Source: a virus (lineage: Duplodnaviria > Caudoviricetes). Taken from it: a stretch of DNA of 64,000 nt. The translations under genes were made by a program, and so were the position numbers. The DNA is taken from positions 1-64,000 of the IMG/VR virus record IMGVR_UViG_3300049142_000128; one strand, given 5' to 3'. Shown piece after piece: positions 1 to 64,000 of this stretch; within the stretch, counting starts at the first letter, position 1; each line of letters begins with the position of its first letter. The notes beneath the pieces were generated by a model. That model ran no database searches, was not told where the DNA came from, and saw only the letters and a program-made list of their open reading frames with translations.

Positions 1-22
1 GCCCCGCCGCGCTGGGGGGCGG

Positions 23-487
23 CTAGAACGGGGGCTCGTCGTCGGCAGCGGGGCCGGACGGGGGCGGGGCGGAGCCCCACGGGTCGTCGGCCGGGCCGCT
101 GCCGCGAGGTGCGCCTGCGCTGTCGCGCGAGACCTTGTTGACCTTCGCGGTGGCGTAGCGCAGGGAAGGGCCGATCTCGTCGACCTCGAGCTCGATGACG
201 GTGCGCTTCTGCCCGTCGTGCTCGAAGGACCGCTGCCGCAGCCGGCCCGACACCATGACGCGCATGCCGCGGGTGAGGGACTCGGCGACGTTCTCCGCGG
301 CCTGCCGCCAGATGTTGCAGCGCAGGAACAGCGCGTCGCCGTCCTTCCACTCCCCCGACGCCTTGTCGAAGGTGCGCGGGGTGCTCGCGACGGTGAAGTT
401 CGCGACGGCCGCCCCGGACGGGGTGAACCGCAGCTCGGGGTCAGCGGTGAGGTTCCCGATGACGGTGATGACAGTCTCGCCTGCCAC
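23..487 (-). CDS. ssb: Single-stranded DNA-binding protein
   Basis: [36 protein letters not shown]... and acidic tail DDEPPF; GTG start at 487 with GGAG RBS. Confidence 0.95.
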
Positions 488-525
488 GAGGGCTCCTTCC
501 AGGGGTGATGTGTCGCGGCGTGGGC

Positions 526-900
526 TCAGGAGCAGCCGGGCTCGGCGAGGGCGGCGCAGTCGTGGCAGGCGGTCGCGCTGGAATTTCGGACGGCGATCTC
601 GCCGAACTCGCCGCACGCCGAGCACCGGTCGCTGGCGACGGCGTGGATGGCCTCCATGTAGGGCCGATCGAGTGCCTGCACGTCAGGGCTGAGCTGCTCG
701 AACGGGATCAGGGACCTGTGATCCGGCTGGGTCTCGTTTCGCCAGAGCGCCCATGCATCGTGGACGTCGCGGAGGGTGGTGTCGGCCCCTTTCGCCAGGA
801 CGAGAAGGGCATAGAGCCGCAGCAGTTTCGGATCGTTTCCGGGGATGAGCTGGTCGAGGCGGTCGACGATCTGCTGCACGTAGTTCACGGTGTTGGTCAC
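526..900 (-). CDS. Hypothetical phage protein with RyR-repeat-like motif
   Basis: HDAW...[19 protein letters not shown] resembles the RyR repeat core; coding-like ORF in the early operon. Confidence 0.6.
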
Positions 901-913
901 CAGTTCTCCTGGG

Positions 914-1150
914 TTAGGCGCCGGGCGCGAAGCGCAGGCGGGGGTCGTTGAGGTTCGGGCCGGACCTGATCCGGGCGGAGTGGCCGATGTGGAAGCCGGT
1001 GCCGGGGCATGCCGGGTAGACGCGGAGGGCGCCGGCGTTGCCGTAGCGGGCGCGCATGGCGCGGAGCACCGCGCGGGCGCTCTTCTTCGAGAACCAGCCC
1101 TGCTTCCCGCAGTCGTCGCAGGTGAAGTCGGTGGGGACGCGGGTGTTCAC
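914..1150 (-). CDS. Small Cys/His (zinc-finger-like) phage protein
   Basis: CDDCGK...YPACPGTGFHIGH; GTG start inferred at 1150. Confidence 0.55.
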   Translation of the reverse strand: MNTRVPTDFTCDDCGKQGWFSKKSARAVLRAMRARYGNAGALRVYPACPGTGFHIGHSARIRSGPNLNDPRLRFAPGA

Positions 1151-1235
1151 CGCGCACCCCCCGAGGGGACCGGGGCGGCGGCGAGCACCGCCGCCGCCCC
1201 GGCGGCCGCGCGCGGCGCGGCAGGCGCGCGCACCG

Positions 1236-2216
1236 TCAGGCCTCGTCGGGCTGTGCCTGCTGCCCGGCCCAGAAGCGGTCGACGATCTCGCGGTCCTCGT
1301 CGGTCGGCTCTGCAGGCGGCGGACCGACCTCTGCCTCTGGCTCCGCGACGGCGGCACGCCGGCCTCGCCCGCGGCGGACGTCGCTACCGCCGGTGAGCTC
1401 ATCCTGCGACACCGACGTCGCCGCCGTCGGGAACTCCTGCTCCTTCGTCACCTCGCGCGCCTTGAGCGACTTGTAGGTGACCAGCAGGTGCGCGACGTCT
1501 TCCGCGTCCCAGCGGCGGGACTCACGCCCGACCTTCGCGACGAGCTGCTCCTCGGTGATGCCGAAGTCGTTCCGGAATGCTGCGATCGCGCCCGCGATGC
1601 GCTCCTCGAGCGGCTTGCCGTCGCCAGCCTTCAAAGTGGCCCGGCAGATGTCCTGTGCCTCGCCGACGAAGTCGTCCGGGAGCACGGCGAAGATCGCCTC
1701 GCGGACGCGGCGAGCACCGACGTTCGCGTTGTTCTCGTAGATCTCCTGGGTCTTCTCGAGCTTCCTGGTCGTCCGGCCGACGTCCTTCTTGTGCGGGACG
1801 ATGAACGTCTGCTGCGACCGAGCGTTCGTCTGCAGGTCCCACGCGTAGGCCTGGATCTCGGACTGCCCGTACTCGTCGTCCTGCCGCAGCTCGGTGATCC
1901 CGTAGTCGACGTTGCCCCAGATCCGCGCCAGCTCCCGGGCGAGGTGCACCGACGGGCCCTCGACGGTGTCACCGCTGCGGGGCAGCTTGTAGAAGGCCCT
2001 CTCGGCAAGCCGGTAGCGGCCGCAGGCGGCCCGCATTCGCCGGTAGGCGTCCTCCTCGTCGCGGGGCACGTCGTGGGCGAGCCGGACCCGGAAGTACACC
2101 TCCGACTGCGCGCGGGACTGCTCGACCGCGGTGCCCTGGCCGATCCGGGCGGGACCGGCAGCCGGCAAGTTCAGCGGGACCGTGGCGGCCTGGTTGCGGA
2201 CGGCGGGCTGATTCAT
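1236..2216 (-). CDS. Probable single-strand annealing recombinase (RecT-like partner of RecE)
   Basis: EGPSVHLARELARIWGN motif; overlaps the end of the upstream exonuclease; ATG at 2216. Confidence 0.65.
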   Translation of the reverse strand: MNQPAVRNQAATVPLNLPAAGPARIGQGTAVEQSRAQSEVYFRVRLAHDVPRDEEDAYRRMRAACGRYRLAERAFYKLPRSGDTVEGPSVHLARELARIWGNVDYGITELRQDDEYGQSEIQAYAWDLQTNARSQQTFIVPHKKDVGRTTRKLEKTQEIYENNANVGARRVREAIFAVLPDDFVGEAQDICRATLKAGDGKPLEERIAGAIAAFRNDFGITEEQLVAKVGRESRRWDAEDVAHLLVTYKSLKAREVTKEQEFPTAATSVSQDELTGGSDVRRGRGRRAAVAEPEAEVGPPPAEPTDEDREIVDRFWAGQQAQPDEA

Positions 2217-3205
2217 GCGATCTCCTGGGAGGTGATGGGGTCGTAGTCGCCGCGCTCCCAGGCGTCCTCGTGCTGCCGGATCGCCCAGGGCGGGAGGCTG
2301 GTCTTGACGAGCTGGTCGGCGCCGTAGCCCGGCCAGTGGCCGGTGGCGGCGCAGTGCCGGTAGATGGACAGGGCACGCCCGTTCAGACGGGCACCCCAGG
2401 TGAGCGCGTCCTCGTCGAGGTAGGTGACGGTGACCAGGTGCGGAGGCGTCTTCTCGACGAACACGAACACGAACGCGGGCTCGACGCCCTGGTGCAGGCC
2501 AAGGGCCTTCGCGCCGGCGAGGTACCAGTCGGCCTGCTGCCCGTATCCGTAGGTGTGCACGGACTTGCTGATCGATGTCGGGTCTGCGGACGCGGTGCTC
2601 TTGACGTCGACGATGATCAGCCGCTGCCCGTCGGTGACCTGCTTGTCGAGCATCGCCCGGCACATCACCCCGGTCTCGGGGTCCTGCCAGACGAGGACCT
2701 GCTCGACAGGGCCGTCGCGGTCGAGCAGCGGCCCCGCGACGGGGTGGGCGCGGACCGTGTCGGCGATGTCCTTCACGGCCTGCCACTCGTGGGCGAGGAC
2801 GGGGACCCGGCCAGCGGCGTATGCCTCGTCCCGCTGAGCCTTTGCGGCCTTCGTCCGGTAGCCGTCGGCTTCGATGACCTCGACCGGTTCGCCCACGCCG
2901 AGGATCTCGGAGTGCACGGCGTGGCCGATGTCGAACTCCCGCTTCGGGGGCTGCCCGTTGTCGACGTAGTGCTTGAAGAGGGCCGGGCACGACGGGGGGA
3001 GGAGCTTCCGGGCGCCGGTGGAGGAGAGGCTTCCGCCTGCGACGGGGTCGGCGTGGTACACGTGCGCGGGCATGTCGTAGACGCCCCGCTGGGTGATGCG
3101 GATCTGCGGGGGGCGTTCCTCGCAGAACGCCTCGTGGAGCGCGGCGCGCATCGTCGGCGAGTCGGCGAGGTTCGGGGGCTGGTCGTCGGGGTTCACGCCG
3201 TCCAC
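2213..3205 (-). CDS. RecE/exonuclease VIII-like PD-(D/E)xK nuclease
   Basis: YHADP...SLSSTGARKLL, CRAMLDK...IVDVKST, YGYGQQADWY motifs. Confidence 0.85.
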   Translation of the reverse strand: MDGVNPDDQPPNLADSPTMRAALHEAFCEERPPQIRITQRGVYDMPAHVYHADPVAGGSLSSTGARKLLPPSCPALFKHYVDNGQPPKREFDIGHAVHSEILGVGEPVEVIEADGYRTKAAKAQRDEAYAAGRVPVLAHEWQAVKDIADTVRAHPVAGPLLDRDGPVEQVLVWQDPETGVMCRAMLDKQVTDGQRLIIVDVKSTASADPTSISKSVHTYGYGQQADWYLAGAKALGLHQGVEPAFVFVFVEKTPPHLVTVTYLDEDALTWGARLNGRALSIYRHCAATGHWPGYGADQLVKTSLPPWAIRQHEDAWERGDYDPITSQEIA

Positions 3206-3450
3206 CTCGGGAACTCCGCCGAGACGACGGTGAGGGTGTCGCGGGCGAGGACCTGCGGGTTCGGGTGGCCGTCGGCGATCAGCCGGAGGGCGGTGAGGAG
3301 CAGCTGATCGGCGAGGCCGTGTCCGTGCTCGGGGTCGTCCTTCCCGATGGCGGTGAGCCGGTCCCGCACCTCCTCCGGGGTGATCTTCTGGGCGCCGAGG
3401 CCGAGGACGTAGCCGGGCAGCTCGGCGAGGATCTCTGCGTTGCTGCTCAT
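3193..3450 (-). CDS. Hypothetical phage protein
   Basis: MSSNAEILAELPG...; translationally coupled overlaps in the early operon. Confidence 0.55.
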   Translation of the reverse strand: MSSNAEILAELPGYVLGLGAQKITPEEVRDRLTAIGKDDPEHGHGLADQLLLTALRLIADGHPNPQVLARDTLTVVSAEFPRWTA

Positions 3451-3698
3451 CGGGGGTCGTCCCTTCCTTCTCGGCGGTCTTCGGCGGCTTCGATGCGGAA
3501 CCGGTCGCGCTCCTCGGCGGCCAGCACGGCGCGCGGGGTGAGGCGGCCGGAGCGGCGGGCGGCCAGCTCGGCGAGCCCGTCCTGGCGCTGCAGCTCGCGC
3601 ATCCGCGCCCGGTAGGCGAGGCACTCCTCGACCGTCATCCCGGCGGGAGGGTGGACCGGCGCGTCGGGGTCGAGGAGGTCAGTGCGGACGTCGATCAC
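3447..3698 (-). CDS. Hypothetical phage protein
   Basis: VIDVRTDLLDPDAP...; 4-nt overlaps with neighbours. Confidence 0.5.
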   Translation of the reverse strand: MIDVRTDLLDPDAPVHPPAGMTVEECLAYRARMRELQRQDGLAELAARRSGRLTPRAVLAAEERDRFRIEAAEDRREGRDDPR

Positions 3699-3901
3699 GG
3701 CTGCACCGCCTCGGGGCGGACCTCGGCGACCCAGGCGGCCAGCATCCCGACCATCTCGGCCTCGGTGCCGCGCGCGGACGCGGGCAGCGCGGTCGGAGCG
3801 ATCTGCCCGGCGGCGAGCCGCTCGACGAGCGCGTCGTCGGACTTCAGCGCGGCGACGTCGAGGACCTCGGGCGCCTCGCGGGCGCGGCGGGAGCCGCTCA
3901 T
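3695..3901 (-). CDS. Hypothetical phage protein
   Basis: 68 aa ORF with 4-nt overlaps at both ends. Confidence 0.55.
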   Translation of the reverse strand: MSGSRRAREAPEVLDVAALKSDDALVERLAAGQIAPTALPASARGTEAEMVGMLAAWVAEVRPEAVQP

Positions 3902-4389
3902 GCCATCCGCCCCGAGTAGTCGACGATGTGGCGGGCGAGCGTCCAGACGAGGTCCGGGTCGAGCCGGGCGTCGCCTGGCTTCCCGGCCGCGATGCGGCGG
4001 GCCAGCAGCCCGGCCGGGAGCGCGGCGGCAATCCGCTCGGCCGCTTCGTGGGTGAGCCAGCAGTCGCCGCGGTCCTCACCGGCGGCGTTGTCGTAGGAGA
4101 CGAACAGGCGGGCCGAGTGGAAGTCGTCGGAGTCGCCGTCGGAGTCGGTGAGGATCTCGGCGTCGACGGCGGCCGGGGGCACGCACAGCAGCTCGGCGAG
4201 CGTGACGATCGACCAGCGGGAGTCTCCGTCGGGCGGCGCGGGCAGCACCCCGCTCGGCTGCGGGTCGGGAGCGGGGTCGCCGGTCATGGGGTCGAGGCCG
4301 CGCAGGGCGCGGACGAGCATCACGTAGGAGTCGTCCGGCAGGTCGCGGTCGAGCGCCGCGGCCCGGATGACCTCCTCGGGGACCCTCAC
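3898..4389 (-). CDS. Hypothetical phage protein
   Basis: 163 aa ORF with coupled overlaps and coding-like composition. Confidence 0.55.
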   Translation of the reverse strand: MRVPEEVIRAAALDRDLPDDSYVMLVRALRGLDPMTGDPAPDPQPSGVLPAPPDGDSRWSIVTLAELLCVPPAAVDAEILTDSDGDSDDFHSARLFVSYDNAAGEDRGDCWLTHEAAERIAAALPAGLLARRIAAGKPGDARLDPDLVWTLARHIVDYSGRMA

Positions 4390-4586
4390 CGCGCCTCCCC
4401 GGAGGTCGCGGTGATCGACTTGATCGCGGCGCCGTGCTTGTTCGCGGCGAGCTTGGTGCGGACCCGGATGAGCTGGTCACCGGGCAGGTTGCGGTCGAGC
4501 ATGTCGCGCGTCAGGTCGTGCAGCTCGCGCAGCGTCATGCCCTCGGGGCTGGCCGCCTGGTGGGTGACGATGATCTGGGTGCTCAC
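4386..4586 (-). CDS. Hypothetical phage protein
   Basis: VSTQIIVTHQAASPEGMTLRELHDL...; coupled overlaps. Confidence 0.5.
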   Translation of the reverse strand: MSTQIIVTHQAASPEGMTLRELHDLTRDMLDRNLPGDQLIRVRTKLAANKHGAAIKSITATSGEAR

Positions 4587-4975
4587 GAGGGCGCTCCTCC
4601 GTGTCGGGGGCAGTGGGTGTGGCCGGGGGCCGGGGGTTCGGAGCACTGCTGGCGGCACCCGCCAGCGGTGGAGACGAAGGCGCAGCGGGCGCGCTCCGTG
4701 GGGCGCAGGAGGGCGGCGACCGTGCGCTCGTCCGCGGTGATGGCGCGAGCGGCAGGCAGGGAAGGCGCGAGGAAGAAGTCGCCGCCCGGGTTCTCGGGGG
4801 TGATCGTCGTGCGGTCGGTGACGCGCCACGGCGTGCCAGGACCTTCGAGGCGCTCGAAGTCCCACCGGTCGTCGGCCGACCGGGCGTTCCACACCTCGTC
4901 CTGCTGGGAGACCAGGTGGCGGCGGCGGACGGTGGCCGTGTGGTTGAGCGCGATGCGCTGCTGGGCGCCCATCAC
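4583..4975 (-). CDS. Hypothetical protein with C-terminal Cys/His cluster
   Basis: C...C...C...HCPRH at the C-terminus; coupled overlaps. Confidence 0.55.
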   Translation of the reverse strand: MMGAQQRIALNHTATVRRRHLVSQQDEVWNARSADDRWDFERLEGPGTPWRVTDRTTITPENPGGDFFLAPSLPAARAITADERTVAALLRPTERARCAFVSTAGGCRQQCSEPPAPGHTHCPRHGGAPS

Positions 4976-5352
4976 GCGGCCGTCGCCGCGTCAGCGTGAG
5001 CGCGCACGGGGATCGGGACCTCGATCCGCAGCGCGGTCGGCACCGGGTACGCGAGCAGCTGGTTGATCTCGGCTCCTGCGCAGCACCGGGCGACCGGCAC
5101 GCGGTAGATCCAGGCGCTCCCGGCGCGCTGGTAGACGACCTCCGCTTCGGCGTCGTTCGGGGCGTCCTGCGCCTCGGGACACCCGGCGCAGGCGTCGAGT
5201 TCCGCCGGTTCGACGAACACGATCTCCACGCCGTCGCGGTGCAGCGCGCTGTGGATGTCGAGCGCTGCGGACCAGTCAACGAGCAAGCTGTCCACCGTCT
5301 TGCCAGTCACTAGACAGGCTGGTGACGCGGGCGCCTCGTACACTGACGACAT
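4972..5352 (-). CDS. Hypothetical Cys-rich phage protein
   Basis: CAGC...RCC; start uncertain. Confidence 0.45.
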   Translation of the reverse strand: MSSVYEAPASPACLVTGKTVDSLLVDWSAALDIHSALHRDGVEIVFVEPAELDACAGCPEAQDAPNDAEAEVVYQRAGSAWIYRVPVARCCAGAEINQLLAYPVPTALRIEVPIPVRAHADAATAA

Positions 5353-5455
5353 CGGCCGTCCTTCCCAGGTGTGGCGGTCGTGGGGCTTGGTCGGGCCCCG
5401 GGCCCTGTCGAGTTGGCGCTCGGCAGGGCCCCGACCTTTCTTGCCCAACCCTACC

Positions 5456-5491
5456 GCTAGTTGCCTCTAGTTTCCACTCTGAGTTGCCTGT
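5456..5491 (+). promoter_or_regulatory. 10-bp-period direct repeat (TAGTTKCCTS-like), candidate operator
   Basis: TAGTTGCCTC TAGTTTCCAC TCTGAGTTGCCTG in an intergenic gap; related copies at 11391-11420, 11511-11529 and 12401-12418. Confidence 0.5.
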
Positions 5492-5581
5492 TGGGGATTT
5501 CTATCACCCGGTCCCCGAAACGCCGACTGCCGCACCCGCGAGTCGCGGATGCGGCAGTCGAAGGGCCGGCGAGGTGGCAGC

Positions 5582-6124
5582 TCAGGCTGGCGCCTCCCCG
5601 AGCACCGCGCGCCCGATGTCCTCGACTACGTCCGCCCACTTGGCCCGCGGATCCATCACCTCGGCGATCTCGCGGAAGCTCACCGCGGTGAAGACGAGCC
5701 CGCCCTCCTCGGCCGCCTTCGCCGCGGCCTCGAGCCGGGCCGGCCAGTCCACCTGGGCGGGGCCGGCGAGCACCTCGCGAGCCCGGCTCAGCACCGCAGC
5801 CGCGTCCAGGCGCACACGCGGCGCCGGGCGCAGCCCCAGCAGCCGGCCGATCTCCTCGACCGCCGCCCGGTCCTCGGCAACCTCGGCGGGCTCCTCGGTG
5901 AAGTCCGTTCCGCCGTGGTCGCGGAGCAGCCGCAGCGCGGCCCGGCCGGCGTTGTGGCGCCGCAGCTGCCGGAGCACCGCCGCGGCGAGCCCGATCTGCT
6001 CGCAGTTCGGGCTTGCGCCGTTGAGCAGGTTCACCAGGCGGGACACGTCGTGTGTGCCGGTCGCAACCAGGACCACGACCGGGTCGCCGTGCTCGTCGTC
6101 GTAGGCGCGGGTCTCGTAGCTCAT
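5582..6124 (-). CDS. Hypothetical phage protein
   Basis: 180 aa coding-like ORF coupled to the upstream gene. Confidence 0.6.
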   Translation of the reverse strand: MSYETRAYDDEHGDPVVVLVATGTHDVSRLVNLLNGASPNCEQIGLAAAVLRQLRRHNAGRAALRLLRDHGGTDFTEEPAEVAEDRAAVEEIGRLLGLRPAPRVRLDAAAVLSRAREVLAGPAQVDWPARLEAAAKAAEEGGLVFTAVSFREIAEVMDPRAKWADVVEDIGRAVLGEAPA

Positions 6125-6564
6125 CGGACAGCTTCCTTGGGTCCGGACGGTCCGTTCAGGATCCAGAGCGCGGCGTTCTCGCGCGGGTCGTCCGTCAGCG
6201 GCGGCTCGACCATCTCGCGGGCTCGCTGCTCGATCGGCTCCAGCTCGGCCACTCGGGCAGCAAAGGCATCAGCGGCTTGCCGGACGAACTCGGCGGCGGC
6301 CACGGGGTCGTCGCCTTCGGCGCGCAGCGCGCGAAGCACGTCCTCCTGCAACTTCTCAAGCTTCGTCGCGAGCTGGCGCGTCGTCTCACGATGCTCAGCC
6401 AGCTCAGCGGCGGCGTCGTACACCCACATCGCCCCCGCAGTGTCGCCGTGAGCGGACAGAGCATGCGCAGGCAGGTGCTCGAGATCGACCGGCTTGCGCC
6501 GGCGCATGGCGGCGGCCGGCATCGGCGGGTTTCGGCGCTCGAACTCCCCGGCGGTGGTGATCAC
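6121..6564 (-). CDS. Hypothetical coiled-coil phage protein
   Basis: GTG start at 6564 overlapping the upstream stop. Confidence 0.5.
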   Translation of the reverse strand: MITTAGEFERRNPPMPAAAMRRRKPVDLEHLPAHALSAHGDTAGAMWVYDAAAELAEHRETTRQLATKLEKLQEDVLRALRAEGDDPVAAAEFVRQAADAFAARVAELEPIEQRAREMVEPPLTDDPRENAALWILNGPSGPKEAVR

Positions 6565-6887
6565 GCGGCGCCCGCCATCTCCGCAGCAAGGGCGGCGCCG
6601 ATCGGGGACGCGAACGGGTCGCCGTCGGCCGGCGTCCACTCGATCCCGGCGAACTCGACCGGGGCTGCGAGGTCGAACCCGCGGGCGCCAGCGGGCGGCT
6701 CGATGGGCGCCACCGTGCTGGACGGCGCGACCTCCCGCTCCGTGTGCTCGTCAGTGCTCTGCGACAGCGACTGCTGCTCAGTGCTCGGCTGCTCGTCCGG
6801 GCGCACGTCGACGTCCTGCACCGCGGGCTCGTCGTGCACGGCGGGCTTGCGGGTCGTCCTGGCGGTGCGGGTGCGGGTGGTGCTCAT
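6561..6887 (-). CDS. Hypothetical acidic low-complexity protein
   Basis: MSTTRTRTARTTRKPAVHDEP...; RBS-like GGAAGG upstream. Confidence 0.45.
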   Translation of the reverse strand: MSTTRTRTARTTRKPAVHDEPAVQDVDVRPDEQPSTEQQSLSQSTDEHTEREVAPSSTVAPIEPPAGARGFDLAAPVEFAGIEWTPADGDPFASPIGAALAAEMAGAA

Positions 6888-6925
6888 GTCGGTCGTTGCC
6901 TTCCTGGGTCGGTGGTGCGGTCGAG

Positions 6926-9865
6926 TCATGACGCCGCCTGCTCGGCGGCGAGGATCTGGTCGAGCGTCGGGAGCGGAGTGCGCTGCGCGCGGGCCGGCGG
7001 GCGGCGGGTCCGGCCGAGGCGGCGATCGAGCTCGGCGACCGCGTCGGCGTTCTTCTTCGAGATGCGGTGCCGGTCCAGCTGGAGCGCGCGGCCGTCGTGG
7101 CCGATCTCGCGGGAGATCCACGCCTTCGGCCAGCCGCGCATGACCATCCAGTCGATGAGCTTCCACGTCGGGCCGGCCGGGACGAGCCCTCCGTGAGGGC
7201 CGGCGCCGGTGTGCTCCTGCGCTGCTTCGACGGTGAGAGCGAGGATCCGCCGCTCGCGCTCCGGGTCGATGCGGGAGACATGCCCGTACGCGATGTTGAT
7301 GATCGACTTCGGGTTGACGCCCGCCGCGCGAGCGAGCGGCTTCTGCCCTGCGCCACGGGCGATCAGCTTCTGCAGGTGCTCGCGCGCGGGCCCGGCATCG
7401 ACCAGGTCGGTAGCGATCTCGCCGCTCTGCCGGCGGCGCTCGTAGTCCGCGTTCGCGTCGCAGCACGAGTCGCACCGACAGCCGCGGGCGTAGGCCCACC
7501 GGTGCCCGTGCTCGACGTCGTCCCGGACGGCACGGTCCGCCAGGTCGGGCCGAACGGTGACCTCCCACTCCCAGCCCGGCACCTGCTCGAGCGCGGCGAC
7601 CCGGTCCGGCGCCAGCTCGCCGCGGCGGTAGGACTGGCGCTGGACGGTGCACCAGCGCGACAGGTTCAGCTCGTGGTCCGGCAGCTGCTCGACATGCTCG
7701 TACGGGACCCGCGCCGTATGGGCTCGGGTGACGTACTGGCGCAGCGCGAGGTAGCCGAGCCGCCAGGCGGTCTCCGCCTTCTCCCAGCGCAGCGGCTGCC
7801 AGTCGTGGCGGCCGACCAGCTGCAGCTCCAGCTCGAGGGCGGGGTGGAGTCGGCCGGTGTAACGGCGGCGCCGCACGGCGGTGAGCCACGCGCCGAGCGG
7901 GAGGCCGTCGTCGTGGTGGTAGTCGTGCGGCGGGTTGAGGTCGTGCTTCCACGCGCCGTACTCAGCGAGCGCGTCGACCATGCGCGCGTCGTCGTCCGGG
8001 ACGAGCCCCCACCGCCAGCAGGGAAGCTGCTCAGCCGCGCGCTCGAGGTGGCCGGGGAGCTGGCCCCGACGCCGGCGGGCCGCGGTGTCGACGGCGAACT
8101 CGGCGAGGCTGCGGTACGCGCGGGCGCCGGGCTCGGCGCTCCCGGTCCAGCCCGGGGTCTCTCGCAGCCACTCCCACCGTTCGAACTCCGACACGCGCGC
8201 CGCGCTGTGCCGGCGCTTCCACGCCGCGGCCGCCCGCCACCACGCCACCTCACGGGCGTTCCACGCCCAGCCGGGCAGCTTCTCCAGCGCTTCGACGCGG
8301 GCCGGTTCCAGCGTTCCCTGCTTGTAGAGCGTGCGCTGCCGGACGACCCAGGCGCCGAGCGCGACTCCTTCTCGACGGACCTGCTGGCTTGGGCGCGCCA
8401 CCCCGTGCTCGCGCGCGTGCGCCACGAGCAGGTCGTAGCAGTGCCACCACGATGCGCCGGTGCGGTCGAGCGCACGCAGCATCCAGCGGTCGATGTCGAG
8501 CCCGTCGGGCAGCTCGACGTGGAGCTGCGGCCCGTACCGCTGGTCACCCCGTCCGGGGCGGTAGCCGCCGATGCCGCCCGGTGTGGTGCGGGCGCGCAGT
8601 CGCGCGGCGAACCGCGGGTCCATCGACGCGAGCGCGCGCAGGGTGATCCAGACGTGGCGCCAGGCGGTGCTCGACAGCTCGGTGTCCTCGTCCAGGCCGC
8701 TGCCGGTGGTGACGGCGAGGACGACGCGGCCGCGTTCCTTCCCGGGAGCCAGGCGCATCGCCCGGCCGACGGCCTGCACGATGTCGACGGGTGAGGTGCG
8801 CGGTTCGGCGAACACCACGGTGTCCACCGCGGGGACGTCGACGCCCTCGGTGAGGATCCGCGCTGACGCCAACACAGCCGCGTTTCCTGGGGGTGGGTCA
8901 GCGAGCCGCGTGAGGGCGGCGGCGCGCCGGTGCGCGCCGTGCCGGGCTTCGAGGTGCTCGGCCTGTATCCGGACGCCGTCGGCAAGTTGGAGCCTGTCGA
9001 GGTGCCTTGCGAGCTCGCGGGCGTGGTTCACGCGGGAGTGGAAGGTCAGCAGGCGTCGGCCGCCGTCGCGGATGGCCGCGAGCACGGCGTGCATTGCGCC
9101 CGGGGCGTCGGCCGGCCCGGCGCCGGGCCGGACGGCGAGGACCTCGACGTCGTAGTCGACGAGCCGGCCCGCCGCGACGGCGTCGGCGAACGTCGCCCGG
9201 TACACGGTTGGCCCGAAGAGGGCCTCGTCGTCCAGGGACAGCGGCGCGGTGACATCGTCGAGGTCCGCGTCGGCCGTCCAGGCCGCTGCCTCGACCGGGG
9301 TAGCGGTGAGGAAAACGCGGCGCCGGGCCGGGAGGGCGTCATCGTCGAGGACGGCGCGGAACTCGCGACGCGGCTGGCCTGCGAGCCGATGCGCCTCGTC
9401 GCACACGATGAGGTCCGCGACGACGCCGGCGCGCTGCAGCGCTGCCGCGACGCGGGGCGCGGAGTGGTAGGTGGAGACGATCACGCGGGCGGGTCCGCCG
9501 CCGGCGAGGAACGCGTGGATCGCGCGCTCCGACGTGGAGGCGGTCACCGAGGCACGAGCCCAGGCAGGCAGCTCGAGGTCGTCGAGTGCGACGGCTCGAC
9601 CCGACCCCGGATCCGAGCACACGATCATCGACTGGTGATGCCAGGAGGTGTCCGAGCGCCACGCCAGCAGGGTCTGTGGGACCAGGGCGAGGCTCGGCAC
9701 GAACACGACGGCGAGGCGGGCACCGAGCTGCTGGGCGAACCAGCGCCCGAGGAGCGTCTTCCCGGAGCCGCAGGGCATCACGACAACTCCGCGGCCGCGC
9801 TTGCCGAGCCGCTCGTGCAGGCGGTGCAGCGCCTGGCGCTGAAGGGCGTGCGGTTTGCCCGTCAT
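6926..9865 (-). CDS. SF2 DEAH helicase with helicase-associated (HA) repeats and C-terminal Cys/HTH region
   Basis: Walker A MPCGSGKT, CDEAH, TATP, LTEGVDVP, QAVGRAMR; repeated W...Y..L / LGAWVVRQR...G.L...R...LE..PGW.W units; C-terminal GCRCDSC and HTH-like segments. Confidence 0.85.
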   Translation of the reverse strand: MTGKPHALQRQALHRLHERLGKRGRGVVVMPCGSGKTLLGRWFAQQLGARLAVVFVPSLALVPQTLLAWRSDTSWHHQSMIVCSDPGSGRAVALDDLELPAWARASVTASTSERAIHAFLAGGGPARVIVSTYHSAPRVAAALQRAGVVADLIVCDEAHRLAGQPRREFRAVLDDDALPARRRVFLTATPVEAAAWTADADLDDVTAPLSLDDEALFGPTVYRATFADAVAAGRLVDYDVEVLAVRPGAGPADAPGAMHAVLAAIRDGGRRLLTFHSRVNHARELARHLDRLQLADGVRIQAEHLEARHGAHRRAAALTRLADPPPGNAAVLASARILTEGVDVPAVDTVVFAEPRTSPVDIVQAVGRAMRLAPGKERGRVVLAVTTGSGLDEDTELSSTAWRHVWITLRALASMDPRFAARLRARTTPGGIGGYRPGRGDQRYGPQLHVELPDGLDIDRWMLRALDRTGASWWHCYDLLVAHAREHGVARPSQQVRREGVALGAWVVRQRTLYKQGTLEPARVEALEKLPGWAWNAREVAWWRAAAAWKRRHSAARVSEFERWEWLRETPGWTGSAEPGARAYRSLAEFAVDTAARRRRGQLPGHLERAAEQLPCWRWGLVPDDDARMVDALAEYGAWKHDLNPPHDYHHDDGLPLGAWLTAVRRRRYTGRLHPALELELQLVGRHDWQPLRWEKAETAWRLGYLALRQYVTRAHTARVPYEHVEQLPDHELNLSRWCTVQRQSYRRGELAPDRVAALEQVPGWEWEVTVRPDLADRAVRDDVEHGHRWAYARGCRCDSCCDANADYERRRQSGEIATDLVDAGPAREHLQKLIARGAGQKPLARAAGVNPKSIINIAYGHVSRIDPERERRILALTVEAAQEHTGAGPHGGLVPAGPTWKLIDWMVMRGWPKAWISREIGHDGRALQLDRHRISKKNADAVAELDRRLGRTRRPPARAQRTPLPTLDQILAAEQAAS

Positions 9866-10032
9866 GCCGTTCCGCCTTCCTGCGCGGCTGCGGACCCGTC
9901 CAGCAGGACGGCGACGACGTCGGTCGGGATGCCGTAGACGCGGGCGACCGCGGCGATCTGGTTGTCGCGCATCCGCTGGAGGGCGGCTCGCCGGTCGACC
10001 CAGATAGGGCGCTCGGCTGTGTCATCGCTCAC
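9862..10032 (-). CDS. Small hypothetical protein
   Basis: 4-nt overlaps with the helicase and the upstream gene. Confidence 0.45.
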   Translation of the reverse strand: MSDDTAERPIWVDRRAALQRMRDNQIAAVARVYGIPTDVVAVLLDGSAAAQEGGTA

Positions 10033-10427
10033 CGGGCGCCGCCAGCGGTGAGGACGGCGTCGGCGACGAGCCGCACGTTGGTCTGGTCGCAGGACAGGAG
10101 GACGTCGAGCAGGTCGACAGGGGTGCCTGCGCCGATCGAGCAGGCCACGGCGAGCACGCCTCGCTCGGACGACGTGTCGAACAGCCCACCTCCGGAACCG
10201 CCGACCGCGAGGAGCTGGTGCAGTGCTGCCCAGTCGGGCTGGGCGAGCAGGTGCTCGTCGTCGCCGCCGAGGGCGACGTGGCGGAGGAACGGTTCGCGGC
10301 GCAGCCAGTGGCCGTGCGCGATGAGCAGCTCGACGGCGGCCATGGACGGCAGGTAGCCGTCGGCCCAGCGGCGAAGTGCGGCCCGGAGTTGGTCGGGGTC
10401 GAGGCGGGCGCCGGGAGTCTTGACCAT
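10029..10427 (-). CDS. Hypothetical protein of a type seen on actinomycete mobile elements
   Basis: AAVELLIAHGHWLRR...SERGVLAVACSI...PVDL pattern (recognition from memory, unverified). Confidence 0.55.
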   Translation of the reverse strand: MVKTPGARLDPDQLRAALRRWADGYLPSMAAVELLIAHGHWLRREPFLRHVALGGDDEHLLAQPDWAALHQLLAVGGSGGGLFDTSSERGVLAVACSIGAGTPVDLLDVLLSCDQTNVRLVADAVLTAGGAR

Positions 10428-10707
10428 GGCGGTCACCGCCTGACGAGCGCAGTGGTCGCGCGAACCATGCGGGTGAGCGGGGTGGCGCGGTGCCGCCCGG
10501 GAGGACCGACCGGGAGGTTGCGAACCCAGGTAGCCACGGGGCGGCCGCCGGGGATTTCCGCGCTGTGGCGGCCGGCTGCGGCGTGGCCGGTGGCGGGAGC
10601 GGCTTGGGCGGGTCGTGAGCGGGCAAGGGACAAGGTCACCAGGTGTCTCCTGTCTAGGTGGTCGGTAGACGGGATGGGCAGGGGTGGTCGGGCCGAGGAA
10701 GTAGGGG

Positions 10708-10944
10708 TCAGCCGGCGCGGCGGACGGCGCGGAGCCGTGCGCAGCCGCAGGCCTCGCGCTGGGCAGGCTCGTCGAGGCCCTGCACGTAGGCGTCGACCGC
10801 GGCATCGGCGAAGGTCCAGCGGCCCCGGAATCCGCTCTGGTGGCCGTGGAGGCGACCGGATTCGGCGAGGCGGCGGATGGTGCAGACGTTCTTGTGGATG
10901 CGGTCGGCGACCTGGTTGCTGGTGCGCCAGGTGATGGCGCTCAT
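10708..10944 (-). CDS. Excisionase-like MerR/HTH_17 DNA-binding protein
   Basis: TSNQVADRIHKNVCTIRRLAESGRLHG...GRWTF..AAVDAYV; position directly downstream of cro. Confidence 0.75.
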   Translation of the reverse strand: MSAITWRTSNQVADRIHKNVCTIRRLAESGRLHGHQSGFRGRWTFADAAVDAYVQGLDEPAQREACGCARLRAVRRAG

Positions 10945-11384
10945 GAGGCGTCCACGAGGGCGTAGCGGTGGACGTTCGGCTGTAGCGCGGCGGGTGCGAC
11001 GCCGAGACGGTTCGCGATGACGGCCTGCAGGGTGGCGGGCAGCAGCTCGGCGCCGAGCTCGAGGCGGGCGAGCCGGTCGACGTCGATGCCGGTGTCGTGG
11101 GCGAGGGTTTCGAGGGTGAGGCCGAGGGCCTCGCGGAGGATCCCGATCGCGGGACGCTGCCCGGTGAGGACCTCGGGGGCGACGTCGAGGGCGGCGGCGA
11201 TCGCGGCGGTCTTCGGGGCTTCGGCGCGGCGCTTGCCAGTCTCGATGCGGGAGAGGTAGCCGGTGCTGATGAGGGCGCGGGCGGCGAGCTCGTCCTGCCG
11301 GAGGCCGCGGGCCTGGCGGAGGGCTCGGACGGTGGCGCCGTTCGCACGGATGTTGTCGTGCTCGCAGGGGCGCGGTGTGGTCAC
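10941..11384 (-). CDS. Cro-like regulator with two XRE HTH domains
   Basis: VRALRQARGLRQDELAARALISTGYLSRIETG and LREALGLTLETLAHDTGIDVDRLARLELG; divergent from the repressor. Confidence 0.8.
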   Translation of the reverse strand: MTTPRPCEHDNIRANGATVRALRQARGLRQDELAARALISTGYLSRIETGKRRAEAPKTAAIAAALDVAPEVLTGQRPAIGILREALGLTLETLAHDTGIDVDRLARLELGAELLPATLQAVIANRLGVAPAALQPNVHRYALVDAS

Positions 11385-11542
11385 AAGAGGAACATACAGG
11401 CAACTACAGGCATGTTCTAGTGCATGTAGTGGCAGCTCGGTCCCTCTCGGAGCAGCTCGCTGCTCAGAGGGTGAGACGGAAGTAGCTTCGGGTTCCCTCT
11501 CCTGCCAGCCGATTTCCTCGACTTGCCTGCCATGATGACTCG
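11385..11542. promoter_or_regulatory. Divergent lysis/lysogeny switch region
   Basis: Intergenic region between divergent HTH genes; contains ACATACAGGCAACTACAGGCATG and GATTTCCTCGACTTGCCTG repeats. Confidence 0.65.
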
Positions 11543-11926
11543 GTGAGCCTTGGAAACCGGATACGCTCTGCCCGCGAAGCGGCAGGCCTCACCCGAGAGG
11601 AGCTTGCCGAGCGCGCCGGCGTGTCCGCCCGAACGCTCGGCAACTGGGAGCGGGGCACCGCCCTCCCACGAACGGGACTCGGCGCGCTCGAGCGCGTCCT
11701 CGGCGTCCGCCTACGCGAGGGTGCTCCAGAACAAGACGCCGTGACCCTGACCGGCGCCACCGACGCGGAGGTCCTGGCGAACCTCGCCCAGCGCCTCGCC
11801 GACCGCGACCGCCGGATCACCGAGCTACAGGAGCAGCTCGAGGCTGCACGACAGCAGGCTCAGCCATCGGATCCGACACCAACCAGGTGGGCTGCACGGT
11901 CGCGCGGCACCGGTCCGGGACGGTGA
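11543..11926 (+). CDS. XRE-family HTH repressor
   Basis: IRSAREAAGLTREELAERAGVSARTLGNWERG. Confidence 0.85.
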   Translation: MSLGNRIRSAREAAGLTREELAERAGVSARTLGNWERGTALPRTGLGALERVLGVRLREGAPEQDAVTLTGATDAEVLANLAQRLADRDRRITELQEQLEAARQQAQPSDPTPTRWAARSRGTGPGR

Positions 11927-12357
11927 GCGCCGTGAGCGACCCGGAGACGCTCGCCTCCTACGTGCAGTCCTGCATGAAGGCGGTGGGGATCGACTCGATC
12001 CGCGGCCTCGCCTCGAGGGCCGGTATCGCTCCGGAGACAGCTCGCTCGATCTTCATGGGGAGGTTCCCGAACGAGCGCACGCTGCAGAAGATCGCCGATG
12101 CCCTCCCCGCGTCGCTGCAGCGGATGCGGGAGCTCACCGCCCGCCCGCCTGGTGAGCGCGAACCGTTCGTTCTTCCCCCGGAGGCAGACCAGCTCAACGA
12201 GCGGCAACGGTCCGTCGTGCTCGCTGTAGTCCATGCGCTGCTCGACGCGTCCACGGCCGGACTACAACCCGGACATACCACCGAGACCGATCACGCTCCG
12301 AATCCACCTGTTCGGCTGGTCGGGCGTCAGCGTGACACGAATGGCCCAGATGTCTGA
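11923..12357 (+). CDS. Second HTH repressor-like protein
   Basis: SIRGLASRAGIAPETARSIF...NERTLQKIADAL; C-terminal PFVLPPEADQLNERQRSVV; GTGA overlap. Confidence 0.75.
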   Translation: MSAVSDPETLASYVQSCMKAVGIDSIRGLASRAGIAPETARSIFMGRFPNERTLQKIADALPASLQRMRELTARPPGEREPFVLPPEADQLNERQRSVVLAVVHALLDASTAGLQPGHTTETDHAPNPPVRLVGRQRDTNGPDV

Positions 12358-12377
12358 CGTCGGGGAACTGACGGGCC

Positions 12378-12923
12378 GTGATCACATTGATCTTTCCTGG
12401 TATTTCCTCTAGTTGCCACCGGCGGTGCCCGTCCCTCCCCTCCAGAATCGGCCCAGTGACCAATCCGCTGACCGACGCAACCGCTCCCCCGGCATCCGAA
12501 CCAACGGGCACGGCTCCGGTCGGACGGCTCGACACCCCGGTCGTGCCGCTCCTACTCGCCGCCCTCCGGAGCCGCCGGCGGATCACCTTCGTCCTCGCCG
12601 ACCGTGTCACCCTCGGGAACCGCTACGGCCTCACGGACCTCCAGGAGAGCGTCGTGTTCCTCGATGAGACGAACACGATCGGCGAGATGCACGCGACGAT
12701 CGTTCACGAGTTCACGCACCTGATCTATCCCAACTTGTCCGAGGAGGAGGTCGAAGCGATGGCGGCTGAGTTGCTCGTTCCGCTCGCCGTAGCCCTGGAG
12801 GCCCACGAACGCAACTCGATCGAGGAGACCGCTGAGCGTCTCGTCGTCGATGGCCGCCTGATCCGCGCCCGCCTCCGCGCCGCCGAGGCCACACCGCCCG
12901 CCCATATCGATAAGACGGCGTGA
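12378..12923 (+). CDS. ImmA/IrrE-like metallopeptidase (anti-repressor)
   Basis: HExxH motif (IVHEFTH) followed by EEEVEAMAAELLVP; lies between repressor and integrase; true start may be internal. Confidence 0.8.
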   Translation: MITLIFPGISSSCHRRCPSLPSRIGPVTNPLTDATAPPASEPTGTAPVGRLDTPVVPLLLAALRSRRRITFVLADRVTLGNRYGLTDLQESVVFLDETNTIGEMHATIVHEFTHLIYPNLSEEEVEAMAAELLVPLAVALEAHERNSIEETAERLVVDGRLIRARLRAAEATPPAHIDKTA

Positions 12924-12926
12924 CGC

Positions 12927-14219
12927 ATGGCCTGGGCCGAGAAGATCCCCGGCAGCGGGAAGTACCGCGGCCGGTACCGCGACGCCACAGGACGCGCCCA
13001 GACCCTCGACGAGGGGCCGTTCACACAGCCAGCCGAAGCCCGTCGCCGCGCCTCAGTCGCCGAGGACAACGCCAGGCGACGTCCGGGGCGCCTCATGCCA
13101 CGCGGCGGCCGCATCACCTGGGCCGACTGGGCGGACATCTGGTGGCCTCTGCGCGCTGTCGAGCCGGGCACGCTCCAGCGGGACATGTCCCGGCGCAAGA
13201 CGCACCTCGAGCCGAAGTGGGGCACCACGCGCCTCGACGCGATCCGCCGCGACGCAGTCCAGGAGTGGGTCAACGACCTCTACACGAGCGGCATGGCCGC
13301 GGCGACGGTCGAACGCTGCTACCGGCTCTTCTCGGCGTCGATGAAGGCTGCGGTCGTGGCTGAGCGGCTCGACGCCACCCCTTGCGTGAAGATCGACCTG
13401 CCCAGGAAACCGCCGGCCGACGAGCGCTACCTGACCCACGAGGAGGTCGAGGCGATCACGCACTTCCTCGACCCGCAGGCCGCGCTGCTCGTGTGGTTCC
13501 TCGTTGGCACCGGCGTGCGGTGGGGCGAGGCCGTCGGCGTCCACCTGCACCGCGTGCACCTCAAGCACGCGCGCCTCGACATCCACGAGGTGTGGGACCA
13601 GCGGACCGGCGAGATCAAGCCCTACCCGAAGGGACGCCAGAAGCGCTCCGTGCCGCTCTCGGCGAGCCTGACCGCGAAGCTCAAGACGCACGTGAACGGC
13701 TTGCGCAGGTCCGGATCATGCGGGTCGCCGCACCGAAGAGGCTCGCACTGCCAGGCGCCGCTGCTCTTCCCGAACACCCGAGGGAAGGTCCTCGACTACA
13801 ACAACTTCCGCAGCAACGAGTGGGAGCGCGTCGTAGGGAAGTGGACCTGGGCAGCGCCGGACGGCACCACGTTCCGAACCGCCTCCGCCGCGCGGAAGAA
13901 GCTCGGCGAGGACGTCGAGCTGACGAGGCGATGGAAGGCCGGCCACGTGGATATCGGTCCGGTCACGATCCATGACCTACGTCACACATATGCGTCCTGG
14001 CTCATCCAAGACGGCGTGTCCCTCGAGGAACTTCGCGACCTCCTCGGCCACGAATCCGTGAAGACAACCGAGCGATACGCGCACCTCGCGCAGAGCCAGT
14101 GGAGCAGGGTGCGGCAGGCCCTCGACGCGAAACCTGCCCCAGATCTGCCCCAAGTCGATCAACTGGCGATCATGCGTGATCGAAAAGCACACCGTCTGCG
14201 CAGGTCAGCAGGGGTGTAA
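12927..14219 (+). CDS. int: Tyrosine integrase
   Basis: Catalytic R (TGVRWGE), HDLRH, LLGH, TERY; N-terminal arm-binding segment; att core immediately downstream. Confidence 0.95.
   Translation: MAWAEKIPGSGKYRGRYRDATGRAQTLDEGPFTQPAEARRRASVAEDNARRRPGRLMPRGGRITWADWADIWWPLRAVEPGTLQRDMSRRKTHLEPKWGTTRLDAIRRDAVQEWVNDLYTSGMAAATVERCYRLFSASMKAAVVAERLDATPCVKIDLPRKPPADERYLTHEEVEAITHFLDPQAALLVWFLVGTGVRWGEAVGVHLHRVHLKHARLDIHEVWDQRTGEIKPYPKGRQKRSVPLSASLTAKLKTHVNGLRRSGSCGSPHRRGSHCQAPLLFPNTRGKVLDYNNFRSNEWERVVGKWTWAAPDGTTFRTASAARKKLGEDVELTRRWKAGHVDIGPVTIHDLRHTYASWLIQDGVSLEELRDLLGHESVKTTERYAHLAQSQWSRVRQALDAKPAPDLPQVDQLAIMRDRKAHRLRRSAGV
14134..14152 (+). repeat. Integrase arm-type sites, left arm (CTGCCCCA x2)
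   Basis: CTGCCCCA at 14134-14141 and 14145-14152, 11-bp period. Confidence 0.7.
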
Positions 14220-14220
14220 C

Positions 14221-14265
14221 TGGTGGGCCCCCAGGGGATCGAACCCTGAACCCGCGGATTAAAAG
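14221..14265 (-). other. att core: 3' 45 nt of tRNA-Lys(UUU), not a complete tRNA
   Basis: Reverse complement CTTTTAATCCGCGGGTTCAGGGTTCGATCCCCTGGGGGCCCACCA has anticodon loop, T-loop GTTCGA and CCA; the 5' half is absent. Confidence 0.9.
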
Positions 14266-14382
14266 AGCGATTTGGATCACGTGCGCGGCCATGACCACAG
14301 ATGCTCTCCCGCTCATATTCGCAGTTCAGAGCGGTTCCGAGGCCGACGCGGTGAGACGTCGCGTGCGCTCGCGTGCACCGGT

Positions 14383-14414
14383 CTGCCCCACTACTGCCCC
14401 ACTTCTCATCCACT
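14383..14414 (+). repeat. Integrase arm-type sites, right arm
   Basis: CTGCCCCACT at 14383 and 14394 plus degenerate CTCATCCACT at 14405, 11-bp period. Confidence 0.7.
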
Positions 14415-14753
14415 GTGGACAGACGCCCAGGCTCGTGCTCGCTCGACGAGACGCCGCGCGGCGGACCCCACGGCGAGCGGGTCGAGCGGGGTATGGCGTG
14501 CGCCTTCCTCGAGGACCCGCCGGCGACGTTCGGCCCGGCGAGCGAGCTCGACGCGGTCCCGATCGAGCATGGGACGCGCCGCAATCACCTCACCGCGGTG
14601 CGCGCTGCACGTGAAGACCAGGAACACGCGGGGATTCGGATACTCGAAGAACGCGAGTCCCGCGTGCGTCGGCGGGTTGTGGCAGCTGGCCGGCTTTCCG
14701 AGCGGCCCGTTCACCGTGACGATGCACCCTGGCCGGCTGATCTCCCCCAACAC
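14406..14753 (-). CDS. Hypothetical protein with Cys/His residues
   Basis: 115 aa, C...SCHNPP...TCSAH; composition more coding-like than overlapping frames. Confidence 0.5.
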   Translation of the reverse strand: MLGEISRPGCIVTVNGPLGKPASCHNPPTHAGLAFFEYPNPRVFLVFTCSAHRGEVIAARPMLDRDRVELARRAERRRRVLEEGARHTPLDPLAVGSAARRLVERARAWASVHSG

Positions 14754-14932
14754 GCACTCCCCTGCAGGACCTCGCGACTCGAGCCCGCGGGGGAAGCGCG
14801 GCGGCCGGAAGCGTACGCCCTACGCGCGCGGCCGCGCAGCTCCCGCAACCGGTGATTGATCCACCCCTGCGAGTAGTCGTCACAGCTGGTCCGCCGCAGG
14901 TCAGCGGCCTGTGACGTGCGTACCGTGTCGCG

Positions 14933-15937
14933 GTGAACGAGGCGGACGAGCTGCTCCAGCCGCCGATCCGGCCCATGACCGCCCGGGCGGCCTCAGCGTT
15001 GCCGCCGCCCGAGCGGGCCGCGCTCTACAGCTTCGAGCCCAAGTGGGACGGGTTCCGCTGCCTCGCGTTCCGGACCACGGAAGGCGGCCTCCTGCAGTCG
15101 CGACAGCAGCGCCCGCTGACGAGGTACTTCCCCGAGGTGCTCGCCGGCCTCGTCGAGCAAATGCCGCCCGGCACGGTGCTCGACGGGGAGCTCGTCATCG
15201 CCCGCGGCGGGCGGCTCGACTTCACCGCGCTCCAGCGCCGCATCCACCCGTCGGCGATGCACGCCGCACGCCGCGGCGAGGTCGCGCCGGCCTGCCTGGT
15301 CGTGTTCGACGTCCTCGCCTCGGCCGGGGTGGACCTTCGAGGGCGTCCGTACTGGGCGCGCCGTGAGCACCTCGAGCTGCTCCTCCGCGACGCACGACCG
15401 CCGCTGGCGCTCACCCCGGCCACCCGGGACCTCGCCGCTGCCCACGCGTGGATGACCGAGCACGCCGGCGCCGGGATCGAGGGCGTCGTCGTGAAGGACG
15501 TCCGCCGCGGCTACCGGCCGGGCCGGACCTCCTGGGAGAAGGTGCGCAGCCGCGCAACCACCGACGCGGTCGTCGGCGGCGTCCTCGGCCCGCTCGACGA
15601 GCCGCACGCGCTCGTTCTCGGACGACCCGACGGCGGCGGTCGGCTACGCGTAGTCGGCCGGACCGGGCCGCTCCCGGCCGCCGCGCGGCGGGAGGTCGGG
15701 GCGCTCCTCGAGCCGCCGCAGGGCCGGCACCCGTGGCCGAAGCGGATCTCGTCGTCGAGGTTCGGACAGCTCCCGCCGGAGCCCGTCTTCTACACCCAGG
15801 CGGAGCCGCGTCTGGTCGTCGAAGTGGATGCCGACGTGTGCTGGGAGCAGGGACGGTGGCGGCACCCCACGGTGTTCCGGCGCCTGCGTGTCGACCTGCG
15901 CGCGGACGACCTCGCCACGACGAGTAGGGCCGGGTAG
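14933..15937 (+). CDS. ATP-dependent DNA ligase (LigC-like)
   Basis: Motif I EPKWDGFR, LDGELV, VFDVL, EGVVVK, C-terminal OB fold (EPRLVVEV...RWRHP). Confidence 0.9.
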   Translation: MNEADELLQPPIRPMTARAASALPPPERAALYSFEPKWDGFRCLAFRTTEGGLLQSRQQRPLTRYFPEVLAGLVEQMPPGTVLDGELVIARGGRLDFTALQRRIHPSAMHAARRGEVAPACLVVFDVLASAGVDLRGRPYWARREHLELLLRDARPPLALTPATRDLAAAHAWMTEHAGAGIEGVVVKDVRRGYRPGRTSWEKVRSRATTDAVVGGVLGPLDEPHALVLGRPDGGGRLRVVGRTGPLPAAARREVGALLEPPQGRHPWPKRISSSRFGQLPPEPVFYTQAEPRLVVEVDADVCWEQGRWRHPTVFRRLRVDLRADDLATTSRAG

Positions 15938-15976
15938 CAACCTGGTCTCGCAGGGCGGAACGGCATAGTTCCGGGC

Positions 15977-16357
15977 GTGCCCGACTACAACCTGCAGGAC
16001 AAGACCACCGTCGGCATCCTCGACGTGCAGTTCAGCCCGCTCTCCACGCCCCTGGTCGCCTGGTACGTCTGGATCGAGGAGGACGACTCCGAGCAGATCG
16101 AGAAGCGGCCCGTTCTTGGTGTCCTCCTCCGCCATAAGATCAACCCCGGAGGCGACATCACCGGCTCTCGCGCCGAGATGGCCGTGCAGTTCGAAGACAC
16201 AGCCGAGGTGTGCGCCGCGAACGACAGCGCGCTACTTGGCTCGAACGAGGCTTTCGTTGGGATCTACCCAGCCAGCGCGGATGAGCCGACACAGTCGATA
16301 CGTGACACCGCCAGCCGACTCCGCAGGGAGATGAAGCGGCAGGAGAAGTCGGGCTAG
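15977..16357 (+). CDS. Hypothetical protein (lower GC)
   Basis: 126 aa acidic ORF with visibly lower GC than its neighbours. Confidence 0.6.
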   Translation: MPDYNLQDKTTVGILDVQFSPLSTPLVAWYVWIEEDDSEQIEKRPVLGVLLRHKINPGGDITGSRAEMAVQFEDTAEVCAANDSALLGSNEAFVGIYPASADEPTQSIRDTASRLRREMKRQEKSG

Positions 16358-16398
16358 CAACTCTCGAACAGAGGGCACCACGCCCGACGAGGCAGCGA

Positions 16399-17109
16399 TC
16401 AGTACCGAGCGCTCGGGCGCCCGATCGACCGGGGCGCCCGGCGCCGCTGCTGGGGGCCCGTGTTCCGGTTCCTCCGCGCGGCGAGCGCCCGTTCCCGCGG
16501 ATCGGCCGGCGGCGCCTCCTCGACGACGCCAGCACGGCGGAGACCGTCGAAGAGCGGCCGCATGCGCTCTCCGATCTGCTGCATCCAGGCGGCCCCGGCC
16601 TCCCCGAGCGCGGCCATCACTTCGCGCACCGGTGCGAACGCCTGGTCGAGCTGCCGCGCGAGCTCCGCGCTCTGCACTCGCTGCCGCTCGGCAAGGGACT
16701 CCATGCGCAGCTGCACCGCAGCTCGCTGCTCGTCGGTCGTCGCGGCGAGCAGCGCGCGCTGGGCGGCGCGCCAGTCCGCGGCGAGGTTTCCGGTCGAGCG
16801 TGGGAGGCGGAACTCCGGCGGCCCCGGATCCCAGGTCACCTGCAGGAGGCCGAGAGGCGACACCAGCACCGGTGGCGACGGGATCGGCGGCTCCTCGTCC
16901 TCGAACGCCTCCGGTGGGATCACCCCGGGCGGGAAGTCTTCCGGCCGGTCCCAGGGCTCCCGGTATCCGACGAGCTCGTCGACGCGGCTCGCGTGCCACG
17001 CCTGCTGGCACCCGTCGCCGCAGAAGTCGTCGGACGGGGAGTCCTGCAGCGGGCCGCCGCACTCGTGGCAGCCGCCGACCGCCTCGTCGATCGCGTCGAG
17101 GATGTCCAC
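16399..17109 (-). CDS. Hypothetical protein with N-terminal zinc ribbon
   Basis: CHECGG...FCGDGCQQAW. Confidence 0.6.
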   Translation of the reverse strand: MDILDAIDEAVGGCHECGGPLQDSPSDDFCGDGCQQAWHASRVDELVGYREPWDRPEDFPPGVIPPEAFEDEEPPIPSPPVLVSPLGLLQVTWDPGPPEFRLPRSTGNLAADWRAAQRALLAATTDEQRAAVQLRMESLAERQRVQSAELARQLDQAFAPVREVMAALGEAGAAWMQQIGERMRPLFDGLRRAGVVEEAPPADPRERALAARRNRNTGPQQRRRAPRSIGRPSARY

Positions 17110-17164
17110 GCGCTCATCCTCCCGCGGGGCGGCGACAACGACCCCGCTCCCGAGTCACCCCACG

Positions 17165-18271
17165 TCAGGTCACGATCCGCTCGGCGGGCTCCTCGGCCGA
17201 GTCGAGCCAGACCGTGCTGGTTCCGGTCGGGGTGACGGTGAGTCCGTACCGCGCCCGGTGTGGCCGCCCGTGCGCGGCCCACGCGCGGTGCGCAGCGAGG
17301 ACCTCGTCTCCGATCGACCGCGAGCCGCTCTGGTGCGCGGTGCCGTTGCTGTCGATCTCGACCCAGGAGCCGTCGTCGGCGCGCAGGACGCGGGTCCCCC
17401 GGTCCGGCAGGCGCAAGGACTGCACGATGCCAGGGACCCGGAGAGCGAGCTGGAAGCCGAAGTCGGCGTCGTCGAGATCGTCGAGAAGCTCGGGATCGAA
17501 CTCGGCGGCGACGGGGCGCATCGCTGTCCGGTCGAACCAGGCGAGGCTCTCACCCAGCGTGCGGAACGGGTCGGCGGCGAACGGTCGAAGCCACATGAAG
17601 TGGCCTGGGACGGGGTGGAAGCGGCCCACGAGGTTGCCGGCGCCGTCACGCTGGGCGGCGATCAAGGCGCTCGAGGTGGCGGCCCGCAGATCGGCCACGA
17701 GCCGGCCGGCGGCGCGGAGTTGCCGCACCCACGCCCCGGGGACGGCGGGAACGGCGCAGGTGGCGATGATCCGGTCGAACGGTGCCCGCGCGGGCACGCC
17801 GGCCGCACCGTCCCCGGCCACGAGTGTCGGGGCGAAGCCCACCGACTTCAGCGCATCACGTGCCGCGTCGACGAGGTCCGGGTCGATGTCGATGCTGGTC
17901 ACGGCATCGCTGCCGAGGCGGTGGCAGAGCAGCGCCGCGTTGTATCCGGTCCCGGTCCCGATCTCCAGCACCGTGTGGCCGGGCGCGACGTCGAGCATGC
18001 CCAGCATGCGCGCCATCAGGCTGGGCCGCGTCGAGGAGCTGGTCGGCACGATCTGCCCGGACTCGGGCACGTGCGCGACCTGGGTGGTCAGCGATTCGTC
18101 GCGGTAGACCGCGTCGGCCACATCGTCGCGGGGAGATCCGTCGGCCGCGAACGCGACCGGCACGAACACGTGCCGGGGGACGTTCTCAAACGCGGCGCGC
18201 CAGCCCGGGTCGAGCACACCCTGATCAGCGAGGTTGGCCGCCAGCCGCCGGGCCTGCTGCTGCCAGATCAT
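17165..18271 (-). CDS. Protein-L-isoaspartate O-methyltransferase-like RiPP tailoring enzyme
   Basis: AFENVPRHVFVP, SSSTRPSLMARML, VLEIGTGTGYNAALL, PFDRIIATCAV; extended C-terminal domain; coupled to the ATP-grasp gene. Confidence 0.9.
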   Translation of the reverse strand: MIWQQQARRLAANLADQGVLDPGWRAAFENVPRHVFVPVAFAADGSPRDDVADAVYRDESLTTQVAHVPESGQIVPTSSSTRPSLMARMLGMLDVAPGHTVLEIGTGTGYNAALLCHRLGSDAVTSIDIDPDLVDAARDALKSVGFAPTLVAGDGAAGVPARAPFDRIIATCAVPAVPGAWVRQLRAAGRLVADLRAATSSALIAAQRDGAGNLVGRFHPVPGHFMWLRPFAADPFRTLGESLAWFDRTAMRPVAAEFDPELLDDLDDADFGFQLALRVPGIVQSLRLPDRGTRVLRADDGSWVEIDSNGTAHQSGSRSIGDEVLAAHRAWAAHGRPHRARYGLTVTPTGTSTVWLDSAEEPAERIVT

Positions 18272-19242
18272 CGGGTCTCCTCCCCCGCGAGCAGCGCCGC
18301 GAATGCCGCCGCGATCGGCTGGTCGGCCTCGTCCTCCAGCCACAGCCACTGGCCGTTCGGGTTGCACTCGAGGAACCGCCAGCTGCCGTCCGGTTCGATC
18401 ACGAAGTCGAACGCGCCGTACAGCAGGCCGAAGTGATCCAGGTAGGCCGACATCCCGAGCTGCACGTCCTGCGGGACCGTCACGGTCTCGTAGCGGAGGT
18501 TGCGGTAGTCGGCCCGCCAGTCCTCGCGCCCGGCGTCGGAGTCGGCGATCACGGCGACGGCGAACGCGGTTCTGCCGACCATCGTCACCCGCGCATCGTG
18601 GGCCTTCGGCACGCGCTCCTGGAACAGGTGCGCCGTGGCGGCGAGCTGCTCGGCGTCGATCTGGTCCGGATCGACGGTCGTGGTGAAGACCGAGGTGACG
18701 GTGTCGCCGTCGTCGAGCAGCATCGAGGAGAAGGTCTTGCAGACCAGCGGGCGGCCGATCTCCGCCGCGAACGCGCGCACCGCGTCGACGTCGTTGGTCA
18801 CGAGGGTGCGCGGCACCAGCAGCCCGACGTGCTCTGCCACGTCGAGCTGCAGGGGCTTGTACTCGGCCGGCGCGATCCGGGCGGGATGGTTCACCCAGGT
18901 CGCTGGCAGGGATGCGAGCACCCCGCCCACCCCGAGCTTGGCCTCGGTCAAGGCGAATGCCGCATCGCCGCTCTCCAGCCCGTGTGGGAGCCGGAACCGG
19001 GTGGGCCGGCGGTAGTAGACGGAGCGGACCTCGTCGAGCTCGACCGTCGCCGATGGGGTGCGGAGCCGGCCGCGCCACCGCCCCTCGGAGTTGCGGGCGT
19101 CGATCCGCATCTGGGTCGGGAAGTCGCCGGTGTCCATGCGGACGAACGGGACACGCCGATCCTTCAGGTGGGCCTCGACCAGGTCGGCGGTCGCGTCCTC
19201 GGGCGCGCTGAGCACGAGCACCGGCCCGTCGGGATCAGTCAT
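18268..19242 (-). CDS. ATP-grasp ribosomal peptide maturase (graspetide synthetase)
   Basis: SVYYRRP, KPLQL, PRTLVTND, FQERVPKAHDARVT, DWRADY, YGAFDF, FLECNPNGQW. Confidence 0.92.
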   Translation of the reverse strand: MTDPDGPVLVLSAPEDATADLVEAHLKDRRVPFVRMDTGDFPTQMRIDARNSEGRWRGRLRTPSATVELDEVRSVYYRRPTRFRLPHGLESGDAAFALTEAKLGVGGVLASLPATWVNHPARIAPAEYKPLQLDVAEHVGLLVPRTLVTNDVDAVRAFAAEIGRPLVCKTFSSMLLDDGDTVTSVFTTTVDPDQIDAEQLAATAHLFQERVPKAHDARVTMVGRTAFAVAVIADSDAGREDWRADYRNLRYETVTVPQDVQLGMSAYLDHFGLLYGAFDFVIEPDGSWRFLECNPNGQWLWLEDEADQPIAAAFAALLAGEETR

Positions 19243-19489
19243 CGACGTCGGTGTCGGTGACGGAATCGGTGGTGCGGTTGCCGTCGTTCACGGTCTCGCT
19301 GTTCGTGCGGTAGGTGTTCCTCGTCGAGGTCGTGTCGTGCTTCTTGGCCTCGATCGGCGTGGGCACGCCCAGCGTCGCGGCGAACGGTCGCAGCGGGCCG
19401 GGCCGGTTCGGCGCGAGGATCCGCACTCCACCTGGATCGCTCTGCTGGAGCAGCGCGGTGGGCGGGAACAGCGGGTCGGACGTGGCCAT
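19235..19489 (-). CDS. Graspetide RiPP precursor peptide (84 aa)
   Basis: Leader with LRPF; Thr/Ser-rich then Asp-rich core around a central NDG: HDTTSTRNTYRTNSETVNDGNRTTDSVTDTDVDD; directly upstream of the ATP-grasp gene. Confidence 0.85.
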   Translation of the reverse strand: MATSDPLFPPTALLQQSDPGGVRILAPNRPGPLRPFAATLGVPTPIEAKKHDTTSTRNTYRTNSETVNDGNRTTDSVTDTDVDD

Positions 19490-19616
19490 GAAGGTAGCCC
19501 TCCGGGTGAGCGGTTGGTGGTCTGAACGTAGCGATCGGTGCGTCAGGCGTTGGGCTGTTCGCGAAACACGCGGCCGGGCGCCGCCGGCGGAGGTACACCG
19601 GCGACGCCGGCCACGA

Positions 19617-19772
19617 TCAGGGGGGAGCGCTTCGCCGGTCTCGCTCGTCTGCGTCGACCAACCGCAGCAGCGAGCGCGCGGCGTCGGGATCTCCAACCAC
19701 CACACCGGACGACGTGACGACCAACCCGGGCGCCTCGTCGCCCTCGAACTCCCACCATCCGCCCGGGATCAT
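19617..19772 (-). CDS. Small hypothetical protein upstream of the RiPP genes
   Basis: MIPGGWWEFEGDE...; same strand, near-coupled to the upstream ORF. Confidence 0.4.
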   Translation of the reverse strand: MIPGGWWEFEGDEAPGLVVTSSGVVVGDPDAARSLLRLVDADERDRRSAPP

Positions 19773-19774
19773 GA

Positions 19775-19918
19775 TCAGACCCACGGCGTCTCCCGGCGGC
19801 CGCGGATCTCGTTTTCCTTCTCGATCCGCCGGCGGCGATCCCGCGCGCCCATGACGAGCACTGCGACCATCATGCCGCCGCCGACGACGAGCGCCACGAC
19901 CACGTATTCCCGGCTCAT
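19775..19918 (-). CDS. Small single-TM membrane protein
   Basis: YVVVALVVGGGMMVAVLVMG followed by a basic tail. Confidence 0.5.
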   Translation of the reverse strand: MSREYVVVALVVGGGMMVAVLVMGARDRRRRIEKENEIRGRRETPWV

Positions 19919-20205
19919 CGGACCCGGCCGACCGCTGCCGAGGCGTACTCGGCGAGCGGGCACGGCCAGACCTTCCGACCCGCTTGCGGGCCCGCCGGGC
20001 AGATGCGGCAATGCCCGGTGCCGTCGTCGGTGTGCTGAGCGAGCATCCGCGCAAGCGCAGCCGGCTGCCCACGGAAAAGGTCCGTGAACGCCCCTGCGAG
20101 CGGCGATATCGACGCCGCGACGATCGGCCGGCCAGCCAGCTCCGATGCGGGCTGGTTCGCAGATCTGCTCATCTCTCCGTCACATGCCTCGTCGGATGGG
20201 ATCAC
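19915..20205 (-). CDS. Small Cys/His protein, first gene of the divergent operon
   Basis: HTDDGTGHCRIC...WPCPL; start uncertain. Confidence 0.5.
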   Translation of the reverse strand: MIPSDEACDGEMSRSANQPASELAGRPIVAASISPLAGAFTDLFRGQPAALARMLAQHTDDGTGHCRICPAGPQAGRKVWPCPLAEYASAAVGRVR

Positions 20206-20339
20206 CGGCCGGCGCGGGCACTGGGGTTCGCAACCGCGCCGGCCGGGACATTCGGGGGCCGCCAGATCGGCGACAACCAGGAGTGTTCCGCCGGGACAGC
20301 AGACTGGGAGGGGATGAGATCGGGGCTGTCAAGGGGAGG

Positions 20340-20369
20340 ATTCGGGGAGACTTTGAAGCCTCCCCGAAT
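20340..20369. promoter_or_regulatory. Perfect inverted repeat, candidate operator of the Xre-TPR regulator
   Basis: ATTCGGGGAG-N10-CTCCCCGAAT between divergent operons. Confidence 0.6.
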
Positions 20370-20435
20370 GTCAGCCTGTACCCGTCCAGCTACGCGCTGT
20401 GTGACGATGACGCGCGCCTACTGGGGAGGGCGACC

Positions 20436-21746
20436 GTGGCCGAGAATGATCAACTCAGGGCGGCGCGTGAACGCACCGCGTCGCCCGCCCATCCAGGCGA
20501 GGGACTGAGCAGGCAGGAACTCGCGCAGCTCGTCAACGCCTACATCTGGGACACCCACGATAAGCGGGTCGAGGTCGACGCCAACTACATCGGCAAGCTC
20601 GAGCGAGGCGGCATCCGCTGGCCCAGCCAGCTCTACCGCGAGGCCCTCCGCGCCGTCCTGAACGTCAGCACCGACGCCGCCCTCGGGTTCGTCAACCCCC
20701 GGCGGACCGTGGTACAGAGGCCCGTGGATCGCAAGCAGTTCCTCCGCGGCGCGGCCTTCCTCGGCGCCGGCGCCATGTCCCTTCCCCCGATCGTCGCCCT
20801 GCTCGAGGGCAGCGAACCCACACCGGTGCCCCCCAAGGTCAGCGCCCGGGACGTCGAGCAGATCCACACGGCCGCCCGGGTCTTCGCGACCTGGGACCAC
20901 ACCTACGGCGGCGGTCTCGCCCGCGAGGCTGTGCAGGCGCAGCTGCGCTGGTCTGCCGGGCTCCTCGAGTCCACGGTCCCGGAGAAGCTCCGGGCCCCGC
21001 TGCTCTCCGCGGTCGGCTACCTGGCCCACACGACCGGCTTCATGGCCTTCGACGCCTACGCCCACGACGACGCGCAGCGCATCTTCCGGTACGCGCTCAC
21101 CTGCGCCGAGGAGGCCGGCGACTGGCACCTCCGCGCGAAGATCCTCTCCAGCATGGCGCGGCAGGCGATCTGGATCGGCAGGCCCGACGACGGACTCACG
21201 CTGGCCGAGTTCGCGCTGGTGCGCGCCGACCGCCTCTCCGCCACCGAGCGGGCAATGCTGCACGTGGCCCACGCCCGCGCCCTCGCGAAGATGGGCCGAG
21301 TCGGGGACACCCTCACCGCCGTCGGCGCGGCCGACGACGAGTTCGCACGCCGCAACCCAGCATCCGACGCCCCGTGGATGGCCTACTACGACGCCGCGCA
21401 GCACGCGGGCGACTCCGGCCACGCCCTGTTCGACCTGGCCGTGATCGGCCGCTCTCGGGAGGAAGCCCGCAGCCGGCTCGCGGCCGCCGTGGCGGGCCAC
21501 GGCCCGGCCTACGCCCGCTCCCGCGCGATCGCGCAGACGAAGCTGGCCAGCCTCACCATGCTGGCCGGGGACCCGGTCGAGGCCGCCACGATCGGCCGCG
21601 AGGCCGTGGAGACGGCCGGGACGCTGCGGTCCCGACGAGCCGCGGACGATCTCCGGGAGCTGGGCCGCTACGCCGGACGGCACCCGAAGGTCGCCGAGGT
21701 CGTCGAGCTCCGGCACCGGATCAGCCGGACCGTCATCGCCTCGTGA
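20436..21746 (+). CDS. XRE-HTH transcriptional regulator with TPR-like helical C-terminal domain
   Basis: NDQLRAARE...LSRQELAQLVN...YIGKLERG.IRWP; Ala-rich helical repeats; GTG start after GGGAGGG. Confidence 0.8.
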   Translation: MAENDQLRAARERTASPAHPGEGLSRQELAQLVNAYIWDTHDKRVEVDANYIGKLERGGIRWPSQLYREALRAVLNVSTDAALGFVNPRRTVVQRPVDRKQFLRGAAFLGAGAMSLPPIVALLEGSEPTPVPPKVSARDVEQIHTAARVFATWDHTYGGGLAREAVQAQLRWSAGLLESTVPEKLRAPLLSAVGYLAHTTGFMAFDAYAHDDAQRIFRYALTCAEEAGDWHLRAKILSSMARQAIWIGRPDDGLTLAEFALVRADRLSATERAMLHVAHARALAKMGRVGDTLTAVGAADDEFARRNPASDAPWMAYYDAAQHAGDSGHALFDLAVIGRSREEARSRLAAAVAGHGPAYARSRAIAQTKLASLTMLAGDPVEAATIGREAVETAGTLRSRRAADDLRELGRYAGRHPKVAEVVELRHRISRTVIAS

Positions 21747-22630
21747 GCAGCGCACCCGAGCGCGCGGCGCTCGACCTCCTCGCGGCGGCCTGCGCGCAGG
21801 TCGGGCTGGACATGGCGGGAGCCGAGATCATCCGGCTCGGTGAGAACGCGATCTTCCGGCTCCCCGGAGGTGTCGTGACCCGGATCGCGCGGCCCGGCCA
21901 GCTCGCCGCCGCGACGCGAGAGGTTCGGATCGCTCGCTGGTTCGCCGATCAAGGTGTGCGCGCGGTGCGCGCGCTGGACAGCATCGCGCAGCCGCTGAAC
22001 GTCGAGCAGCATCCGGTGACGTTCTGGGAGGAGCTGCCGCCGCACCGGCACGGCACCGTGCTCGAGGTCGCCGACGCCCTGCGCCAGCTGCACGGGCTGC
22101 CGCTCCCCGACTGCGATCTGCTCGGCCCCCTCGACCCGTTCGTCCGGCTGACCGAGCGCATCGAGGGCGGCGCCACGCTGCCCGCCGATGATCGGGCCTG
22201 GCTGCGGCAGCACCTCGCCGCGCTGCGCCAGCGCTACCAGACCCTCCCGCCGGGGCTGCCGCATCGTGTGGTGCACGGCGACGCGTGGGGCGGCAACATC
22301 GTCACCACCCACGACGGCCGGACCCTGCTCCTCGACCTCGAACGCTGCTCCGTCGGGCCGCCCGAGTGGGACCTCGTGTCGATCGCGCTCCGGCGGGGCT
22401 CGTTCGGCTGGCTCTCTGACGCCGACTACCAGGCCTTCGCGAGCCGGTACGGCCACGACGTGACGACGTGGTCTGGCTACGAGCTGCTCCGCGACATCCG
22501 CGAGCTGCGCATGGCGCTCTACCGCGTTCAGCGCGCCGCCGAGCACCCCGGCGAGCGTGGCGAGGCGCAGCTCCGGGTCGCAAGCCTTCGAGGACGGCAC
22601 GGCCCGCGACCGTGGGCATGGGGCCGCTGA
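21743..22630 (+). CDS. APH/choline-kinase-like phosphotransferase
   Basis: Brenner motif VVHGDAWGGN, LLDLE, GPPEWDL; GTGA coupling to the regulator. Confidence 0.85.
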   Translation: MSSAPERAALDLLAAACAQVGLDMAGAEIIRLGENAIFRLPGGVVTRIARPGQLAAATREVRIARWFADQGVRAVRALDSIAQPLNVEQHPVTFWEELPPHRHGTVLEVADALRQLHGLPLPDCDLLGPLDPFVRLTERIEGGATLPADDRAWLRQHLAALRQRYQTLPPGLPHRVVHGDAWGGNIVTTHDGRTLLLDLERCSVGPPEWDLVSIALRRGSFGWLSDADYQAFASRYGHDVTTWSGYELLRDIRELRMALYRVQRAAEHPGERGEAQLRVASLRGRHGPRPWAWGR

Positions 22631-22654
22631 CCGCCCCCGTCTGACCGATTGATC

Positions 22655-22685
22655 GAAGACCCCCGGCCCCGGCCAGGGGGTCTTC
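22655..22685 (+). terminator. Stem-loop terminator after the phosphotransferase
   Basis: GAAGACCCCC...GGGGGTCTTC 10-bp stem. Confidence 0.65.
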
Positions 22686-22709
22686 GTCGTTCCCGAGCCC
22701 GTCGCGAAT

Positions 22710-22761
22710 CTCTTGACGAACGCGACAAGAGTTGTGCTAGTCTCTTGTCAACAAGCAAGAG
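22710..22761 (+). promoter_or_regulatory. Promoter/operator cassette, copy 1
   Basis: TTGACG-N19-TAGTCT overlapped by CTCTTG-N10-CAAGAG and CTCTTG-N8-CAAGAG. Confidence 0.8.
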
Positions 22762-22783
22762 ACACCAACCGAGGGAGCCCCAC

Positions 22784-23086
22784 ATGATCGCCACCGCCAA
22801 CATCGCCCCCATCACCTTCTACGTCGCGTGGGCGCTCGCCCTCGTCGGCCGCACCCAGGCCGGGCAGGCCTTCTACTCGATCAAGGCCAACGGCCGCCCC
22901 ATCGGCCGCATCCAGCAGTGCCGCCGCGCGGACGGCACCGGTGGCACCGGCTTTCTGCTCGAGCTCGACGGCGAGGCGGCCACCATCCGCACTCACCTGC
23001 GCGACTGGCGCGAGGTGCGCGACGTCGTGCGCAACCCGCGCGTGTACGCCTCGGCGAACGCCGGGCGCAGGTGGCGGCTCGTGTAG
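22784..23086 (+). CDS. Hypothetical protein
   Basis: ATG after GAGGGAG, directly downstream of cassette copy 1. Confidence 0.6.
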   Translation: MIATANIAPITFYVAWALALVGRTQAGQAFYSIKANGRPIGRIQQCRRADGTGGTGFLLELDGEAATIRTHLRDWREVRDVVRNPRVYASANAGRRWRLV

Positions 23087-23161
23087 CGCCCCCGGCCCGG
23101 CCCTCACCCGGCCGGGCCTCACGCCCGCCTCCTCCCCACCCACACCGGAAGGACTCCGACC

Positions 23162-23392
23162 ATGACCCGCGCGATCACCCTCACCGACCTGCACTACACG
23201 TTCAAGCCCGTCACCGTGCCCGTCGAGCAGGTCGGCGCCGCCCTGCGCCCGTGGACGGAGCCGTGGGGCGCCCGGTTCGTCGACGTGGCCGAGGAGTTCG
23301 CCGCCGCGGTGTACGCGGGCGACGACGAGGCCGCCGGTGAGCTGGCCGGACATCTCGGCATCGGCTGGGAGGACACGCCGCAGGCCACCTGA
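23162..23392 (+). CDS. Hypothetical protein
   Basis: 76 aa ORF with GGAAGGA RBS. Confidence 0.55.
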   Translation: MTRAITLTDLHYTFKPVTVPVEQVGAALRPWTEPWGARFVDVAEEFAAAVYAGDDEAAGELAGHLGIGWEDTPQAT

Positions 23393-23448
23393 CCCCTCAC
23401 CACCCGGCCGGCCACCGGCCCACCGCTCCCGCTCGAAGGACACCGCCG

Positions 23449-24282
23449 ATGACCGCCGCCCCCGCCGCCCGCACCTTCTACGTCGGCGCCCCCGCACCCA
23501 AGTGGCTCACCCTCACCACCGTCCCCCAGTTCGTCTCCCATACGCGCCTCCGCACCCGCCGCAACCTCCCCCGCGCCGTCGCCCGGTGGGCACTCGACTC
23601 CGGCGGCTTCACCGAGCTCTCCCGCCACGGCCGGTGGACCATCACCCCCGCCGCGTACGCCACTGCCGTGCGCCGCTACCGCGACGAGATCGGCGGCCTC
23701 GACTGGGCCGCCCCGCAGGACTGGATGTGCGAGCCCGAGCAGCTCGACAACACCGGGCTCACCGTCGCCGAGCACCAGCGCCGCACCGTCGACAACTACC
23801 TCGAGCTGCGCGCCATCGCCCCCGATCTGCCGATCATCCCCGTGGTGCAGGGCTGGACCGTGGGCAGCTACCGCCGCTGCGTCGAGCTGTACGCGGCCGC
23901 CGGCGTCGACCTGCGCGCCGAGTCCGTCGTCGGCATCGGCTCCGTCTGCCGCCGGACGAACCCGGTCACGGTCGCGCTCATCGTCGACGAGCTGCGGGCC
24001 CTCGGCCTGTCCGGCCTGCACGGGTTCGGGGTGAAGTCCGACGCCCTCGCCCTGGTCGCGGGGCAGCTGTCCTCGGCCGACTCGCAGGCGTGGTCGAGCG
24101 CCGCACGGGCGCGCCGCGAGCCCTGCTCGGAGGACTCGGCCCGCCGGGACTGCCGCAACTGCATGCACTACGCCCTCGAGTGGGTGGATCAGCTGCGCAC
24201 GGCGATCCGCTGGCACGACGTGCCGACGGCTCTGCTGCCGGCGCCGCGGAACGCTGTCGACGAGCTCACCTTGTCCGCGTAA
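23449..24282 (+). CDS. TGT-fold base-exchange transglycosylase (DpdA-like deazaguanine modification family)
   Basis: TGT catalytic motifs in order: ALDSGGF, APQDWMC, PVVQG, GIGSVC, LHGFGV, SADS. Confidence 0.75.
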   Translation: MTAAPAARTFYVGAPAPKWLTLTTVPQFVSHTRLRTRRNLPRAVARWALDSGGFTELSRHGRWTITPAAYATAVRRYRDEIGGLDWAAPQDWMCEPEQLDNTGLTVAEHQRRTVDNYLELRAIAPDLPIIPVVQGWTVGSYRRCVELYAAAGVDLRAESVVGIGSVCRRTNPVTVALIVDELRALGLSGLHGFGVKSDALALVAGQLSSADSQAWSSAARARREPCSEDSARRDCRNCMHYALEWVDQLRTAIRWHDVPTALLPAPRNAVDELTLSA

Positions 24283-24305
24283 GCCAGCGCACCACCTCCG
24301 GAAGT

Positions 24306-24357
24306 TCCTTGACAGGTACGACAAGAGTTCTGTTAGACTCTTGTCAGCAAGCAAGAG
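24306..24357 (+). promoter_or_regulatory. Promoter/operator cassette, copy 2
   Basis: TTGACA-N19-TAGACT with TCCTTG-N10-CAAGAG and CTCTTG-N8-CAAGAG. Confidence 0.8.
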
Positions 24358-24378
24358 ACCGACCCTGAGGAGCTCCTG

Positions 24379-24954
24379 ATGGCCGCCACCACTGTCGCCC
24401 CCGCCGCCCGCTACATCGGCGTGACCGACGAGTGCGTTGAGTGTCAGCAGTGCGGCAAGGTCGGCCTGCGCTCCACCGTCGTCCTCGGCCTCCTCGACGC
24501 CGACGGCAACGTCGACGAGGTCACCTACTACGGCTCGGACTGCGCCGCCCGCGCCCTCGGTGTCGGCGGCGGTGCCCGCAAGGTCCTCGCCGCCGCCCGC
24601 GAGGCCGACCGCACCACTCGCGCGCTGGCCGCCGACGCCCGCGACCGGGCCGCCCACTACGGCTACGACCCGGTCACCGGCGAGATCACCACCGCCCGCA
24701 GCTTCGCTGAGATCGCCGTCCGCCGCCGCCGGCTCTACGTCGGCTCCCCGTGGGCCGCGGACATGACCTGGCAGGACTGGCAGGACGCGGCGCGCGAGAT
24801 GATCGCCCGCGACGTGGCCGCGGTCGCCGCCGAGCGGCTGCTGGACGGCGTCCGCCCCGCCGCCGCGGCCTCCGCTCCGACCGAGGAGCCGGCCGCGCCG
24901 GTGCTCGTCGACGGCGCCCCGTTCGAGCTCGCCCCGGTGGGCGCCCTGTTCTGA
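24379..24954 (+). CDS. Hypothetical zinc-binding phage protein
   Basis: CVECQQCGK...YYGSDCAARAL; GAGGAG RBS. Confidence 0.65.
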   Translation: MAATTVAPAARYIGVTDECVECQQCGKVGLRSTVVLGLLDADGNVDEVTYYGSDCAARALGVGGGARKVLAAAREADRTTRALAADARDRAAHYGYDPVTGEITTARSFAEIAVRRRRLYVGSPWAADMTWQDWQDAAREMIARDVAAVAAERLLDGVRPAAAASAPTEEPAAPVLVDGAPFELAPVGALF

Positions 24955-24958
24955 AGAT

Positions 24959-25010
24959 CTCTTGACGAGCACGTCAAGAGACGTGCTAGACTCTTGTCAG
25001 CAGTCAAGAG
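24959..25010 (+). promoter_or_regulatory. Promoter/operator cassette, copy 3
   Basis: Perfect CTCTTGACG-AGCA-CGTCAAGAG palindrome over the -35; TAGACT -10; second CTCTTG-N8-CAAGAG. Confidence 0.8.
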
Positions 25011-25021
25011 AAGGGACTACC

Positions 25022-25234
25022 GTGGACAAGGACACGAAGAAGGTCCTCGAGGAGGCCGAACGGCAGGGCTTCACCACCCGCCGAACCTCCCGAGGACACA
25101 TCCAGGTCCGCGACCAGAACGGGCAGATCGTCGCCGTGTTCTCCGGCACGGCGAGCGATCACCGCGCGCTCCGGAACGGGATCGCGCAACTCAAGCGGGC
25201 CGGCTTCGTGTGGCCGAGGAAGGGGAAGGGGTGA
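25022..25234 (+). CDS. HicA-like toxin (dsRBD-fold mRNA interferase)
   Basis: 70 aa basic protein, AERQGF...TSRGH...V.VFSGTASDHRALRNGIAQLKRAG. Confidence 0.6.
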   Translation: MDKDTKKVLEEAERQGFTTRRTSRGHIQVRDQNGQIVAVFSGTASDHRALRNGIAQLKRAGFVWPRKGKG

Positions 25235-25413
25235 GCATGAGCGGCATCCTCCCGCGGCGCTGCATCGATGGCGACGAGGTGGACGCGCACTCGCGCCGCT
25301 CCCGCCGCATGCTCCGCTGGAAGCCCGGCGAGCTGGCCGCGATCAAGCGCCGCACCAACAAGCGCGAGCGCCGCGAGGGCCGCGCCGAGACTCGGAAGGA
25401 GACCGGAGCGTGA
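25231..25413 (+). CDS. Small basic hypothetical protein
   Basis: Coupled by 4-nt overlaps between the toxin-like and antitoxin-like genes. Confidence 0.5.
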   Translation: MSMSGILPRRCIDGDEVDAHSRRSRRMLRWKPGELAAIKRRTNKRERREGRAETRKETGA

Positions 25414-25925
25414 CCACGCACGCCGTGCACCTCACCACCGACGTCGACCACGTCACCGACGACCAGCTCGACGACCTCGTCGACGCCCTCGCCCCCTGGA
25501 GCGGGGTTCCCTCCATGCTCGACGGGCGCCTCTCCGTGCAGCTCACGATCGACGGCCCCGGCATCGGCGAGGTGTCGCTCTTCGCCATGAGCCGCGTGGC
25601 GAACACCATCAGCGCGACGCTCAAGCGCTCTCAGCTCGGCATCACCGGACTCGAGATCCTCGACCAGTACGAGTTCGACCGCCGCCTCGAGGACCGCCCG
25701 CCCCTCGACGACCTCATCCCCACCGCCCAGGCCGCTGAGATCCTCGGCGTCAAGCGGCAGCGCGTCGACCAGCTCGCCAAGTCATTCGAGAACTTCCCCC
25801 GGCCCGTCCGCCGCGGCCGCGTCCTGCTCTGGCCGGTCCCCGCGCTCCGCGAGTTCCTTGCCGAGTGGGACCGCAGCCCTGGCCCGAAGCGGACCGGGCA
25901 CGCGGAGTCCCCCAAGCCGAGCTGA
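25410..25925 (+). CDS. HicB-like antitoxin / AlpA-type HTH DNA-binding protein
   Basis: Acidic alpha/beta N-terminus; C-terminal LIPTAQAAEILGVKRQRVDQLAK..NFPRPV...LW. Confidence 0.6.
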   Translation: MTTHAVHLTTDVDHVTDDQLDDLVDALAPWSGVPSMLDGRLSVQLTIDGPGIGEVSLFAMSRVANTISATLKRSQLGITGLEILDQYEFDRRLEDRPPLDDLIPTAQAAEILGVKRQRVDQLAKSFENFPRPVRRGRVLLWPVPALREFLAEWDRSPGPKRTGHAESPKPS

Positions 25926-25928
25926 CGC

Positions 25929-26468
25929 TCAGGAGAGAGCGGCCGGTAGGAGCAGCGCAGCCGCGAGCACGAGCCCGCGGAAGATCCACTGCTCCGCCGG
26001 CCCGGCCGTCCGAAACCGCAACCAGTACGGCCACACGACCCGTACTCGGAACGGCCAGAACAGGAAGTCGAGGGACGTCTTTGTCGGGACGTCCCCCAGT
26101 ACGCCAGCGAGGTAGCCGAGCGTCCCGAATGCCGCCGTACACACGGCAGCGAGCGGGACGAGCCAGTACGCGGACAGAACGCCGAGCAGTACGCCCCACA
26201 GCAGGGACGCCGCGATCGTGTGGGTGAGCCCGCGGTGCGCCATCCCCACCACGCGTACCGACAGCAGCCGTACCGCCCAACACACCCCCCAGGAGAACGG
26301 CGGCAGGCACTTCGCCGCCGTCGCGTTCGGGTGGTCGACGTCGGGCACGTAGGCCGACGCCGCTCCGACGACCGCGAGCACGGGAACCGCGGTCACCGGG
26401 AGATCGAGCACCGCGGCGGCGCCGAGCGCAGCGACCGCGCCCGTCGCGAAGTGGGTGCGGCCCATCAT
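25929..26468 (-). CDS. Membrane metal-dependent hydrolase (YdjM-like)
   Basis: MMGRTH, PDVDHP, HRGLTHT, LGDVPT motifs; hydrophobic segments. Confidence 0.8.
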   Translation of the reverse strand: MMGRTHFATGAVAALGAAAVLDLPVTAVPVLAVVGAASAYVPDVDHPNATAAKCLPPFSWGVCWAVRLLSVRVVGMAHRGLTHTIAASLLWGVLLGVLSAYWLVPLAAVCTAAFGTLGYLAGVLGDVPTKTSLDFLFWPFRVRVVWPYWLRFRTAGPAEQWIFRGLVLAAALLLPAALS

Positions 26469-26481
26469 CGGGCCTCACCCC

Positions 26482-26627
26482 GCAGGATCGGCAGGGTTCG
26501 CAGGGTTGACGAGGGGGTCACACACCCTGCAGCCGGCGGAACCGCTGGTAAGACCCCCCTTCTGGAATCCTGCCAGGGTCCACGGCAGGGTCCGAACAGG
26601 GTTCGAGCAGGGTCGCGGTGCAGGGTC
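26482..26627 (-). repeat. clt-like locus: 8-bp TraB-recognition-like direct repeats (consensus RACCCTGC on the minus strand)
   Basis: Plus-strand copies (G/C/A)CAGGGT(C/T) at 26573, 26585, 26596, 26607, 26620 (11-13 bp period) and at 26482 (GCAGGATC), 26491, 26500; one inverted copy at 26523. Confidence 0.8.
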
Positions 26628-27804
26628 ATCCGACGCCCACAGCCTCTCGCTCGGGCTCCTTCTCAGCCTCGTCGTCGAGGAGCGCGAGGAGCCGCTCGGC
26701 GACCGTCTGGCGGCAGCCGTAGCGCTTCCGCACCTGATACGCCGTCGGGGGCTCGTCGAGCTCGGCGGCCCACTTCCGGAAGTCGTTCTCGCGGTCTGTG
26801 TCGACCGGGACGAGGCGCCGCGGCGGCGTACCGCCGGGCCGGTCCGCGTTCGGCCGCTGCTCGGTACCCGACTCGGTACGGGCGTCGGTACGGAACGTCG
26901 GGGCGTGCTGCTCGACCGGTGCCTCGTCGGTACGGGGCATCGGTACGGGCGGCGTACCAGCGTGCCCGTTCAGCCAGAACAGCGTCAGCCCGCACGCGTC
27001 CAGCAGGGTGAGGAACCGGCCGAGCGTTCCGTCCCGCCGGGACGCCTGACGGGCAGTACGGCGTGCGAGCCGCTCGGCCTCCGATCCGGACCACGCCGTG
27101 CGCGGGTCGGTGATGCCGTGCGCGATCGAGTAGCGGCGGGCGAGCCAGGTGCGAACCGGGAACGCACGCCAGCGCGCGGACGAGAACAGCGCGCCGGTGT
27201 CATCGACGCGACCGTCCTGCTTGCGCTGCAGGTGGACCGCGCGGCGGGTGTGCATCCCCCACAGCCACGGCTGCAGCGCGGAGAACAGGGCGAACACGAC
27301 GGCGCTGTCGGTCGGTGCCCAGCCGTCGGCGAAATGGGCGTAGTTGATCCCGGCCACCGCCAGCGCGAGCCCGTACGCCGCGACCCGTCGCCGGGATGCG
27401 GTGGCCGTGTCGCCCGCGAGCAGCGCGCCGTGGGCGTACCAGGCGACGGTGTTCGCGATCGACTCGACGGTCGCGGCGAAGCCGACCGCCACGACCGCGC
27501 GCACGACCCACGGCCACGTCGGCTCGGTGAGGTGGGCGAAGGCGTAGCCGACCTGCCCGAACATCGCGAACACGGTCACCGCGGCGAGCGGCGCGACCGG
27601 GCGCAGAGCGGCCACGCGGGCCGAGCAGGCCCTCCACCGCGCCGATCGGGCCGTACGCCGCAGGGCCCGCTGTGCCGCCTTCTCCGCCCGGCGCCGTGCC
27701 CGCGCGGCCGCCTTCTCGGCGCGGCGCTGGCGACGCAGCTCGGCGAGGGTGCGCAGCCAGTCCAGCCGGCCGCCGCCGCGCTCGCGCTCGTCGACGTCGG
27801 TCAC
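26626..27804 (-). CDS. SpdB2-like (DUF2637-type) spread membrane protein
   Basis: N-terminal Arg/Ala coiled coil, about four TM helices, C-terminal HTH-like PTAYQVRKRYGCRQTVAERLL. Confidence 0.7.
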   Translation of the reverse strand: MTDVDERERGGGRLDWLRTLAELRRQRRAEKAAARARRRAEKAAQRALRRTARSARWRACSARVAALRPVAPLAAVTVFAMFGQVGYAFAHLTEPTWPWVVRAVVAVGFAATVESIANTVAWYAHGALLAGDTATASRRRVAAYGLALAVAGINYAHFADGWAPTDSAVVFALFSALQPWLWGMHTRRAVHLQRKQDGRVDDTGALFSSARWRAFPVRTWLARRYSIAHGITDPRTAWSGSEAERLARRTARQASRRDGTLGRFLTLLDACGLTLFWLNGHAGTPPVPMPRTDEAPVEQHAPTFRTDARTESGTEQRPNADRPGGTPPRRLVPVDTDRENDFRKWAAELDEPPTAYQVRKRYGCRQTVAERLLALLDDEAEKEPEREAVGVG

Positions 27805-30035
27805 TCCGCGTCCCTCCGGGCGAGCCGGGCCGCGATCTGCTTGAGCTTCGGCACGTCATAGCCCTGGAGGCGGCCTCGCTGCTCGGTGCGGATCTCCTCG
27901 TCGATCGAGGCCATCTCTCGGCCGAGCTTCCGGGCCGCCTCCTTGAGGTCCGCCTCGGGGGCGTCGGCGACGACGCGGTCGAGGAGGATCGCGAGCTGCC
28001 GCGTCGAGATGAAGTCGCGGGGCGCCTGCTCGTCCCGCAGCAGCGTGATCACGGACTGGAGGGGCTCCGGCAGCGTGATGGCGGGCTTCTTCGCGATCTC
28101 ACGCAGCTCGGCGGCCGCGGCCTCGGCGTCCGGGAACGCCACGGCGCCGGGCTGCTCGTCGGAGATCTTCGGCTGCGCCGGCTGCTCCGGCGTCTGCTGC
28201 TCGGCCGCGGGCGCGGCGCCGGTCTCCTGCTCGATCATCTGCCAGAGCTCCTGATCCATCTCGTCGCCGAGCTGGCCCACCGGCCACTCCAATCCGTCTC
28301 GTGCCGCCGCGGCGGCGAGTTCAGGCAGCCGGGAGGCGTCCCACCGGCCGGTCCACACCTCGCCGAGCTGGTCGGCGATGTCGGCCTCGAGTTCGGGCCG
28401 CCACTGCCCGTTCCGCTCCGCGATCGGGGCGACGAGGTCCTTCGCGAGGTTGTAGGCCTTCGCCGGCATGACCCGCGGCTCGTCGATCGACGGCTGCACG
28501 AGCATCGAGTTGTGCTTGAGTTGCGCCGTGTCGGCGTACTTGACCTTGAGCCCGGGCAGCACCGACTGCCCGTCCTGCGGGGCGAGGGTCTTGAGGCAGA
28601 TCCGGTACGGGGTGTTGCGGGCGATCTCGGCCCCGTAGTCGCCGAGCGCGTTGTAGAGGTCGGTCTGGTTGATCGCCCAGACCGACACCTGCGCGGACCG
28701 GTTCTCCCCGAGGATCATGTGCAGCAGCTGGGAGAAGCCGACGACCTGGCCGGTATGCAGCTCGACGGTCGCGCCGGCGCTGGCCAGCTTCCCGGCCTCC
28801 TCGACGAAGCACACGATCGCTGGCTCCTTCGGCGTCGGCGTGTGGACGTCTTCGTTCGAGAGCCTCGCGTTGCGCTCGCAGACGATCTGGTAGACCGCGG
28901 CGAGCATGAGCAGCGCCTGCCCCGGGTGCTGGCCAGCGACGAAGTCGAGCGCCGGCTTCGGGCACTTGCCCTCGAGCCACGGCTTGATCCATGGGTAGAC
29001 CAGCGGTACGAGCTTGTTCGAGGCGACCACTCCGACGAGGACGTCGCCGCACTCGCCGACCCGGCCGATGATCGAGTTGGTGAGCCGAGACTTCCCGGAG
29101 CCGGTCGCGCCGACGATCTTTCCGTTCGCGCCGCCCTGCTCCCCGCCGAACGTGACGGTGACATGCTGCCCGTCCTCGAACAGGGCGTAGTCGAGCGGGT
29201 CGCCGATCGTGCCGGGCGCCTGTTCGAACGGCTCGTAGTCGATGGACTCGCGGAGGATGTGCTTCGTGCACACGTGGATGAGGTGCACGTGCGCGGCCTC
29301 GGTGGGCTCGACACGGATCGTGCCGGCGCTGACCGTGACGCCCTCGCGGGCGAGGAGCGACGACGCCTTCGTCGTGAGGTCCGGGAGGGCACCCTCGAGG
29401 ATGGCGAACGTGACGGGCTTCGTCTCCTCGATCGGCTCGACGCCGAGCACGTACCCGGCCCGGGTCGGCTGGGTCTCGACGATGCGCAGGGGCAGGTTGG
29501 CGGCTTCGAGGATCTCCGTCCACGTCGCGGTCGCCCGCTCGATGAGTGCCTGCTCGCGCTCCTCGAGCACGCGGGCGGCCGCCTTCGGGGCGGAGGTGCG
29601 CAGCACCCAGTACCAGCCGCCGAACCAGATGAACCCGATGACCAGCATGCCGAGGGCGTGCAGGGGGGACGTCCAGCACGCGTAGACGAGCCAGGCGGAG
29701 GCGGCGCAGCTCGCGATGATGGCGAGGACGCTCATGGACGCGCGCAGCTCGTGCCCGTAGTCGTTCTCCGGGAAGGCGCGGCGGGCCCGGCCGACGCCGA
29801 TCGCGGCGGCGATCGGGGCGAGGAGGGCGAGCGCGATCGGGGGGATCCCGAAGGCCGGGTAGTCGGCCACGAGCGCGAGGCAGTAGCACCACAGCGCGGT
29901 CTCGAGGGGATGCGCCCAGCGCACGTCCGGCTCCCAGGTCGACAGGCGCCGCACCTTCGGCGCTTCCTCCAGCTGCCCCCGCGCGGCCTTGCGCTCCGCC
30001 GGGGAGGACGTCGTAGACGTGGTTGTGCTGCTCAC
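27801..30035 (-). CDS. traB: TraB-type FtsK/SpoIIIE conjugative DNA translocase
   Basis: N-terminal TM helices, Walker A GATGSGKS, Walker B VCFVEEAG, INQTD, C-terminal winged-helix-like domain; GTG start at 30035. Confidence 0.8.
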   Translation of the reverse strand: MSSTTTSTTSSPAERKAARGQLEEAPKVRRLSTWEPDVRWAHPLETALWCYCLALVADYPAFGIPPIALALLAPIAAAIGVGRARRAFPENDYGHELRASMSVLAIIASCAASAWLVYACWTSPLHALGMLVIGFIWFGGWYWVLRTSAPKAAARVLEEREQALIERATATWTEILEAANLPLRIVETQPTRAGYVLGVEPIEETKPVTFAILEGALPDLTTKASSLLAREGVTVSAGTIRVEPTEAAHVHLIHVCTKHILRESIDYEPFEQAPGTIGDPLDYALFEDGQHVTVTFGGEQGGANGKIVGATGSGKSRLTNSIIGRVGECGDVLVGVVASNKLVPLVYPWIKPWLEGKCPKPALDFVAGQHPGQALLMLAAVYQIVCERNARLSNEDVHTPTPKEPAIVCFVEEAGKLASAGATVELHTGQVVGFSQLLHMILGENRSAQVSVWAINQTDLYNALGDYGAEIARNTPYRICLKTLAPQDGQSVLPGLKVKYADTAQLKHNSMLVQPSIDEPRVMPAKAYNLAKDLVAPIAERNGQWRPELEADIADQLGEVWTGRWDASRLPELAAAAARDGLEWPVGQLGDEMDQELWQMIEQETGAAPAAEQQTPEQPAQPKISDEQPGAVAFPDAEAAAAELREIAKKPAITLPEPLQSVITLLRDEQAPRDFISTRQLAILLDRVVADAPEADLKEAARKLGREMASIDEEIRTEQRGRLQGYDVPKLKQIAARLARRDAE

Positions 30036-31801
30036 GGTCGCTCCCGGTTCGCGCTGAGGTCCCACTTCTCCTGGTGAGCCTTCGGGTTCCGGAGCTTCTC
30101 GAGGTCCTCGATGTGGGCGCGCTCGAATGTGGCGCGGGCGTCCTCGCACGGGCCCTTGTAGGCCTGGAACTGCGCTCCGAGCCGAGCGGCGAACTCCCCG
30201 GCCGCGGGGTAGAGGAAGAACTCCTCGGTGTTCCGGGCGCCCTGCGTGGTCAGCATGGCCGAGATCGCGTCGACCAGTCCCGGCATGCCCTCGTACCAGT
30301 CGATGACGCGCAGCGCGTTGTCCGGGGAGTAGGCCTGCGCGGCCTGCGCGCACGCCTCGATGACCGCGGCGAACGGGTTGTGTCCGGACACCGGGGCGGA
30401 GCCGAGCTGGGTGCCGCGGCTGGCGCGAAGGCCGGTCGCGTTGATCTTCGGGCGGCGGCGCATGGGCATCGTGTCTCCGAGGGGTCGTCTCGTTCCGGTG
30501 GTCGCCGGCTTCAGCGCGTTGTCGATCGCCTTCCGCGCGATCGCGGACGTGCCGCGCTGGCCGGTGTGCTGCTGCTTCGTCCTCGGCTTGCGGTGGCGAT
30601 GCGGGCGGGCGGTGTGCCGCCCGGCGAGGTAGCCGAGGATGCGGCGGATCCCGGCGAGGCGCCCGCCGCTCGACCGCTGCCCGGCCGGCAGGCTTCCGCG
30701 CCCTCGGCGCTGACCGCCGCTGCCGGGAAGGGTGCCGCGGCCCGACCGCTGCCCGCCGCTGCCAGGCAGAGTTCCGCGTCCAGTGCGGCCGACGAGCGAC
30801 CTCGGGCGGGTCCCGTTGGCTCGCCATGCCTTCGCGAGGCGCCGGGCACGGGCGAGGTTCCCCAGCCGTCCCGCCGCGCCAGCCAGACCCCCGGAGCCGC
30901 GCCACCCGCGACCCGACCTCGGACGGCTCGACGTCGGGGCGCCGCCGCGCGAGCGCCGTCCCGTGGGGCCCGGGGACGAGGAGCGGCGACGACCTGCGAC
31001 GGGGCGCCCCGAGCCGGTGCGTCCGGGGCGGCCGCCGGTGAGCAGCCGCCGCAGCGCCGCGCCAGGCCCGGAGCGCGACCCGCCGTTGCGGCTTCCGGCC
31101 CCGCCCCCGCGGCCTCCGCCGCTCGTGCGCCCGGCCTTCCCGACAGGGCGCCCCTTGCCCGCGGTGCTGCCGCCGCCGCGGCCCAAGCCGCGCAGCCCGC
31201 CCAGCAGGCCGCGGCCCTTCCCCAGGCCACCGCCTCGCGACAGGCCGCCGCGCCCGTTCGACCCGGCCCCGGCCGAGCGCCCTGCGCCGGCGGAGCGGCC
31301 CGCACCGGTGGATCGCCCCGCCCCGGTACCGGTACGCGGCGAGGCGCCCTTCCTCGAGGCGCCGCCGCGGAGCCCGAGTCCGCCCAACGCGCGGCCGAGC
31401 CCGAGCCCACCACCTCGGCGCCCTGAGCCGGGCGCGCCGCCGCGCGAGTTCGCGGTTCCGCGACGAGCGGCCGCACCCTGGCCGAGCCCGAGGCTCGGAA
31501 TCCGGGCCGAGAGCCCACCGCGCCCGGCCTGTCGGGCGGCGCGGTGAGCACGACGCAGCTCCCGCTCTGCGACGCGGAGCCGGTTCTTCGCCTCCTTCGC
31601 GGCCAGCTCGTGCGGAGAGCGGTTGCGGTCGCGCATCGCGGCGACGCCTGCGCCAGCCGCGGCCACACCCGCGGCAGCGAGGAGACCGACCGGGCCGAAC
31701 ACGGCACCGGTCGACGCAACGGCAGACGCGGCGGCCGGAGTGGCGAGCTCCCAGGCCTGCCGCGTCATCAGCGGGGGCGGCTTCTCGACGTCGCTCATCA
31801 C
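30032..31801 (-). CDS. TraA-like transfer protein with long Gly/Arg-rich linker
   Basis: N-terminal TM segment, G/R low-complexity middle, C-terminal FERAHIEDLEKLRNPKAHQEKWD; coupled to traB. Confidence 0.55.
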   Translation of the reverse strand: MMSDVEKPPPLMTRQAWELATPAAASAVASTGAVFGPVGLLAAAGVAAAGAGVAAMRDRNRSPHELAAKEAKNRLRVAERELRRAHRAARQAGRGGLSARIPSLGLGQGAAARRGTANSRGGAPGSGRRGGGLGLGRALGGLGLRGGASRKGASPRTGTGAGRSTGAGRSAGAGRSAGAGSNGRGGLSRGGGLGKGRGLLGGLRGLGRGGGSTAGKGRPVGKAGRTSGGGRGGGAGSRNGGSRSGPGAALRRLLTGGRPGRTGSGRPVAGRRRSSSPGPTGRRSRGGAPTSSRPRSGRGWRGSGGLAGAAGRLGNLARARRLAKAWRANGTRPRSLVGRTGRGTLPGSGGQRSGRGTLPGSGGQRRGRGSLPAGQRSSGGRLAGIRRILGYLAGRHTARPHRHRKPRTKQQHTGQRGTSAIARKAIDNALKPATTGTRRPLGDTMPMRRRPKINATGLRASRGTQLGSAPVSGHNPFAAVIEACAQAAQAYSPDNALRVIDWYEGMPGLVDAISAMLTTQGARNTEEFFLYPAAGEFAARLGAQFQAYKGPCEDARATFERAHIEDLEKLRNPKAHQEKWDLSANRERP

Positions 31802-32013
31802 GCCGCCACCGAGTTGAGGGCGGACACGACGCCGTCCCAGGCGCCTGAGATCAGGCCCTGGGCGCCGCTGTAGATCGCATCACCGGCGTCGGTGTCAGCG
31901 GCGCCGACACCGATGCAGAAGATCGAGAGGATGGTGACCCACGCCCAGCCGCGCCAGAGGCCGACCGCTGCGATGATCGCGAAGACGATGATCCACGGGA
32001 GGCCGGCCATCAC
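31798..32013 (-). CDS. Small hydrophobic transfer/spread-like membrane protein
   Basis: 71 aa with two hydrophobic helices; coupled to the traA-like gene. Confidence 0.6.
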   Translation of the reverse strand: MMAGLPWIIVFAIIAAVGLWRGWAWVTILSIFCIGVGAADTDAGDAIYSGAQGLISGAWDGVVSALNSVAA

Positions 32014-32044
32014 ACGGCCCTACGCGGGAGGAGCAGAAAGCCGG

Positions 32045-32281
32045 CTACTGCCGCTCGAGGTAGAGCTTCGCCCACCGCCGGGCGTTGGACTGTGCGATGC
32101 CGGTCTGCGCTTCGATATCTCGCCAGGACAGCCCGCGGGCCCGCATGGCGACCATGAGCGCGCCCCGAGTGGACATGAGTGCCGAGTTGTCCGCGACGCC
32201 CCGTGCACGCTCGATCAACTCGGGCAACGGCACCTCCGCCATCGGATCGGGCGGCGCACCTTCCTCGGGGTCGGTCGGCAT
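32045..32281 (-). CDS. Small HTH regulator heading the transfer operon
   Basis: MRARGLSWRDIEAQTGIAQSNARRWA. Confidence 0.65.
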   Translation of the reverse strand: MPTDPEEGAPPDPMAEVPLPELIERARGVADNSALMSTRGALMVAMRARGLSWRDIEAQTGIAQSNARRWAKLYLERQ

Positions 32282-32327
32282 GATCGAGGACCCTAGCTGG
32301 CGCCCGGGTGGTCTCCATGACGCACGA

Positions 32328-32347
32328 GTGTGCCATTTTTGGCACAC
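32328..32347. promoter_or_regulatory. Perfect palindrome, candidate transfer-operon operator
   Basis: GTGTGCCA-TTTT-TGGCACAC, 47 bp upstream of the HTH start codon. Confidence 0.6.
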
Positions 32348-32618
32348 CAGCGGCAAACGACCCCCGCGACCACCGCTCAGCGGCTCAGGGTGACGTGGGT
32401 CCGCACTCGGCCAGCCGCACGGCCTCGAGGCGGCCAGCGCGATGAACCCCGGACGAAGGAGCCCGGCGGTGCACTGGTTGTGAGCCTTGGAGCACCGCCG
32501 GGCCTGGGCGGACAAGCCGCCCACCTGTCGACCGCTCAACGCCATGCCCTCGTTAACAGGAGTCGGCGTGATCCACTCCATAGGGGACACCCGTAACGTC
32601 GCTGAGGCGCTGCAGAGC

Positions 32619-32651
32619 CGCCCCGCCAGGCTGCATCGGCCAGGCGGGGCG
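32619..32651 (-). terminator. Hairpin after the holin gene
   Basis: CGCCCCGCC...GGCGGGGCG 9-bp stem. Confidence 0.45.
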
Positions 32652-32667
32652 CCCACGCGATCGATGT

Positions 32668-32898
32668 CTACCGGGCGCCGGGCAGGAAGCTCGTCGTCCC
32701 CTTGTCCCCGGCCGGGGCGGACACGATCGACGTCAGCAGCGAGAGCGCCGCGGCGCCGGCAGCGAGGCCGAACGTCGGGCCGAGGTCGACCTCGATGATG
32801 TTGAAGCCCTCGTCGGCACCCCAGAGCAGCAGGAGCGCCTGGGCAGCGGACTTGACGGCCCGGTCGACAGCACCGGTCCAGAAGGCGGCGGTGAGCAT
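32668..32898 (-). CDS. Holin (r1t-like)
   Basis: FWTGAVDRAVKSAAQA...AALSLLTSIVS; two TM helices; follows the lysin. Confidence 0.85.
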   Translation of the reverse strand: MLTAAFWTGAVDRAVKSAAQALLLLWGADEGFNIIEVDLGPTFGLAAGAAALSLLTSIVSAPAGDKGTTSFLPGAR

Positions 32899-32983
32899 GG
32901 CGGGGTTCCCTTCGTTGTGGCCCGGGTCGTCGACCCGGTCGTGCGCGCCCATCAGGCCGGTCCTTCGGGCGGGATCTGGGAGG

Positions 32984-33805
32984 TCATCGCGGTTGCCCCT
33001 CGAGCGCGATGACCGCGCCGTCGGGGGCGTCGTAGACGACGTTGACCTGCGTGGTTCCGTCCGGTGCCTCGCGCCAGTCGCGGGACGACCAGCCCTCGCG
33101 GAAGATCACCGAGAGCCGGTGGTCGGCGATGCCGCCGCCGTCGGACTGGAAGAAGACGTGCGCCTTCGCTCCGGCCGGGCCTTCGGCGACGAGGGACACC
33201 CAGGCGCGGGCAAGGACCGCGCTGGCGCGGCCGACGGGGAGGATGCGGCGGAACGAGCCCGAGCCGCGGACGGGGATGTTGTCGAGCATGTCGAGGTCCT
33301 TCGGGTGAGCGGCGGGAGCGACAGGAGCAGCGGGAGCTGAGGGCGTCCGCGCGTAGGCCGGGCGGGCGAAGCCGACGATGTTGGCGAGGCGTCGCTTCCG
33401 GGCGACCATGCCGCCGTTGCGCTGGTCCCCGGATGCGGTTCCGGCGGTGTTGCCCTCGATCGTGACCAGCGTTCCGCCGGGCTCGACGCCCTCGACCAGG
33501 CCGACGTGGTTGACCGGGTTCTTGTTGCCGGGGAACTTGAAGAACACCAGGTCACCGGGCTGCGGGTTGCGGGTGTGCCACTGCCCCCGGCTCTGGTACC
33601 AGTCCCTCATCAGCACGGTGCTCGCCGTCTTCGGGACGAGTGGGGCGCAGCCGGCCTCGGTGAGCACCCACCACACGAACTGGGCGCACCAGGCGACGCC
33701 GTCCCAGCCGTAGGCGCGGCCGTACTTCTGCCGGTTGCTGCCGTGCGGCTGCTCGACGGTGCCGAGCTCGCCGCGGGCGACCTCGAGGACGCGGGCGACG
33801 GTCAC
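32984..33805 (-). CDS. Endolysin with CHAP domain
   Basis: AWCAQFVWW (catalytic Cys), HVGLVE, TIEGNT. Confidence 0.9.
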   Translation of the reverse strand: MTVARVLEVARGELGTVEQPHGSNRQKYGRAYGWDGVAWCAQFVWWVLTEAGCAPLVPKTASTVLMRDWYQSRGQWHTRNPQPGDLVFFKFPGNKNPVNHVGLVEGVEPGGTLVTIEGNTAGTASGDQRNGGMVARKRRLANIVGFARPAYARTPSAPAAPVAPAAHPKDLDMLDNIPVRGSGSFRRILPVGRASAVLARAWVSLVAEGPAGAKAHVFFQSDGGGIADHRLSVIFREGWSSRDWREAPDGTTQVNVVYDAPDGAVIALEGQPR

Positions 33806-34197
33806 ACCGTCTCCCCGAACGGCCGCCAGCCCGGGTCCTGCGGAGGCTGGTGCAGCACCTCGTCGACCGGCCCGATCTTCGGGGTGTTGACGATGTCGAG
33901 TTCGCGGTCGTACGCGGTGAGGTCGTCCTGCCCGAGCTCGGTGGGCGGGACGCGGGGGCCGGTGGTGTCGCCGCCGCGAGCTACGGCGGGCTGGATCCTC
34001 GTCGCGGCGACGTCACGGTCCGGGTGTGGTGCGGCGCCGAGCAGCTGCCGCAGCGGGTCGGCCGGCAACGGGTCTGGGACGTCGACGCCGGTCTCGACGG
34101 CCAGCTCGGTGTAGATCGGCACGTCGGAGCGGCGCACCCGCTCCCGAGCCTCGTCTTCGGGCTCGTGGGGGGCGGTGTCACCGAGGGGATCGGACAT
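33802..34197 (-). CDS. Hypothetical protein
   Basis: 131 aa acidic ORF coupled to the lysin. Confidence 0.5.
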   Translation of the reverse strand: MSDPLGDTAPHEPEDEARERVRRSDVPIYTELAVETGVDVPDPLPADPLRQLLGAAPHPDRDVAATRIQPAVARGGDTTGPRVPPTELGQDDLTAYDRELDIVNTPKIGPVDEVLHQPPQDPGWRPFGETV

Positions 34198-34462
34198 GTC
34201 GGCGCACCTCCCTCGCGTTGCTCCGCCGCTGGAACGGGATGACCAGCGGCCGGTAGCGGCGCGGCGGAGCAGGCAGAGGCCGGATCTGGCGCTGCTGCGC
34301 GTCGAAGCAGGCGGCCCAGTCGTCGGGCAGCCGCGGCGCGGCCCATGGCTGGATGAGCCGGAGGACGCGAAGCCCCTCCTCGACGCTGGCGCGCGGTCGA
34401 TCGGCGGGGGCCGGTGGACGGCGCAGGCCAGGCGTGGTCCGGCCGGGGAACACGCGGGTCAT
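34178..34462 (-). CDS. Possible small hypothetical protein
   Basis: ATG overlaps the sortase stop; weak composition. Confidence 0.3.
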   Translation of the reverse strand: MTRVFPGRTTPGLRRPPAPADRPRASVEEGLRVLRLIQPWAAPRLPDDWAACFDAQQRQIRPLPAPPRRYRPLVIPFQRRSNAREVRRHVRSPR

Positions 34463-35076
34463 GGCAGCTCTCCGGCGAGGCGGGCGTAGACGACCCAGTT
34501 GTCGCGGTAGTGGCCTTCTCCGTGGTCGAACTCGCCGCCGCAGGTGATGAGCCGCAGCTCCGGGCCCGTGGTGTTGCCGTATACGCGGGAGGTCGGGAAC
34601 GCGTCCTTCGGGTAGCGCTCGAGGCGGTCGACGAGGAACCGCAGCGTCGAGGCGCCGTCGCGCGTCACGAACACCTCGTCGCCGGGGCGCAGCTCGTGCA
34701 GCCGGTAGAAGATCCCGGGCTGGCCCTTGCGGCCGCCGATCTCGCCGTCGACGTGCCCCGCGATGACGGCCGGCCCGACCTCGCCGGGCAGAACCTCGTC
34801 GCCCTCGAACGCCGGGTCCGGGCCGGCGTAGTAGCCGGCCTGCATCGGCTGGTCGGTGGGGGTTGGGACGAGCTCGCCGGTGGCCGGGTCGAGCCCGAGC
34901 GGCACCAGCGTCGAGCGGGCGTCGATGGCGGGGATCGTGATCTCCGTCGGGACGACGGCCGGCACCGGGATGGTGGCGGTCGGAGCCCCGGACGACTGCG
35001 CGGGCGGCTCGTCGGGCGCGATGGCGCACCCGACGAGCAGCACGGCGCCCGCGAGCAGGGTGACGAGCCGGATCAA
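34459..35076 (-). CDS. Class F sortase
   Basis: N-terminal anchor, PGEVGPAVIAGHVD, LRLITCGG.FD..GHYRDNWVVYA (His/Cys/Arg triad). Confidence 0.9.
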   Translation of the reverse strand: MIRLVTLLAGAVLLVGCAIAPDEPPAQSSGAPTATIPVPAVVPTEITIPAIDARSTLVPLGLDPATGELVPTPTDQPMQAGYYAGPDPAFEGDEVLPGEVGPAVIAGHVDGEIGGRKGQPGIFYRLHELRPGDEVFVTRDGASTLRFLVDRLERYPKDAFPTSRVYGNTTGPELRLITCGGEFDHGEGHYRDNWVVYARLAGELP

Positions 35077-35819
35077 GCTGGGCCGCCGCCGGTGTCGACC
35101 CCACCGGTGGGCGGGGTGCCGATCTGGTCGAAGTCGTCGTCATCGTCGTCGGCCGGGGCGGTGTCCTGCCCGGGCTCGCAGGCGACCCGGTCGCCGTCGC
35201 TGTCGATGCCGTGCGGGTCCTCTCCCGGGGTCTCGTCGAGCACGTCCTGCGCGCTCCGGCCGTCGCGGAGTGGGAAGTCGATGCAGTTGAAGTCCGGGTC
35301 GGGGTTCGGCTTCGGGTCGGGCTCGTCGCAGGCGCCGACCTGTACGCGCAGGGCGGCGTCGAGCGTGGCCTGGGCCTTGGCGAGCACGTCCTGGGCGGCC
35401 TTGAGCGCGGTCGCGGCGGTGTCGTGCACCGTGGTCAGCTCGAGCACCTTGACGATGGCGGCGATGCGCGCGTTGACCGATGCCAGCAGCTCGATGTTGC
35501 CGATGACGTCCGGGTCGTCGCGGCGGTCCTCCAGCCGGGCCCGCTCCTGGGCGGTCGGCGCGGCGAGGTTGTCGCCGAGCTTGTTGTAGGCGGCGACCGC
35601 CGTGTCAAGGTCGGCCTTCGCCCGCTTCGCCTTCTGCTCGAGGTCGGACGGGACCTTCGCCTCGTCGCGGGCGGCGAGCGCGACCGCGACGGCGGCCTTG
35701 GCCTCGATGCACGCCCTGCTGTCGGGGCCGGTGTCGTCCTGCGCGAGCGCGGCGGTGGTCGAGCCGAGCAGCCCGATCACCACGGCCGCCGCGATCGAGA
35801 CCGCGTGGGTGAACTTCAC
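35073..35819 (-). CDS. Secreted sortase-substrate-like protein with Excalibur Ca-binding domain
   Basis: Signal peptide, coiled coil, DFNCIDF...DPHGIDSDGDRVACE, terminal PTGGVDTGGG motif. Confidence 0.8.
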   Translation of the reverse strand: MKFTHAVSIAAAVVIGLLGSTTAALAQDDTGPDSRACIEAKAAVAVALAARDEAKVPSDLEQKAKRAKADLDTAVAAYNKLGDNLAAPTAQERARLEDRRDDPDVIGNIELLASVNARIAAIVKVLELTTVHDTAATALKAAQDVLAKAQATLDAALRVQVGACDEPDPKPNPDPDFNCIDFPLRDGRSAQDVLDETPGEDPHGIDSDGDRVACEPGQDTAPADDDDDDFDQIGTPPTGGVDTGGGPA

Positions 35820-36004
35820 GGGGTGGTCCTCCGTGGGATGAGGCGGGCCAGGGCCCGACGGATCCGGCCCGGCTCACGCACGGGCCGGTAGTCCGGGCAG
35901 ACGGCGCGGCCGCATCGCGAGCAGTCGTCGCCCTCCCGGTAGTGCTCGTGCGCGCCCGCGTTGTGGCCGCACCGGCAGAGCGGCCAGGCGTCGGGGCGGG
36001 TCAC
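35816..36004 (-). CDS. Small zinc-finger-like protein
   Basis: CRCGH...HEH...CSRC...C. Confidence 0.55.
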   Translation of the reverse strand: MTRPDAWPLCRCGHNAGAHEHYREGDDCSRCGRAVCPDYRPVREPGRIRRALARLIPRRTTP

Positions 36005-36052
36005 GACGCGGACCGTGCAGCCTGGCGGGCGTGCTGGGAGGGCAGTCGCGTG

Positions 36053-37504
36053 TCAGGCGGCGAGGAGGAACCGGCCGGGCTCGGGGCCGGTCGGCCCGGG
36101 TTGGATCAGCTCGAGGTGCGTGATCGTGCCGATCGCCGCGCCGGAGCTGCCGGACGCGACGGTCGTCTTGTTGTACGGGCCGGCCTTCAGGTAGCAGACC
36201 GTGGTGTCCTCGGTGAACTCCGAGACCGCCCAGTCGTGCTGCGGAGTCGTGGGGAGGTCTGCGACCTCGCCGATCGCCGCCCATAGCTGGATCCGCGCGC
36301 TGTCGATCCGGATCCGGTAAGTGATCTTCGTGGTGGCTGTCAGGCCGGTCAGGACGTTCGACAGGCCCGGGCCGTCCTTGTAGACCCTCAGCCTCGGACT
36401 CGCCACGTGGTGCTCGACGGCGAGGTAGAGCGGCGGGGTGCCGGACGGGCCGTGGATCTGCCCGACGATCATCTCCTTGCGGGGCGTGGTCCCACCGGTG
36501 ATGGACGTCGGGTCCCAGATGCCCGTGACGGTCAGCTGGCGGAAGCCGGTCGTGGCCGCGTTCCAGTCGGTGTTGCCCATCTCGCGGAACTCGCGGCGCG
36601 TCGAGGAGCTGCCACCGGTGGTCGCGCCGACGACCGGGGCGATCATCACCATGCGGTTCTGGGCGTCGAGGTAGAAGCCCGCGTCGGTGTAGGTGGCGAG
36701 TTCGGGCTGCTCGACCTCGTCGGCCCCGCTCGCGCCGGTGGGGAGGGTGAGCTTCCAACGGCTCAAGTCGAAGACGGCGCCAGGTGGGTCGGCCAGCTCT
36801 TCGCGGCCGAACACCGCGACGGCCACGCCGATCTGGTCACCGGTGCCGGCGTTGAGCGTGAAAGTCGTGCTCGTGCTCTGCCCCGCAGGGATGTCCTTCA
36901 CAGCGACGTAGCAGCCGGCGCTGCCTCCCCCGGATCCGGCCGGCCAGGCCGGGTTGTAGCCGCCCGGCTTCGTGTAGCTGTCGGAGAACGTCGGCGAGGT
37001 GCGGGCAGCCTCGTTCCCGAGGGCCGACATGGAGTCGATCACCCCGACCGCGACGGCGCGACCGTCGTGCTCTGCGACATCCGTCGTCCCGGACGCGGCC
37101 GAGGTGCGGCTCGCGTCGTTGTACGCCGGGGAGGCCTTCGCCAGCACCAGCCACGGGCCGGCGCCGTCGTCGACGAGCTCCTCGCCGTACCCGGTGTTCC
37201 CGGTGTTCGAGTTCGCACCAGTGGTGGCGGTGATCGTGGTCTCGCCGCCGACGGCGACCTTCCAGGCGATGTACAACGACACGTTCGTGCCCGGCACGGC
37301 GACCTCGAGGTGCCAGGGGTTCGCGCCGCCGTTGTTGCCGATGTTGTCGGTCACGGAGAGCGTGCCGGTGTTCTTGTCGCCGGCGAGGTAGATCGCGATC
37401 AGGTTCCCGGCCGCGCACGCCTGCGTGAACAGGTAGGTGTTGGTCGGCGACGTGAGCGATGGCTGCGTCGAGGTCGTTGCCTGCCGCTGCGTCGGGTAGC
37501 TCAT
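36053..37504 (-). CDS. Virion-associated protein with C-terminal polysaccharide lyase family 7-like domain
   Basis: FDLSRWKLTLP, TRREFRE, IVGQIHG, YLKAGPY motifs; Thr/Gly-rich beta N-terminus. Confidence 0.75.
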   Translation of the reverse strand: MSYPTQRQATTSTQPSLTSPTNTYLFTQACAAGNLIAIYLAGDKNTGTLSVTDNIGNNGGANPWHLEVAVPGTNVSLYIAWKVAVGGETTITATTGANSNTGNTGYGEELVDDGAGPWLVLAKASPAYNDASRTSAASGTTDVAEHDGRAVAVGVIDSMSALGNEAARTSPTFSDSYTKPGGYNPAWPAGSGGGSAGCYVAVKDIPAGQSTSTTFTLNAGTGDQIGVAVAVFGREELADPPGAVFDLSRWKLTLPTGASGADEVEQPELATYTDAGFYLDAQNRMVMIAPVVGATTGGSSSTRREFREMGNTDWNAATTGFRQLTVTGIWDPTSITGGTTPRKEMIVGQIHGPSGTPPLYLAVEHHVASPRLRVYKDGPGLSNVLTGLTATTKITYRIRIDSARIQLWAAIGEVADLPTTPQHDWAVSEFTEDTTVCYLKAGPYNKTTVASGSSGAAIGTITHLELIQPGPTGPEPGRFLLAA

Positions 37505-37505
37505 G

Positions 37506-39167
37506 TCAGGTCGCGGTCACCGCGGCGGCGAGCAGAGACCACGCCGCCAGGTCGGCCGAGTACTCGACGGAGGCCCGCAGCATCTGCCCCAATGGCACGG
37601 AGTAGGGCCCGCGGCTGACGCCAGTCGAGGTGCGGATCGCGCTGGCGAACGTGACGGCGCGGGTTGCGCCGGACGCGGGGATCGTCAGCTGCAGGACCTG
37701 CCCGTCCCGGGCGCCGGTCGTGGACACGCCGAGGGCGGTCACATCGGCGGTGGCGACCATCTTGACGCGGTCGCCTTCCTGCGTCGGGTCGATGGACGGG
37801 GTGGCGGAGAAGACGACGGTGCGGGGGATCTTCGTGCCGTCCTCGTCGAGCACGATGGTGGCGGGGTGGATGAACCGGGCCGGGGACATCCAGCCGTCAA
37901 GCGGGTCGGTGAGGTTGCCGGCCATCCGGATGTAGAGGCTGCGGCCGGTATCGCCGGACTCGCCGAGGCGCCACGCCTGCGTCTTCCGGGTCGGCGGGGC
38001 GCTCGTCCGGTTGAGGTTGGAGTGGCAGCCCACAACGGTGACCATGGCGTTGAGCTGGCCGCTTCCGGCGCGGAGGTGGAAGTTCGTGAGCCGGCCGGCT
38101 GCTGGGTTGTCGCTCTGGCTGGAGGAGACCTTGATGTTCGACAGGGTCGAGCCGCGGCCGCGGAGGAACTCGCACTGGAGGCCCGCGTAGTTGTCCGCCG
38201 CGGTGTCGTTGTTGCCGTAGTTCTCGATGTACCAGCCGTCGAGGTCGGTCGCGTAGCAGGCGAGGAGCCGGGCGGCGTCGTCGCCGATCCCGTACATGTG
38301 GACGTCGCGCATCGACCAGCCCGCGGCGCGGGCGAACTCGAACCCGCGTCCGCCGCCGACCGCTCCCCCGCCGGCGATCCAGCAGCCGAGCAGGTGGCCG
38401 TCCTGGTTCGCGGCGCCCCCGTTGCCGGCCGAGGTGAAGGACTGCTGCAGGATCCCGGTGGCTCCGGCTGCGGAGGCGTTGATGCGGATGTTGCGCAGCA
38501 CGTTCTCGGAGTGGCTGTTCTCCGTGACGGTGGTGCCGTCGATCCCGCGGTTGGCGAGCAGGATCGCGGCCGCGCTCGAGACGTTCGCGACGCCGGTGCC
38601 GGTGCAGTTGTGCACCTGCAGGTCGTCGAACAGGGACCAGAAGTGGAAGACGACCAGGCCGTGGGAGCCGACCTTGCCGGCGCAGTCGATGTCCAGCCCG
38701 GCGACGACGACTGGGGAGTCGCACAGCGTCGCGTTTGCGAGGTAGCCCTGCGCGGCGACGAGCGGCTGCCCGGCCGGGAAGCTCGGCCCGGCCACGAGCC
38801 GGGTGAGCCGCGCCCGCCCGCCGGCCCCGAGGAGCCGCTGGTTGGGCCGGATGACGAGGGTCTCCTCGAGCACGAGCTCGGCGCCGGCCGGGCGGGGGCC
38901 CAGCCAGATCGTCGACCCGGGCGGTGCGGCCGCCGATGCGGCGTTGATCGCTGCCGCGGTGGTCATCCCCGAGCAGTCGACGACGCCGCCGAGGCCTGCG
39001 TCCTGCCACGCGAACGCGAAGTCCGCAGGCGAGGTCTTGCGCAGCACCTGGCCCGTGTTGCCGCCGGGCGGCGGGGTTCGCGCGGTGACGAACTGCCGCG
39101 GGACGGCGTGCAGGTCCGCGGTGGGGTCCCCGGGGAGCTGGACGGGGGCGAGGAACGGGCGGGCCAT
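37506..39167 (-). CDS. Tail spike/fibre with pectate-lyase-like beta-helix
   Basis: AINAASAAAPPGSTIWL...LVIRPNQRLLGAG then repetitive beta-strands; ATG at 39167. Confidence 0.7.
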   Translation of the reverse strand: MARPFLAPVQLPGDPTADLHAVPRQFVTARTPPPGGNTGQVLRKTSPADFAFAWQDAGLGGVVDCSGMTTAAAINAASAAAPPGSTIWLGPRPAGAELVLEETLVIRPNQRLLGAGGRARLTRLVAGPSFPAGQPLVAAQGYLANATLCDSPVVVAGLDIDCAGKVGSHGLVVFHFWSLFDDLQVHNCTGTGVANVSSAAAILLANRGIDGTTVTENSHSENVLRNIRINASAAGATGILQQSFTSAGNGGAANQDGHLLGCWIAGGGAVGGGRGFEFARAAGWSMRDVHMYGIGDDAARLLACYATDLDGWYIENYGNNDTAADNYAGLQCEFLRGRGSTLSNIKVSSSQSDNPAAGRLTNFHLRAGSGQLNAMVTVVGCHSNLNRTSAPPTRKTQAWRLGESGDTGRSLYIRMAGNLTDPLDGWMSPARFIHPATIVLDEDGTKIPRTVVFSATPSIDPTQEGDRVKMVATADVTALGVSTTGARDGQVLQLTIPASGATRAVTFASAIRTSTGVSRGPYSVPLGQMLRASVEYSADLAAWSLLAAAVTAT

Positions 39168-39169
39168 CG

Positions 39170-40285
39170 CTACGCGGCGACCATGAACCGGTAGGCGTTC
39201 GCGGCCGGGGCGCCCGGGAGGGTGATGGTGACGTTGTTGGCGTCGGCGGCGACGTCGTCGACCTCGACGAGCTGCCCGGGTGTCGGGCCGGCCGGGCCGT
39301 ACCGCACGACGACGAGCGGGGAGGCGTTGCCGGCGCCGTGGTTGAAGGTCACGGCCGCCCCGGCCACGGTGATCGGTAGCCCGTCGACGGTGCCGGACGC
39401 GGTCGGGACGATGCCCTGCCACTTACGCAGCACGCGGCCGGTGTCGATGCCGACGGCGTCGGCCGTCACGAGGATGCCGGGGCCCTGCCCGACGTCGTAG
39501 GTCGAGCCGGTCTTCGTGAGGCCGGCGCCCGCGATGCCAACCTCACCGGTGCTCGCCCCGTACGGGGAGAACGTCAGCGGGGTGGTGCCGATCGTGATCG
39601 GCCCGTCGGTGGTGAGCATGTAGAGCCGGTCGCCCTGGGTGCTGCCGGCGCTCACGGGGACGATCGACCCGGGCGGCAGCTCCGCGGCGGTGTCGGCGTC
39701 GCTCGCGCGGGTCCACGTCCCGTTCGTCCCGGTGCCCAGGGACGACACCACGTAGATGCCGTTCAGCTCGGCCGCGGTCTGGTCCTTCACGAGGACGCGG
39801 TCGTTCGCGGCGAGCGTCACGCCGTCGAGGGTGTTCGGCGCGCCTCCGGCGAGGTTGGCGATGTTCGCGGTGCTCGCGGCCCGGACGGCGGTCTTGAAGT
39901 GCTGGTTGTTGACCAGCGCGAGGAGCTGCCCGTACGTGGCCGCGTCGCTGCCGGCGGAGCCATCCGCGAGCCCGGTGATCTTCCTGCCGTTGAGGCCGAC
40001 GTCCGCGGTGGGCGCGGCGAGCTGGTCGAGCCGCGCGGTGAACACCTGCGTCATGAAGTCGGAGACCCGGGACGCGGTGATCGATCCGGTGGTGGCGGCG
40101 AGGTCCATCACGTTGATCGCGGTGGTGCCGTTCCAGAACCGCAGCTGGTTGAGGTCGGTGCGGTACCAGAGGCGGCCCGCGTCGCCGGCGCCGAGGCCGG
40201 CCGGGTCGGAGGTGACCGGGTGCATCAGGGCGCCGATCAGCGCGAACCCGGTGAGGTCGATGTTCGCCAGGAAGCGACGGGGCAC
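39170..40285 (-). CDS. Minor tail / tail-fibre protein
   Basis: DAATYGQL...VRAASTANI...LDGVTLAANDRVLVKDQT..NGIYVV tail-fibre motif. Confidence 0.75.
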   Translation of the reverse strand: MPRRFLANIDLTGFALIGALMHPVTSDPAGLGAGDAGRLWYRTDLNQLRFWNGTTAINVMDLAATTGSITASRVSDFMTQVFTARLDQLAAPTADVGLNGRKITGLADGSAGSDAATYGQLLALVNNQHFKTAVRAASTANIANLAGGAPNTLDGVTLAANDRVLVKDQTAAELNGIYVVSSLGTGTNGTWTRASDADTAAELPPGSIVPVSAGSTQGDRLYMLTTDGPITIGTTPLTFSPYGASTGEVGIAGAGLTKTGSTYDVGQGPGILVTADAVGIDTGRVLRKWQGIVPTASGTVDGLPITVAGAAVTFNHGAGNASPLVVVRYGPAGPTPGQLVEVDDVAADANNVTITLPGAPAANAYRFMVAA

Positions 40286-40298
40286 GGGTGGCGTCCTC

Positions 40299-40958
40299 TC
40301 AGCTCAGGTAGATCACGCCGGCGAACGGGGCGCCGTACGCGAGTTCGATGACCCCGTCGACGGGGTAGGCGGCGGCGTCGTACTCGACGTCCTGGCCGAG
40401 CAGGTCGACCGAGCGGATCCCGGCCGGCTTCCACGGGAGCCCGTGGGCGACCTGTATGACGGTGGCCGGCGTGGACTGGGTGTGTTCGTAGCCGCCGCCT
40501 CCTCCGCCGCCGACCGGGGTGAGGGGCCGCCAGAGGCCGTCGCCGCCTTTGGTGAGCACCTGCCCGGGGCTGCCGGTGTCGGCGCCGGTGACGTCCTCGA
40601 GGTCGTCGAGGCGGCGCGCGCCGACCGAACCGGCAGGCGGGGGCGGGCAGCACGGAGCTGCCGCGGGATCGATGATCGCGATGTCGCGCAGCTGGAACGG
40701 GCCGGGGCCGTCCGGGACGACCGCGGCGTGCTGCGCCCCGGGTTCCTCGATCCGATACCAGGTGCTGTCGGCGTCGTAGCTCGAGCTCGCGGGCAGGTCG
40801 AGCGACCAGGAGCCGTCCTGCTCGATCGTGGTCGTCCACGTCGTGACGGCCTCGCGGACGCCGCCGCCGGTCGTGTACCAGCCGACCGGGGCCATGAGCC
40901 GGGCCACGACGGTGCGGCCGGCTGGCACCGGCTGCATCGTGTTGACCACCTGACCCAC
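40299..40958 (-). CDS. Minor tail protein
   Basis: LDDLEDV repeat and GQVLTK motif; located among tail genes. Confidence 0.6.
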   Translation of the reverse strand: MGQVVNTMQPVPAGRTVVARLMAPVGWYTTGGGVREAVTTWTTTIEQDGSWSLDLPASSSYDADSTWYRIEEPGAQHAAVVPDGPGPFQLRDIAIIDPAAAPCCPPPPAGSVGARRLDDLEDVTGADTGSPGQVLTKGGDGLWRPLTPVGGGGGGGYEHTQSTPATVIQVAHGLPWKPAGIRSVDLLGQDVEYDAAAYPVDGVIELAYGAPFAGVIYLS

Positions 40959-41006
40959 GGGCGGCAGTCCATCGGCCGCGGGCCGGCGGCCCGGTTCAGT
41001 CGCGTG

Positions 41007-41867
41007 TCAGCCGGGCAGCTCGCCGAGCCCGTCGCCGTCGTCGCCGCTCGCGGGTGGGGTCGCGGAGTCCGGGTCAACGCACGTGATCGACCGCGCGTAC
41101 GTGACCCCGTCCGTGCCCTCGACGGGGCCGGTCTCGACGGGCCGGTATCCCTCGGGGCAGTCCGGGCCCGGGGAGCCGGTCTCGCCCCGCTCGCCCTGCG
41201 GGAGCGGGCCGGCGTCCTGCGTGCTGCCGTCGGTGTAGGTGACGACGAGCCGGCCGTCGACCTGGTCGACCGACGCGACCCCGCGCCCCGCCGGTCCGTC
41301 GCCGCCGTCCGCGCCGTCCTGCCCGTCCTCGCCGTCGCGGCCGACGACCGGGCCGAGGTCGACCCGCTGCCCGTCGGTGTAGGTGAGCACGAGCCTGCCG
41401 TCGACGATGTCGCTGCTCTCGATCCCGCGCCCGGGAGGCCCCTGCTCGCCGTCGCGGCCGACGACACGGCCGACGTCCTCGCTGGTGCCGTCCGTGTAGG
41501 CGACGATCAAGTGCCCCGCCGGGTTGACGTCGGTGCTAGTGATGCCGCGCCCGTCCTGGCCGTCCGAGCCGTCGCTGCCGGGGATCGGCTGGGCCTGAAC
41601 CTCGCTGGCGCGGCTGCAGAGCGGGTCGTCCGGGCGGAGCACCCCGGTCGAGCAGGCCTGCTGCACCTGGGATGCGAGGCCGAGGGCCTGCCCGGCTGCG
41701 GCGTCCCGCTCCCCCTCGACGCTGCTGCCGCGCGTGGCGAGCCACACGACGCCGCCGATCGCGACGAGAGCGACCACGACGAGCGCGATGAGCAGGACAC
41801 GACCGCGCGTATCGCGGTCGTCGTCATCCGGCAGATGCGTGTCGGGGACGGCGTCCAGCCTCTCCAT
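41007..41867 (-). CDS. Membrane-anchored collagen-like repeat protein
   Basis: TM segment, Gly-X-Y runs, three GRGI...V..GHL(I/V)..YTDG repeats; start uncertain. Confidence 0.7.
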   Translation of the reverse strand: MERLDAVPDTHLPDDDDRDTRGRVLLIALVVVALVAIGGVVWLATRGSSVEGERDAAAGQALGLASQVQQACSTGVLRPDDPLCSRASEVQAQPIPGSDGSDGQDGRGITSTDVNPAGHLIVAYTDGTSEDVGRVVGRDGEQGPPGRGIESSDIVDGRLVLTYTDGQRVDLGPVVGRDGEDGQDGADGGDGPAGRGVASVDQVDGRLVVTYTDGSTQDAGPLPQGERGETGSPGPDCPEGYRPVETGPVEGTDGVTYARSITCVDPDSATPPASGDDGDGLGELPG

Positions 41868-42144
41868 CAGGTCCGGCCGCGAGTGTGCCGGGCTCGTCGT
41901 CGTAGGTGTCCTCATCGGCTGTCAACGTCCTCAGGAGCTCCGGTCGCGGTGGAGGCCGCACCCCGCGCGAGGTCCACCCCTTCCGCTCGAGCGTGTACAG
42001 GTGCACGTCGTACTCCTGCACGAGCGCCCGCAGCCGCCGGTTCTCCCGGCGTTGCACCCGGCTCTGGCGCTGGAAGTAGGCGCCGATCGCGGGGATCGCC
42101 AGCAGCAGCGCGCCGAGCACGCTGCCGATCAGCGTGAAGTCCAC
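41824..42144 (-). CDS. Small single-TM membrane protein
   Basis: N-terminal hydrophobic helix followed by coiled coil. Confidence 0.6.
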   Translation of the reverse strand: MDFTLIGSVLGALLLAIPAIGAYFQRQSRVQRRENRRLRALVQEYDVHLYTLERKGWTSRGVRPPPRPELLRTLTADEDTYDDEPGTLAAGPDGEAGRRPRHASAG

Positions 42145-42251
42145 CCACCACTCCTCCAGCTCCGCGCGGTCGGCTCAGCGCACGCGGCTTCCCGGCGCAG
42201 TGCACGCGATCAGCCGAGCGGTGAGCCGATCAGACGCGTGTCCGGGCGCGG

Positions 42252-42611
42252 TCAGGACCAGGGGTTCTCGCCCTGGGTGATCGTGAACGGGGGGTAGACG
42301 CGCTCCGGCGGCTCGTCGGGGATCTCCCCGTCGGCTGGGTGCCACCGCTGCAGGAGGCCGCCCGCCGGTTCGACCCATTGCTCGACGCCGTACCGCATGA
42401 CGGTGTCGCCGAGCTCGGCCACGCCGCCCGGTCCGACCGGGCCTGGCGGGACGACGAGGACGTGGCGGCCGTCGTCGCGAAGCTCGAGCTCGCCGCCGCA
42501 CCACTCGGCCAGCTCGGCCACCGCCTCCATCGTGAACTGGCGGCCCTCGGCGACGACGTCCTGCCGGACGACGGGACGGAGTTCGTAGTAGCGCTGCAGG
42601 TACTGCGGCAT
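42252..42611 (-). CDS. Hypothetical phage protein
   Basis: MPQYLQRYYELRP...; TGATG coupling. Confidence 0.55.
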   Translation of the reverse strand: MPQYLQRYYELRPVVRQDVVAEGRQFTMEAVAELAEWCGGELELRDDGRHVLVVPPGPVGPGGVAELGDTVMRYGVEQWVEPAGGLLQRWHPADGEIPDEPPERVYPPFTITQGENPWS

Positions 42612-42823
42612 CACGGCTCCGCGGTCGCCGCCGGCTGCGGCTTCTGCTGGTTCTCCAGCTGGACGACGCGCTGCTGCAGGACGTCGGCCGCGACGCGCCA
42701 CTGCGCCCGCTCCCACAGCGCGCGGCCGAGGTCGCTCGAGCACAGCTCGCGGATGACGAGCGCCGGGTCGACCTCGATCGGCGGCGGGCTGGCCGGCGCG
42801 GTGGCCGTGGCGGTGTCGGTCAC
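42611..42823 (-). CDS. Small coiled-coil protein (possible tail chaperone)
   Basis: Coupled to the large tail gene. Confidence 0.5.
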   Translation of the reverse strand: MTDTATATAPASPPPIEVDPALVIRELCSSDLGRALWERAQWRVAADVLQQRVVQLENQQKPQPAATAEP

Positions 42824-45800
42824 GATGGCTCCTCCGGAGGGACGTAGGGCGGGGTGTAGAGGCCGAGGCCGATCGCGGTAGCGCTCACGCGGGTGGTGTC
42901 GCTGGTGCCGACGACGACGTTCGAGTTGCTGATGTTCTTGAAGACCACGATCGCACCCGTCGCGGACACCGAGCCGGTCTTGATCCACGCGGCGACCTTG
43001 CCGGCCCAGATGGCCGAGGAGTGCATCTGGACGAACCCGCCGGTGGGAGCGGCGGGCGGCGTGGAATCCCAGGTGACCGGTGCTTCCACGGTCGCGCCGG
43101 GCGGGAAGATCCCGCGCGGGAAGAACGCGCCCGGGTCGAGCACGACCGTGCCGCTGGTGCTGACGATCTCCTGCTCGAAGATCTGGTTCAGGGCGCCCCA
43201 CATCACGCCCATCTCGGAGCTGATCGACAGCCCGATGGACTCCTCGCCCGAGGGGAGGCGGGCGACTCGGTGTAGGACCTCGGGCAGCTCTTCGGCGATC
43301 ACACCGACCGACACCGGTTCGTCCGGGTTGCCGGTGGTGAACTTGAACTTCCGGGCGCGGGCGTTCCGGATGACCTCGACCGGGTCCAGGATCGCGCGGA
43401 CGTCCTCGATCTCCTCCTTGGCCGTCTCCGAGGAGGTCTTCTCCCAGTCCAGCGCGCGGCCTACGCCCCAGTCGGTCATGTTCCCGTTGGTGACCGCGAA
43501 GCGGCCGCCGAGGCCGCTGAAGTTCTCGAACTTGAAGCCGGTGTCGTTGCCGACCATGCCGCCGTTGCCGTTGGAGTCGGTGATGTAGGAGATGCCGGAG
43601 CGGGTGATGAAGTCGCCGTCGCTGTCGATGGTGGAGAACTGGATGCGGCGGCCGGAGTTCACACCGCTGACGGGGCTGGTCCAGCGCTCGTCGACCTGGA
43701 AGTTCATGAACGGCGCCGTCATGCGGGTCTGGCGGTCGAGCACGAGCAGCTCGGCCCGGATGTTCTCCAGGAGGTTGGCCTCGCGGCTGAAGTTGATGCC
43801 GACGCCGAGCATGTTCACGTTGACGCGGCCGGAGCGCTGGTTGGAGTCGAGTGGGCCCCGCCAGACGACGTCGTTGCCCTCGTTGCTGATCTGCGAGTAG
43901 TTGTTCCCGGCGGCCGGGTAGAGGCGCAGGGTGCCGTCGGGCATCATCACCCACCGCTCGCCCACCAGGTTGGACTGGAGCGTGCCGGTGATGAGGGCGG
44001 TGCCGTTGGTGGCGTTCAGGTTGACGGTGAGCTGGTTGCTCGAGTTGTAGAGCCGCAGGCCGGCGGCATCGAACTCGCCGCGGCTGGTGGTCGCTCCGAC
44101 CGGGGCGGTGCGGATCTGACTGCCGAGCACCACGGTGGCCTGCAGCGTGCCGGTGATGAGCTTCCCGACCGACAGCGTTTCGATCTTCGCGTCGTTGACG
44201 GCGAGGTCGGCGATCTTCGCGCGGACGATCTCCCCGTCGATGATCTGCGCCCGGTCGATCGCGTTCGGCCCGATGTCGATGTTGACGAGCTGCTGCGCGG
44301 TGGCTGGCCCCGCGACCGGTGAAAGCGGCGACGCGAGACCGCTCCGGTCGACCGCACGGAACGCGACGTACCAGCCGACGCCGATCGGGATGTTCGGCTG
44401 GTTCCAGGTGCCGCCGATGGGCTGCAGGTTCGCGACGTGCTGCGGCGTCGTCAGGTTCGGGTCGAACTCGACGGGGTCCGACACGGTCGGCGGCACGGAG
44501 AACGCGGCGGTCTGGGAGAACCACACCTCGACGACGTTGGTGTCGTCCGGCATCGACTCGCCGGCCGAGCCGAGCCCGTCGTAGTGCGCGTCGAGGGTCC
44601 TGAACCACACTGCCAGCTGCGGCATCGACGGGGCTGGGGGCGCCGTGTTGTCGACCTGCGTGGTGATGTCCACCCGGGTCGACCATTCCGACTGCAGCCC
44701 GGAGCGGTCGACCGCGGCGACCTGAACGCCGATCTCGCGCCCGGCTTCCGCGGTGCCCCACATCAGCTGCAACCCGCTGGTCGGGGAGCCCTCCGGCTCG
44801 TACCAGGCCAGCGGTTCACCCTCCGGGTTGCTCGACGGGAGGCCACCGACCTGGTCGAACCCCAGGTAGGCCCAGCGGACCCGGTATCCCCTGATGTCGG
44901 TGGCCGGGGTGCCGTCGGCGTTCGTGGTGACCGCCTGCCACTGCGCGGACACCTCGGCGTAGGTGAGGGGGTCGCCCGGCACCTGGTAGGCGACATCGGA
45001 GGCGACGACGAGCCCGGTCGGCGCGGCCGGGGGCTTCCCGTCGTCCGGGTTGTTGGGGGCGCTCGTGCCGATGACGGTGGCGCCGCCCTTGAGCCGGTCG
45101 ATCTGCTGCTGCAGCGACACGTCCCGCTCTTCGATGAGGTCGCGCAGCACGACCCCGCCGGAGTAGTGGTCGTCGCGCATCGAGATCGTCAGCTGCGAGA
45201 TGCGCTCGCGGTCGGGCGGGCCGGCGAAGCCGCGGCCGCGATCGGAGTACACCCAGTCCAGCGGGTACAGCTCACGCAGCGGCGTCGGGTGGTCCGGATC
45301 GAACGTGAGCGCGTGGGTGAGCTCGTCGACGCCCCAGATGCGGCGGCCGAGCTCGACGGTGCCGTAGGCGGTGGCCGAGGCCTGGTCGGCGAGGTTGCCC
45401 TGGGAGACGACCTGGCCGACGCGGCGGCCGCGGCGCGCTCGCGCGGTGTCGTCGTGCAGGGCGACGTAGACGCCGTCCTTGCCGATGACGAGCAGGTCGG
45501 TCGCGGCGTCCGAGACGTCGGTCCGGCGCGGGGCCTCGACGAGGTCCCGGCCGGCGCGCAGCACGATCGGCGGGTCCTTGAGGGTGTGGTCGACTCCGAC
45601 GGTGTCCGGGACGTAGAGGCGCACCTCGAGGTCGGTGGTGACCTCGAACTCGGCGACGCCCCAAGCGCGGAGCTGCTGCGCGATCGAGTGCGGGGTCTCC
45701 CCCGGCGAGAACGTCGGGGACATGCGGTGGTCGGTTGGCCACGGCGTGCCGCGGGAGTCGACGAGGTCGGTGAAGGTCCACGACAGGTCCTCGAGGAATC

Positions 45801-47175
45801 CCTCGGCCTGGGCGGCCGCGAGGACCCAGCCGAGGATCGCGCCGGCCGTGGCCGCGGTGAAGTGGGTCTCGCCCTTCTCGTCGGCGTCGTTGTAGGGCAG
45901 CCAGCCCTCGCGCATCAGCGCGGTGAGGAACGTGCCGGTGAAGGTGACGGTGCCGTCCTCGGACACCTCGTCGCCCTGGCGGGCGGTGAGCAGCGCACCG
46001 AGCGCGTTCTGCGCCGTGCCGTCCGTGCGGATGTGGATGAACAGGTCCCTCGACCTGTTGATCCGCTGGTCGAGGACGTCGAAGTTGAGGCCGTCGACCG
46101 GGTACTCGAGCCGGACCGCGCCGTCCTCACCGGGGATCAGCGAGAGGTCCCAGCCGAGCGGCTGCGGAAGCGGGCACAGGATGCTGCGGTCGTCGTCGAG
46201 GGCCCAGAAGTCGACGCGCAGCGGCGGCCGCGGTCGCCGCTCGAGCGCCGGCTCGTAGACGGCAGCAGCCGAAGGCACCGTGCCAGGACGGATGACCTGC
46301 GCGAGCTTCGGCGCTGGCGGCGCGGGTGGCGCCGGAACCGACGCCGGGAACACGTCGACCGGCCCGGGGACGACGGCCGGGGCGGAGGGCGGCGCAGGCG
46401 CCGGGACCGGTGTCGGGGAGATCGTGAACCCGACCTTGAGCTGCGGCTGCGGCGGCGCGGCCGGCGCCGGCACGGTGGTCGGGTTGATCGTCTGCGCGGG
46501 TGGGGCTGGGACTGCCGCGATCACGACGTGCGCGGTGATCCACTGTTCCTGGAGGTCGAAGGTGATCGAACCGGGCGAGAACCCGGTCACGCCGGCCGCG
46601 GACCGGTCCATGGAGTGCGCGAGGACCGGGAGGGTGGCGGCCTGCGGGGCGGGCGGGGTGACGTTGCCCCACCCGCTCGGGATGGTGGTCAGGGCGTGCT
46701 GCTCGCCGTCGCTGTTGTCGATCCCCAGGAAGATCAGCGAGTCGTAGTCGCCGCTCGCCAGGCCGGTGATCGCGGTGACTGTGGCGGTGCCGGTGGCGCC
46801 GGTGTTGCCGCCGCCGCTGACGAGCTGCACCTGCGCGGTTGGGAGCGCGCCGGCGCCCTGCATGCAGATGACGTCCCAGGCGGCTTCGACGAGGTTGCCG
46901 TGGCCGCCGTCGACCATGGTCATCGTCAGCGCGTCGTTGGCGGATCCGTCGAGCACCCGCGTGACGACGGTGAGGCGGTGGTTGGTGCTCGTGCCCTGCC
47001 CGAGGGTCCAGGCCGGGTCCGTGGCCCACCCGGTGGACGGGGTTGCGGTCGTGGTCGCGTTGTTGTTGACGAACCCGACGACGACCCGGTCGCCGTTCTG
47101 CCTGCCGGCCGGGAGCGGGACGGCGTGCGTGACGGCGGCCGGGGCCGTGCCGGCGAGGCGGGAGCGGATTGCCAC
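42820..47175 (-). CDS. Large central tail / host-specificity protein with FN3-like and S74-like C-terminal segments
   Basis: 1451 aa; baseplate-like middle region, PAAPTGL FN3-like repeats, TSSETAKEEIED...KFKF...GVIAEEL chaperone-like segment. Confidence 0.8.
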   Translation of the reverse strand: MAIRSRLAGTAPAAVTHAVPLPAGRQNGDRVVVGFVNNNATTTATPSTGWATDPAWTLGQGTSTNHRLTVVTRVLDGSANDALTMTMVDGGHGNLVEAAWDVICMQGAGALPTAQVQLVSGGGNTGATGTATVTAITGLASGDYDSLIFLGIDNSDGEQHALTTIPSGWGNVTPPAPQAATLPVLAHSMDRSAAGVTGFSPGSITFDLQEQWITAHVVIAAVPAPPAQTINPTTVPAPAAPPQPQLKVGFTISPTPVPAPAPPSAPAVVPGPVDVFPASVPAPPAPPAPKLAQVIRPGTVPSAAAVYEPALERRPRPPLRVDFWALDDDRSILCPLPQPLGWDLSLIPGEDGAVRLEYPVDGLNFDVLDQRINRSRDLFIHIRTDGTAQNALGALLTARQGDEVSEDGTVTFTGTFLTALMREGWLPYNDADEKGETHFTAATAGAILGWVLAAAQAEGFLEDLSWTFTDLVDSRGTPWPTDHRMSPTFSPGETPHSIAQQLRAWGVAEFEVTTDLEVRLYVPDTVGVDHTLKDPPIVLRAGRDLVEAPRRTDVSDAATDLLVIGKDGVYVALHDDTARARRGRRVGQVVSQGNLADQASATAYGTVELGRRIWGVDELTHALTFDPDHPTPLRELYPLDWVYSDRGRGFAGPPDRERISQLTISMRDDHYSGGVVLRDLIEERDVSLQQQIDRLKGGATVIGTSAPNNPDDGKPPAAPTGLVVASDVAYQVPGDPLTYAEVSAQWQAVTTNADGTPATDIRGYRVRWAYLGFDQVGGLPSSNPEGEPLAWYEPEGSPTSGLQLMWGTAEAGREIGVQVAAVDRSGLQSEWSTRVDITTQVDNTAPPAPSMPQLAVWFRTLDAHYDGLGSAGESMPDDTNVVEVWFSQTAAFSVPPTVSDPVEFDPNLTTPQHVANLQPIGGTWNQPNIPIGVGWYVAFRAVDRSGLASPLSPVAGPATAQQLVNIDIGPNAIDRAQIIDGEIVRAKIADLAVNDAKIETLSVGKLITGTLQATVVLGSQIRTAPVGATTSRGEFDAAGLRLYNSSNQLTVNLNATNGTALITGTLQSNLVGERWVMMPDGTLRLYPAAGNNYSQISNEGNDVVWRGPLDSNQRSGRVNVNMLGVGINFSREANLLENIRAELLVLDRQTRMTAPFMNFQVDERWTSPVSGVNSGRRIQFSTIDSDGDFITRSGISYITDSNGNGGMVGNDTGFKFENFSGLGGRFAVTNGNMTDWGVGRALDWEKTSSETAKEEIEDVRAILDPVEVIRNARARKFKFTTGNPDEPVSVGVIAEELPEVLHRVARLPSGEESIGLSISSEMGVMWGALNQIFEQEIVSTSGTVVLDPGAFFPRGIFPPGATVEAPVTWDSTPPAAPTGGFVQMHSSAIWAGKVAAWIKTGSVSATGAIVVFKNISNSNVVVGTSDTTRVSATAIGLGLYTPPYVPPEEPS

Positions 47176-47208
47176 GTCAGCTGACCACCGATGCGCTACC
47201 GGCCGACA

Positions 47209-47613
47209 TCAGAGCGTCGCGATGCCGGCGGCGTTCTGGACGACGTTGATGTCGCCACCGTTCGGGGTGACGGGGAGCCCGGACGTCGCGGTGTCGACGA
47301 AGATCAGAAGCCGTGAGCTGGCGTCCGAGCCCGTGTTTACCCAGTAGATCAGCGCCTCCGCCTGATCCCCGGTGACGGTGGGGAACGTGAAGTCGTTGGA
47401 GTCGAGCACGCCCAGCGCGGATGTCTTCCCGGCCAGCGGCCCGAACGAGGCCACCCGAGCGGCAGCAGGGACCGACGACCGGAACTCGTGCGTGTTGATC
47501 GACACCGTGTAGTCGGCGAGGTCGATCAGGTCCACATGGATCGCGGCCGTGCCCCAGTTGACCTGGGCGTTGGCCCAGGCCTGCCGGGCGAGCCCGTAGA
47601 TCGCGTTCGCCAC
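47209..47613 (-). CDS. Minor virion structural protein
   Basis: LAGKT..GVLDSND.TFPTVTG...LPVTPNGGDI pattern; tail region. Confidence 0.65.
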   Translation of the reverse strand: MANAIYGLARQAWANAQVNWGTAAIHVDLIDLADYTVSINTHEFRSSVPAAARVASFGPLAGKTSALGVLDSNDFTFPTVTGDQAEALIYWVNTGSDASSRLLIFVDTATSGLPVTPNGGDINVVQNAAGIATL

Positions 47614-47616
47614 CGG

Positions 47617-47985
47617 TCAGCCCTCCTCGGGGAAGGTCGGCCACGGCAGCACCGTGGTGTCCGTGTCGTCGAGGCGCTCGTAGGTCTTGCGCCGGTACTC
47701 GGCGCCCCGGCCGACCGCGCGGAGAGCGGCCTCCTTCCGCGCCTCGCGCTCGTCGACGGCCTGCTTCTTCGACGCCGGCCCGTGCCCGTCGCCTACGTGC
47801 TGGGCGAGCCACGACCGCACGAACGGCTCGACGACCTCGACGGGGTCCCGCTGCCGCCAGATCCCGCCGCACAGGCAGAACAGCTCGGTGAACACGAGCT
47901 GCGCGGGGTCGGTGTGCACCGCGGGGTCGTAGAGCGGCGGTCGCTCCTCGGTGACGGCCTCGGCGGCCGCCTTGGTCCTGGCCAC
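47617..47985 (-). CDS. Hypothetical protein
   Basis: VARTKAA...FCLCGG; GTG start inferred. Confidence 0.5.
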   Translation of the reverse strand: MARTKAAAEAVTEERPPLYDPAVHTDPAQLVFTELFCLCGGIWRQRDPVEVVEPFVRSWLAQHVGDGHGPASKKQAVDEREARKEAALRAVGRGAEYRRKTYERLDDTDTTVLPWPTFPEEG

Positions 47986-47993
47986 AGGCCCTC

Positions 47994-48851
47994 CTAGGCG
48001 ATCTTGTACTTGCGTTTGCCGGTGACGGTGGCCGTGCCAGCGCCCGGCCCGGTCTGGGTGAGCTCGACAACGGGCGGGGCGCCGCCCGGCTCGGGCCGCA
48101 GCGCGAACCAGCGGGTGGTGCCGCGGCCGCCGTAGGCGAGGTCCTCGTAGAGGCCGGGGGCGACGCCAGGGGAGCCGTAGACCTGCCATTCCGCGGTGTC
48201 GACGGTGACCGTCTGGCCGGGCAGGATCACGCGGTTGATCTGCACCCAGATCCCGGTCGAGGGCTGCTCGAGGCGCGGGTTGGACTGCGCGCCGAACACG
48301 ACGAGCAGGTCCTCCATGGGCGCGTCGGCTCCGGCGAACTCGGGGAGCGGCTGCTCGGCGCCGGAGATGACGGTCGCCGTGCTGGTGGCGGGGTCCGACC
48401 AGAACGGGGCGGCGCAGCGCAGGGCAACGTTGAGGCGGCCGACGGTGTCGCGGTCGCGGCCGTCGATGTCGGGTGGGATCGCGGCGATGACCTCGCCGGT
48501 GATCTGGCGGGCGGTGCCGTCCTCGAGGGTGAGCCGGAGCGTGACCTGCTCGTCGACGGTGAGCAGCGTGAGGAGCCGGCGCAGGTTCTGGTGGAACACG
48601 AGCCGGCCGGCCCCGGCCGCCGGGATGGTGCCGTCAGGCTCGACGCCGCGCACCCATGGCCGGAACACGATGGTGTTGGCGCCGTACTTCTTGCCGGGCA
48701 GGTGCAGCTCGCCGTGCGAGCCGGGGACGACGAGGTCGCGGCCGCGCTTCTCCGGGACCGCGACGAGACCGGGGATGCCGTCGACGCCCCGGTCGATGCA
48801 GGCGTCGAGGTCGTGGACGACGTCGTCGGCGGTGATCAGGTCGATGTTCAT
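47994..48851 (-). CDS. Distal tail (Dit-like) minor tail protein
   Basis: Directly follows the tape measure; RGRDLVVPG.HG, ALRCAAPFW motifs. Confidence 0.75.
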   Translation of the reverse strand: MNIDLITADDVVHDLDACIDRGVDGIPGLVAVPEKRGRDLVVPGSHGELHLPGKKYGANTIVFRPWVRGVEPDGTIPAAGAGRLVFHQNLRRLLTLLTVDEQVTLRLTLEDGTARQITGEVIAAIPPDIDGRDRDTVGRLNVALRCAAPFWSDPATSTATVISGAEQPLPEFAGADAPMEDLLVVFGAQSNPRLEQPSTGIWVQINRVILPGQTVTVDTAEWQVYGSPGVAPGLYEDLAYGGRGTTRWFALRPEPGGAPPVVELTQTGPGAGTATVTGKRKYKIA

Positions 48852-51800
48852 CGGCGGCGGAACGCTCCCAACGCACTCAGCGTGCGGAGATCGGCGTTGA
48901 TCTCGTCGGCCGCGCGCTCCGCGGTCGTCGAGATCTCCTGGTTGATCACGACGTCGCCGCCGACCCCGCCGACCAGCTCGGCGCGGATGGCGCGGAGCTC
49001 GGCGAGGATCGCGTCGTCGCTCAGCGAGACGGGTGCGGGTCGGCCGGCGGTCGCGGCGACAGCGGCCGCGGCGTCTTGCTGCACGTTCGGGGCGGGCAGG
49101 GTGATGTCGCCGATGCGGGCCTGCACGACGCTGGCGATGTAGTCGCCGAGCGCGCCGCTGTCGCCGCCGCGAATCGCGGCGACGTCGAGCTGGTCGAGGA
49201 CGCGCTGGGCGGCCTGGCTGGCGCCGGACAGGTCGACGGAGTCGACGGCCGCCCGAGACATCCGCTCCGTGGCGGCCTCGACTGCCGGGGTGATGCGGTC
49301 GACGCCCTGCACGAGGCCGCGGCCGAGGTCGCGGCCGATCCCGGCGAACACCTTCGACGGGGAGGCGATGCCGAAGAAGCTCTTCACCGCGTTGAGGGCG
49401 CGCTGCGCGAGCCCGGTGAGGAAGCTGATGACCTGGCCGGAGGCGGCCTGCAGGCCGCGCACGATGCCGTCGATGACGTTGCGGCCGACCTGCACCATCT
49501 GGCCGGCCCACCCGGAGAGCGCGCTGATGACGCGGCCGGGCAGCGCGGTGAACCACTGGATCACCTGCTGCAGGAAGCCGTTCACCGAGGCGAGCACGGT
49601 GGAGGCGAGGTTCGCGAAGGACGACACGACCTGGCCGACGAACCCGACGACCGCGCCAACGACCGTGCTGACCATGCCGGCGAAGAAGCCGACCACGGAG
49701 CCGACGAAGGCGCCGACGGTCGCGATCACGGTCGCGGCGAGGTTTCCGAAGAACGCGACGACGCTGGCGACGAGGTTCCCGACGAAGGTGATCACCTGGC
49801 CGACGAAGGTCGCGACCGAGGTGACCATCCCGGTGAAGGCGGCCACCACGGTCGTGATCGCCGTGATGATCGGGACGGCGATCGACACGATCGCACTGAC
49901 CAGCGACGCGACGATGTTGATGATCGTCGTGACCACGGTGACGACGACCGTCATGAGGGAGGTGAAGATCGGCAGGAGGATCTGGATCGCCGCGCCGATG
50001 AGCGGGAGCACCGCGGACGCCAGCTGCATGAGCGGCGGGAGGAGCGGCAGCACGGCCTGAACCAGCGCCATGAACGCCTGCACGATCATCGGGATCAGCG
50101 GGGCGAGCGCGGTCACCGCCTGCAGCAGGATCTGCCCGATCATGGTGGCGAGCTGGGTGAAGATCGGCGTGAGCTGCTGGATGATCGGCACGAGCTGCGC
50201 GAACAGCGGCGTCAGCGCGCCGATGGCCTGCACGAGGACGCCCGCGATGATCGTCGCGACCTGCTGAATCACCGGGACGAGCGGCGTGATGATCGCGAGC
50301 ATCGCCGACAGCCCGGCCTGCACCAGCTGCACGATCACCGGGAGGAGCGGGGTGAGGGCCGTGACGACCTGCGCGAAGATCTGCGCGAACGTTGTGAGGA
50401 GCGGCGCGAGCGCGGTCACGGCCTGCACCAGCGCGCCGCCGAGCACCGTGGCGAGCTGACCGAACACCGGAGCGAGCGCGGTGATCGCCGGGGCGATCGC
50501 GGTGAACGCCTGCACGAGGACGCCGCTGAGCACCGTGGCCAGCTGCCCGATCACCGGGGCGAGGGCCTGGATCACCGGCGTCAGCACCGCGCCGAGGGCC
50601 GCGACGACCGGGCCGATCGCGGTCGCGACGGCCTGCAGCGCGGACCCGATCACCGGCAGGACCGGGGCGAGCGCCCCGGCGAGCGCCTGGACGAGCACGG
50701 AGATGGTGGGGGCGACGGCGGCCATCGCCGTGCCGAGCGTCGATCCGATGATCGAGGCGAGCTGGCCGAGCAGCGGCAGCAGCGGCGCGAGGGCCTGGAC
50801 GACCGCGAGGAACCCGGTCGCGAATGCCGTCACCCCGGGGGCGGCGGCCTGCAGCCCGGCGACGAGCTCGTTGAGCACCTGCCCGAGCACCGGCCCGACG
50901 GCCATGCCGATCTGCTGCAGGACCGGGCCGACCACGCCGAGGACCTGGATGAGGCCGCCGACGACGGGGAGCAGCGCCTGGATGGCGGCCTGCGCGCCCT
51001 GGAAGAACGCGACGAGCGCCTGCTGGCCGGCGACGGAGTTGACGACGTTTGCGATCTCGGTCGTGACCGAGATGAGCCCGGACATGAGCCCGCCGGTGGC
51101 CGAGCTCGCCGCCATGAAGACGCCGGAGACGATCGACCCGAGGTTCGCCAGGACCGTGCCGAGCTGCCGGGCGGCCGCGACGGCGTTCTCGATCCACACC
51201 CCGACCTGCCCGGTCTGGGCGGCGTTCGACAGGAACATGGCGAAGTTCCGGCCAGCGGCGCCGATGGCCTCGCCGAGCTGGACGACGTACGGGGATCCGG
51301 CGACGAACACTTCCGTCATCGCCCGGCCGAGCGGGGCGAGCGCGGTGGTGGCGGCGGCGACGCCGGCGGACAGGTTCCCGAACGCGACTCGGACGTTGGA
51401 GACCGTCGAGGACTGGTTGAGGAAGGCGCCGAGCTGCTGCCCGGCGCGGTTGAACGCGTCGGCGACGAATCCGAGGCTGTTCCGCAGGATGGGCAGGTAG
51501 TTGTTGCCCAGCTGGGAGATCACCGGGCCGAGACCGGCGAACAGGCGCTGCTGCACGTCGAGCCGCAGGCCCTCCCAGGCTGGTCGCAGCGCCATGACCG
51601 CGCGGGCAGCTTCCTGCGCGGCCGGCGCGAGGTTCTTGATGGCCTCGGCGAACGCCGCGGCGTCACCTTCGGCGACGGCGGACATGGCCTCGCCGAACCC
51701 CTGGGTACCGACGCGGAGGGCCCCGAGGGCGAGCTGGACGGCGCCGATCACCGCCGGCAGCACGGCCACACCGCCGGCCAGCTGGGCTGCTCCAGCAGCG

Positions 51801-52360
51801 GCGCCGGCGAGCACGATTCCTAGGCCACCGGCGGCGGCCTGGGCGGCGACGGCGGCGAGACCAAGCTTCGACAAGCTGGCGCCGAGGGCGCCGATGCCGA
51901 CGAGCGCGTTGCCGGCGGTGCGGCCGATGTCGCCGAGGCCGCGGGACAGGCCGCGGTCGATGTCGACGTTCACGTCGACGTGCGCGGTGCCGCGGGCTGA
52001 GGCGATCGCCGCTTCGATGCGGGCCGTGATCGCGGCCTCGTTGACGTTGGCGTCGACGTCGACGTTGAACGGGCTGGCCCCAGCCAGGGCGGCGCGGATC
52101 CGGGCGACGATCTGGGCGGGGTCGCCGTCGAGCTGGATGTTGAACGGCCCGGCCGCGTTGAGGGCGGCCCGGATGCGGGTGCCGATGCTGGCCGGGTCGG
52201 TGTCGAGCTTGATGTCGACCTGCCCGATCCGGCCGGCGGTGGCGCGGACGGCATCGGCGAACCGCTGCCCTACCCGGGCGCCGACGCGCGTGGCGTCGGC
52301 CTCCGCGCCGGCCGCGTCGAGCGAGACGCGGACGGAGGCCTCGTCCAGGACGCGCGCTAT
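48848..52360 (-). CDS. Tape measure protein (start appears to be ATA at 52360)
   Basis: Long Ala/Gly/Val/Leu amphipathic repeats; frame open 129 codons upstream of the GTG at 51973, up to ATA-GCG-CGC-GTC-CTG-GAC. Confidence 0.9.
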   Translation of the reverse strand: MARVLDEASVRVSLDAAGAEADATRVGARVGQRFADAVRATAGRIGQVDIKLDTDPASIGTRIRAALNAAGPFNIQLDGDPAQIVARIRAALAGASPFNVDVDANVNEAAITARIEAAIASARGTAHVDVNVDIDRGLSRGLGDIGRTAGNALVGIGALGASLSKLGLAAVAAQAAAGGLGIVLAGAAAGAAQLAGGVAVLPAVIGAVQLALGALRVGTQGFGEAMSAVAEGDAAAFAEAIKNLAPAAQEAARAVMALRPAWEGLRLDVQQRLFAGLGPVISQLGNNYLPILRNSLGFVADAFNRAGQQLGAFLNQSSTVSNVRVAFGNLSAGVAAATTALAPLGRAMTEVFVAGSPYVVQLGEAIGAAGRNFAMFLSNAAQTGQVGVWIENAVAAARQLGTVLANLGSIVSGVFMAASSATGGLMSGLISVTTEIANVVNSVAGQQALVAFFQGAQAAIQALLPVVGGLIQVLGVVGPVLQQIGMAVGPVLGQVLNELVAGLQAAAPGVTAFATGFLAVVQALAPLLPLLGQLASIIGSTLGTAMAAVAPTISVLVQALAGALAPVLPVIGSALQAVATAIGPVVAALGAVLTPVIQALAPVIGQLATVLSGVLVQAFTAIAPAITALAPVFGQLATVLGGALVQAVTALAPLLTTFAQIFAQVVTALTPLLPVIVQLVQAGLSAMLAIITPLVPVIQQVATIIAGVLVQAIGALTPLFAQLVPIIQQLTPIFTQLATMIGQILLQAVTALAPLIPMIVQAFMALVQAVLPLLPPLMQLASAVLPLIGAAIQILLPIFTSLMTVVVTVVTTIINIVASLVSAIVSIAVPIITAITTVVAAFTGMVTSVATFVGQVITFVGNLVASVVAFFGNLAATVIATVGAFVGSVVGFFAGMVSTVVGAVVGFVGQVVSSFANLASTVLASVNGFLQQVIQWFTALPGRVISALSGWAGQMVQVGRNVIDGIVRGLQAASGQVISFLTGLAQRALNAVKSFFGIASPSKVFAGIGRDLGRGLVQGVDRITPAVEAATERMSRAAVDSVDLSGASQAAQRVLDQLDVAAIRGGDSGALGDYIASVVQARIGDITLPAPNVQQDAAAAVAATAGRPAPVSLSDDAILAELRAIRAELVGGVGGDVVINQEISTTAERAADEINADLRTLSALGAFRRR

Positions 52361-52457
52361 GGCACCTGGTCACCTCGCATCCGCGGTCGTTGTCGCTGGG
52401 GGCGCGGCCACCATGCAGCCCCCCGGTGCGGGTACGCGACGCCCGCGAGTCCGCGAC

Positions 52458-52762
52458 TCACCGCGCCAGGGAGGTCCCGGCGAGCTTCGCCATCGCGGCC
52501 TGCTGCTCGGGGCTCATCCCCCACGTCTCCCTGTCGGGGGGCCGGATCTTCCACAGCACCGGGTTGAGCTTGCGGCGCCACTGCTCGAGCGCGTCCCGCG
52601 GGACGTCGATGACGATCGTGAGCAGCACGTCGACGACGGTGCCGATGGGTGTGCGGTCGGTGATGCCGGCGAGGTGGAGGCGGCCGCGGATGTAGCTCGC
52701 GATGTCGGTGCCGCCGGTGGTCATCGCGACGAGCGCGATGACCTCGACGTAGGGCGGCCCGC
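52458..52762 (-). CDS. Tail assembly chaperone, frameshift (GT) extension
   Basis: Lies in the -1 frame overlapping the end of the upstream chaperone, just before the tape measure. Confidence 0.65.
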
Positions 52763-53203
52763 CGCCACCTCGGACATGAGGTGCTCGAACACGCCGAGGA
52801 TCTGCTCGAACTCGACCTCGACGTCGTCGTCGTGCTCCATGAGCTGCACCCAGCGGCGCCGCGACGACCCGGCCTCGAACGCCGTGTACTTCGGCAGGTC
52901 CTCGGCGGGGACGGTGGTGCCGTCGGGGGCGGTGAGCTCGCCGTCGACGACGGTCGGCTGCCACTTCGCGGGGGTGCCGTCGTTGTCGACGAGGCTGCGG
53001 CGGATGAGCCGGTCCAGGTAGGGCAGTGCGCCGGCGCCGTCCTGGTTCTTCACCAGGCCGACGGTGTCGCCGTAGGAGACGCGGGGGCGGGCGGTGAACT
53101 CGTGGGGTTCTTCGACGCCGTCGCGGACGAATCCGACGGAGAACTCGACGGTGGGGGCGGGCTTGACGTCGCGCTTCGGGCCGAAGTGCTTGGCTGCGGG
53201 CAT
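52721..53203 (-). CDS. Tail assembly chaperone (G)
   Basis: Acidic 160 aa ORF ending GRPT..; position upstream of the tape measure. Confidence 0.7.
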   Translation of the reverse strand: MPAAKHFGPKRDVKPAPTVEFSVGFVRDGVEEPHEFTARPRVSYGDTVGLVKNQDGAGALPYLDRLIRRSLVDNDGTPAKWQPTVVDGELTAPDGTTVPAEDLPKYTAFEAGSSRRRWVQLMEHDDDVEVEFEQILGVFEHLMSEVAAGRPTSRSSRSSR

Positions 53204-53258
53204 GCGCGGCAGAGTGCTCGCGCCGCCGGGGTACGCGCGATGCCCGCGAGTCCGTGAC

Positions 53259-53684
53259 TCAGCGGGCGGCGTCGAGGGCGCGGACGAGGAACTCGCTGCC
53301 CCGCGTGCCGGGATGCCGGACCTGTCGGGCGAACACGACCTGGCCGCCGGTGATGAACCGCAGCGCGCGTCGGCGCCTCGGCCGGATGATGTGCGGCGCG
53401 GTCCCGTCGTGCTCATACCCGAGGTAGGTGGTGAGGCCGGGGACGCCAGCGACGATGTCGATGTAGCGGCCGAGCGGTCCGACGCCTTCCTCGCGGCGGA
53501 TCGAGAGCAGCAGCGTTCCGGTGCGGACCCGCACGAGGGTGCGGGCGGCGGCGAGGACACGGCGGGAGCGGTCGTCGAGGTCGCGCTCGAGGCCGCCGCG
53601 GCCGCGGCCGCCGACGATGTCGCGGACGACGCGCCTGTCGGGGTTGTGGCCGAGGTAGCGGGCGTGGACCCGGGTGCTGCTCAC
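53259..53684 (-). CDS. HK97 gp10-like tail completion protein
   Basis: YEHDGTAPHIIRP...VRHPGTRGSEFLVRAL. Confidence 0.75.
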   Translation of the reverse strand: MSSTRVHARYLGHNPDRRVVRDIVGGRGRGGLERDLDDRSRRVLAAARTLVRVRTGTLLLSIRREEGVGPLGRYIDIVAGVPGLTTYLGYEHDGTAPHIIRPRRRRALRFITGGQVVFARQVRHPGTRGSEFLVRALDAAR

Positions 53685-54223
53685 TCGAGCTGTCCGGCGG
53701 TGACGGCGAGGGAGCCCTCGACGGCGGCGTAGGCCCCTTCAGGGCCGAGGACCTCGACGACGCCGGGCACGACCCGGGATCCGACCGGGAGGCCGGCGGC
53801 GACCTTCGTGCAGACCTCGACGAGCGCCTGGGACAGCAGGCCGGCGTCGCGGAGCAGCGCGAGCCCGGCCTTGGTGAGCACGTCGTCGGGGGGTGGGCTG
53901 GTGCCGTCGCGGGACTCGGGGACGCAGCGCACGAGCTGCACGGCGAACACGGCGTGCCGCAGCCCCGTCGCGCTGATCGGGTTGCCCTTCCCCACGGGGC
54001 GGCCGCCCTCGCCGGGGGCGGCCCCGACGCCGATCCCGGACATGGTGACGACGAGCTGCTCGCAGTCCCACGCGATGAGCCGCGGGTTGCCGGGGGCGAT
54101 GACCCGCCGCCCCGGCAGCTTCACCGCGTCCGACGGATCGCCTCCAGCGGCCTCGAAGTGGGCGACGACCCCGTCGAGGACCGTGCGGGCGAGGCCCGGC
54201 ACGGCGAGCCCGAGACCGGGCAT
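53681..54223 (-). CDS. Tail terminator-like protein
   Basis: AWDCEQLVV...VQLVRCVP; position in the head-tail block. Confidence 0.6.
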   Translation of the reverse strand: MPGLGLAVPGLARTVLDGVVAHFEAAGGDPSDAVKLPGRRVIAPGNPRLIAWDCEQLVVTMSGIGVGAAPGEGGRPVGKGNPISATGLRHAVFAVQLVRCVPESRDGTSPPPDDVLTKAGLALLRDAGLLSQALVEVCTKVAAGLPVGSRVVPGVVEVLGPEGAYAAVEGSLAVTAGQLE

Positions 54224-54420
54224 CAGGCGGCTCCGCGGATCCGGTCGATGAGCTCGGCGCGGGTGCCGCTGGTGTCCAGCTCCCAGGAGGCGGCGAGCGC
54301 GACGAGGTCGTCCTTGCGCATGTCGTCGAGGCCCTTCGGCACCATCCGACCCGGGCGCGCCGGCTGGTCGCCGGCCGGGGTGTGTGGGGCGAAGGGGTCG
54401 TGCGCGCGGCGGTCGGTCAC
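54223..54420 (-). CDS. Small SAP/HeH-like protein
   Basis: LDDMRKDDLVALAASWELDTSGTRAELIDRI. Confidence 0.6.
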   Translation of the reverse strand: MTDRRAHDPFAPHTPAGDQPARPGRMVPKGLDDMRKDDLVALAASWELDTSGTRAELIDRIRGAA

Positions 54421-55181
54421 GGTGTCCTCCTGGCTCTCGGAAGGTCGGGGCTCCACACCGACCCGGCGGCCGGGCGGCCGTACGGGTTCACCGAGCGGAT
54501 CCACAGGTCGACCGCGTAGAGCCCGGTGAGGCCCTCGGACAGGAACTCCATGTCGTCGAGGGCGGCGTAGGTGATGCCCTGCCGGGTGACCGACTGCAGC
54601 CGCTGCGGCAGCCGGCACGGCCGGTCCGGGTTGGTGGCGCTGGCGCGGCCGAACTCGACGGCCAGCTCGACGCACGCCTGCCGCCCGCCGAGCGGGGGTT
54701 CGTTCCCGTAGCGGTAGGTGACGAGCGTCCGGTCGCGGCAGGTCGGCCAGCCGCGGCCGTCGGTGCGGGTCAACCACGGGCCGTCGAGCTGCCAGGAGGT
54801 GAACGCGACGTCGTCGATCGTGACCGCGACGACCGAGGTGACGTCGGGGTGCGGGAGCCGGATCCCGGTCGGCTCGTAGTGCCCGCCGGCCGGGTCGCGC
54901 CACCGCAGCCCCACCACGCCGGGCCCGTCGTAGCAGGGGCAGCAGCCCCACGAGCGATGCCAGGGCCAGCCGGGCGCCTCACCAGCGCGGGGCGGCTCGG
55001 GCCGGAGCGTGGCCTCCGCGGTGAGGCTGCGGCCGCGCCACCGACGCCCGGTGAGCGCCCACAGGACGTCGGTGGCGAGGTCGAGGTACATGCACCACTC
55101 CTGGGGAGAGTGCATGCCGACTGCCGACGTGGGGATGTCGTCGACACCAGCCCACGCCGAGCAGCCAGCGGGTGTGGTCAC
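54417..55181 (-). CDS. Head-to-tail adaptor
   Basis: ATDVLWALTGRRW, YRYG.EPP, CRLP.R.QSVTRQG, TGLYAVDLWI. Confidence 0.7.
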   Translation of the reverse strand: MTTPAGCSAWAGVDDIPTSAVGMHSPQEWCMYLDLATDVLWALTGRRWRGRSLTAEATLRPEPPRAGEAPGWPWHRSWGCCPCYDGPGVVGLRWRDPAGGHYEPTGIRLPHPDVTSVVAVTIDDVAFTSWQLDGPWLTRTDGRGWPTCRDRTLVTYRYGNEPPLGGRQACVELAVEFGRASATNPDRPCRLPQRLQSVTRQGITYAALDDMEFLSEGLTGLYAVDLWIRSVNPYGRPAAGSVWSPDLPRARRTP

Positions 55182-55843
55182 GACGAGGAGTCGGCCGTGA
55201 CCGGGACGAGGCCCTGGGTGAGGTCGGGGATCGACGGCACCCGGCAGTACTGCCAGATGCGGTCGGTGGGGAACTCGATGTCCCCGACCGGGCCGTCCCC
55301 GAACATCGGGTTCTGCTCGAGCGTGCCGGTGAGCGTCGGGGTGAGCGCGTCCTCGCCGTTGAGCGTCATCGACTCGCTCGGCCGCAGCTTCGCTCGGGGC
55401 ATGACCCAGTGGAAGTACGGCAGGGACGAGGAGAACGCGTTGTCGAGGACGGCGCGGGAGAACGCCTCGACGGCGACCCCGTTCGGTGTCGGGTCGACGT
55501 TCACCTCCGGGGCCTGGTAGCCGACCACGTTCGGCCCGTCCATGATCAGCTCACCGCCGACGAGGAACTGCAGGATGTACGGGTCCGGGGTGCAGACCTG
55601 CATGTCCTCGATCGTGCCGCCGAGCAGCGTGGGCGGGGGCGCGTAGTAGACGCAGGTGATGCCGGCGCCGTTGCGCAGCTCGATCGGGTCCGGTTCCGAG
55701 TAGGTGTTCCCGAGGCCCATCGCGACGAGCGCCTCGGTGGTGTAGCTGTTCTCCGGGCCGACCATCGGGGCGCCGGAGGCGTCGAGCTTGGTGAGGCGCA
55801 GGCCGAGCGCGAACAGCGACCCCGCACCGTCATATCCAGCCAT
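55178..55843 (-). CDS. Major tail protein
   Basis: LRLTKLDASG...NGAGITC, ENPMFGDGP..D motifs. Confidence 0.75.
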   Translation of the reverse strand: MAGYDGAGSLFALGLRLTKLDASGAPMVGPENSYTTEALVAMGLGNTYSEPDPIELRNGAGITCVYYAPPPTLLGGTIEDMQVCTPDPYILQFLVGGELIMDGPNVVGYQAPEVNVDPTPNGVAVEAFSRAVLDNAFSSSLPYFHWVMPRAKLRPSESMTLNGEDALTPTLTGTLEQNPMFGDGPVGDIEFPTDRIWQYCRVPSIPDLTQGLVPVTADSSS

Positions 55844-55859
55844 GGTGTGTTTCTCCTGG

Positions 55860-56672
55860 TCAGAGGGTGATCTCGGTGGCGAGGTGCACGCACGGATCGA
55901 AGGTCGCCGCGAACACGCGCGTGCCCCACACGGTGCGGGTGTTCGTCGACGGGTCGACAGCGTCCGGGTCCGTGATGAGCGTGATCGGCGAGGTGAGCAC
56001 CGCGACCGGGGCGGTCGCGTAGGCCCACACCGTCGCGCCCGGGGCCTGCCCGGCCGGGCCGCTGCCCGGGTAGCCGGCGTCGGCGACGAGCACGTTCCCG
56101 GCGTGCGTCACGAGCTGCTGCCCGACCTGCCGGAACACGTCGTGCAGTCGGCCGAGCGCCATCACCGGCACGTGCAGCATCACCGGCTGCCCGTGCGACG
56201 CCTCGAGCGCGGCCTGCTCGAGCCGGCCGAACGCGACGACCGGATCGGTCCCGCTCCCGGTGACGACATCCGCGTCCGGGGAGGCGAGGTAGGCGTTGGT
56301 GTGCTGCTGCCCGCCGACCGTGTACGGGTCGGTCTGGGTGAGCTCGCCGGCCCACAGCTCCCGCGCGATCGCGAACGGGGTCTGCGCCTCGACGAGCCGA
56401 CGCACCCGATCGACGTCGACGGGGCCGCCGAGCGTGGAGCACTCGTCGGCGACCTGCAGCCCGACCGGCTGGTAGTACGCCGCACCGGGCCGGCTCGCCT
56501 CGTAGCCGATCTCCGGCTCGTCGCACACCGGCACGAGCCGGTACTCCGTGCCGCAACGCTCGGGGATCCAGGCCAGGCCCGTCTCCCAGCGGTCCAGGGT
56601 CGGGCGCACCGCGGACGCCACCAGCCCGGAGGCCGGTGGCGCCGCGGGTACGCCCGGGACGTTGGCGAACAT
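55860..56672 (-). CDS. Second capsid protein (pentamer-type, tentative)
   Basis: 270 aa directly after the major capsid gene; ELWAG, GNVLVADAGY, YATAPV motifs. Confidence 0.6.
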   Translation of the reverse strand: MFANVPGVPAAPPASGLVASAVRPTLDRWETGLAWIPERCGTEYRLVPVCDEPEIGYEASRPGAAYYQPVGLQVADECSTLGGPVDVDRVRRLVEAQTPFAIARELWAGELTQTDPYTVGGQQHTNAYLASPDADVVTGSGTDPVVAFGRLEQAALEASHGQPVMLHVPVMALGRLHDVFRQVGQQLVTHAGNVLVADAGYPGSGPAGQAPGATVWAYATAPVAVLTSPITLITDPDAVDPSTNTRTVWGTRVFAATFDPCVHLATEITL

Positions 56673-56694
56673 CAGTTCAGTCGCCTGTCCCTGG

Positions 56695-58509
56695 TCAGGA
56701 GATCGCGACGTTGACGGTGCCGGACGCGGCGCCGGTCGGGTCGACGTCGAACACCGGGCGCAGGGCCTCGACGCCGCGGAACGCGACGCCCTCGAACGTC
56801 TCCGAGAACTGCTGGTACCTGTTGCGGCTGATCAGCTCGGAGTCGCGAACGAGGCCCAGGTCCAGCGAGCCGCCGTCGAGGAACAGGAACGCCCCGCTCG
56901 TGAACAGCAGGCTGTCGAACGGCTCGGGGAAGTTCGGGATCGTGCCGCCGGCCGCGACGTCGGCGTAGACCTGGGACGGGATCGTGACCCCGTTGACGGT
57001 CTGCGGGGCGGTGGCACCGTCGAGGAACCACACCGGCGACACGCCGCGGCGGGAGAACCAGCCGCCGATCGTGCTCTCCGCGACGCCGAGCGCTTCCTGC
57101 CAGTCCCCGGCCGCCATCTGGTAGGCGATGTCGGCGCGCAGCAGCTCCCGCACCCACTGCGGGGCCATCCACGTGAGGGAGATGCTGTCGTCGAGGCGGT
57201 GCCGGTCGCGGTAGTAGGCGATCAGCTTGTCCATCTCGACGAGGATGTGCCGGGTGGCGCCGACGACCTGCGTGTTGGCGCGCACCAGCTTCGACTGCGC
57301 GGCCATCTGCCGGTACAGCTCCCGCTCGGCGAGCCGGGCGTGCGCGATCATGCCCTCGCGCACGTTCGCCGCGGTCACCTCGGGGTCGAACCGGGTGGTG
57401 ATGTTGGAGAACTCCAGGCAGCTGTAGATCGCCTGGATGGTGGCGTCCTCGACGGCGGGGCAGTCGACGACCCAGCAGTCCTTCACGGTGCCGCCGGACC
57501 CGTCGGCGGCCTCGTCGTCGGCGAGGGTCCACACACCGGCGCCGTTCACCGCGGCCGCGGCGGAGGAGCCGGGTCGGTACTGGATGCCGCCGCGCTCGAC
57601 CTGGAACCGCGCGAGCGCGTCGCGGACGGGGCGGGCGGTCGACCCGATGACCTCGACGTCGTAGAGCGTCTCCAGCGGGGCGCACAGCCCACCGGCTGCG
57701 ACCAGCGCGCCGGGCGAGGTGACGGCCTCGATCTTCGCGAAGTTCTGCTCGAGGCTGTTCCCGAGGACGCGCTCCTCCGGGTACTGCGCCTCGACGCGGG
57801 CGACGTGCAGCCGGCCGTGGAACCCGCGGGCCTGGTAGTCGCCGCGGAACCGGTCGTGGATCGCGCGAGCGAGCTCGAACGTCGAGCCGAGGGGCTGGCC
57901 ATGCTCGAACGAGCCGTTCGACCCAGCGGCCTTCACCTTCGTGACCACAGCGCCGCGCTGCGGCGCGGTCTGGGCGGCGTGCACGCCGGGACGCCCGGTG
58001 CGGCCCTCGAGCCGGGCACCGGTGGCGGCGGGTGCGGTCGGGGCGTGCCCGGCGGCGCGGAGGCCCTCGGTGATGCCACGGGCGATCGCTGCGCCGAGCG
58101 CGGACGCGGCGAGCGCCGGCTCCTGCGCGCCCTCGACGACGACCGTGTCGCCACCGTCGGCGGGCTCCCCACCGTCGCCCGGCTGGCCCGGCTCGCCGGT
58201 CTCCGCCGTGTCGGTGTCGGCCTGCTCCGGGTCGGGGATGTCGAGGCCGTCGAGCAGGTCGCGCGCCCGGTCGGCGTTCTGCGCGGCAGCCTGGACGCGG
58301 GTGTCCCGCTCGCCGACGACGACGTCGCGGACCTCCTTCAGCTCCTCGAGCTGGGCGACCAGCTCGGGCGTCGAGGCCTGCTCGCGGGCCTGGCCGACGT
58401 GCTCGCGGATCGACGCGACCGCGGCCTGGATCTCCTCGTCGGTGACGTCGGCGGCGTTGTTCTGGAGCTTGTCGCGCAGCGCGCGGAGCTCCTCGAGGGT
58501 CATGCTCAT
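56695..58509 (-). CDS. Major capsid protein with long N-terminal scaffold-like extension
   Basis: N-terminal coiled coil and acidic linker; LVAAGGLCAPLETLYD...RGGIQY; LDLGLVRDS.L..N.YQQFSETFEG. Confidence 0.85.
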   Translation of the reverse strand: MSMTLEELRALRDKLQNNAADVTDEEIQAAVASIREHVGQAREQASTPELVAQLEELKEVRDVVVGERDTRVQAAAQNADRARDLLDGLDIPDPEQADTDTAETGEPGQPGDGGEPADGGDTVVVEGAQEPALAASALGAAIARGITEGLRAAGHAPTAPAATGARLEGRTGRPGVHAAQTAPQRGAVVTKVKAAGSNGSFEHGQPLGSTFELARAIHDRFRGDYQARGFHGRLHVARVEAQYPEERVLGNSLEQNFAKIEAVTSPGALVAAGGLCAPLETLYDVEVIGSTARPVRDALARFQVERGGIQYRPGSSAAAAVNGAGVWTLADDEAADGSGGTVKDCWVVDCPAVEDATIQAIYSCLEFSNITTRFDPEVTAANVREGMIAHARLAERELYRQMAAQSKLVRANTQVVGATRHILVEMDKLIAYYRDRHRLDDSISLTWMAPQWVRELLRADIAYQMAAGDWQEALGVAESTIGGWFSRRGVSPVWFLDGATAPQTVNGVTIPSQVYADVAAGGTIPNFPEPFDSLLFTSGAFLFLDGGSLDLGLVRDSELISRNRYQQFSETFEGVAFRGVEALRPVFDVDPTGAASGTVNVAIS

Positions 58510-58684
58510 CGCTGTGGCCTTCCGGCTCGTGTGCTGTCGGGGGGCGGGGACACCCCGGCTATGCCGGAAGACGGCTGGCGCTAGGCGCCGGGCCGCGTTC
58601 CCCTTCCTTGATCGGCGAGGATCAGGGCGGAGCGGCTGTCAACGACGGCAGTCGCGTGTCGTGCGGCCGCGCGAGGATGGCGCG

Positions 58685-58999
58685 GTGGACCGCCTGGATG
58701 AGGACCTGGTGCGCCGGCTCGTCGGCGAGCACCTGCAGCAGCACCCGACCACGCGCACGCTGCATCTGACCGACGCCACCTTCCACGCAGCCGTCGAGGC
58801 AGCCCGGACCACGCTGGTCGCGGTCACCGCCTCGATGCGCGCAGCCGGCCTCCCGTTGTGGCAGGCGGAGGCCGTGCTGCGCGGAGCGCTCGACCAACTG
58901 CTCGGCGACCAGTTGCTCGCCGAGCAGCGGCGGCAGGTGGAGCTGGCTGCGGCGCTCGCGCTGGCACCGCCCAGCACGGGCCGGGGCGTGCCGACATGA
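58685..58999 (+). CDS. Hypothetical protein
   Basis: First of three coupled small plus-strand ORFs. Confidence 0.45.
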   Translation: MDRLDEDLVRRLVGEHLQQHPTTRTLHLTDATFHAAVEAARTTLVAVTASMRAAGLPLWQAEAVLRGALDQLLGDQLLAEQRRQVELAAALALAPPSTGRGVPT

Positions 59000-59220
59000 G
59001 GGAAGACCTCTGGCGCGGCCCGGTGATCAGCCCAGAGCCGCCCCCGGCCGTGATGGCGGCGCAGGACGGGCAGGGGTACATCGCCGATCGTCTGCTGGAG
59101 CCGTGCGAGTACTGCGGCGACGGCGTCGGGTCGATCTGGCGGTGGCGGCACAACGGCCGCTCCGAGTGCTGGCTCGACATCGACGGGATCGGGCCGTGGG
59201 TAGAGGTTCGCCAGCCATGA
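58996..59220 (+). CDS. Small CxxC protein
   Basis: PCEYCGDG; ATGA coupling. Confidence 0.45.
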   Translation: MREDLWRGPVISPEPPPAVMAAQDGQGYIADRLLEPCEYCGDGVGSIWRWRHNGRSECWLDIDGIGPWVEVRQP

Positions 59221-59480
59221 CGGCTGAGTTGCTCACCGGTCACGTCCCACGTGGAATCGCGTGGTGTCCGTACTGCGGCCGCGAGGTCGACCTCGGCGAG
59301 GCCGCCCTCGACGACAACCGCGCCGTCACCGAGCTCGCCGAGACCAGCAGCGCAGTAGCGGTGTTACCCCCGCGGCATCACGCGCTGATGCACCGTGTGT
59401 CGCGGTGGCCGAGGGTCGGATGGGACGAGCACCGTTGGCTCGCGGATGGGTACGAGCTACGCCGCGTCCTCGCGGTGTAG
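59217..59480 (+). CDS. Small CxxC protein
   Basis: WCPYCGRE; ATGA coupling. Confidence 0.45.
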   Translation: MTAELLTGHVPRGIAWCPYCGREVDLGEAALDDNRAVTELAETSSAVAVLPPRHHALMHRVSRWPRVGWDEHRWLADGYELRRVLAV

Positions 59481-59491
59481 CTCACTCCGTC

Positions 59492-60130
59492 CTAGCTGGC
59501 GCGCCACCGCGGTCCGATCGGCACGACAGGCCCGTCCCACGAGGCCGGAGCGCCCGTGCGCCAGGCGACACGGAGCACAGTCCGGGCGCCTCCGGCCAGC
59601 AGCGACGGGCCGTCGGCGTGGTCGACGAGGGACGGCCACGTGTACCGGACGGGGCGGCGCTGGTTGCGGTACCAGCAGCCGATCCGCTGGTCGTAGGGCA
59701 GATGGCACCGCTTCCCCCAGGCGAGGAGCCCGGCCAGGTCGGCGGCGGGGAGCACGGTGGCGACGCCCCAGAGCAGGGTGTTCGCCTCGAGCCAGGACGC
59801 GCCGATCTCGTCGGCCCGCCGGACGGCGCGGGCGACCTGCTCCGGCCGTGGGCGGGAACGGCCGACGTAGAGCCCGATCGGCCCGTCCGGGTAGGCGGCC
59901 ACCGCGGCGCCGACGTGCTCGAGCAGGCCGGGCACCGGCACGGCGTCGTCCTGCACGATCAGCGCGTGCGCGGCGTCCTGCTGCGCCGCCCATGCGAGCG
60001 CGCGGGCGTGGGTGGGCCACTCTCCCTCGCCGAGCCGGTCGACGACGAGGTGCGCGCCCAGCTCGGAGGCGAGCTGCTCGGCGGCGGCGAGCCGGGCCGG
60101 GTGGGCGACCACGGCGACGGCGGGGCTCAC
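59492..60130 (-). CDS. Putative GT-A fold glycosyltransferase
   Basis: ALIVQDDAVP (DxD-like), LLWGVA, YDQRI, WPSLVDH. Confidence 0.7.
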   Translation of the reverse strand: MSPAVAVVAHPARLAAAEQLASELGAHLVVDRLGEGEWPTHARALAWAAQQDAAHALIVQDDAVPVPGLLEHVGAAVAAYPDGPIGLYVGRSRPRPEQVARAVRRADEIGASWLEANTLLWGVATVLPAADLAGLLAWGKRCHLPYDQRIGCWYRNQRRPVRYTWPSLVDHADGPSLLAGGARTVLRVAWRTGAPASWDGPVVPIGPRWRAS

Positions 60131-61062
60131 GCGAGGGCCTCGACGGCGCGGACGAAGGCGTCGAGCTCGGGCCGCGGGTCCAGCTCGGCCGCGCGGGCGC
60201 GGGCACGCCGGGAGGCGACTTCGTCGTCGTAGAGCCGCCGGATCGCGGTCCCCCACGCGTCGACGTCGTCCCGGTCGATGAAGGTTCCGGCACCGGCGAG
60301 GGACTCCCGCAGCCCCGGTGTGGGGTGCGCGATCACGGGGATCCCGGAGTGCATCGCCTCGACCCCGACCATCCCCCACGACTCGTAGTCCGACGGCATC
60401 AGCAGCAGGCGGGTGCGCGCCCACACGTCCCGGCGCATGTCCGCGGTGTGCGGCTGCCACACGACGTTCGGAAGGTCGGGGCGCCGGAGCTGCTCGTCGC
60501 GCTGGTAACCGCCCTCAACGGCGAGGAACCGGTGCTCCGGCAGGCGCTCGGCGAGCGCGTAGAACGTCGCAGCACCCTTCGCGGGGATCGGGTTGACCAG
60601 CGTGATCATGTCGCCGCGGGTGGTGACGTGCTGCTCGCCCCACACCGGCGGGTGCACGACGAGCGCGCGGGCTCGGCGGCCGTGGGCGCGGTGCAGCCAA
60701 CGCGTGTTGTAGACGACGAGCGCGGACCGGCGGGCGAGGAACCGGGCGGTGAGCCGGTTCGTGTTGTGCACGACCTGGACGGCGGGCCGGCGGGTGCGGT
60801 GCGCCCAGTCGAGGATCCGGCCGGTCTCCTTGTGGTGGCCGATGCCGACGTCGTAGGCCTCGGTGCGGAGCCGGTCGAGGTGCTCGGCGCCCTGGTGCAC
60901 GAGTACGCCGTCGAGGTCGACGGTCGGGCCGTCCTGCTCGGTGACGATCAGTTCCGGGTGGTGGCCGGCGCGGGCGAGCGCGGCGAGGAGTTCGTGCAGC
61001 ATCAGCTCCGACCCGCCCCGGTTGGCCGGGAGCCCGTAGTGGGCGACCGCGACGATCCGCAC
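60127..61062 (-). CDS. GT-B (family 4-like) glycosyltransferase
   Basis: GGSELMLHEL, LMPSDYESWGMVGVEAMHSGIPVIA. Confidence 0.9.
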   Translation of the reverse strand: MRIVAVAHYGLPANRGGSELMLHELLAALARAGHHPELIVTEQDGPTVDLDGVLVHQGAEHLDRLRTEAYDVGIGHHKETGRILDWAHRTRRPAVQVVHNTNRLTARFLARRSALVVYNTRWLHRAHGRRARALVVHPPVWGEQHVTTRGDMITLVNPIPAKGAATFYALAERLPEHRFLAVEGGYQRDEQLRRPDLPNVVWQPHTADMRRDVWARTRLLLMPSDYESWGMVGVEAMHSGIPVIAHPTPGLRESLAGAGTFIDRDDVDAWGTAIRRLYDDEVASRRARARAAELDPRPELDAFVRAVEALA

Positions 61063-61063
61063 G

Positions 61064-61729
61064 TCAGCGCCCGGCGATGAGCTGCCGCATCCCGCGCGGG
61101 TTGCGGCGCAGGCCGCGGTAGCGGTTCTGCCGGGCGATGTTCCGCCGGTACTGCTGGGAGGTGCGGTCCATCTCCGAGGGGTGCCAGAGCCCGTAGAGCG
61201 TGCCGTCGTGCCTGACGGTCTGGCCGAGGAGCGCGTCGCAGGCGTGGCGGAACGCGACGTCCTCGCCGCCCCACCCGTGGAACCCCTCGTCCTGCCCGCC
61301 GGCCTCCCAGTAGGCGTCGTGGTCGATGACGAGCACGCCGCCGACGCTGTTGGTGGTGACGAGCTCGGGCTTCCCGATTCCGGCTGGCTGTGCTCCCTGC
61401 AGGAGCACGCGGAGGGTCTGCTCCCGCGTCAGCCCGGCGAAGATCGTGTAGGGCAGGTGCAGCAGGCCGTCGCCGGCGGCCTCGATCGCGGCCTCGACCG
61501 GCTCCCGCTCGGGCAGCGAGTCCGCGTCGCACACCACGACCACCCCGGAGCCGGCCTCGCGGACGCCCGCGTTTCTGGCCGCCGACCGGTTGAACGGCTC
61601 GTGGCCGCTGTCGGCGACGACGAGCCGCGCGCCGGGCAGGATGCGCTGCAGGTGGCCGCGGGTGTAGTCGGCCGCGACCTCCCGGTCGACCTGGCCACCG
61701 CGGAACGGGACGACGACCGTCACGCGCAT
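61064..61729 (-). CDS. GT-A (family 2 / galactosyltransferase-like) glycosyltransferase
   Basis: VVVPFRG, FNRSAARNAG, CDAD, GGQDEGFHGWGGED. Confidence 0.85.
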   Translation of the reverse strand: MRVTVVVPFRGGQVDREVAADYTRGHLQRILPGARLVVADSGHEPFNRSAARNAGVREAGSGVVVVCDADSLPEREPVEAAIEAAGDGLLHLPYTIFAGLTREQTLRVLLQGAQPAGIGKPELVTTNSVGGVLVIDHDAYWEAGGQDEGFHGWGGEDVAFRHACDALLGQTVRHDGTLYGLWHPSEMDRTSQQYRRNIARQNRYRGLRRNPRGMRQLIAGR

Positions 61730-62250
61730 GCCGCGACGCTCCACAGGTAGTAGCCGAGGACGTCGCCGCGCACGCTGTCGACGACGCCGCGGCCGAGCGC
61801 GTCGAGCATCTCGTCGTGGCCCCAGTGGTCGCGGTGGATCTCGAACCAGTTCCCGCCGACCGCGTCCTGCGCGTGGTGGGCGAGCGGGATCGAGACCAGC
61901 AGGTTGTCGGCCCACGCCTGCAGCAGCCGCAGCACCGAGCGGGCCTCCGGCTTCGCCATGTGCTCGAGGACGTCGCCGATGATGACGAGGTCGGGGGCGT
62001 AGGTGATCGAGTGCAGGTCGACGTGGCGGACGTCGGCGACGATCACGTGGTTGTACTTCGTCCAGAGGTCGTGCTCGGCGATGTACGGGGCCCAGGCCTC
62101 GACGGCCTTCCACGTCGCACCGGGGGTGTGCTCGCGGGCCAGGTCGCTGTAGGTGCCGGCACCGGGGCCGATGTCGACGACCACCTTCGGGGCGAGGTCG
62201 CGGATGCGGTCGAGGGCCCACTGCTTGTTCTCGGTGTCGGAGATCGGCAC
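61720..62250 (-). CDS. Class I SAM-dependent methyltransferase
   Basis: VVDIGPGAG, LVIIGDVLEH. Confidence 0.85.
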   Translation of the reverse strand: MPISDTENKQWALDRIRDLAPKVVVDIGPGAGTYSDLAREHTPGATWKAVEAWAPYIAEHDLWTKYNHVIVADVRHVDLHSITYAPDLVIIGDVLEHMAKPEARSVLRLLQAWADNLLVSIPLAHHAQDAVGGNWFEIHRDHWGHDEMLDALGRGVVDSVRGDVLGYYLWSVAACA

Positions 62251-62325
62251 GACCCGGAGCCTGCTCGCGGGCAGGGCGCGGGTGGCTCGTAGACGCGAGT
62301 CGAGGCCGACCGATAGACATGCATC

Positions 62326-62484
62326 GTGAACGAGCAGACCCAGCCCACCACGCCGTTCCTCGCGCTCGTCTGCGTCGTGGCCGCTGGCGCCTTGTGCGCT
62401 GTCGCGGCCTCCCCCGTCGGCGATGGGATCCGCATCGCCTGGGACGCCCTCACCCTCTGGGCTGCGGCCCTGATCGGAGCCTGA
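62326..62484 (+). CDS. Small membrane protein
   Basis: Two hydrophobic segments, 52 aa. Confidence 0.4.
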   Translation: MNEQTQPTTPFLALVCVVAAGALCAVAASPVGDGIRIAWDALTLWAAALIGA

Positions 62485-62486
62485 CT

Positions 62487-62795
62487 ATGACCGACGCCCC
62501 GCTCATCGCCACCCCGCAGGCCTACCCACTCGTCTGCCGAACGACCGACAACCAGCGCTACCTCGTCGTCGGCTGGACTGCTTCGGGCATCGCGGTTGGC
62601 GTGCTGCAGACGACGAGCCTCGCGCAGCCGAAGGTCGCCTACGGCGCGGAGGAAATCGTCGGCGAGCTGACCTTCCACATGGGCGGCATGAGCGTTTCGG
62701 TCGACGGCGACATCTCCACGAGCGTGACTGGGGACCTCACCGTTGATGGCACGCGGTCCGACGGCGCGATCGCCATCGTCGACATCGATCGTTGA
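62487..62795 (+). CDS. Hypothetical protein
   Basis: MTDAPLIAT...; coding-like composition. Confidence 0.5.
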   Translation: MTDAPLIATPQAYPLVCRTTDNQRYLVVGWTASGIAVGVLQTTSLAQPKVAYGAEEIVGELTFHMGGMSVSVDGDISTSVTGDLTVDGTRSDGAIAIVDIDR

Positions 62796-63032
62796 CCTGG
62801 CCCTCGTAACGCCGAAGTCAAGCCCCTCGATCAGGGGGCGTGGCTTCTGGCTGTAGAGACTGCTCTGCCTGCACTCGCTCCCTGGTCTTCAAGATGATGG
62901 TGCTGTTCTGCTGGACCTGGTACGGGTGGATGTTCACGATGTGGATGCGGCGCTGCCCGCAGTGCCGGCACGGCCTCGGCCGCCACGCGCGCCGCGCCGA
63001 CGGCTCGTTCAAGGACTGAGCGGGAGACCCCG

Positions 63033-63392
63033 ATGCTCGCGATCATCGCCCGGAGCGGGCCGCCCGAGGCCCAGAACTGCGCCGCAATCCTCTGCGACCA
63101 GTGTCTCGAACCGATCGCTGGCCTTCAGGGCGGCGACGGCAAGGGCGGCATGGTCATCTTCCGTACGGGGACCGATGGCCGACAGGAGCTCGCCACGCTG
63201 CACAAGGGCCGGTGCGACCGCACGTACGAGGCCGCCCACCCAGGCCCGCGCTGGAGCTGGCAGGAGATGCAGGAGTTCATGCGATTCCTCGCCATGAACA
63301 CCGCCGAGCCCTTCCCGCTTGAGGACAACGTCGAGTATGTCGCCCCGGCGCCTTCCCGCTGGCGCCTCGGCGAATACCGACGCCGCTCGTAG
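63033..63392 (+). CDS. Hypothetical protein with CxxC
   Basis: LCDQC...LHKGRCD; 119 aa. Confidence 0.55.
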   Translation: MLAIIARSGPPEAQNCAAILCDQCLEPIAGLQGGDGKGGMVIFRTGTDGRQELATLHKGRCDRTYEAAHPGPRWSWQEMQEFMRFLAMNTAEPFPLEDNVEYVAPAPSRWRLGEYRRRS

Positions 63393-63513
63393 CGTCACCA
63401 CCACCGGGCGGGCCAGAACCAGACGATCACCCACAGCACGACGGCGACGACGAGCCCGATCACTAACGCGGCCGCCCACCAGCGCGGCATCGCTACGGCG
63501 CTCCGCCGATGCG

Positions 63514-63553
63514 GAACGACCCGGCCGCCGAGGGGATCGCGGCCGGGTCGTTC
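63514..63553. terminator. 15-bp stem hairpin between convergent genes
   Basis: GAACGACCCGGCCGC-N10-GCGGCCGGGTCGTTC. Confidence 0.7.
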
Positions 63554-63603
63554 ACGCCGGGGAGCGTCGATGGCGCGCTGCGCGCCGACTAGGTAGACGC
63601 GAG

Positions 63604-63897
63604 TCAGGCGTCCGCGCCGTACGCGGCGTCGCGGGCCTTCCGCAGGGTCCGGATCAGCCGGTTGATCCCCTCGCGGTCGAGGTCGAGCCAGAGGCTGTCG
63701 GTCTCGCCGCCGGTGTCGCCCTGGTCGATGCGGATCTTCGCGGCCGGTCCGGCCGTGACTCCGACCTGGACACCGCGGTCCGAGGACCAGCCGACGGCGA
63801 GGTGCTCGACCGGGTAGTTCTGCAGCACCGTCGAGCTGGCGTCGTCGTCGAGCCGCACGCGGAGCGCCTCGGGGCTGTAGATGAGTTCCTTGGGCAT
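63604..63897 (-). CDS. Hypothetical actinophage protein
   Basis: LWLDLDREGINRLIRTLRKARDAAYG motif. Confidence 0.6.
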   Translation of the reverse strand: MPKELIYSPEALRVRLDDDASSTVLQNYPVEHLAVGWSSDRGVQVGVTAGPAAKIRIDQGDTGGETDSLWLDLDREGINRLIRTLRKARDAAYGADA

Positions 63898-64000
63898 CAC
63901 GCCCACCTCCATCACGGAGTCCAGCCGCCCCCTCGCGGGGCGGGACCGGGTCACGGTCGTGCGGCGCGTCCTGTGCGTCGGGTGAGTCGCGAGTCCTCTG

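Follow-up and report, generated by a model that had tools for sequence, protein, structure and literature searches.

Graspimiditides (group 13 graspetides) are a published RiPP class with about 1000–1400 clusters in Actinomycetota and four characterised members, fuscimiditide (ThfABM), amycolimiditide (AmdABM), albusimiditide (GsaABM) and SsfA. In all four, Thr/Ser–Asp esters close a stem-loop, and the Asp-Gly of the loop bears an aspartimide (PMC13001092). As described by Choi et al., the precursors have a conserved His and two stems, one rich in Thr/Ser and one rich in Asp, with an Asp-Gly loop between them; the clusters as a class contain neither protease nor exporter and are presumed to rely on host functions. 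Microviridins (MdnA/MdnB/MdnC) and other graspetides share a homologous ATP-grasp enzyme and leader-guided side-chain macrolactonisation, but microviridin clusters encode a pair of ligases together with an acetyltransferase and an ABC transporter, and their products, known from cyanobacteria and Bacteroidota, are tricyclic, cage-like protease inhibitors with no aspartimide. Lanthiphages, the anti-phage class I lanthipeptide clusters of Actinobacteria, also pair a RiPP with a PF01135-type methyltransferase; they usually lack exporters, are enriched in prophages and plasmids, and act intracellularly. Small ribosomal-peptide clusters are known as mobile-element cargo from prophage RiPP and bacteriocin clusters and from the graspetides of a P. 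gingivalis ICE, the latter a grasp-with-SPASM type with type I secretion in Bacteroidota. A phage location for graspimiditide clusters is not mentioned in the accessible portions of the graspimiditide literature searched, and the available part of a survey of phage-borne clusters lists no ATP-grasp, graspetide or microviridin cluster.

The locus described here lies in a window of 64 kb, the first part of a 77,127-bp IMG/VR virus record that is a metagenome- or genome-derived contig, linear, without terminal repeats, and 89% complete by CheckV. It consists of three minus-strand ORFs in the order precursor, ligase, methyltransferase, an order it shares with the four characterised graspimiditides and, among 80 bacterial loci examined, with nearly every one. 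The ORFs are joined by stop/start overlaps: the ligase ATG overlaps the precursor stop (ATGACTGA), and the methyltransferase ATG overlaps the ligase stop (ATGA). The initial annotation had proposed a coupled precursor, ATP-grasp ligase and PIMT-like enzyme of fuscimiditide/amycolimiditide type, and both the gene arrangement and the class assignment hold up. We consider it highly probable that the triad is an intact graspimiditide cluster, and that it is selectively maintained as cargo in the genome of a temperate siphovirus-type phage with a Pseudonocardia-like actinobacterial host.

The family assignments of the two enzymes are well outside the range of chance. The ATP-grasp ribosomal peptide maturase (324 aa; 18,268–19,242, minus strand), a predicted former of side-chain omega-esters, scores 402.2 bits against TIGR04187 (SAV_5884 type; E = 1e-120, profile positions 1–311 of 312), above the 350-bit cut-off of that model, and 401.9 bits when called on the whole genome record. 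It carries the PF21068 MvdD pre-ATP-grasp domain, its relatives of known structure are MdnC (PDB 5IG9, E = 5e-45), 9BOU, 7M4S and 7MGV, and it keeps every one of the 45 columns that are invariant in a 13-sequence alignment, K169, K213, R218, E292 and N294 included. The PIMT-like O-methyltransferase (368 aa; 17,165–18,271, minus strand) matches PF01135 with 108 bits (cut-off 20.3 bits) and aligns over essentially the full length of TIGR04188 (positions 1–362 of 363), at a score of 321.5 bits that is under the 380-bit cut-off. PIMT structures align to its residues 64–210 only; beyond them it has a RiPP-type C-terminal domain of roughly 150 aa, which repair PIMTs lack and the characterised graspimiditide enzymes share. 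Invariants defined with ten cluster-linked homologues are kept in both domains, namely P-T-S-S-S, the VLEIGTGTGY SAM motif and D130, and R229, P280, S302, W331 and W355 in the C-terminal domain. In architecture and linkage the enzyme agrees with the class; in its score against the curated model it falls short.

The precursor gene (19,235–19,489, minus strand) encodes 84 aa, a conserved leader followed by the core, and is preceded by a Shine-Dalgarno sequence, GGAGG (19,499–19,503, minus strand), 9 nt 5′ of its ATG. Reading along the translated core, a conserved His is followed by a Thr/Ser-rich segment, an N-D-G loop and an Asp-rich C-terminal segment, so that all four precursor features of the class are present; the Thr/Ser donors, the V-N-D-G-N turn and the five Asp among the last ten residues noted initially can all be read there. 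In L093, the nearest bacterial locus, the precursor is likewise 84 aa long and 89% identical to this one; identity to the precursors of L009 and L089 is 74%. In the wider subfamily, aligned by eye, core positions H1, T3, T6, G20, D25 and D33 are invariant, and D19 and D29 are each Glu in one locus. No Pfam or NCBIfam model matches the precursor at E ≤ 0.1, the target-peptide model TIGR04186 of the class included, and phmmer comparison with the solved graspimiditide structures 7LIF and 8DYM gave chance-level matches only. Judged by its sequence, it is a divergent Pseudonocardiaceae leader/core type, which sets it apart from the four characterised members and from the Amycolatopsis-type core found in L028.

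The chemistry put forward in the initial annotation, an ester ladder with an aspartimide at the Asp-Gly, agrees with the prediction for the graspimiditide class. By analogy with the characterised family, the ATP-grasp enzyme would bind the conserved leader of the precursor and link side chains within the core, Thr/Ser in the N-terminal segment with Asp in the C-terminal one, giving a stem-loop with several omega-esters. The PIMT-like methyltransferase would then recognise only this cross-linked peptide and methylate the loop Asp of N-D-G, after which attack of the Gly amide on the methyl ester would yield the aspartimide. Host proteases would remove the leader, probably by cutting after a Lys-Lys located ahead of the conserved His. 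The pattern of unvarying Thr and Asp residues points to three or more predicted cross-links. An assignment of ester pairs from conservation was rejected, the spacing being too asymmetric to assign them.

The cassette is about 17 kb from one end of the record and 58 kb from the other. It occupies the slot between the lysis genes and the integrase, mid-genome. On one side, between 33 and 76.5 kb, are genes for the large terminase, portal, MuF/protease, major capsid, tail, tape measure and endolysin; on the other, between 0 and 14.2 kb, are those for an integrase, an ImmA-like protease, a repressor, a Cro-like XRE protein, a helicase, an exonuclease and SSB. With virion, packaging and lysis genes on one side and integration, immunity and early genes on the other, the triad therefore lies inside the phage genome, as had been claimed. 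The integrase is mid-contig and the record ends adjoin the large terminase and the early genes, a gene order consistent with packaging of the cluster in the virion. A search for att-like direct repeats bounding the cassette, or the accessory region at 12.9–31 kb, found none. All that turned up was a known promoter cassette and some short, imperfect repeats rich in GC. A separately integrated element, whether the accessory region or the cassette alone, was considered and set aside, there being no att-like repeats to mark it.

The initial annotation had also called a RiPP pathway in a phage unusual. The phage-borne part of this stands, but the case is not a one-off: in a scan of IMG/VR, related ligases occur on 30 viral contigs, and 19 of these also have an adjacent methyltransferase, which makes this a more general case, if a less singular one. 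The search of phage databases for the same triplet, which the annotation had suggested, returned these 19 further ligase–methyltransferase pairs. In two of these contigs, L097 and L099, which belong to another phage lineage, the order is endolysin, regulator, triad, integrase and then exonuclease/RecT; the lysis-to-integrase slot is again the site of the cassette, here with a different core type. In L110, L104 and the Amycolatopsis locus L028, the triad adjoins lysis or tail genes. Many of the IMG/VR matches lie where a provirus ends and may belong to flanking host DNA. Among the isolated phages of INPHARED (50,697 records) there was no close homologue, only two ligases at 27%–30% identity, and megablast of the 14–23 kb region against the same phages gave no match.

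The loci most closely related to the cassette, at 79%–87% nucleotide identity, are on the chromosomes of Pseudonocardia-like bacteria. By blastn, L093 matches at 86.8% over window positions 17,726–19,535 (where L093 ends), L009 at 79% over 17,179–19,514, and L089–L092 at 78% over 17,193–19,508; outside 17,179–19,535 no homology to bacterial loci was detected by this method. These limits define the extent of the mobile cassette (17,179–19,535, minus strand). The Shine-Dalgarno sequence falls within the homologous stretch, which ends at 19,514–19,535. Since homology stops at the cassette edges, exactly three genes have moved, and the comparison shows a three-gene cassette with its ribosome-binding site that has been exchanged with a bacterial chromosome. 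Tblastx of the flanks (19,490–20,500 and 15,901–17,170) against all loci found no conserved fourth gene, only short GC-rich noise. The nearest chromosomal copies are in ordinary, variable neighbourhoods, where ArgS, NRPS, toxin-antitoxin and WhiJ-type genes occur but none of phage type. In comparisons with L093, L009 and L089, dN/dS is 0.20–0.24 for the ligase, 0.25–0.30 for the precursor and 0.26–0.28 for the methyltransferase, values that are summed over both lineages, with the phage branch not isolated; a range of 0.20–0.30 for all three genes indicates purifying selection.

These observations bear on three other readings of the locus. One is that there is no RiPP pathway at all, only a RimK-like ligase and an ordinary repair PIMT beside a chance small ORF. 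The lack of a curated family match for the precursor and the sub-threshold TIGR04188 score of the methyltransferase would fit this, but the ligase exceeds the cut-off of a RiPP-specific model and has the MvdD pre-ATP-grasp domain, the methyltransferase has a C-terminal domain absent from repair PIMTs, and the small ORF with its core is kept at 74%–89% identity, under purifying selection, in every related locus. On sequence grounds we regard this reading as effectively refuted, with next to no probability left to it. A second is that the cluster is host flank in a provirus call, or part of a chimeric assembly. The record is linear, incomplete and without end repeats, and in other IMG/VR proviruses (L004, L006) the triad is at or across the contig end. 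Here, by contrast, phage genes extend for tens of kilobases on both sides, the mid-contig integrase and the terminase and early genes at the ends form a virion-type arrangement, GC content and GC3 are uniform over the cassette junctions, and L097 and L099 independently repeat the architecture, all of which makes an artefact of this kind very improbable. The third accepts the phage location and supposes a neutral passenger, picked up recently from the host chromosome by illegitimate recombination, that may or may not make its peptide, with no phage-specific benefit and eventual loss. That the nearest relatives are chromosomal at 79%–87% nucleotide identity, that only three genes were transferred, that no isolated INPHARED phage has a close homologue and that graspimiditides have no known function are all in its favour. 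It is nevertheless quite unlikely in our estimate: dN/dS is 0.2–0.3 (again with both lineages summed) and all invariant residues are kept, the same slot is filled in an unrelated phage lineage (L097/L099) by a cassette with a different core type, and the ~19 viral contigs with several core types imply repeated independent capture and retention.

How the cassette is expressed can be approached from gene orientation. No other minus-strand gene is found upstream of it before 25.9 kb, and the cassette would therefore have its own promoter, in the ~950-bp divergent region; as a transcription unit it is thus inferred from orientation alone. A promoter and terminator scan of 16.3–20.6 kb found none, with an E. 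coli-type consensus that is uninformative for an actinophage of 72% GC. Across the divergent region is a gene for an XRE-type HTH regulator with a long C-terminal domain (20,436–21,746, plus strand; start codon uncertain), which matches the transcriptional regulator family phrog_10886 (E = 6e-56) and whose atlas neighbours are actinobacterial XRE/HTH regulators, some with TPR. This regulator may control the cassette. In several loci, viral as well as bacterial, a homologue of it lies 1–3 kb upstream of the ligase. It is absent from the loci closest in sequence to the cassette and is outside the transferred unit.

We interpret the cassette as a putative lysogenic-conversion module. The role we tentatively prefer, at rather less than even confidence, is that of an intracellular peptide protecting the lysogen against other phages or mobile elements, because of the analogy with the PIMT-containing anti-phage lanthipeptides of Actinobacteria, whose clusters have a PF01135 enzyme and no exporter. 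The analogy is functional only: lanthiphages make LanB/LanC thioethers rather than ATP-grasp esters, and anti-phage activity has been shown for them but for no graspetide. Mycobacteriophages provide a precedent for the position, in that genes at the centre of their genomes, close to the integrase, are expressed in lysogens and provide defence (PMC6426596). The main alternative is a role in protease inhibition or competition, with a secreted or lysis-released protease inhibitor or antimicrobial that would benefit the lysogen in the manner of bacteriocin-style lysogenic conversion. Bacteriocins make up the majority of the biosynthetic clusters discovered in prophages to date, every graspetide with a characterised function is a protease inhibitor according to the P. 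gingivalis ICE preprint, and aspartimides may be electrophilic traps or an immunity state (review). Against this, no graspimiditide has a demonstrated activity, and no protease, exporter or immunity gene is present in or beside the cassette among its neighbouring genes, although the whole class lacks them; we rate this alternative as possible but doubtful. The missing protease and exporter had been noted initially and taken to mean that the peptide may act inside the cell or be released at lysis. The absence is confirmed, but it does not by itself speak for intracellular action, since three-gene clusters are typical of the class.

Phage genomes have little space for useless DNA. An intact cassette under purifying selection, in the actinophage slot for lysogenically expressed defence genes, is a testable lead on the role of these peptides, and the same arrangement in a second phage lineage adds to it. 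The finding extends the short list of phage-borne biosynthetic clusters to the graspetide class, and the clean three-gene boundaries explain the spread of such clusters among actinomycetes. A broader proposal, which we consider unlikely as a whole, is that temperate actinobacterial phages carry these cassettes as a recurrent module for lysogenic conversion, placed in the lysis-to-integrase slot, with the aspartimide peptides serving inside the lysogen as a chemical defence against superinfection by phages or against other mobile elements, or as a signal read by the adjacent HTH regulator. According to a 2026 review, the chief challenge still open is to connect aspartimidylated RiPPs with a function; if the recurrent-module proposal is true, it would give a functionally orphan RiPP class its first biological role.

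The cassette comprises three overlapping minus-strand ORFs within 17165–19489: a precursor of 84 aa (19235–19489; GGAGG nine bases 5' of its start), an ATP-grasp ligase of 324 aa (18268–19242) whose ATG overlaps the precursor stop (ATGACTGA), and a methyltransferase of 368 aa (17165–18271) whose ATG overlaps the ligase stop (ATGA). The ligase exceeds the 350-bit cut-off of TIGR04187 ("ATP-grasp ribosomal peptide maturase") with a score of 402 bits, contains the MvdD pre-ATP-grasp domain, and aligns along its length with the structures of MdnC and other graspetide ligases. It keeps 45 of the 45 invariant columns in a 13-sequence alignment, including K169, K213, R218, E292 and N294. The methyltransferase matches PF01135 (PIMT) at 108 bits; its alignment to TIGR04188 ("ATP-grasp peptide maturase system methyltransferase") is full-length and scores 321.5 bits, under the 380-bit cut-off of that family. 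It retains the P-T-S-S-S and VLEIGTGTGY motifs, D130, and the invariant residues of a C-terminal domain of ~150 residues that is absent from repair PIMTs. Judged by these residues, both enzymes look active.

The precursor has no match in a curated-family profile search. Its C-terminus reads HDTTSTRNTYRTNSETVNDGNRTTDSVTDTDVDD, and its core has a conserved His N-terminal to a Thr/Ser-rich segment, an Asp/Glu-rich C-terminal segment, and an Asp-Xaa loop between the two. Graspimiditides (group 13 graspetides) were surveyed by Choi et al. (bioRxiv 10.1101/2023.06.21.545981), who reported 962 precursors in 1,083 three-gene clusters, exclusively in Actinomycetota; further surveys put the number of clusters at 1,326 and 1,432. 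All four characterised members (fuscimiditide, amycolimiditide, albusimiditide and SsfA) are stem-loops with two to five Thr-Asp omega-esters, in which a PIMT homologue, acting only on the cross-linked peptide, makes an aspartimide at the loop Asp-Gly. The window precursor shares all class-defining core features. The triad is a graspimiditide cluster and adds to this known RiPP class a new member, whose core belongs to an uncharacterised Pseudonocardiaceae subfamily. The initial annotation was thus right about the three ORFs, as their coordinates and overlaps read from the sequence confirm; its description of the precursor C-terminus is exact, and its class interpretation is borne out by the family profiles and core features.

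The closest ligases (73–87% identity) come from metagenomes and one Pseudonocardia MAG, followed by a tier at about 63% from Pseudonocardia and Pseudonocardiaceae. The 84-aa precursors of the closest relatives share the window's leader and have a nearly identical core, which is unlike the Amycolatopsis type (locus L028) and the Streptomyces types found at other loci. In more distant subfamily members, core positions H1, T3, T6, G20, D25 and D33 are invariant, and D19 and D29 each show a single exception, a locus with Glu. This constancy of the Thr and Asp positions argues for at least three predicted esters around the Asp-Gly loop.

Nucleotide identity to a Pseudonocardia-like locus, L093, is 86.8% across 17726–19535, at the limit of which the L093 contig ends; five others (L009 and L089–L092) are 78–79% identical from 17179/17193 to 19508/19514. 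No nucleotide homology to these six loci was found outside 17179–19535. Their surroundings are chromosomal (arginyl-tRNA synthetase, NRPS genes, toxin–antitoxin pairs, WhiJ-type regulators), and they have no phage genes in common with the window. Because homology stops at the cassette limits and the relatives lie in such settings, exactly three genes with ~25–45 bases of 5' leader have been exchanged between a Pseudonocardia-like chromosome and the phage. For each cassette gene, dN/dS against three relatives is 0.20–0.30, which indicates purifying selection on the genes after the lineages diverged, although the phage branch cannot be isolated from this figure. Directly 5' of the triad in L089, L090 and L092 (7658–9513), adjoining NRPS genes and a transposase, are two small ORFs (68 and 101 aa) and another methyltransferase (407 aa), which is PCMT-like and stands alone; together these might constitute an imiditide/pamtide-type system next to the graspimiditide one.

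The 77,127-bp IMG/VR record, of which the window is bases 1–64000, is classed as a linear virus (CheckV completeness 89%), and PHROG and Pfam scans give it the layout of a complete temperate tailed phage. Its minus-strand genes encode the large terminase (74274–76508), portal (67756–70446), a MuF/protease fusion just outside the window (64689–67760 of the record; L008 2690–5761), major capsid protein (56695–58509), head-tail adaptor and major tail protein, tape measure (48848–51973), tail tip and fibre proteins (36–47 kb) and a CHAP endolysin (32984–33805). Residues 388–546 of the MuF/portal-associated and prohead-protease fusion also match an "RNA ligase" PHROG (phrog_2659), and the tail and lysis genes include a sortase (PF04203; 34459–35076, minus) and an alginate-lyase-domain protein (PF08787; 36053–37504, minus). 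The stretch that separates the lysis genes from the accessory region, 25929–30905 (minus), encodes a YdjM-like protein, a 392-aa membrane protein and a 1034-aa FtsK/TraB-like ATPase (FtsK/SpoIIIE-like, phrog_31069; 27801–30905). Within the accessory region lies a homologue (23449–24282, plus; PF23859, E 3.5e-75) of DpdA, the 7-deazapurine DNA-modification transglycosylase; its presence suggests that the phage modifies its own DNA. There follow an APH-family kinase-like gene, an HTH regulator, the triad, two hypothetical genes and an ATP-dependent DNA ligase (14933–15937, plus; PF01068 and PF04679), which directly adjoins, on the triad side, a tyrosine integrase (12927–14219). Past the integrase lie the immunity and early genes: an ImmA-like protease, repressor, Cro-like XRE protein, helicase, DUF3799 exonuclease and SSB (23–625).

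Since the integrase is mid-contig and the ends adjoin the terminase and the early genes, the gene order is a virion-type arrangement, unlike that of an excised provirus flanked by host DNA. The two contig ends are ~17 kb and ~58 kb away from the triad. A location outside the phage genome, which would have undone the initial annotation, is contradicted by phage genes on either side. An assembly chimera could also place a chromosomal cassette in a phage contig, but these flanking genes, and GC and GC3 that are uniform over both junctions, make it very improbable; GC is 71–75% along the entire window.

The phage setting had been considered unusual. This holds among isolated phages, whose 50,697 records contain just two ligases, at 27–30% identity, and no close homologue; it is nevertheless no one-off. 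A pattern scan of IMG/VR with the ligase alignment gave 30 viral contigs, 19 of them high-GC with an adjacent methyltransferase, and the triad contigs have at least six distinct core types, which points to repeated, independent capture by phages. Many matches are provirus calls with the triad at most a few kb from a contig end, which in two cases cuts through the ligase gene; taken alone, these could be host flank. Genuine phage carriage elsewhere is settled by two metagenomic contigs, L097 (53 kb) and L099, which encode endolysin, HTH regulator, precursor–ligase–methyltransferase, reverse-oriented integrase, and exonuclease VIII or RecT. Their lineage differs from the window phage in endolysin and integrase PHROG families, ligase (47% identity) and core type, and the cassette occupies the same lysis-to-integrase slot. 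Integration beside int would bring a cassette in this slot to within a few kb of a prophage end, with lysis and tail genes next to it, which would account for triads near provirus ends; this order is seen in loci L110 and L104 and in Amycolatopsis albidoflavus. In the last, an isolate genome (JCM 11300; L028 10001–20936), a triad of different core type directly precedes fibre, tail-fibre-assembly, endolysin, holin, minor-tail and tape-measure genes, a further candidate for prophage carriage.

Because all genes at 20.1–25.9 kb are on the plus strand, gene orientation implies that read-through from the late operon cannot reach the triad, whose transcription must start in the ~950-bp divergent region before the regulator gene. 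A consensus promoter scan around the cassette gave no match and is uninformative at such GC content. This region also holds, 5' of the precursor, a small minus-strand ORF (19775–20011) with coding-like GC3 (0.83) and one hydrophobic helix; none of the related loci has a homologue of it, and it is therefore only a candidate gene. The divergent regulator (20436–21746, plus; phrog_10886) is XRE-type, and its C-terminal domain is long and possibly TPR-like. By tblastn, homologues lie 1–3 kb 5' of the ligase in ~10 bacterial loci and three viral ones (L003, at 2881–4374, L106 and L111), and L097 has a regulator of another family (phrog_5823; 7816–9027) in the equivalent place. Graspimiditide clusters, for which published surveys set their filter to three genes, may often have such a regulator as a fourth. 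Directly after it is the APH-family kinase-like gene (PF01636; about 21746–22630, plus). In Streptomyces hazeniae (L065 6394–8951) the same regulator–APH pair, at 48% and 55% identity, is flanked by two graspimiditide triads and is divergent from one of them. A functional connection between this pair and the peptide system is possible.

By analogy with characterised members, the ligase, guided by the conserved leader, would install the esters; the methyltransferase would then act on the cross-linked peptide and methylate its loop Asp (N-D-G), the Gly amide would cyclise with the methyl ester to give the aspartimide, and host proteases would trim the leader, probably past Lys-Lys ahead of the conserved His. 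As to the role of the product, we favour lysogenic conversion. In temperate mycobacteriophages, central genes close to those for integrase and repressor are lysogenically expressed and defend against unrelated phages (PMC6426596). Actinobacterial lanthipeptide clusters with a PF01135-type enzyme and without exporters, which are prophage-enriched, protect Streptomyces from phages intracellularly; the cassette resembles them in being actinobacterial and phage-borne, with such an enzyme and no exporter. Intracellular action against phages or mobile elements is our leading, if tentative, guess. That the peptide is released as a protease inhibitor or antimicrobial is somewhat less probable, and neutral carriage is unlikely. 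No protease or exporter is adjacent, as first noted, but this is normal for graspimiditides, so it does not point to intracellular action or discriminate between roles.

The phage context of a graspimiditide cluster appears to be unreported. We found no description of a phage-encoded graspetide in the literature on graspetides and phages or prophages, a search that took in few subscription-journal papers; phages go unmentioned in the graspimiditide survey, and a published survey of phage-borne biosynthetic clusters includes no ATP-grasp or graspetide cluster. A 2026 preprint describes graspetide clusters, previously unrecognised on mobile elements, as cargo of Porphyromonas ICEs, but these are of the grasp-with-SPASM type. 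The present analysis shows that the phage context of the graspimiditide cassette recurs. According to a 2026 review, the main open problem is to connect aspartimidylated RiPPs to function, and the worth of the finding is an experimental handle on graspimiditide function, rather than new chemistry.

Follow-up and report, generated by a model that had tools for sequence, protein, structure and literature searches.

The module described here lies in a window of 64,000 nucleotides, the whole stretch of DNA that was analyzed, which belongs to a 77-kb phage contig from a soil metagenome. This record encodes capsid, tape-measure, and tail genes together with one tyrosine integrase, and the phage is a temperate, tailed one. 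Following the endolysin and holin genes on the minus strand are, in order, the genes for a helix-turn-helix (HTH) protein, a 71-aa membrane protein, a 589-aa Gly/Arg-rich membrane protein, a 744-aa ATPase, and a 392-aa membrane protein, then a repeat array (array B) and a gene for a YdjM-like hydrolase (Table 1). All of the features reported in an earlier note made from the sequence were recovered at their coordinates on this strand. The module is bordered by the lysis cassette on one side and by an integrase-proximal accessory region on the other, and the left arm of the record carries genes for SSB, a PDDEXK exonuclease, and a helicase. The module had been placed directly downstream of the holin; the order is correct, but a 386-nt non-coding spacer separates the holin gene from the HTH gene.

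Table 1. Features of the module and of the surrounding phage genome, with coordinates in the window.
Feature	Position	Strand	Remarks
Tyrosine integrase	12927-14219		
YdjM-family membrane-bound metal-dependent hydrolase	25929-26468	-	Pfam YdjM, E 2.5e-19
Array B, candidate clt	26482-26627	-	146 bp; eight GACCCTGC-like copies and one inverted copy
392-aa polytopic membrane protein	26626-27804	-	4-bp overlap with ATPase gene
Array A	26870-26955	-	Four CCGTACCGA copies and GGTACC variants, in the linker-coding part of the 392-aa gene
744-aa membrane-anchored FtsK/TraB-superfamily ATPase	27801-30035	-	Walker A GATGSGKS, residues 309-316
589-aa Gly/Arg-rich membrane protein	30032-31801	-	Conserved upstream partner of ATPase
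71-aa membrane protein	31798-32013	-	One strong TM segment (hydropathy)
78-aa HTH protein, candidate module regulator	32045-32281	-	ATG at 32281
Perfect 8-bp inverted repeat	32328-32347	-	GTGTGCCA-N4-TGGCACAC; read directly from sequence
Holin	32668-32952	-	Phage gene on module strand
Endolysin	32984-33805	-	Phage gene on module strand
Dit	47994-48851	-	Phage gene on module strand
Tape measure	48848-51769	-	Phage gene on module strand
Major head protein	56695-58509	-	Phage gene on module strand

The module shares its element with capsid, tail, and lysis genes, as had been proposed, and the head, tape measure, Dit, endolysin, and holin genes were all located. Both module junctions are spanned at an even depth of 185-230 in an independently made assembly, the Logan contigs of run X1, which is probably the source sample; some short “joints” in these contigs, with sides of 23 letters or fewer, were dismissed as spurious. 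This DNA was found in one sequencing run of DNA, again probably the source sample, and no RNA runs were listed. AICEs are described as compact elements of Int, Rep (RepSA, RepAM, or Prim-Pol), and Tra without virion genes (PMC3218068). The present element has head, tail, and lysis genes, and no AICE-type Rep was found among the genes scanned in the record; nor was any integrase found beyond the single tyrosine integrase, in agreement with the earlier note. That note had also named flanking direct repeats as a sign of a separately inserted element, and a search for them around the module returned chance GC-rich matches only. No partition genes were detected among the genes scanned, a promoter and terminator scan yielded nothing usable, a megablast search of 24 kb against phages returned no match, and contig scans found no relatives in genome contigs.

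The perfect inverted repeat lies 47 nt 5' of the HTH gene, within the post-holin spacer, where it may mark the module's operator or promoter region; a comparable AGTGT-GGA-ACACT repeat precedes the HTH gene of the related locus L005. The 78-aa HTH protein is 51% identical to an ortholog at the same position in L005 and L006, and its Pfam matches to DUF6362 (E 6.6e-6) and HTH_28 (E 0.0035) both fall under the cut-offs. The 71-aa membrane protein has counterparts in L005/L006 (56% identity) and in L004 (33%) and matched no family in Pfam, PHROG, or NCBIfam. Start/stop overlaps of 4 bp at 31798-31801, 30032-30035, and 27801-27804 indicate that the 71-aa, 589-aa, ATPase, and 392-aa genes are translationally coupled. 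The earlier description of the operon as mostly coupled applies to these four genes but not to the HTH gene, which stands 31 nt apart.

The 589-aa protein consists of an N-terminal TM helix, approximately 345 aa of Gly/Arg-rich low-complexity sequence, and a conserved C-terminal helical domain of approximately 130 aa that ends in WDLSANR; glycine and arginine make up 29% and 19% of the protein, and both of its ends are retained in L005. The C-terminal domain recurs as a 113-aa ORF abutting the ATPase gene in the provirus L003 and in gp98 of phage Galactica (E 8e-13). In a targeted test it also matched the protein encoded directly 5' of the ATPase of pADI95-16c, a 10.5-kb Streptomyces plasmid (26% identity over 136 aa, E 2e-8), which has the pair of partner and ATPase genes in common with this phage. 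A tblastn search of the domain against all plasmids returned no match, and the link of the partner gene to plasmids therefore stands on the targeted pairwise test. No Pfam, PHROG, or NCBIfam family matched the 589-aa protein, a Protein Atlas search with its C-terminal domain returned unnamed actinobacterial clusters only, and the name “TraA-like” previously given to this gene is unsupported.

The central protein of the module is the ATPase, and its earlier identification as a membrane-anchored FtsK/SpoIIIE-type enzyme carrying GATGSGKS was borne out. A full-length AF2 model (pLDDT 83) contains one ATPase domain and can be divided into TM helices at approximately residues 38-178, an alpha/beta motor (183-580), a disordered linker (587-635), and a winged-helix-like C-terminal domain (637-743). 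The N-terminal anchor comprises helices at residues 38-58, 66-87, 95-122, and 128-178 in the model, with hydropathy segments at 53-71, 102-120, and 127-145, and residues G312, G314, K315, E412, and E413 are invariant or nearly so. The best Foldseek matches of the model are FtsK motor domains (E 3e-13, approximately 430 columns). The C-terminal domain adopts an H-S-H-H-hairpin-H topology at pLDDT 86-92 in the full-length model and gave a poor model when folded alone from a three-sequence alignment (pLDDT 59.6). Searches of the C-terminal domains against Pfam, up to E 10, found no wHTH family and nothing else of use, and their family alignment had no hhalign match to the C-terminus of pIJ101 Tra or to the gamma domain of E. 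coli FtsK.

Among curated families, TraB is the best match for the ATPase and for seven of ten remote relatives, with long alignments, but the scores are remote. The ATPase reaches 31.1 bits (E 9e-8) against the NCBIfam equivalog NF041214 (plasmid_TraB), whose cut-off is 800 bits. As a control, the proven Tra of pIJ101 had no match to this model at E 0.01 or better, which indicates that the model is narrow and that the low score of the ATPase says little about function. Against Pfam PF01580 (FtsK_SpoIIIE) the ATPase scores 15.8-17.6 bits (E 0.0095 at 15.8), under the gathering score of 24 bits, and pIJ101 Tra scores 38.8 bits; the match to phrog_31069 has an E-value of 2e-21. A profile of the ATPase family (A1) detects pIJ101 Tra at E 3.5e-4 and the pADI95-16c ATPase at 2e-6, and it detects phage proteins at 1e-146 (Saccharomonospora phage PIS 136), 4e-118 (phage Mwe-JY05), and 4e-7 (Galactica gp99). 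By these sequence comparisons, the ATPase is only a remote relative of plasmid TraB.

The earlier note had proposed setting the ATPase against TraB, FtsK, and EccC. The fold is of the FtsK type, but in a VIA comparison, which covered residues 241-563 of the model only and says nothing on the other domains, EccC, TcpA, and FtsK tie at Z 23.5-24.2. The top match there is EccC of T. curvata (Z 24.2, 261 aligned residues), and weak EccCa matches, local and far under the cut-off, occur in 15 of 20 family members (best E 8e-9). These results raise the alternative that the ATPase works in type VII secretion, as an EccC/EssC-like motor whose exported substrate is a protein, such as the 589-aa partner, rather than DNA. 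The EccC matches span only the core ATPase fold (approximately 100 profile positions or 260 residues), whereas FtsK and TcpA align over 320-430 residues that include the alpha domain. EccC and EssC are characterized by three tandem FtsK-like domains and by ESX partners, whereas this protein has one ATPase domain and no ESX partner or other ESX core family appeared in Pfam and NCBIfam scans of the module genes. Among PDB sequences the A1 profile matches FtsK only, not EccC, and the ATPase gene co-occurs with DNA arrays. We consider a protein-secreting role highly improbable.

Downstream of the ATPase, the 392-aa protein consists of a basic coiled-coil N-terminus (residues 1-60), TM segments, a low-complexity linker, and a C-terminal HTH-like domain; a homolog from Pseudonocardia zijingensis has HTH_28/HTH_23 at its C-terminal end. 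Hydropathy at a threshold of 1.5 gives two strong TM segments, and about two further, weaker ones are probable from the sequence. This protein had been called SpdB2-like with four TM segments. Its domain order and its coupling to tra-type genes fit the architecture described for SpdB2, namely a coiled coil, approximately four TM helices, and a C-terminal domain (PMC4447253), but a profile of its family detected no homology to pIJ101 SpdB (E 5.9); the label holds on architecture only. The same profile matches Galactica gp96 (E 1.7e-13) and PIS136_045 (E 5e-7). A tblastn search against plasmids gave one weak match (E 4e-3), and DUF2637 is touched only by the PIS 136 homolog, under the cut-off (E 0.002). 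The YdjM-like protein has a 51% identical counterpart at the same position in L005/L006, and a homolog also lies 3' in L003.

Array B extends from the stop codon that ends the 392-aa gene to 14 nt short of the YdjM start. Five copies of the GACCCTGC-like motif, at spacings of 13, 11, 11, and 12 nt, are followed by one inverted copy and three more direct copies. The 77-kb record has 22 CAGGGT hexamers, and seven of them lie within 160 bp here, compared to a maximum of one to three per 160 bp in 200 Markov simulations, and array B is therefore strongly non-random, in keeping with the 8-bp repeat array reported earlier. Both motif and layout are kept in L005 (at 9263-9430), where protein identity is approximately 55%. 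Array A occupies two reading frames, and CCGTAC arrays are found at the corresponding place in L005, in three frames, and in L003. Dense arrays adjoin or lie inside the module in every relative examined, with the motifs GGAACC in PIS 136, CCGGACC in Mwe-JY05, CCGTACGG in L003, and ACCCCGG in Galactica. The array maxima of L001-L003 are 9-12 exact 7-mers per 200 bp, compared to no more than four in simulations, and Galactica has six ACCCCGG copies per 200 bp, a count made without simulation. Copies within the linker-coding DNA are distributed over the three frames as 1/4/1 in L005, 3/2/1 in Galactica, and 5/5/4 in Mwe-JY05, indicating that they are DNA-level elements and not peptide repeats.

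In its length of approximately 150 bp, its composition of 7-9-bp direct repeats with an inverted repeat, and its position beside or partly inside a tra gene, array B matches the published clt loci of pWTY27, pJV1, and pSVH1 (PMC3583192, PMC4447253). A full-text literature search with a putative 8-mer recognition sequence of pSVH1 TraB gave unrelated papers only, and our interpretation relies on no specific TRS sequence. A possible actinobacterial SOS box noticed by eye in array B, TCGAAC-N3-GTTCGG, was rejected, as its spacing is incorrect and L005 lacks it.

The arrays may also be read by something other than the ATPase. Array B fills the 157-bp spacer directly 5' of the YdjM gene and could be its operator or promoter, or it may be bound by the 78-aa HTH protein or by the HTH tail of the 392-aa protein in a regulatory or centromere-like function, since two further HTH domains are encoded in the module; array A would then be a by-product of the low-complexity linker. 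That CCGTAC is common to L003 and this phage, yet their ATPase C-terminal domains are only 24% identical, also fits a different reader protein. Against this, coding-linker motifs in all three frames at several loci argue for selection as DNA, arrays accompany the ATPase with differing motifs in five of five phage lineages examined, and this phage and L005 share both the array B motif and a near-identical presumed recognition helix (AARKLGREM). We regard this alternative reading of the arrays as somewhat unlikely.

The closest kin of the ATPase are phage-encoded: PIS 136, Mwe-JY05, and an IMG/VR provirus, with Streptomyces Hiyaaviruses more distant; the 38 close homologs lie on long contigs (up to 100 kb). 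The earlier note had suggested looking for related phages, and partner genes and element-specific arrays do recur in these kin. The modules of the isolated actinophages (PIS 136 gp41/gp45, Mwe-JY05, and Galactica gp96-gp99) contain a homologous ATPase and dense element-specific arrays, and they share with this phage the 392-aa-type protein (Galactica gp96, PIS136_045) and the 589-aa-type partner (Galactica gp98), but they differ in gene order and strand (the PIS 136 membrane protein is divergent) and in their capsid modules. In their records these genes carry no annotation beyond FtsK-like, membrane, or hypothetical protein, and our literature search found no functional study of the module genes of PIS 136, Mwe-JY05, or Galactica. 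The earlier note had described the element as a phage/AICE hybrid. The ATPase is remote from plasmid Tra and clearly related to proteins of isolated phages, which makes this an old phage module and not a recent graft, and the hybrid label is therefore unsupported.

Comparison to the TraB/clt/Spd systems of pSVH1, pIJ101, pJV1, pWTY27, and AICEs shows several parallels: a single membrane-anchored FtsK-like motor with a candidate C-terminal DNA-recognition domain, local 7-9-bp direct and inverted repeats that adjoin or lie within the transfer genes, coupled polytopic membrane partners of which one has the SpdB2 domain order, and an upstream HTH regulator. In contrast to those systems, the sequence similarity here is remote, the regulator is a 78-aa HTH protein and not a GntR-type TraR/KorA, and the element is a phage that makes capsids and has no AICE or plasmid Rep among the genes scanned. 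Weak matches to the ATPase also occur on Streptomyces plasmids of approximately 87-99 kb, and one of these, NZ_CP108353, had no Phage_capsid or Phage_portal Pfam match. The passages on the Streptomyces plasmid-phage pZL12 in PMC3583192 and PMC4487206 describe a main tra gene and a pair of genes next to it for conjugal transfer, and the latter also phage particle proteins. By that description pZL12 is likewise a virion-forming actinomycete element and has conjugal transfer genes, but it is a ParAB-maintained plasmid whereas this phage has a tyrosine integrase.

Chromosomal FtsK/SpoIIIE provides the best structural match for the motor (alpha and beta domains) and has a common plan of anchor, linker, and C-terminal domain; unlike FtsK/SpoIIIE, this ATPase lacks a sequence match to FtsK gamma, its repeats are clustered in one locus rather than dispersed and polar, and it is encoded on a phage with dedicated membrane partners. 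This likeness is relevant to the alternative that the same sequence-directed pump works for the phage within a single host individual and not between individuals, moving replicating or excised phage genomes across sporulation or vegetative septa to all compartments and spores, or acting in DNA handling during the lytic cycle. FtsK and SpoIIIE do act at septa, published accounts of Streptomyces phages mention FtsK-like genes of no known role, for which they suggest links to replication or development, and homologs occur also in phages such as PIS 136. The repeats, however, form one local clt-like array, with only three of eight exact RACCCTGC copies outside it, and are not dispersed or skewed like KOPS or SRS, and the set of membrane partners resembles a transfer and spread apparatus. 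A purely intra-host role seems unlikely to us, and it overlaps largely with the preferred reading of a transfer pump, as intramycelial spread is part of plasmid conjugation.

Prophage-expressed genes are often found where this module lies, with the lysis cassette to one side and the integrase-proximal accessory region to the other. This position, together with the module's own regulatory spacer and the PHROGs category of the nearest phage family (“moron, auxiliary metabolic gene and host takeover”), would suit a prophage-expressed membrane defense or exclusion system in which the ATPase expels or blocks incoming phage or plasmid DNA. Exclusion of foreign DNA leaves the element-specific arrays on the phage's own DNA unexplained, and we judge such a role improbable.

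Taken together, a match between the anatomy of the module (motor, coupled membrane partners, upstream HTH protein, and clt-like array) and the logic of TraB/clt/Spd systems is supported by our analysis, and a phage operon, complete in itself, for capsid-free TraB/clt-type translocation of double-stranded DNA appears to be its best reading, one that we hold with evenly divided confidence. Counting against it are the remote similarity to Tra, the weak EccCa matches and the tie between EccC, FtsK, and TcpA, the C-terminal domain's lack of a wHTH match and its poor model when folded alone, the undetected SpdB homology, a regulator that is not of the GntR type, and the position of array B next to the YdjM gene, whose operator it could be. 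The 744-aa protein would form a membrane-anchored FtsK-like ring, and docking on the repeats of arrays A and B may fall to its winged-helix-like C-terminus or to the HTH tail of the 392-aa partner. Phage DNA in circular form, or DNA linked to the prophage, could then be pumped by the motor through septa or from one hypha to another in contact with it, in a mycelial actinomycete, the probable host judging from relatives, and this transfer would proceed without a capsid and without lysis. The 71-aa, 589-aa, and 392-aa membrane proteins and the YdjM-like hydrolase may form or anchor the envelope passage, and the 78-aa HTH protein and the upstream palindrome may control the operon apart from the late genes. 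We put forward, tentatively and with more doubt than belief, the broader proposal that temperate phages which carry an integrase and infect mycelial actinomycetes commonly have such a second, capsid-free route, in which a phage-specific clade of TraB-like pumps reads element-specific repeats, partly placed in linker-coding DNA in all three frames, and moves the genome between hyphae or compartments with no need of receptors or lysis.

A module built like the one-protein DNA pump with which Streptomyces plasmids conjugate suggests that the phage may also spread as naked DNA. The idea that phages spread in this way is not new: pZL12 is a published precedent, and Spd and FtsK homologs on actinophages are already in the literature, with Spd homologs on phiC31 and VWB suggested to spread phage DNA (Thoma et al. 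2015), which tempers the surprise. The hypothesis is directly testable, since homologous modules are present in isolated phages, including Hiyaavirus phages isolated on Streptomyces lividans JI 1326, and conjugal transfer is routinely measured in S. lividans (PMC3583192). If the reading is correct, a tailed phage could spread through or between mycelia as naked double-stranded DNA, by a route that would be immune to receptor-level resistance and would not kill the donor. Phages, plasmids, and AICEs would then be less sharply separated, with consequences for the spread of lysogeny among actinomycetes of the soil and for gene flow between antibiotic producers.

The window covers the first 64 kb of a linear IMG/VR virus record (77,127 bp; G+C content, 72.7%; CheckV completeness, 89%). 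PHROG scans confirmed a tailed phage whose structural and lysis genes lie on the minus strand, and the left arm of the record encodes an SSB, a PDDEXK exonuclease, and a large helicase. The tyrosine integrase gene is present in a single, internal copy and host DNA is not evident, suggesting the phage rather than the prophage permutation for the contig. A soil metagenome is the sole sequencing run containing the record and is probably its source sample. Logan contigs of run X1, whose sample is probably the same as that of the record, tile positions 22000-38000 at an even depth of ~185-230, and single contigs (22000-27405 and 28481-34777) bridge both module junctions, making a chimeric join unlikely. 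For a soil phage this is a high depth, which may reflect enrichment, a bloom, or a phage replicating actively in the sample.

Features of the module and of the surrounding phage genome
Feature	Position	Strand	Basis or remark
Tyrosine integrase	12927-14219		single copy
YdjM-family gene	25929-26468	minus	Pfam E 2.5e-19
Array B (candidate clt)	26482-26627		starts on stop codon of 392-aa gene
Spacer, 157 bp	392-aa gene to YdjM-family gene		occupied by repeat array
392-aa membrane gene	26626-27804	minus	
Array A	~26870-26955		linker-coding part of 392-aa gene
744-aa ATPase	27801-30035	minus	
589-aa gene	30032-31801	minus	
71-aa membrane gene	31798-32013	minus	
78-aa HTH gene	32045-32281	minus	
Non-coding spacer, 386 nt	32282-32667		holin to HTH gene
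Perfect inverted repeat GTGTGCCA-N4-TGGCACAC	32328-32347		in 386-nt spacer
Holin	32668-32952	minus	PHROG
Endolysin	32984-33805	minus	PHROG
J-like tail protein	42820-47175	minus	PHROG
Dit	47994-48851	minus	PHROG
Tape measure	48848-51769	minus	PHROG
Major head protein	56695-58509	minus	PHROG

Several further genes were observed elsewhere in the window. Positions 14933-19221 encode an ATP-dependent DNA ligase and, after it, an ATP-grasp (MvdD-type) and PCMT methyltransferase pair, and the provirus L003 carries a PCMT homologue (37% identity) near its translocase module. In the accessory region, positions 20145-22630 encode an NsdA-family TPR regulator (NCBIfam E 1.5e-91) and a protein with an APH-type phosphotransferase domain, respectively host-development-type and resistance-type genes. 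A 55-nt cassette with TTGAC...CTCTTG...CAAGAG palindromes occurs three times (22708-25011) ahead of plus-strand genes, among them a DpdA-like gene (23449-24282; Pfam DpdA E 3.5e-75). A plus-strand tRNA-Gly with anticodon ACC, called by ARAGORN at 59612-59685, lies within a minus-strand ORF call (59492-60130) and is possibly a false positive.

The module genes and the repeat array reported in the earlier note were all recovered in the stated order, with the genes on the minus strand, behind the 386-nt spacer that follows the holin. Successive genes among the middle four (71-aa, 589-aa, ATPase, and 392-aa) overlap by 4 bp, and the module reading frames are backed by G+C at third codon positions; the frame plot leaves the start of the 589-aa ORF ambiguous, and this N-terminal part was confirmed by its conservation in L005, a relative with a matching module. 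Third-position G+C in the HTH frame stays raised (0.62-0.88) across the 386-nt spacer; the HTH ORF extended into this spacer reads as non-protein-like and is not conserved in L005.

In an AlphaFold2 model of the ATPase built from a 20-sequence alignment (pLDDT 83), four membrane helices at the N-terminus lead into an alpha/beta motor, and a disordered linker (587-635) then connects to a C-terminal domain whose helix-strand-helix-helix-hairpin-helix topology looks winged-helix-like in this one model. Foldseek ranks FtsK motor domains first (~430 columns), TcpA, a conjugation coupling protein, second, and EccC third, and VIA-align scores the three as tied (Z 24.2 across 261 residues for EccC, 23.9 across 321 for TcpA, and 23.5 across 339 for FtsK). 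Curated models match the sequence only weakly: Pfam FtsK_SpoIIIE at E 0.0095, NCBIfam plasmid_TraB at E 9e-8 (31 bits, the cut-off being 800), and phrog_31069, "FtsK/SpoIIIE-like protein", at 2e-21. As a control, the experimentally proven pIJ101 Tra has no match to the NCBIfam TraB model; Tra proteins are thus too diverse for this model to decide functional class. A rival reading is EccC-like protein export, for which the structural tie and the 15 of 20 family members touching EccCa (TraB, 12 of 20) may be cited. On the other side, TraB is the best family, with long alignments, for seven of ten remoter relatives, short EccCa matches standing alone in two, and the only PDB sequences matched by the family profile are those of FtsK.

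Searched with this profile (E-values at Z = 1e6), PIS 136 gp41 (1e-146) and the Mwe-JY05 ATPase (4e-118) score far ahead of the ATPase of the Streptomyces plasmid pADI95-16c (2e-6), pIJ101 Tra (3.5e-4), and E. coli FtsK (0.1), which places the protein in a distinct clade of the FtsK/TraB superfamily, one carried mainly by phages. To the plasmid TraB proteins invoked in the earlier note it is a remote relative. A 50%-identity library contains 1,228 representatives with matches at E < 1e-3, 224 of them below 1e-30. FtsK-like genes are routinely recorded in Streptomyces phages, where any role is putative, and our literature search found no study of this ATPase clade. In PIS 136 (JX006077.1) a second, motor-only paralogue of 344 aa (PIS_039, 11609-12643, profile E 7e-58) lies shortly after the full-length ATPase, on its downstream side.

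In the 589-aa protein, a single TM helix and a Gly/Arg-rich low-complexity stretch of ~345 residues accompany a conserved helical C-domain of ~130 aa. In L005 this domain occurs immediately upstream of the ATPase, and in L003 it forms a 113-aa ORF of its own that adjoins the ATPase; it is also present in gp98 of the Streptomyces Hiyaavirus phage Galactica, with the same architecture and C-end motif WDLSANR (E 8e-13). A targeted comparison also placed it in a 580-aa protein directly upstream of the pADI95-16c ATPase (26% identity over 136 aa, E 2e-8), a match absent from the whole-collection tblastn. The 589-aa protein, called TraA-like in the earlier note, can be described as an upstream partner of this type of ATPase, conserved in phages and on at least one plasmid. 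The 392-aa protein, described earlier as SpdB2-like, does share the SpdB2 domain order of coiled coil, TM segments, and C-terminal domain (PMC4447253), and its Pseudonocardia homologue carries an HTH at the C-end. Its family profile matches Galactica gp96 and PIS 136 gp45 and gives no match to pIJ101 SpdB, so the likeness holds for architecture only.

The possibility that the module is an inserted AICE was rejected: no second integrase or AICE-type Rep was found among the genes scanned, in line with the earlier note, no direct repeats were found flanking the module, and its composition is uniform throughout. Each module gene has its nearest relatives in phages, and the proposed "AICE hybrid" was accordingly set aside. 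A search for related phages found homologues of module genes in L005, L003, PIS 136, Mwe-JY05, and Galactica, and the module behaves as a cassette. In L005 it begins at a divergent promoter region, not behind a holin, and the capsid modules that accompany it across relatives are unrelated: the major head protein of the window matches nothing in L003 or Mwe-JY05 and matches PIS 136 at only 28% identity. The 10.5-kb pADI95-16c (NZ_CP033584.1, 460-6332) encodes, in order, a 360-aa polytopic protein with an HTH-like C-end, a DUF3307 membrane protein, the Ala/Gly/Arg-rich 580-aa partner, and the ATPase, a layout parallel to the phage module gene for gene, although sequence similarity is confined to the last two.

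In array B, five GACCCTGC-like copies at spacings of 13, 11, 11, and 12 nt are followed by one inverted copy and then by three more copies; the 77-kb record has 22 CAGGGT hexamers, and seven of them fall in 160 bp (simulations, at most three). L005, at ~55% protein identity, keeps both the motif and the two-cluster layout, with a central GACCCTG-G-CAGGGTC palindrome positioned as in array B. Array A, four CCGTACCGA copies in two reading frames, is an addition to the earlier description. At the equivalent place L005 has five CCGTAC copies in all three frames, and the equivalent L003 gene has 17 sense-strand CCGTAC copies, many as palindromic CCGTACGG. In Mwe-JY05 the ATPase linker carries CCGGACC x12 (frames 5/5/4), and an inverted set lies upstream; Galactica has ACCCCGG x6 in gp96 (frames 3/2/1), and PIS 136 has dozens of GGAACC copies in gp45 and a 1.3-kb unannotated spacer. 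The use of all three frames argues that such arrays are DNA-level elements in tolerant linkers. That PIS 136 spacer is packed with TGGAACCA in both orientations (JX006077.1, 5552-6853). In L005, a gene for a 561-aa DUF6745 protein upstream of the module (755-2440) holds ~15 GCGGTCG copies in 200 bp, perhaps as a coding repeat, perhaps as one more array at the DNA level.

The anatomy of these arrays is like that of published clt loci: four 7-bp repeats plus inverted repeats in pWTY27, partly within traA and translocase-bound; nine 9-bp repeats in pJV1; and 8-bp repeats in pSVH1, recognized by helix 3 in the winged helix of TraB (PMC3583192). Alternatively, the arrays may serve the module's HTH proteins and not the motor.

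Two homologues suggest a mycelial, Pseudonocardiaceae-type host: a protein of Pseudonocardia zijingensis 62% identical to the 392-aa protein, and PIS 136, a phage whose host is Saccharomonospora. In Mwe-JY05 (PP395638.1, "Microcystis phage"), a 19.5-kb stretch encoding a close relative of the actinophage-type translocase is 74% G+C, far from the ~42% of Microcystis, and the stated host may therefore be wrong.

The same motor and arrays would also suit a pump acting only inside one mycelium or during the lytic cycle, and exclusion or defence is a further rival. The function we consider most likely, at about an even chance, is a TraB/clt-like, sequence-directed dsDNA pump that, under the control of the module's own HTH protein, would move phage DNA across septa or from hypha to hypha.

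Follow-up and report, generated by a model that had tools for sequence, protein, structure and literature searches.

The window, by which we mean the whole stretch of DNA that was analyzed (64,000 nucleotides), is the first 64 kb of one 77,127-bp phage genome, with a G+C content of 72.7%. In addition to a tyrosine integrase, the phage genome codes for a tape measure protein, a major head protein and tail proteins, as well as for DpdA, a holin and a CHAP lysin. The phage is tailed and temperate, and its host is a putative high-GC actinomycete. The minus strand has a run of genes that overlap at their start and stop codons (Table 1), encoding in this order a G/R-rich membrane protein, a TraB/FtsK-like translocase, an Spd-like membrane protein and, after an array of short repeated words, a YdjM-family membrane protein, whose gene is syntenic in all relatives (numbered with L below). 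The first product of the run has an N-terminal membrane helix, a G/R-rich low-complexity stretch of ~350 residues and a conserved C-terminal domain, and its length as predicted by gene callers varies widely among the relatives (116-494 aa). DUF2637 is matched by the Spd-like orthologues in L007, L011, L012 and L013; the label "SpdB2-like" is therefore to be taken as putative, its basis being only this match in relatives, together with the membrane topology.

Other repeated words occur in the genes on both sides of the array. Within the spd-like gene, GTACCGA is found five times on the minus strand (26861-26946), in the part coding for a disordered linker (P-R-T-D / R-T-E), and the relatives have words of their own at the linker position (CGTCCCG in L004, GGACCGG in L008, CGTCCTG in L013). 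Since GTACCGA lies mostly in one frame and is lineage-specific, it is probably a peptide repeat of the linker. Inside ydjM (26024-26204) there is a local pile-up of CGTCCC (six copies), accompanied by CGTACTGG-like words in two frames and by a GGGACGTCCC palindrome that was flagged as terminator-like, and CTGTCC clusters are seen inside ydjM of L006 and L007. A minimum of the cumulative GC skew near 26-28 kb was rejected as a mark of an origin, because it coincides with convergent transcription.

Table 1. The array, its parts and the surrounding genes, with positions in the window
Feature	Position	Strand	Remarks
Tyrosine integrase	12927-14219		12 kb from the array
YdjM-family membrane hydrolase gene, 179 aa	25929-26468	-	PF04307, 2.5e-19; last gene of the coupled operon
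Mini-ORF, 54 codons	26465-26629	-	Spans the whole array; ATG overlaps spd stop (ATGA), TGA overlaps ydjM start
Right arm	26482-26507	-	AACCCTGC 26507-26500, AACCCTGC 26498-26491, GATCCTGC 26489-26482; 9-bp spacing
Inverted copy in the central spacer	26523-26530	+	CACCCTGC; position not conserved among relatives
G-rich box	26542-26559	-	GGGGGGTCTTACCAGCGG; family consensus GGGGGGTCYTRCCTGCG
Second inverted copy	26566-26573	+	AATCCTGC; pairs as a palindrome with the last left-arm word
Palindromic junction	26566-26580		AATCCTG-C-CAGGGTC; last left-arm word abuts the inverted copy
Left arm, five co-oriented 8-bp words	26573-26627	-	GACCCTGC 26627-26620, GACCCTGC 26614-26607, AACCCTGT 26603-26596, GACCCTGC 26592-26585, GACCCTGG 26580-26573; spacing 13, 11, 11, 12 bp
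Spd-like membrane protein gene, 392 aa	26626-27804	-	Start overlaps traB stop by 4 nt
C-terminal three-helix HTH of Spd-like protein	26674-26784	-	
TraB/FtsK-like translocase gene, 744 aa	27801-30035	-	
C-terminal winged helix of TraB-like protein	~27804-28073	-	From the model
Predicted recognition helix H3	27903-27947	-	LKEAARKLGREMASI
Walker A	29088-29111	-	GATGSGKS
G/R-rich membrane protein gene	30032-31801	-	Upstream of traB

Copies, chance and conservation of the array

An earlier reading of this DNA, made from its letters alone and referred to here as the original prediction, had described five minus-strand copies at an 11-13 bp period, three further copies at 9 bp and one inverted copy. 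Every one of these was recovered, the third right-arm word being a one-mismatch variant (GATCCTGC), while the second inverted copy and the G-rich box are additions to that description. Overall, eight co-oriented and two inverted copies are packed into 146 bp, a cluster as is expected of a clt, for which short direct repeats (7-9 bp), often along with inverted ones, would lie within about 50-180 bp. The left arm sets in at the end of the spd-like gene, with its first word overlapping the TGA stop, and the right arm, which starts 73 bp after the last left-arm copy, ends 13 nt short of the first ydjM ATG.

The repeats exist as described, and their clustering far exceeds what chance would produce. 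On the two strands of the phage genome together there are 33 copies of ACCCTG, 8 of which fall within the 146 bp, and the cluster scores 14.2 (-log10 of the Poisson tail), whereas none of 40 genomes simulated with a third-order Markov model exceeded 8.1. A count of the genome-wide density of the word, proposed along with the original prediction as a check, spoke against a background occurrence: the array is the top k-mer cluster of the 77-kb genome, in which the word is clustered nowhere else, and likewise the top cluster in every relative. Outside of the array, ACCCTGC was observed 12 times where 11.8 were expected, with a strand skew (10:2) that 10% of comparable 7-mers also reach. Such a concentration at the locus, as opposed to a scatter over the replicon, would be expected of a clt.

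Relatives were found only via a protein collection, in which the TraB-like protein has 36 homologues in metagenome assemblies, and there is no cultured member among them; 12 relative contigs were taken, that of P0035 being without DNA. No close relatives were found in INPHARED phages (DNA), IMG/VR, GTDB genomes or JGI metagenome contigs (pattern). The gene order traB, spd, array, ydjM is kept in nine relatives, whose TraB is 56-89% identical to that of the window, and so is the bipartite layout of the array. The left arm consists of 4-8 co-oriented words at 10-13 bp, the first of which always overlaps the spd stop, and is closed by the palindromic junction in all nine; the right arm consists of 2-5 words at 9 bp and stops roughly twelve bases short of the ydjM start. 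In five loci the two arms are 72-73 bp apart, counted from the final word of the left arm to the opening word of the right. The G-rich box (GGGGGGTCYTRCCTGCG) follows the junction in the family alignment.

The logo of the words reads G-A-C/T-C-C-T-G-C with uninformative flanks, and when the pair L006/L008 is compared, word columns are 84% identical vs 60% of the other columns (Fisher p = 2e-4). Seven loci carry ACCCTGC, L009 a degenerate NNCCTGC and L013 GACCGTG, and in L007 a different word, CCCGTGCC, sits in the same array architecture, with the G-rich box kept despite the change of word. The TRS word of pSVH1 is reportedly GACCCGGA; that it shares GACCC with the phage word may be a coincidence, because relatives use other words (CCCGTGCC, GACCGTG). 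In the distant L011 and L012, a palindromic GCAACGGTTGC array with a G-run box beside it follows the stop codon of ydjM (L011:6150-6500, L012:7880-8130), and their spd-ydjM pair and array lie on the strand opposite to traB. Physical linkage of the array is therefore tighter to spd-ydjM than to traB.

The TraB-like translocase and candidate readers of the word

The TraB-like protein matches the FtsK/SpoIIIE-like PHROG at 4e-21, and PF01580 is weakly matched by 20 of 24 members of the TraB-like family. Its AlphaFold model (pLDDT 81) has long N-terminal helices, a motor, a disordered linker and a C-terminal winged helix. The top PDB matches of the motor in Foldseek are the FtsK motor (E 1e-12; 6t8b/2iut). 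The C-terminal model is a winged-helix fold with generic matches (Rex with Z 7.0 and an rmsd of 3.0 over 70 residues; MarR family), for which Foldseek gave no significant match and sequence searches no match to solved structures; FtsK-gamma was not recovered among the matches of this domain, an absence from the lists that does not exclude FtsK-gamma. As modeled, the protein combines the features expected of a TraB, i.e., N-terminal membrane helices, an FtsK-type motor with a Walker A motif, and a C-terminal winged helix.

When the loci are compared, the array word varies along with the predicted recognition helix of this winged helix, whereas the HTH of the Spd-like protein does not follow it. 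Among the ACCCTGC loci, H3 is 60-93% identical (mean ~78%), the proteins as a whole being 50-69% identical apart from two close pairs. In the TraB tree, L007, which has the different word, groups as the sister of L006/L008 with a support of 98/95 and an overall identity of 69-70%; its H3, however, agrees with theirs at only 40% of positions, and the wing of L007 has a 4-residue insertion in addition. L013 (GACCGTG) and L009 (NNCCTGC) show smaller H3 changes, so that the covariation consists of one clean switch (L007) and two partial ones. ACCCTGC, CCCGTGCC and GACCGTG, with matching changes in one helix, would make a natural specificity series for DNA reading by TraB-type winged helices.

Another protein of the module could be what docks on the array, most plausibly the Spd-like/DUF2637 protein via its C-terminal HTH, in which case TraB would act without sequence-specific loading. 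The Spd-like protein does end in a clear three-helix HTH and has its stop codon inside the first word, and in L011/L012 it is with spd-ydjM, not traB, that the array stays. There are parallels elsewhere, as the palindromes to which SpdA2 binds lie within the gene for SpdA2 itself (PMC4170104) and SpdB2 has been reported to bind dsDNA (in a study cited in PMC4447253). However, the recognition helix of the Spd HTH differs strongly among loci with the same word (CRQSVAERLL, CGYDVAVRLL, CGHDKALALL), and L007 falls with L008/L010 in this helix although its word is another one, so that the helix does not covary with the word. As the word tracks H3 of TraB while the Spd helix varies freely, TraB is favored as the reader, and we regard docking of the Spd-like protein as unlikely.

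The mini-ORF and further readings of the array

The original prediction had the array filling a gap between the spd-like stop and the hydrolase start. This location was correct, but the gap is not empty, as a 54-codon ORF that is coupled to both neighbors runs through it. Such a coupled mini-ORF is present in 9 of 9 loci, in 8 different lengths (147-246 nt; 48-81 codons in the relatives) and always in frame, starting with ATG or GTG (ATGA/GTGA); it was called as a gene in three of the relatives and is without a Pfam match. Left-arm words are spread over all three reading frames (20:18:15, giving D-P-A, G-P-C and T-L tripeptides), which argues for a constraint on the DNA and not on the peptide, and right-arm words are all in one frame (T-L-x). 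We read the mini-ORF as a translated linker that couples ydjM to spd and has a putative DNA-level site written into it, not as a protein of its own. It may serve as an example of bases that belong at once to a translated sequence and to a putative DNA-binding array, in ORFs that gene callers either miss or label as hypothetical protein. In L013, the mini-ORF is fused in frame to an HNH/NUMOD4 endonuclease ORF (L013:8017-8748), which starts at the array's own ATG, so that the left arm codes for its N-terminus, and which has replaced most of the right arm; it looks like a homing endonuclease inserted into the array.

This arrangement raises the question of whether the array is mainly a device for the expression of ydjM, i.e., an operator array and/or a translated coupling spacer, its words being regulator sites or products of slippage. 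The right arm that ends just before the ydjM ATG would fit, as would the coupling of the mini-ORF at both ends in every locus. On the other hand, the array stands after the ydjM stop in L011/L012, and in L013 the HNH gene separates it from ydjM. Neither a sigma-70-like promoter nor a terminator was found in a scan of the array and the spd-ydjM gap, and no regulator gene is consistently linked. Furthermore, 8-13 copies of a single word, spread over three frames, are more than coupling by itself would require, and the words are better conserved than the spacers. Such a role as the main function is improbable in our judgment.

That the array is a small protein-coding gene, with the repeats as peptide repeats, we consider very improbable, even with an ORF that is open in all relatives and right-arm words that share a frame. 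The left-arm words do not keep to one frame, the peptide is altered wholesale where the DNA word changes (L007), the L006/L008 peptides are about half identical vs 86% for the TraB proteins, and a family match is lacking. A single-sequence z-score of -2.3 and an RNAalifold energy of -12 kcal/mol with an unfavorable covariation term gave no support to a structured RNA. Equally remote is a part in some other DNA transaction, as arm-type sites of an attP, replication iterons, a ParR-type centromere or a terminase pac site: two direct-repeat arms around a conserved core resemble attP arms, R1 parC and P1 pac in outline, but the tyrosine integrase is 12 kb off, the integrases of the relatives lie on either side at varying distances, L013 keeps the array with a serine recombinase, and no par, rep or terminase gene is adjacent, the array being linked only to traB-spd-ydjM. 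An attP and a ParR/parC-type centromere were rejected on these grounds, the latter also with no promoter predicted.

A candidate clt and its comparison with known transfer systems

We find the array best explained as a clt-like, cis-acting docking site for the phage's own TraB/FtsK-like translocase, and give this reading a probability of about 0.6, because the layout is kept, the word covaries with H3 of TraB, and comparable arrays are found on plasmids. Two actinomycete plasmids carry distant TraB-like homologues (23-28% identity). In Streptomyces mobaraensis pDSM40587, copies of GCACCTGTTGC run from the stop codon of the TraB-like gene and are followed by a C-run spacer and inverted copies, and in Actinoalloteichus pGBA129-24a, CGGTAG recurs at 11-12 bp from the TraB-like stop, followed by inverted copies, a spacer and two more copies. 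These putative plasmid arrays show the phage layout to be one that belongs with TraB-type modules. The gene sets near them are found at 4350-6644 on the first plasmid (DUF2637, TraB-like) and at 1471-2238 and 4515-6941 on the second (YdjM, with TraB-like near). The clt-like interpretation in the original prediction is accordingly retained as the best supported one, with an architecture shared by nine relatives and no clusters elsewhere in the genome to its credit; the word that it named is a candidate recognition sequence, and the transfer module may, as it proposed, still be functional.

We infer TraB binding, motor loading and any DNA transfer as the following steps. C-terminal winged-helix domains of TraB would read the bipartite 8-bp words (consensus GA[C/T]CCTGC) on double-stranded phage DNA, and several subunits would dock on the co-oriented words of the left arm, where words spaced at ~11 bp would come to lie on roughly one side of the helix. 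A hexameric motor would then form around the DNA at the left arm, and through it the phage genome, circular and double-stranded, would be pumped into a neighboring hypha or across a septum, much as has been described for plasmids of Streptomyces and for AICEs. The envelope would hold the Spd-like and YdjM proteins as accessory components. Simple docking of TraB does not account for the G-box and the fixed 72-bp distance between the arms. It also counts against TraB docking that the array begins at the spd-like stop codon, 1.2 kb past the traB stop and after spd, albeit within the same coupled operon, where the plasmid arrays start directly at the traB-like stop, that the array of L011/L012 is linked more tightly to spd-ydjM than to traB, and that the C-terminal domain resembles winged helices only in a generic way.

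As the array is most likely the docking site of this pump, a passage from cell to cell as naked DNA may be open to the phage genome as well. In its full form, this proposal would be that a temperate phage family with virions uses the TraB/clt module as a second, virion-free route, by which the excised genome is pumped as dsDNA from cell to cell or from one hyphal compartment to another, and that TraB bound at the site and ribosomes moving into ydjM could affect one another, since the docking site lies inside a translated linker ORF. We put it forward tentatively, as a possibility that we would sooner bet against than for. With a working clt, the phage family would spread both as particles and by double-stranded DNA transfer of the Streptomyces type.

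The clt loci described in the literature measure 50-175 bp and are made up of 7-9-bp direct repeats accompanied by inverted ones, next to the 3' end of tra genes or overlapping it; in pSVH1 it is TraB that reads the 8-bp repeats, via alpha-3 of a winged helix, and TraA of pWTY27 footprints its repeats (PMC3583192, PMC4447253). The phage array resembles a clt in being a 150-180-bp array of 7-9-bp co-oriented words with some inverted copies, in starting on a stop codon at the 3' end of a putative transfer operon, with the word confined to the locus, and in adjoining a gene for a membrane-anchored FtsK-type translocase with a C-terminal winged helix. It differs from a clt in several respects. Its replicon is a tailed phage that forms virions and has an integrase; the array comes after the spd-like gene and not after traB itself, and lies inside a translated linker ORF; its layout is fixed and bipartite (an ~11-bp arm, a palindrome, the G-box, a 72-bp gap and a 9-bp arm); and the TraB-like protein is only ~23-28% identical to its plasmid homologues.

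Similarity to KOPS/SRS lies in a co-oriented 8-bp word that is read, putatively in the phage, by the C-terminal winged helix of an FtsK-type motor. KOPS, however, are distributed over the chromosome with strand polarity, and an identification of the array with polarity words of this type was rejected, the phage word being unenriched outside of the array and its skew ordinary. The spread modules of plasmids offer a parallel to the overlap with coding sequence in sps/SpdA2 of pIJ101, where short DNA words inside the gene also shape the peptide, but sps is a 12-bp palindrome in 2-3 repeats and affects plasmid stability, not transfer (PMC4170104).

Phage-borne ftsK-like genes have been noted before and explained as host manipulation or segregation functions (PMC10117723, PMC4569894). 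Dense repeats were also seen at two such genes in other phage records. In Saccharomonospora phage PIS 136, ~1.4 kb of very dense GGTTCC/GGAACC (TGGTTCCAC), partly non-coding (L001, 3150-4560), lies upstream of an FtsK-like gene that is 31% identical to the TraB-like gene of the window; in a record named Microcystis phage Mwe-JY05 (L002, 7536-7726), at least ten CCGGACC words lie in the linker-coding part of an FtsK-like gene, at a G+C-rich, actinophage-like locus that is at odds with a cyanobacterial host. In the literature that we covered, in which the Streptomyces plasmid-phage pZL12 is represented by papers citing it, we found no description of a clt in a phage. As portrayed in those papers, pZL12 combines genes for phage particles with a Streptomyces-type tra function in one element (Zhong et al. 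2010, in PMC4487206, PMC3583192), and it is described as a ParAB-bearing plasmid prophage (PMC4487206), in contrast to the integrase-bearing phage here. If a working clt is indeed what the array provides, the line between phages and conjugative elements would be blurred beyond the single plasmid-phage precedent of pZL12.
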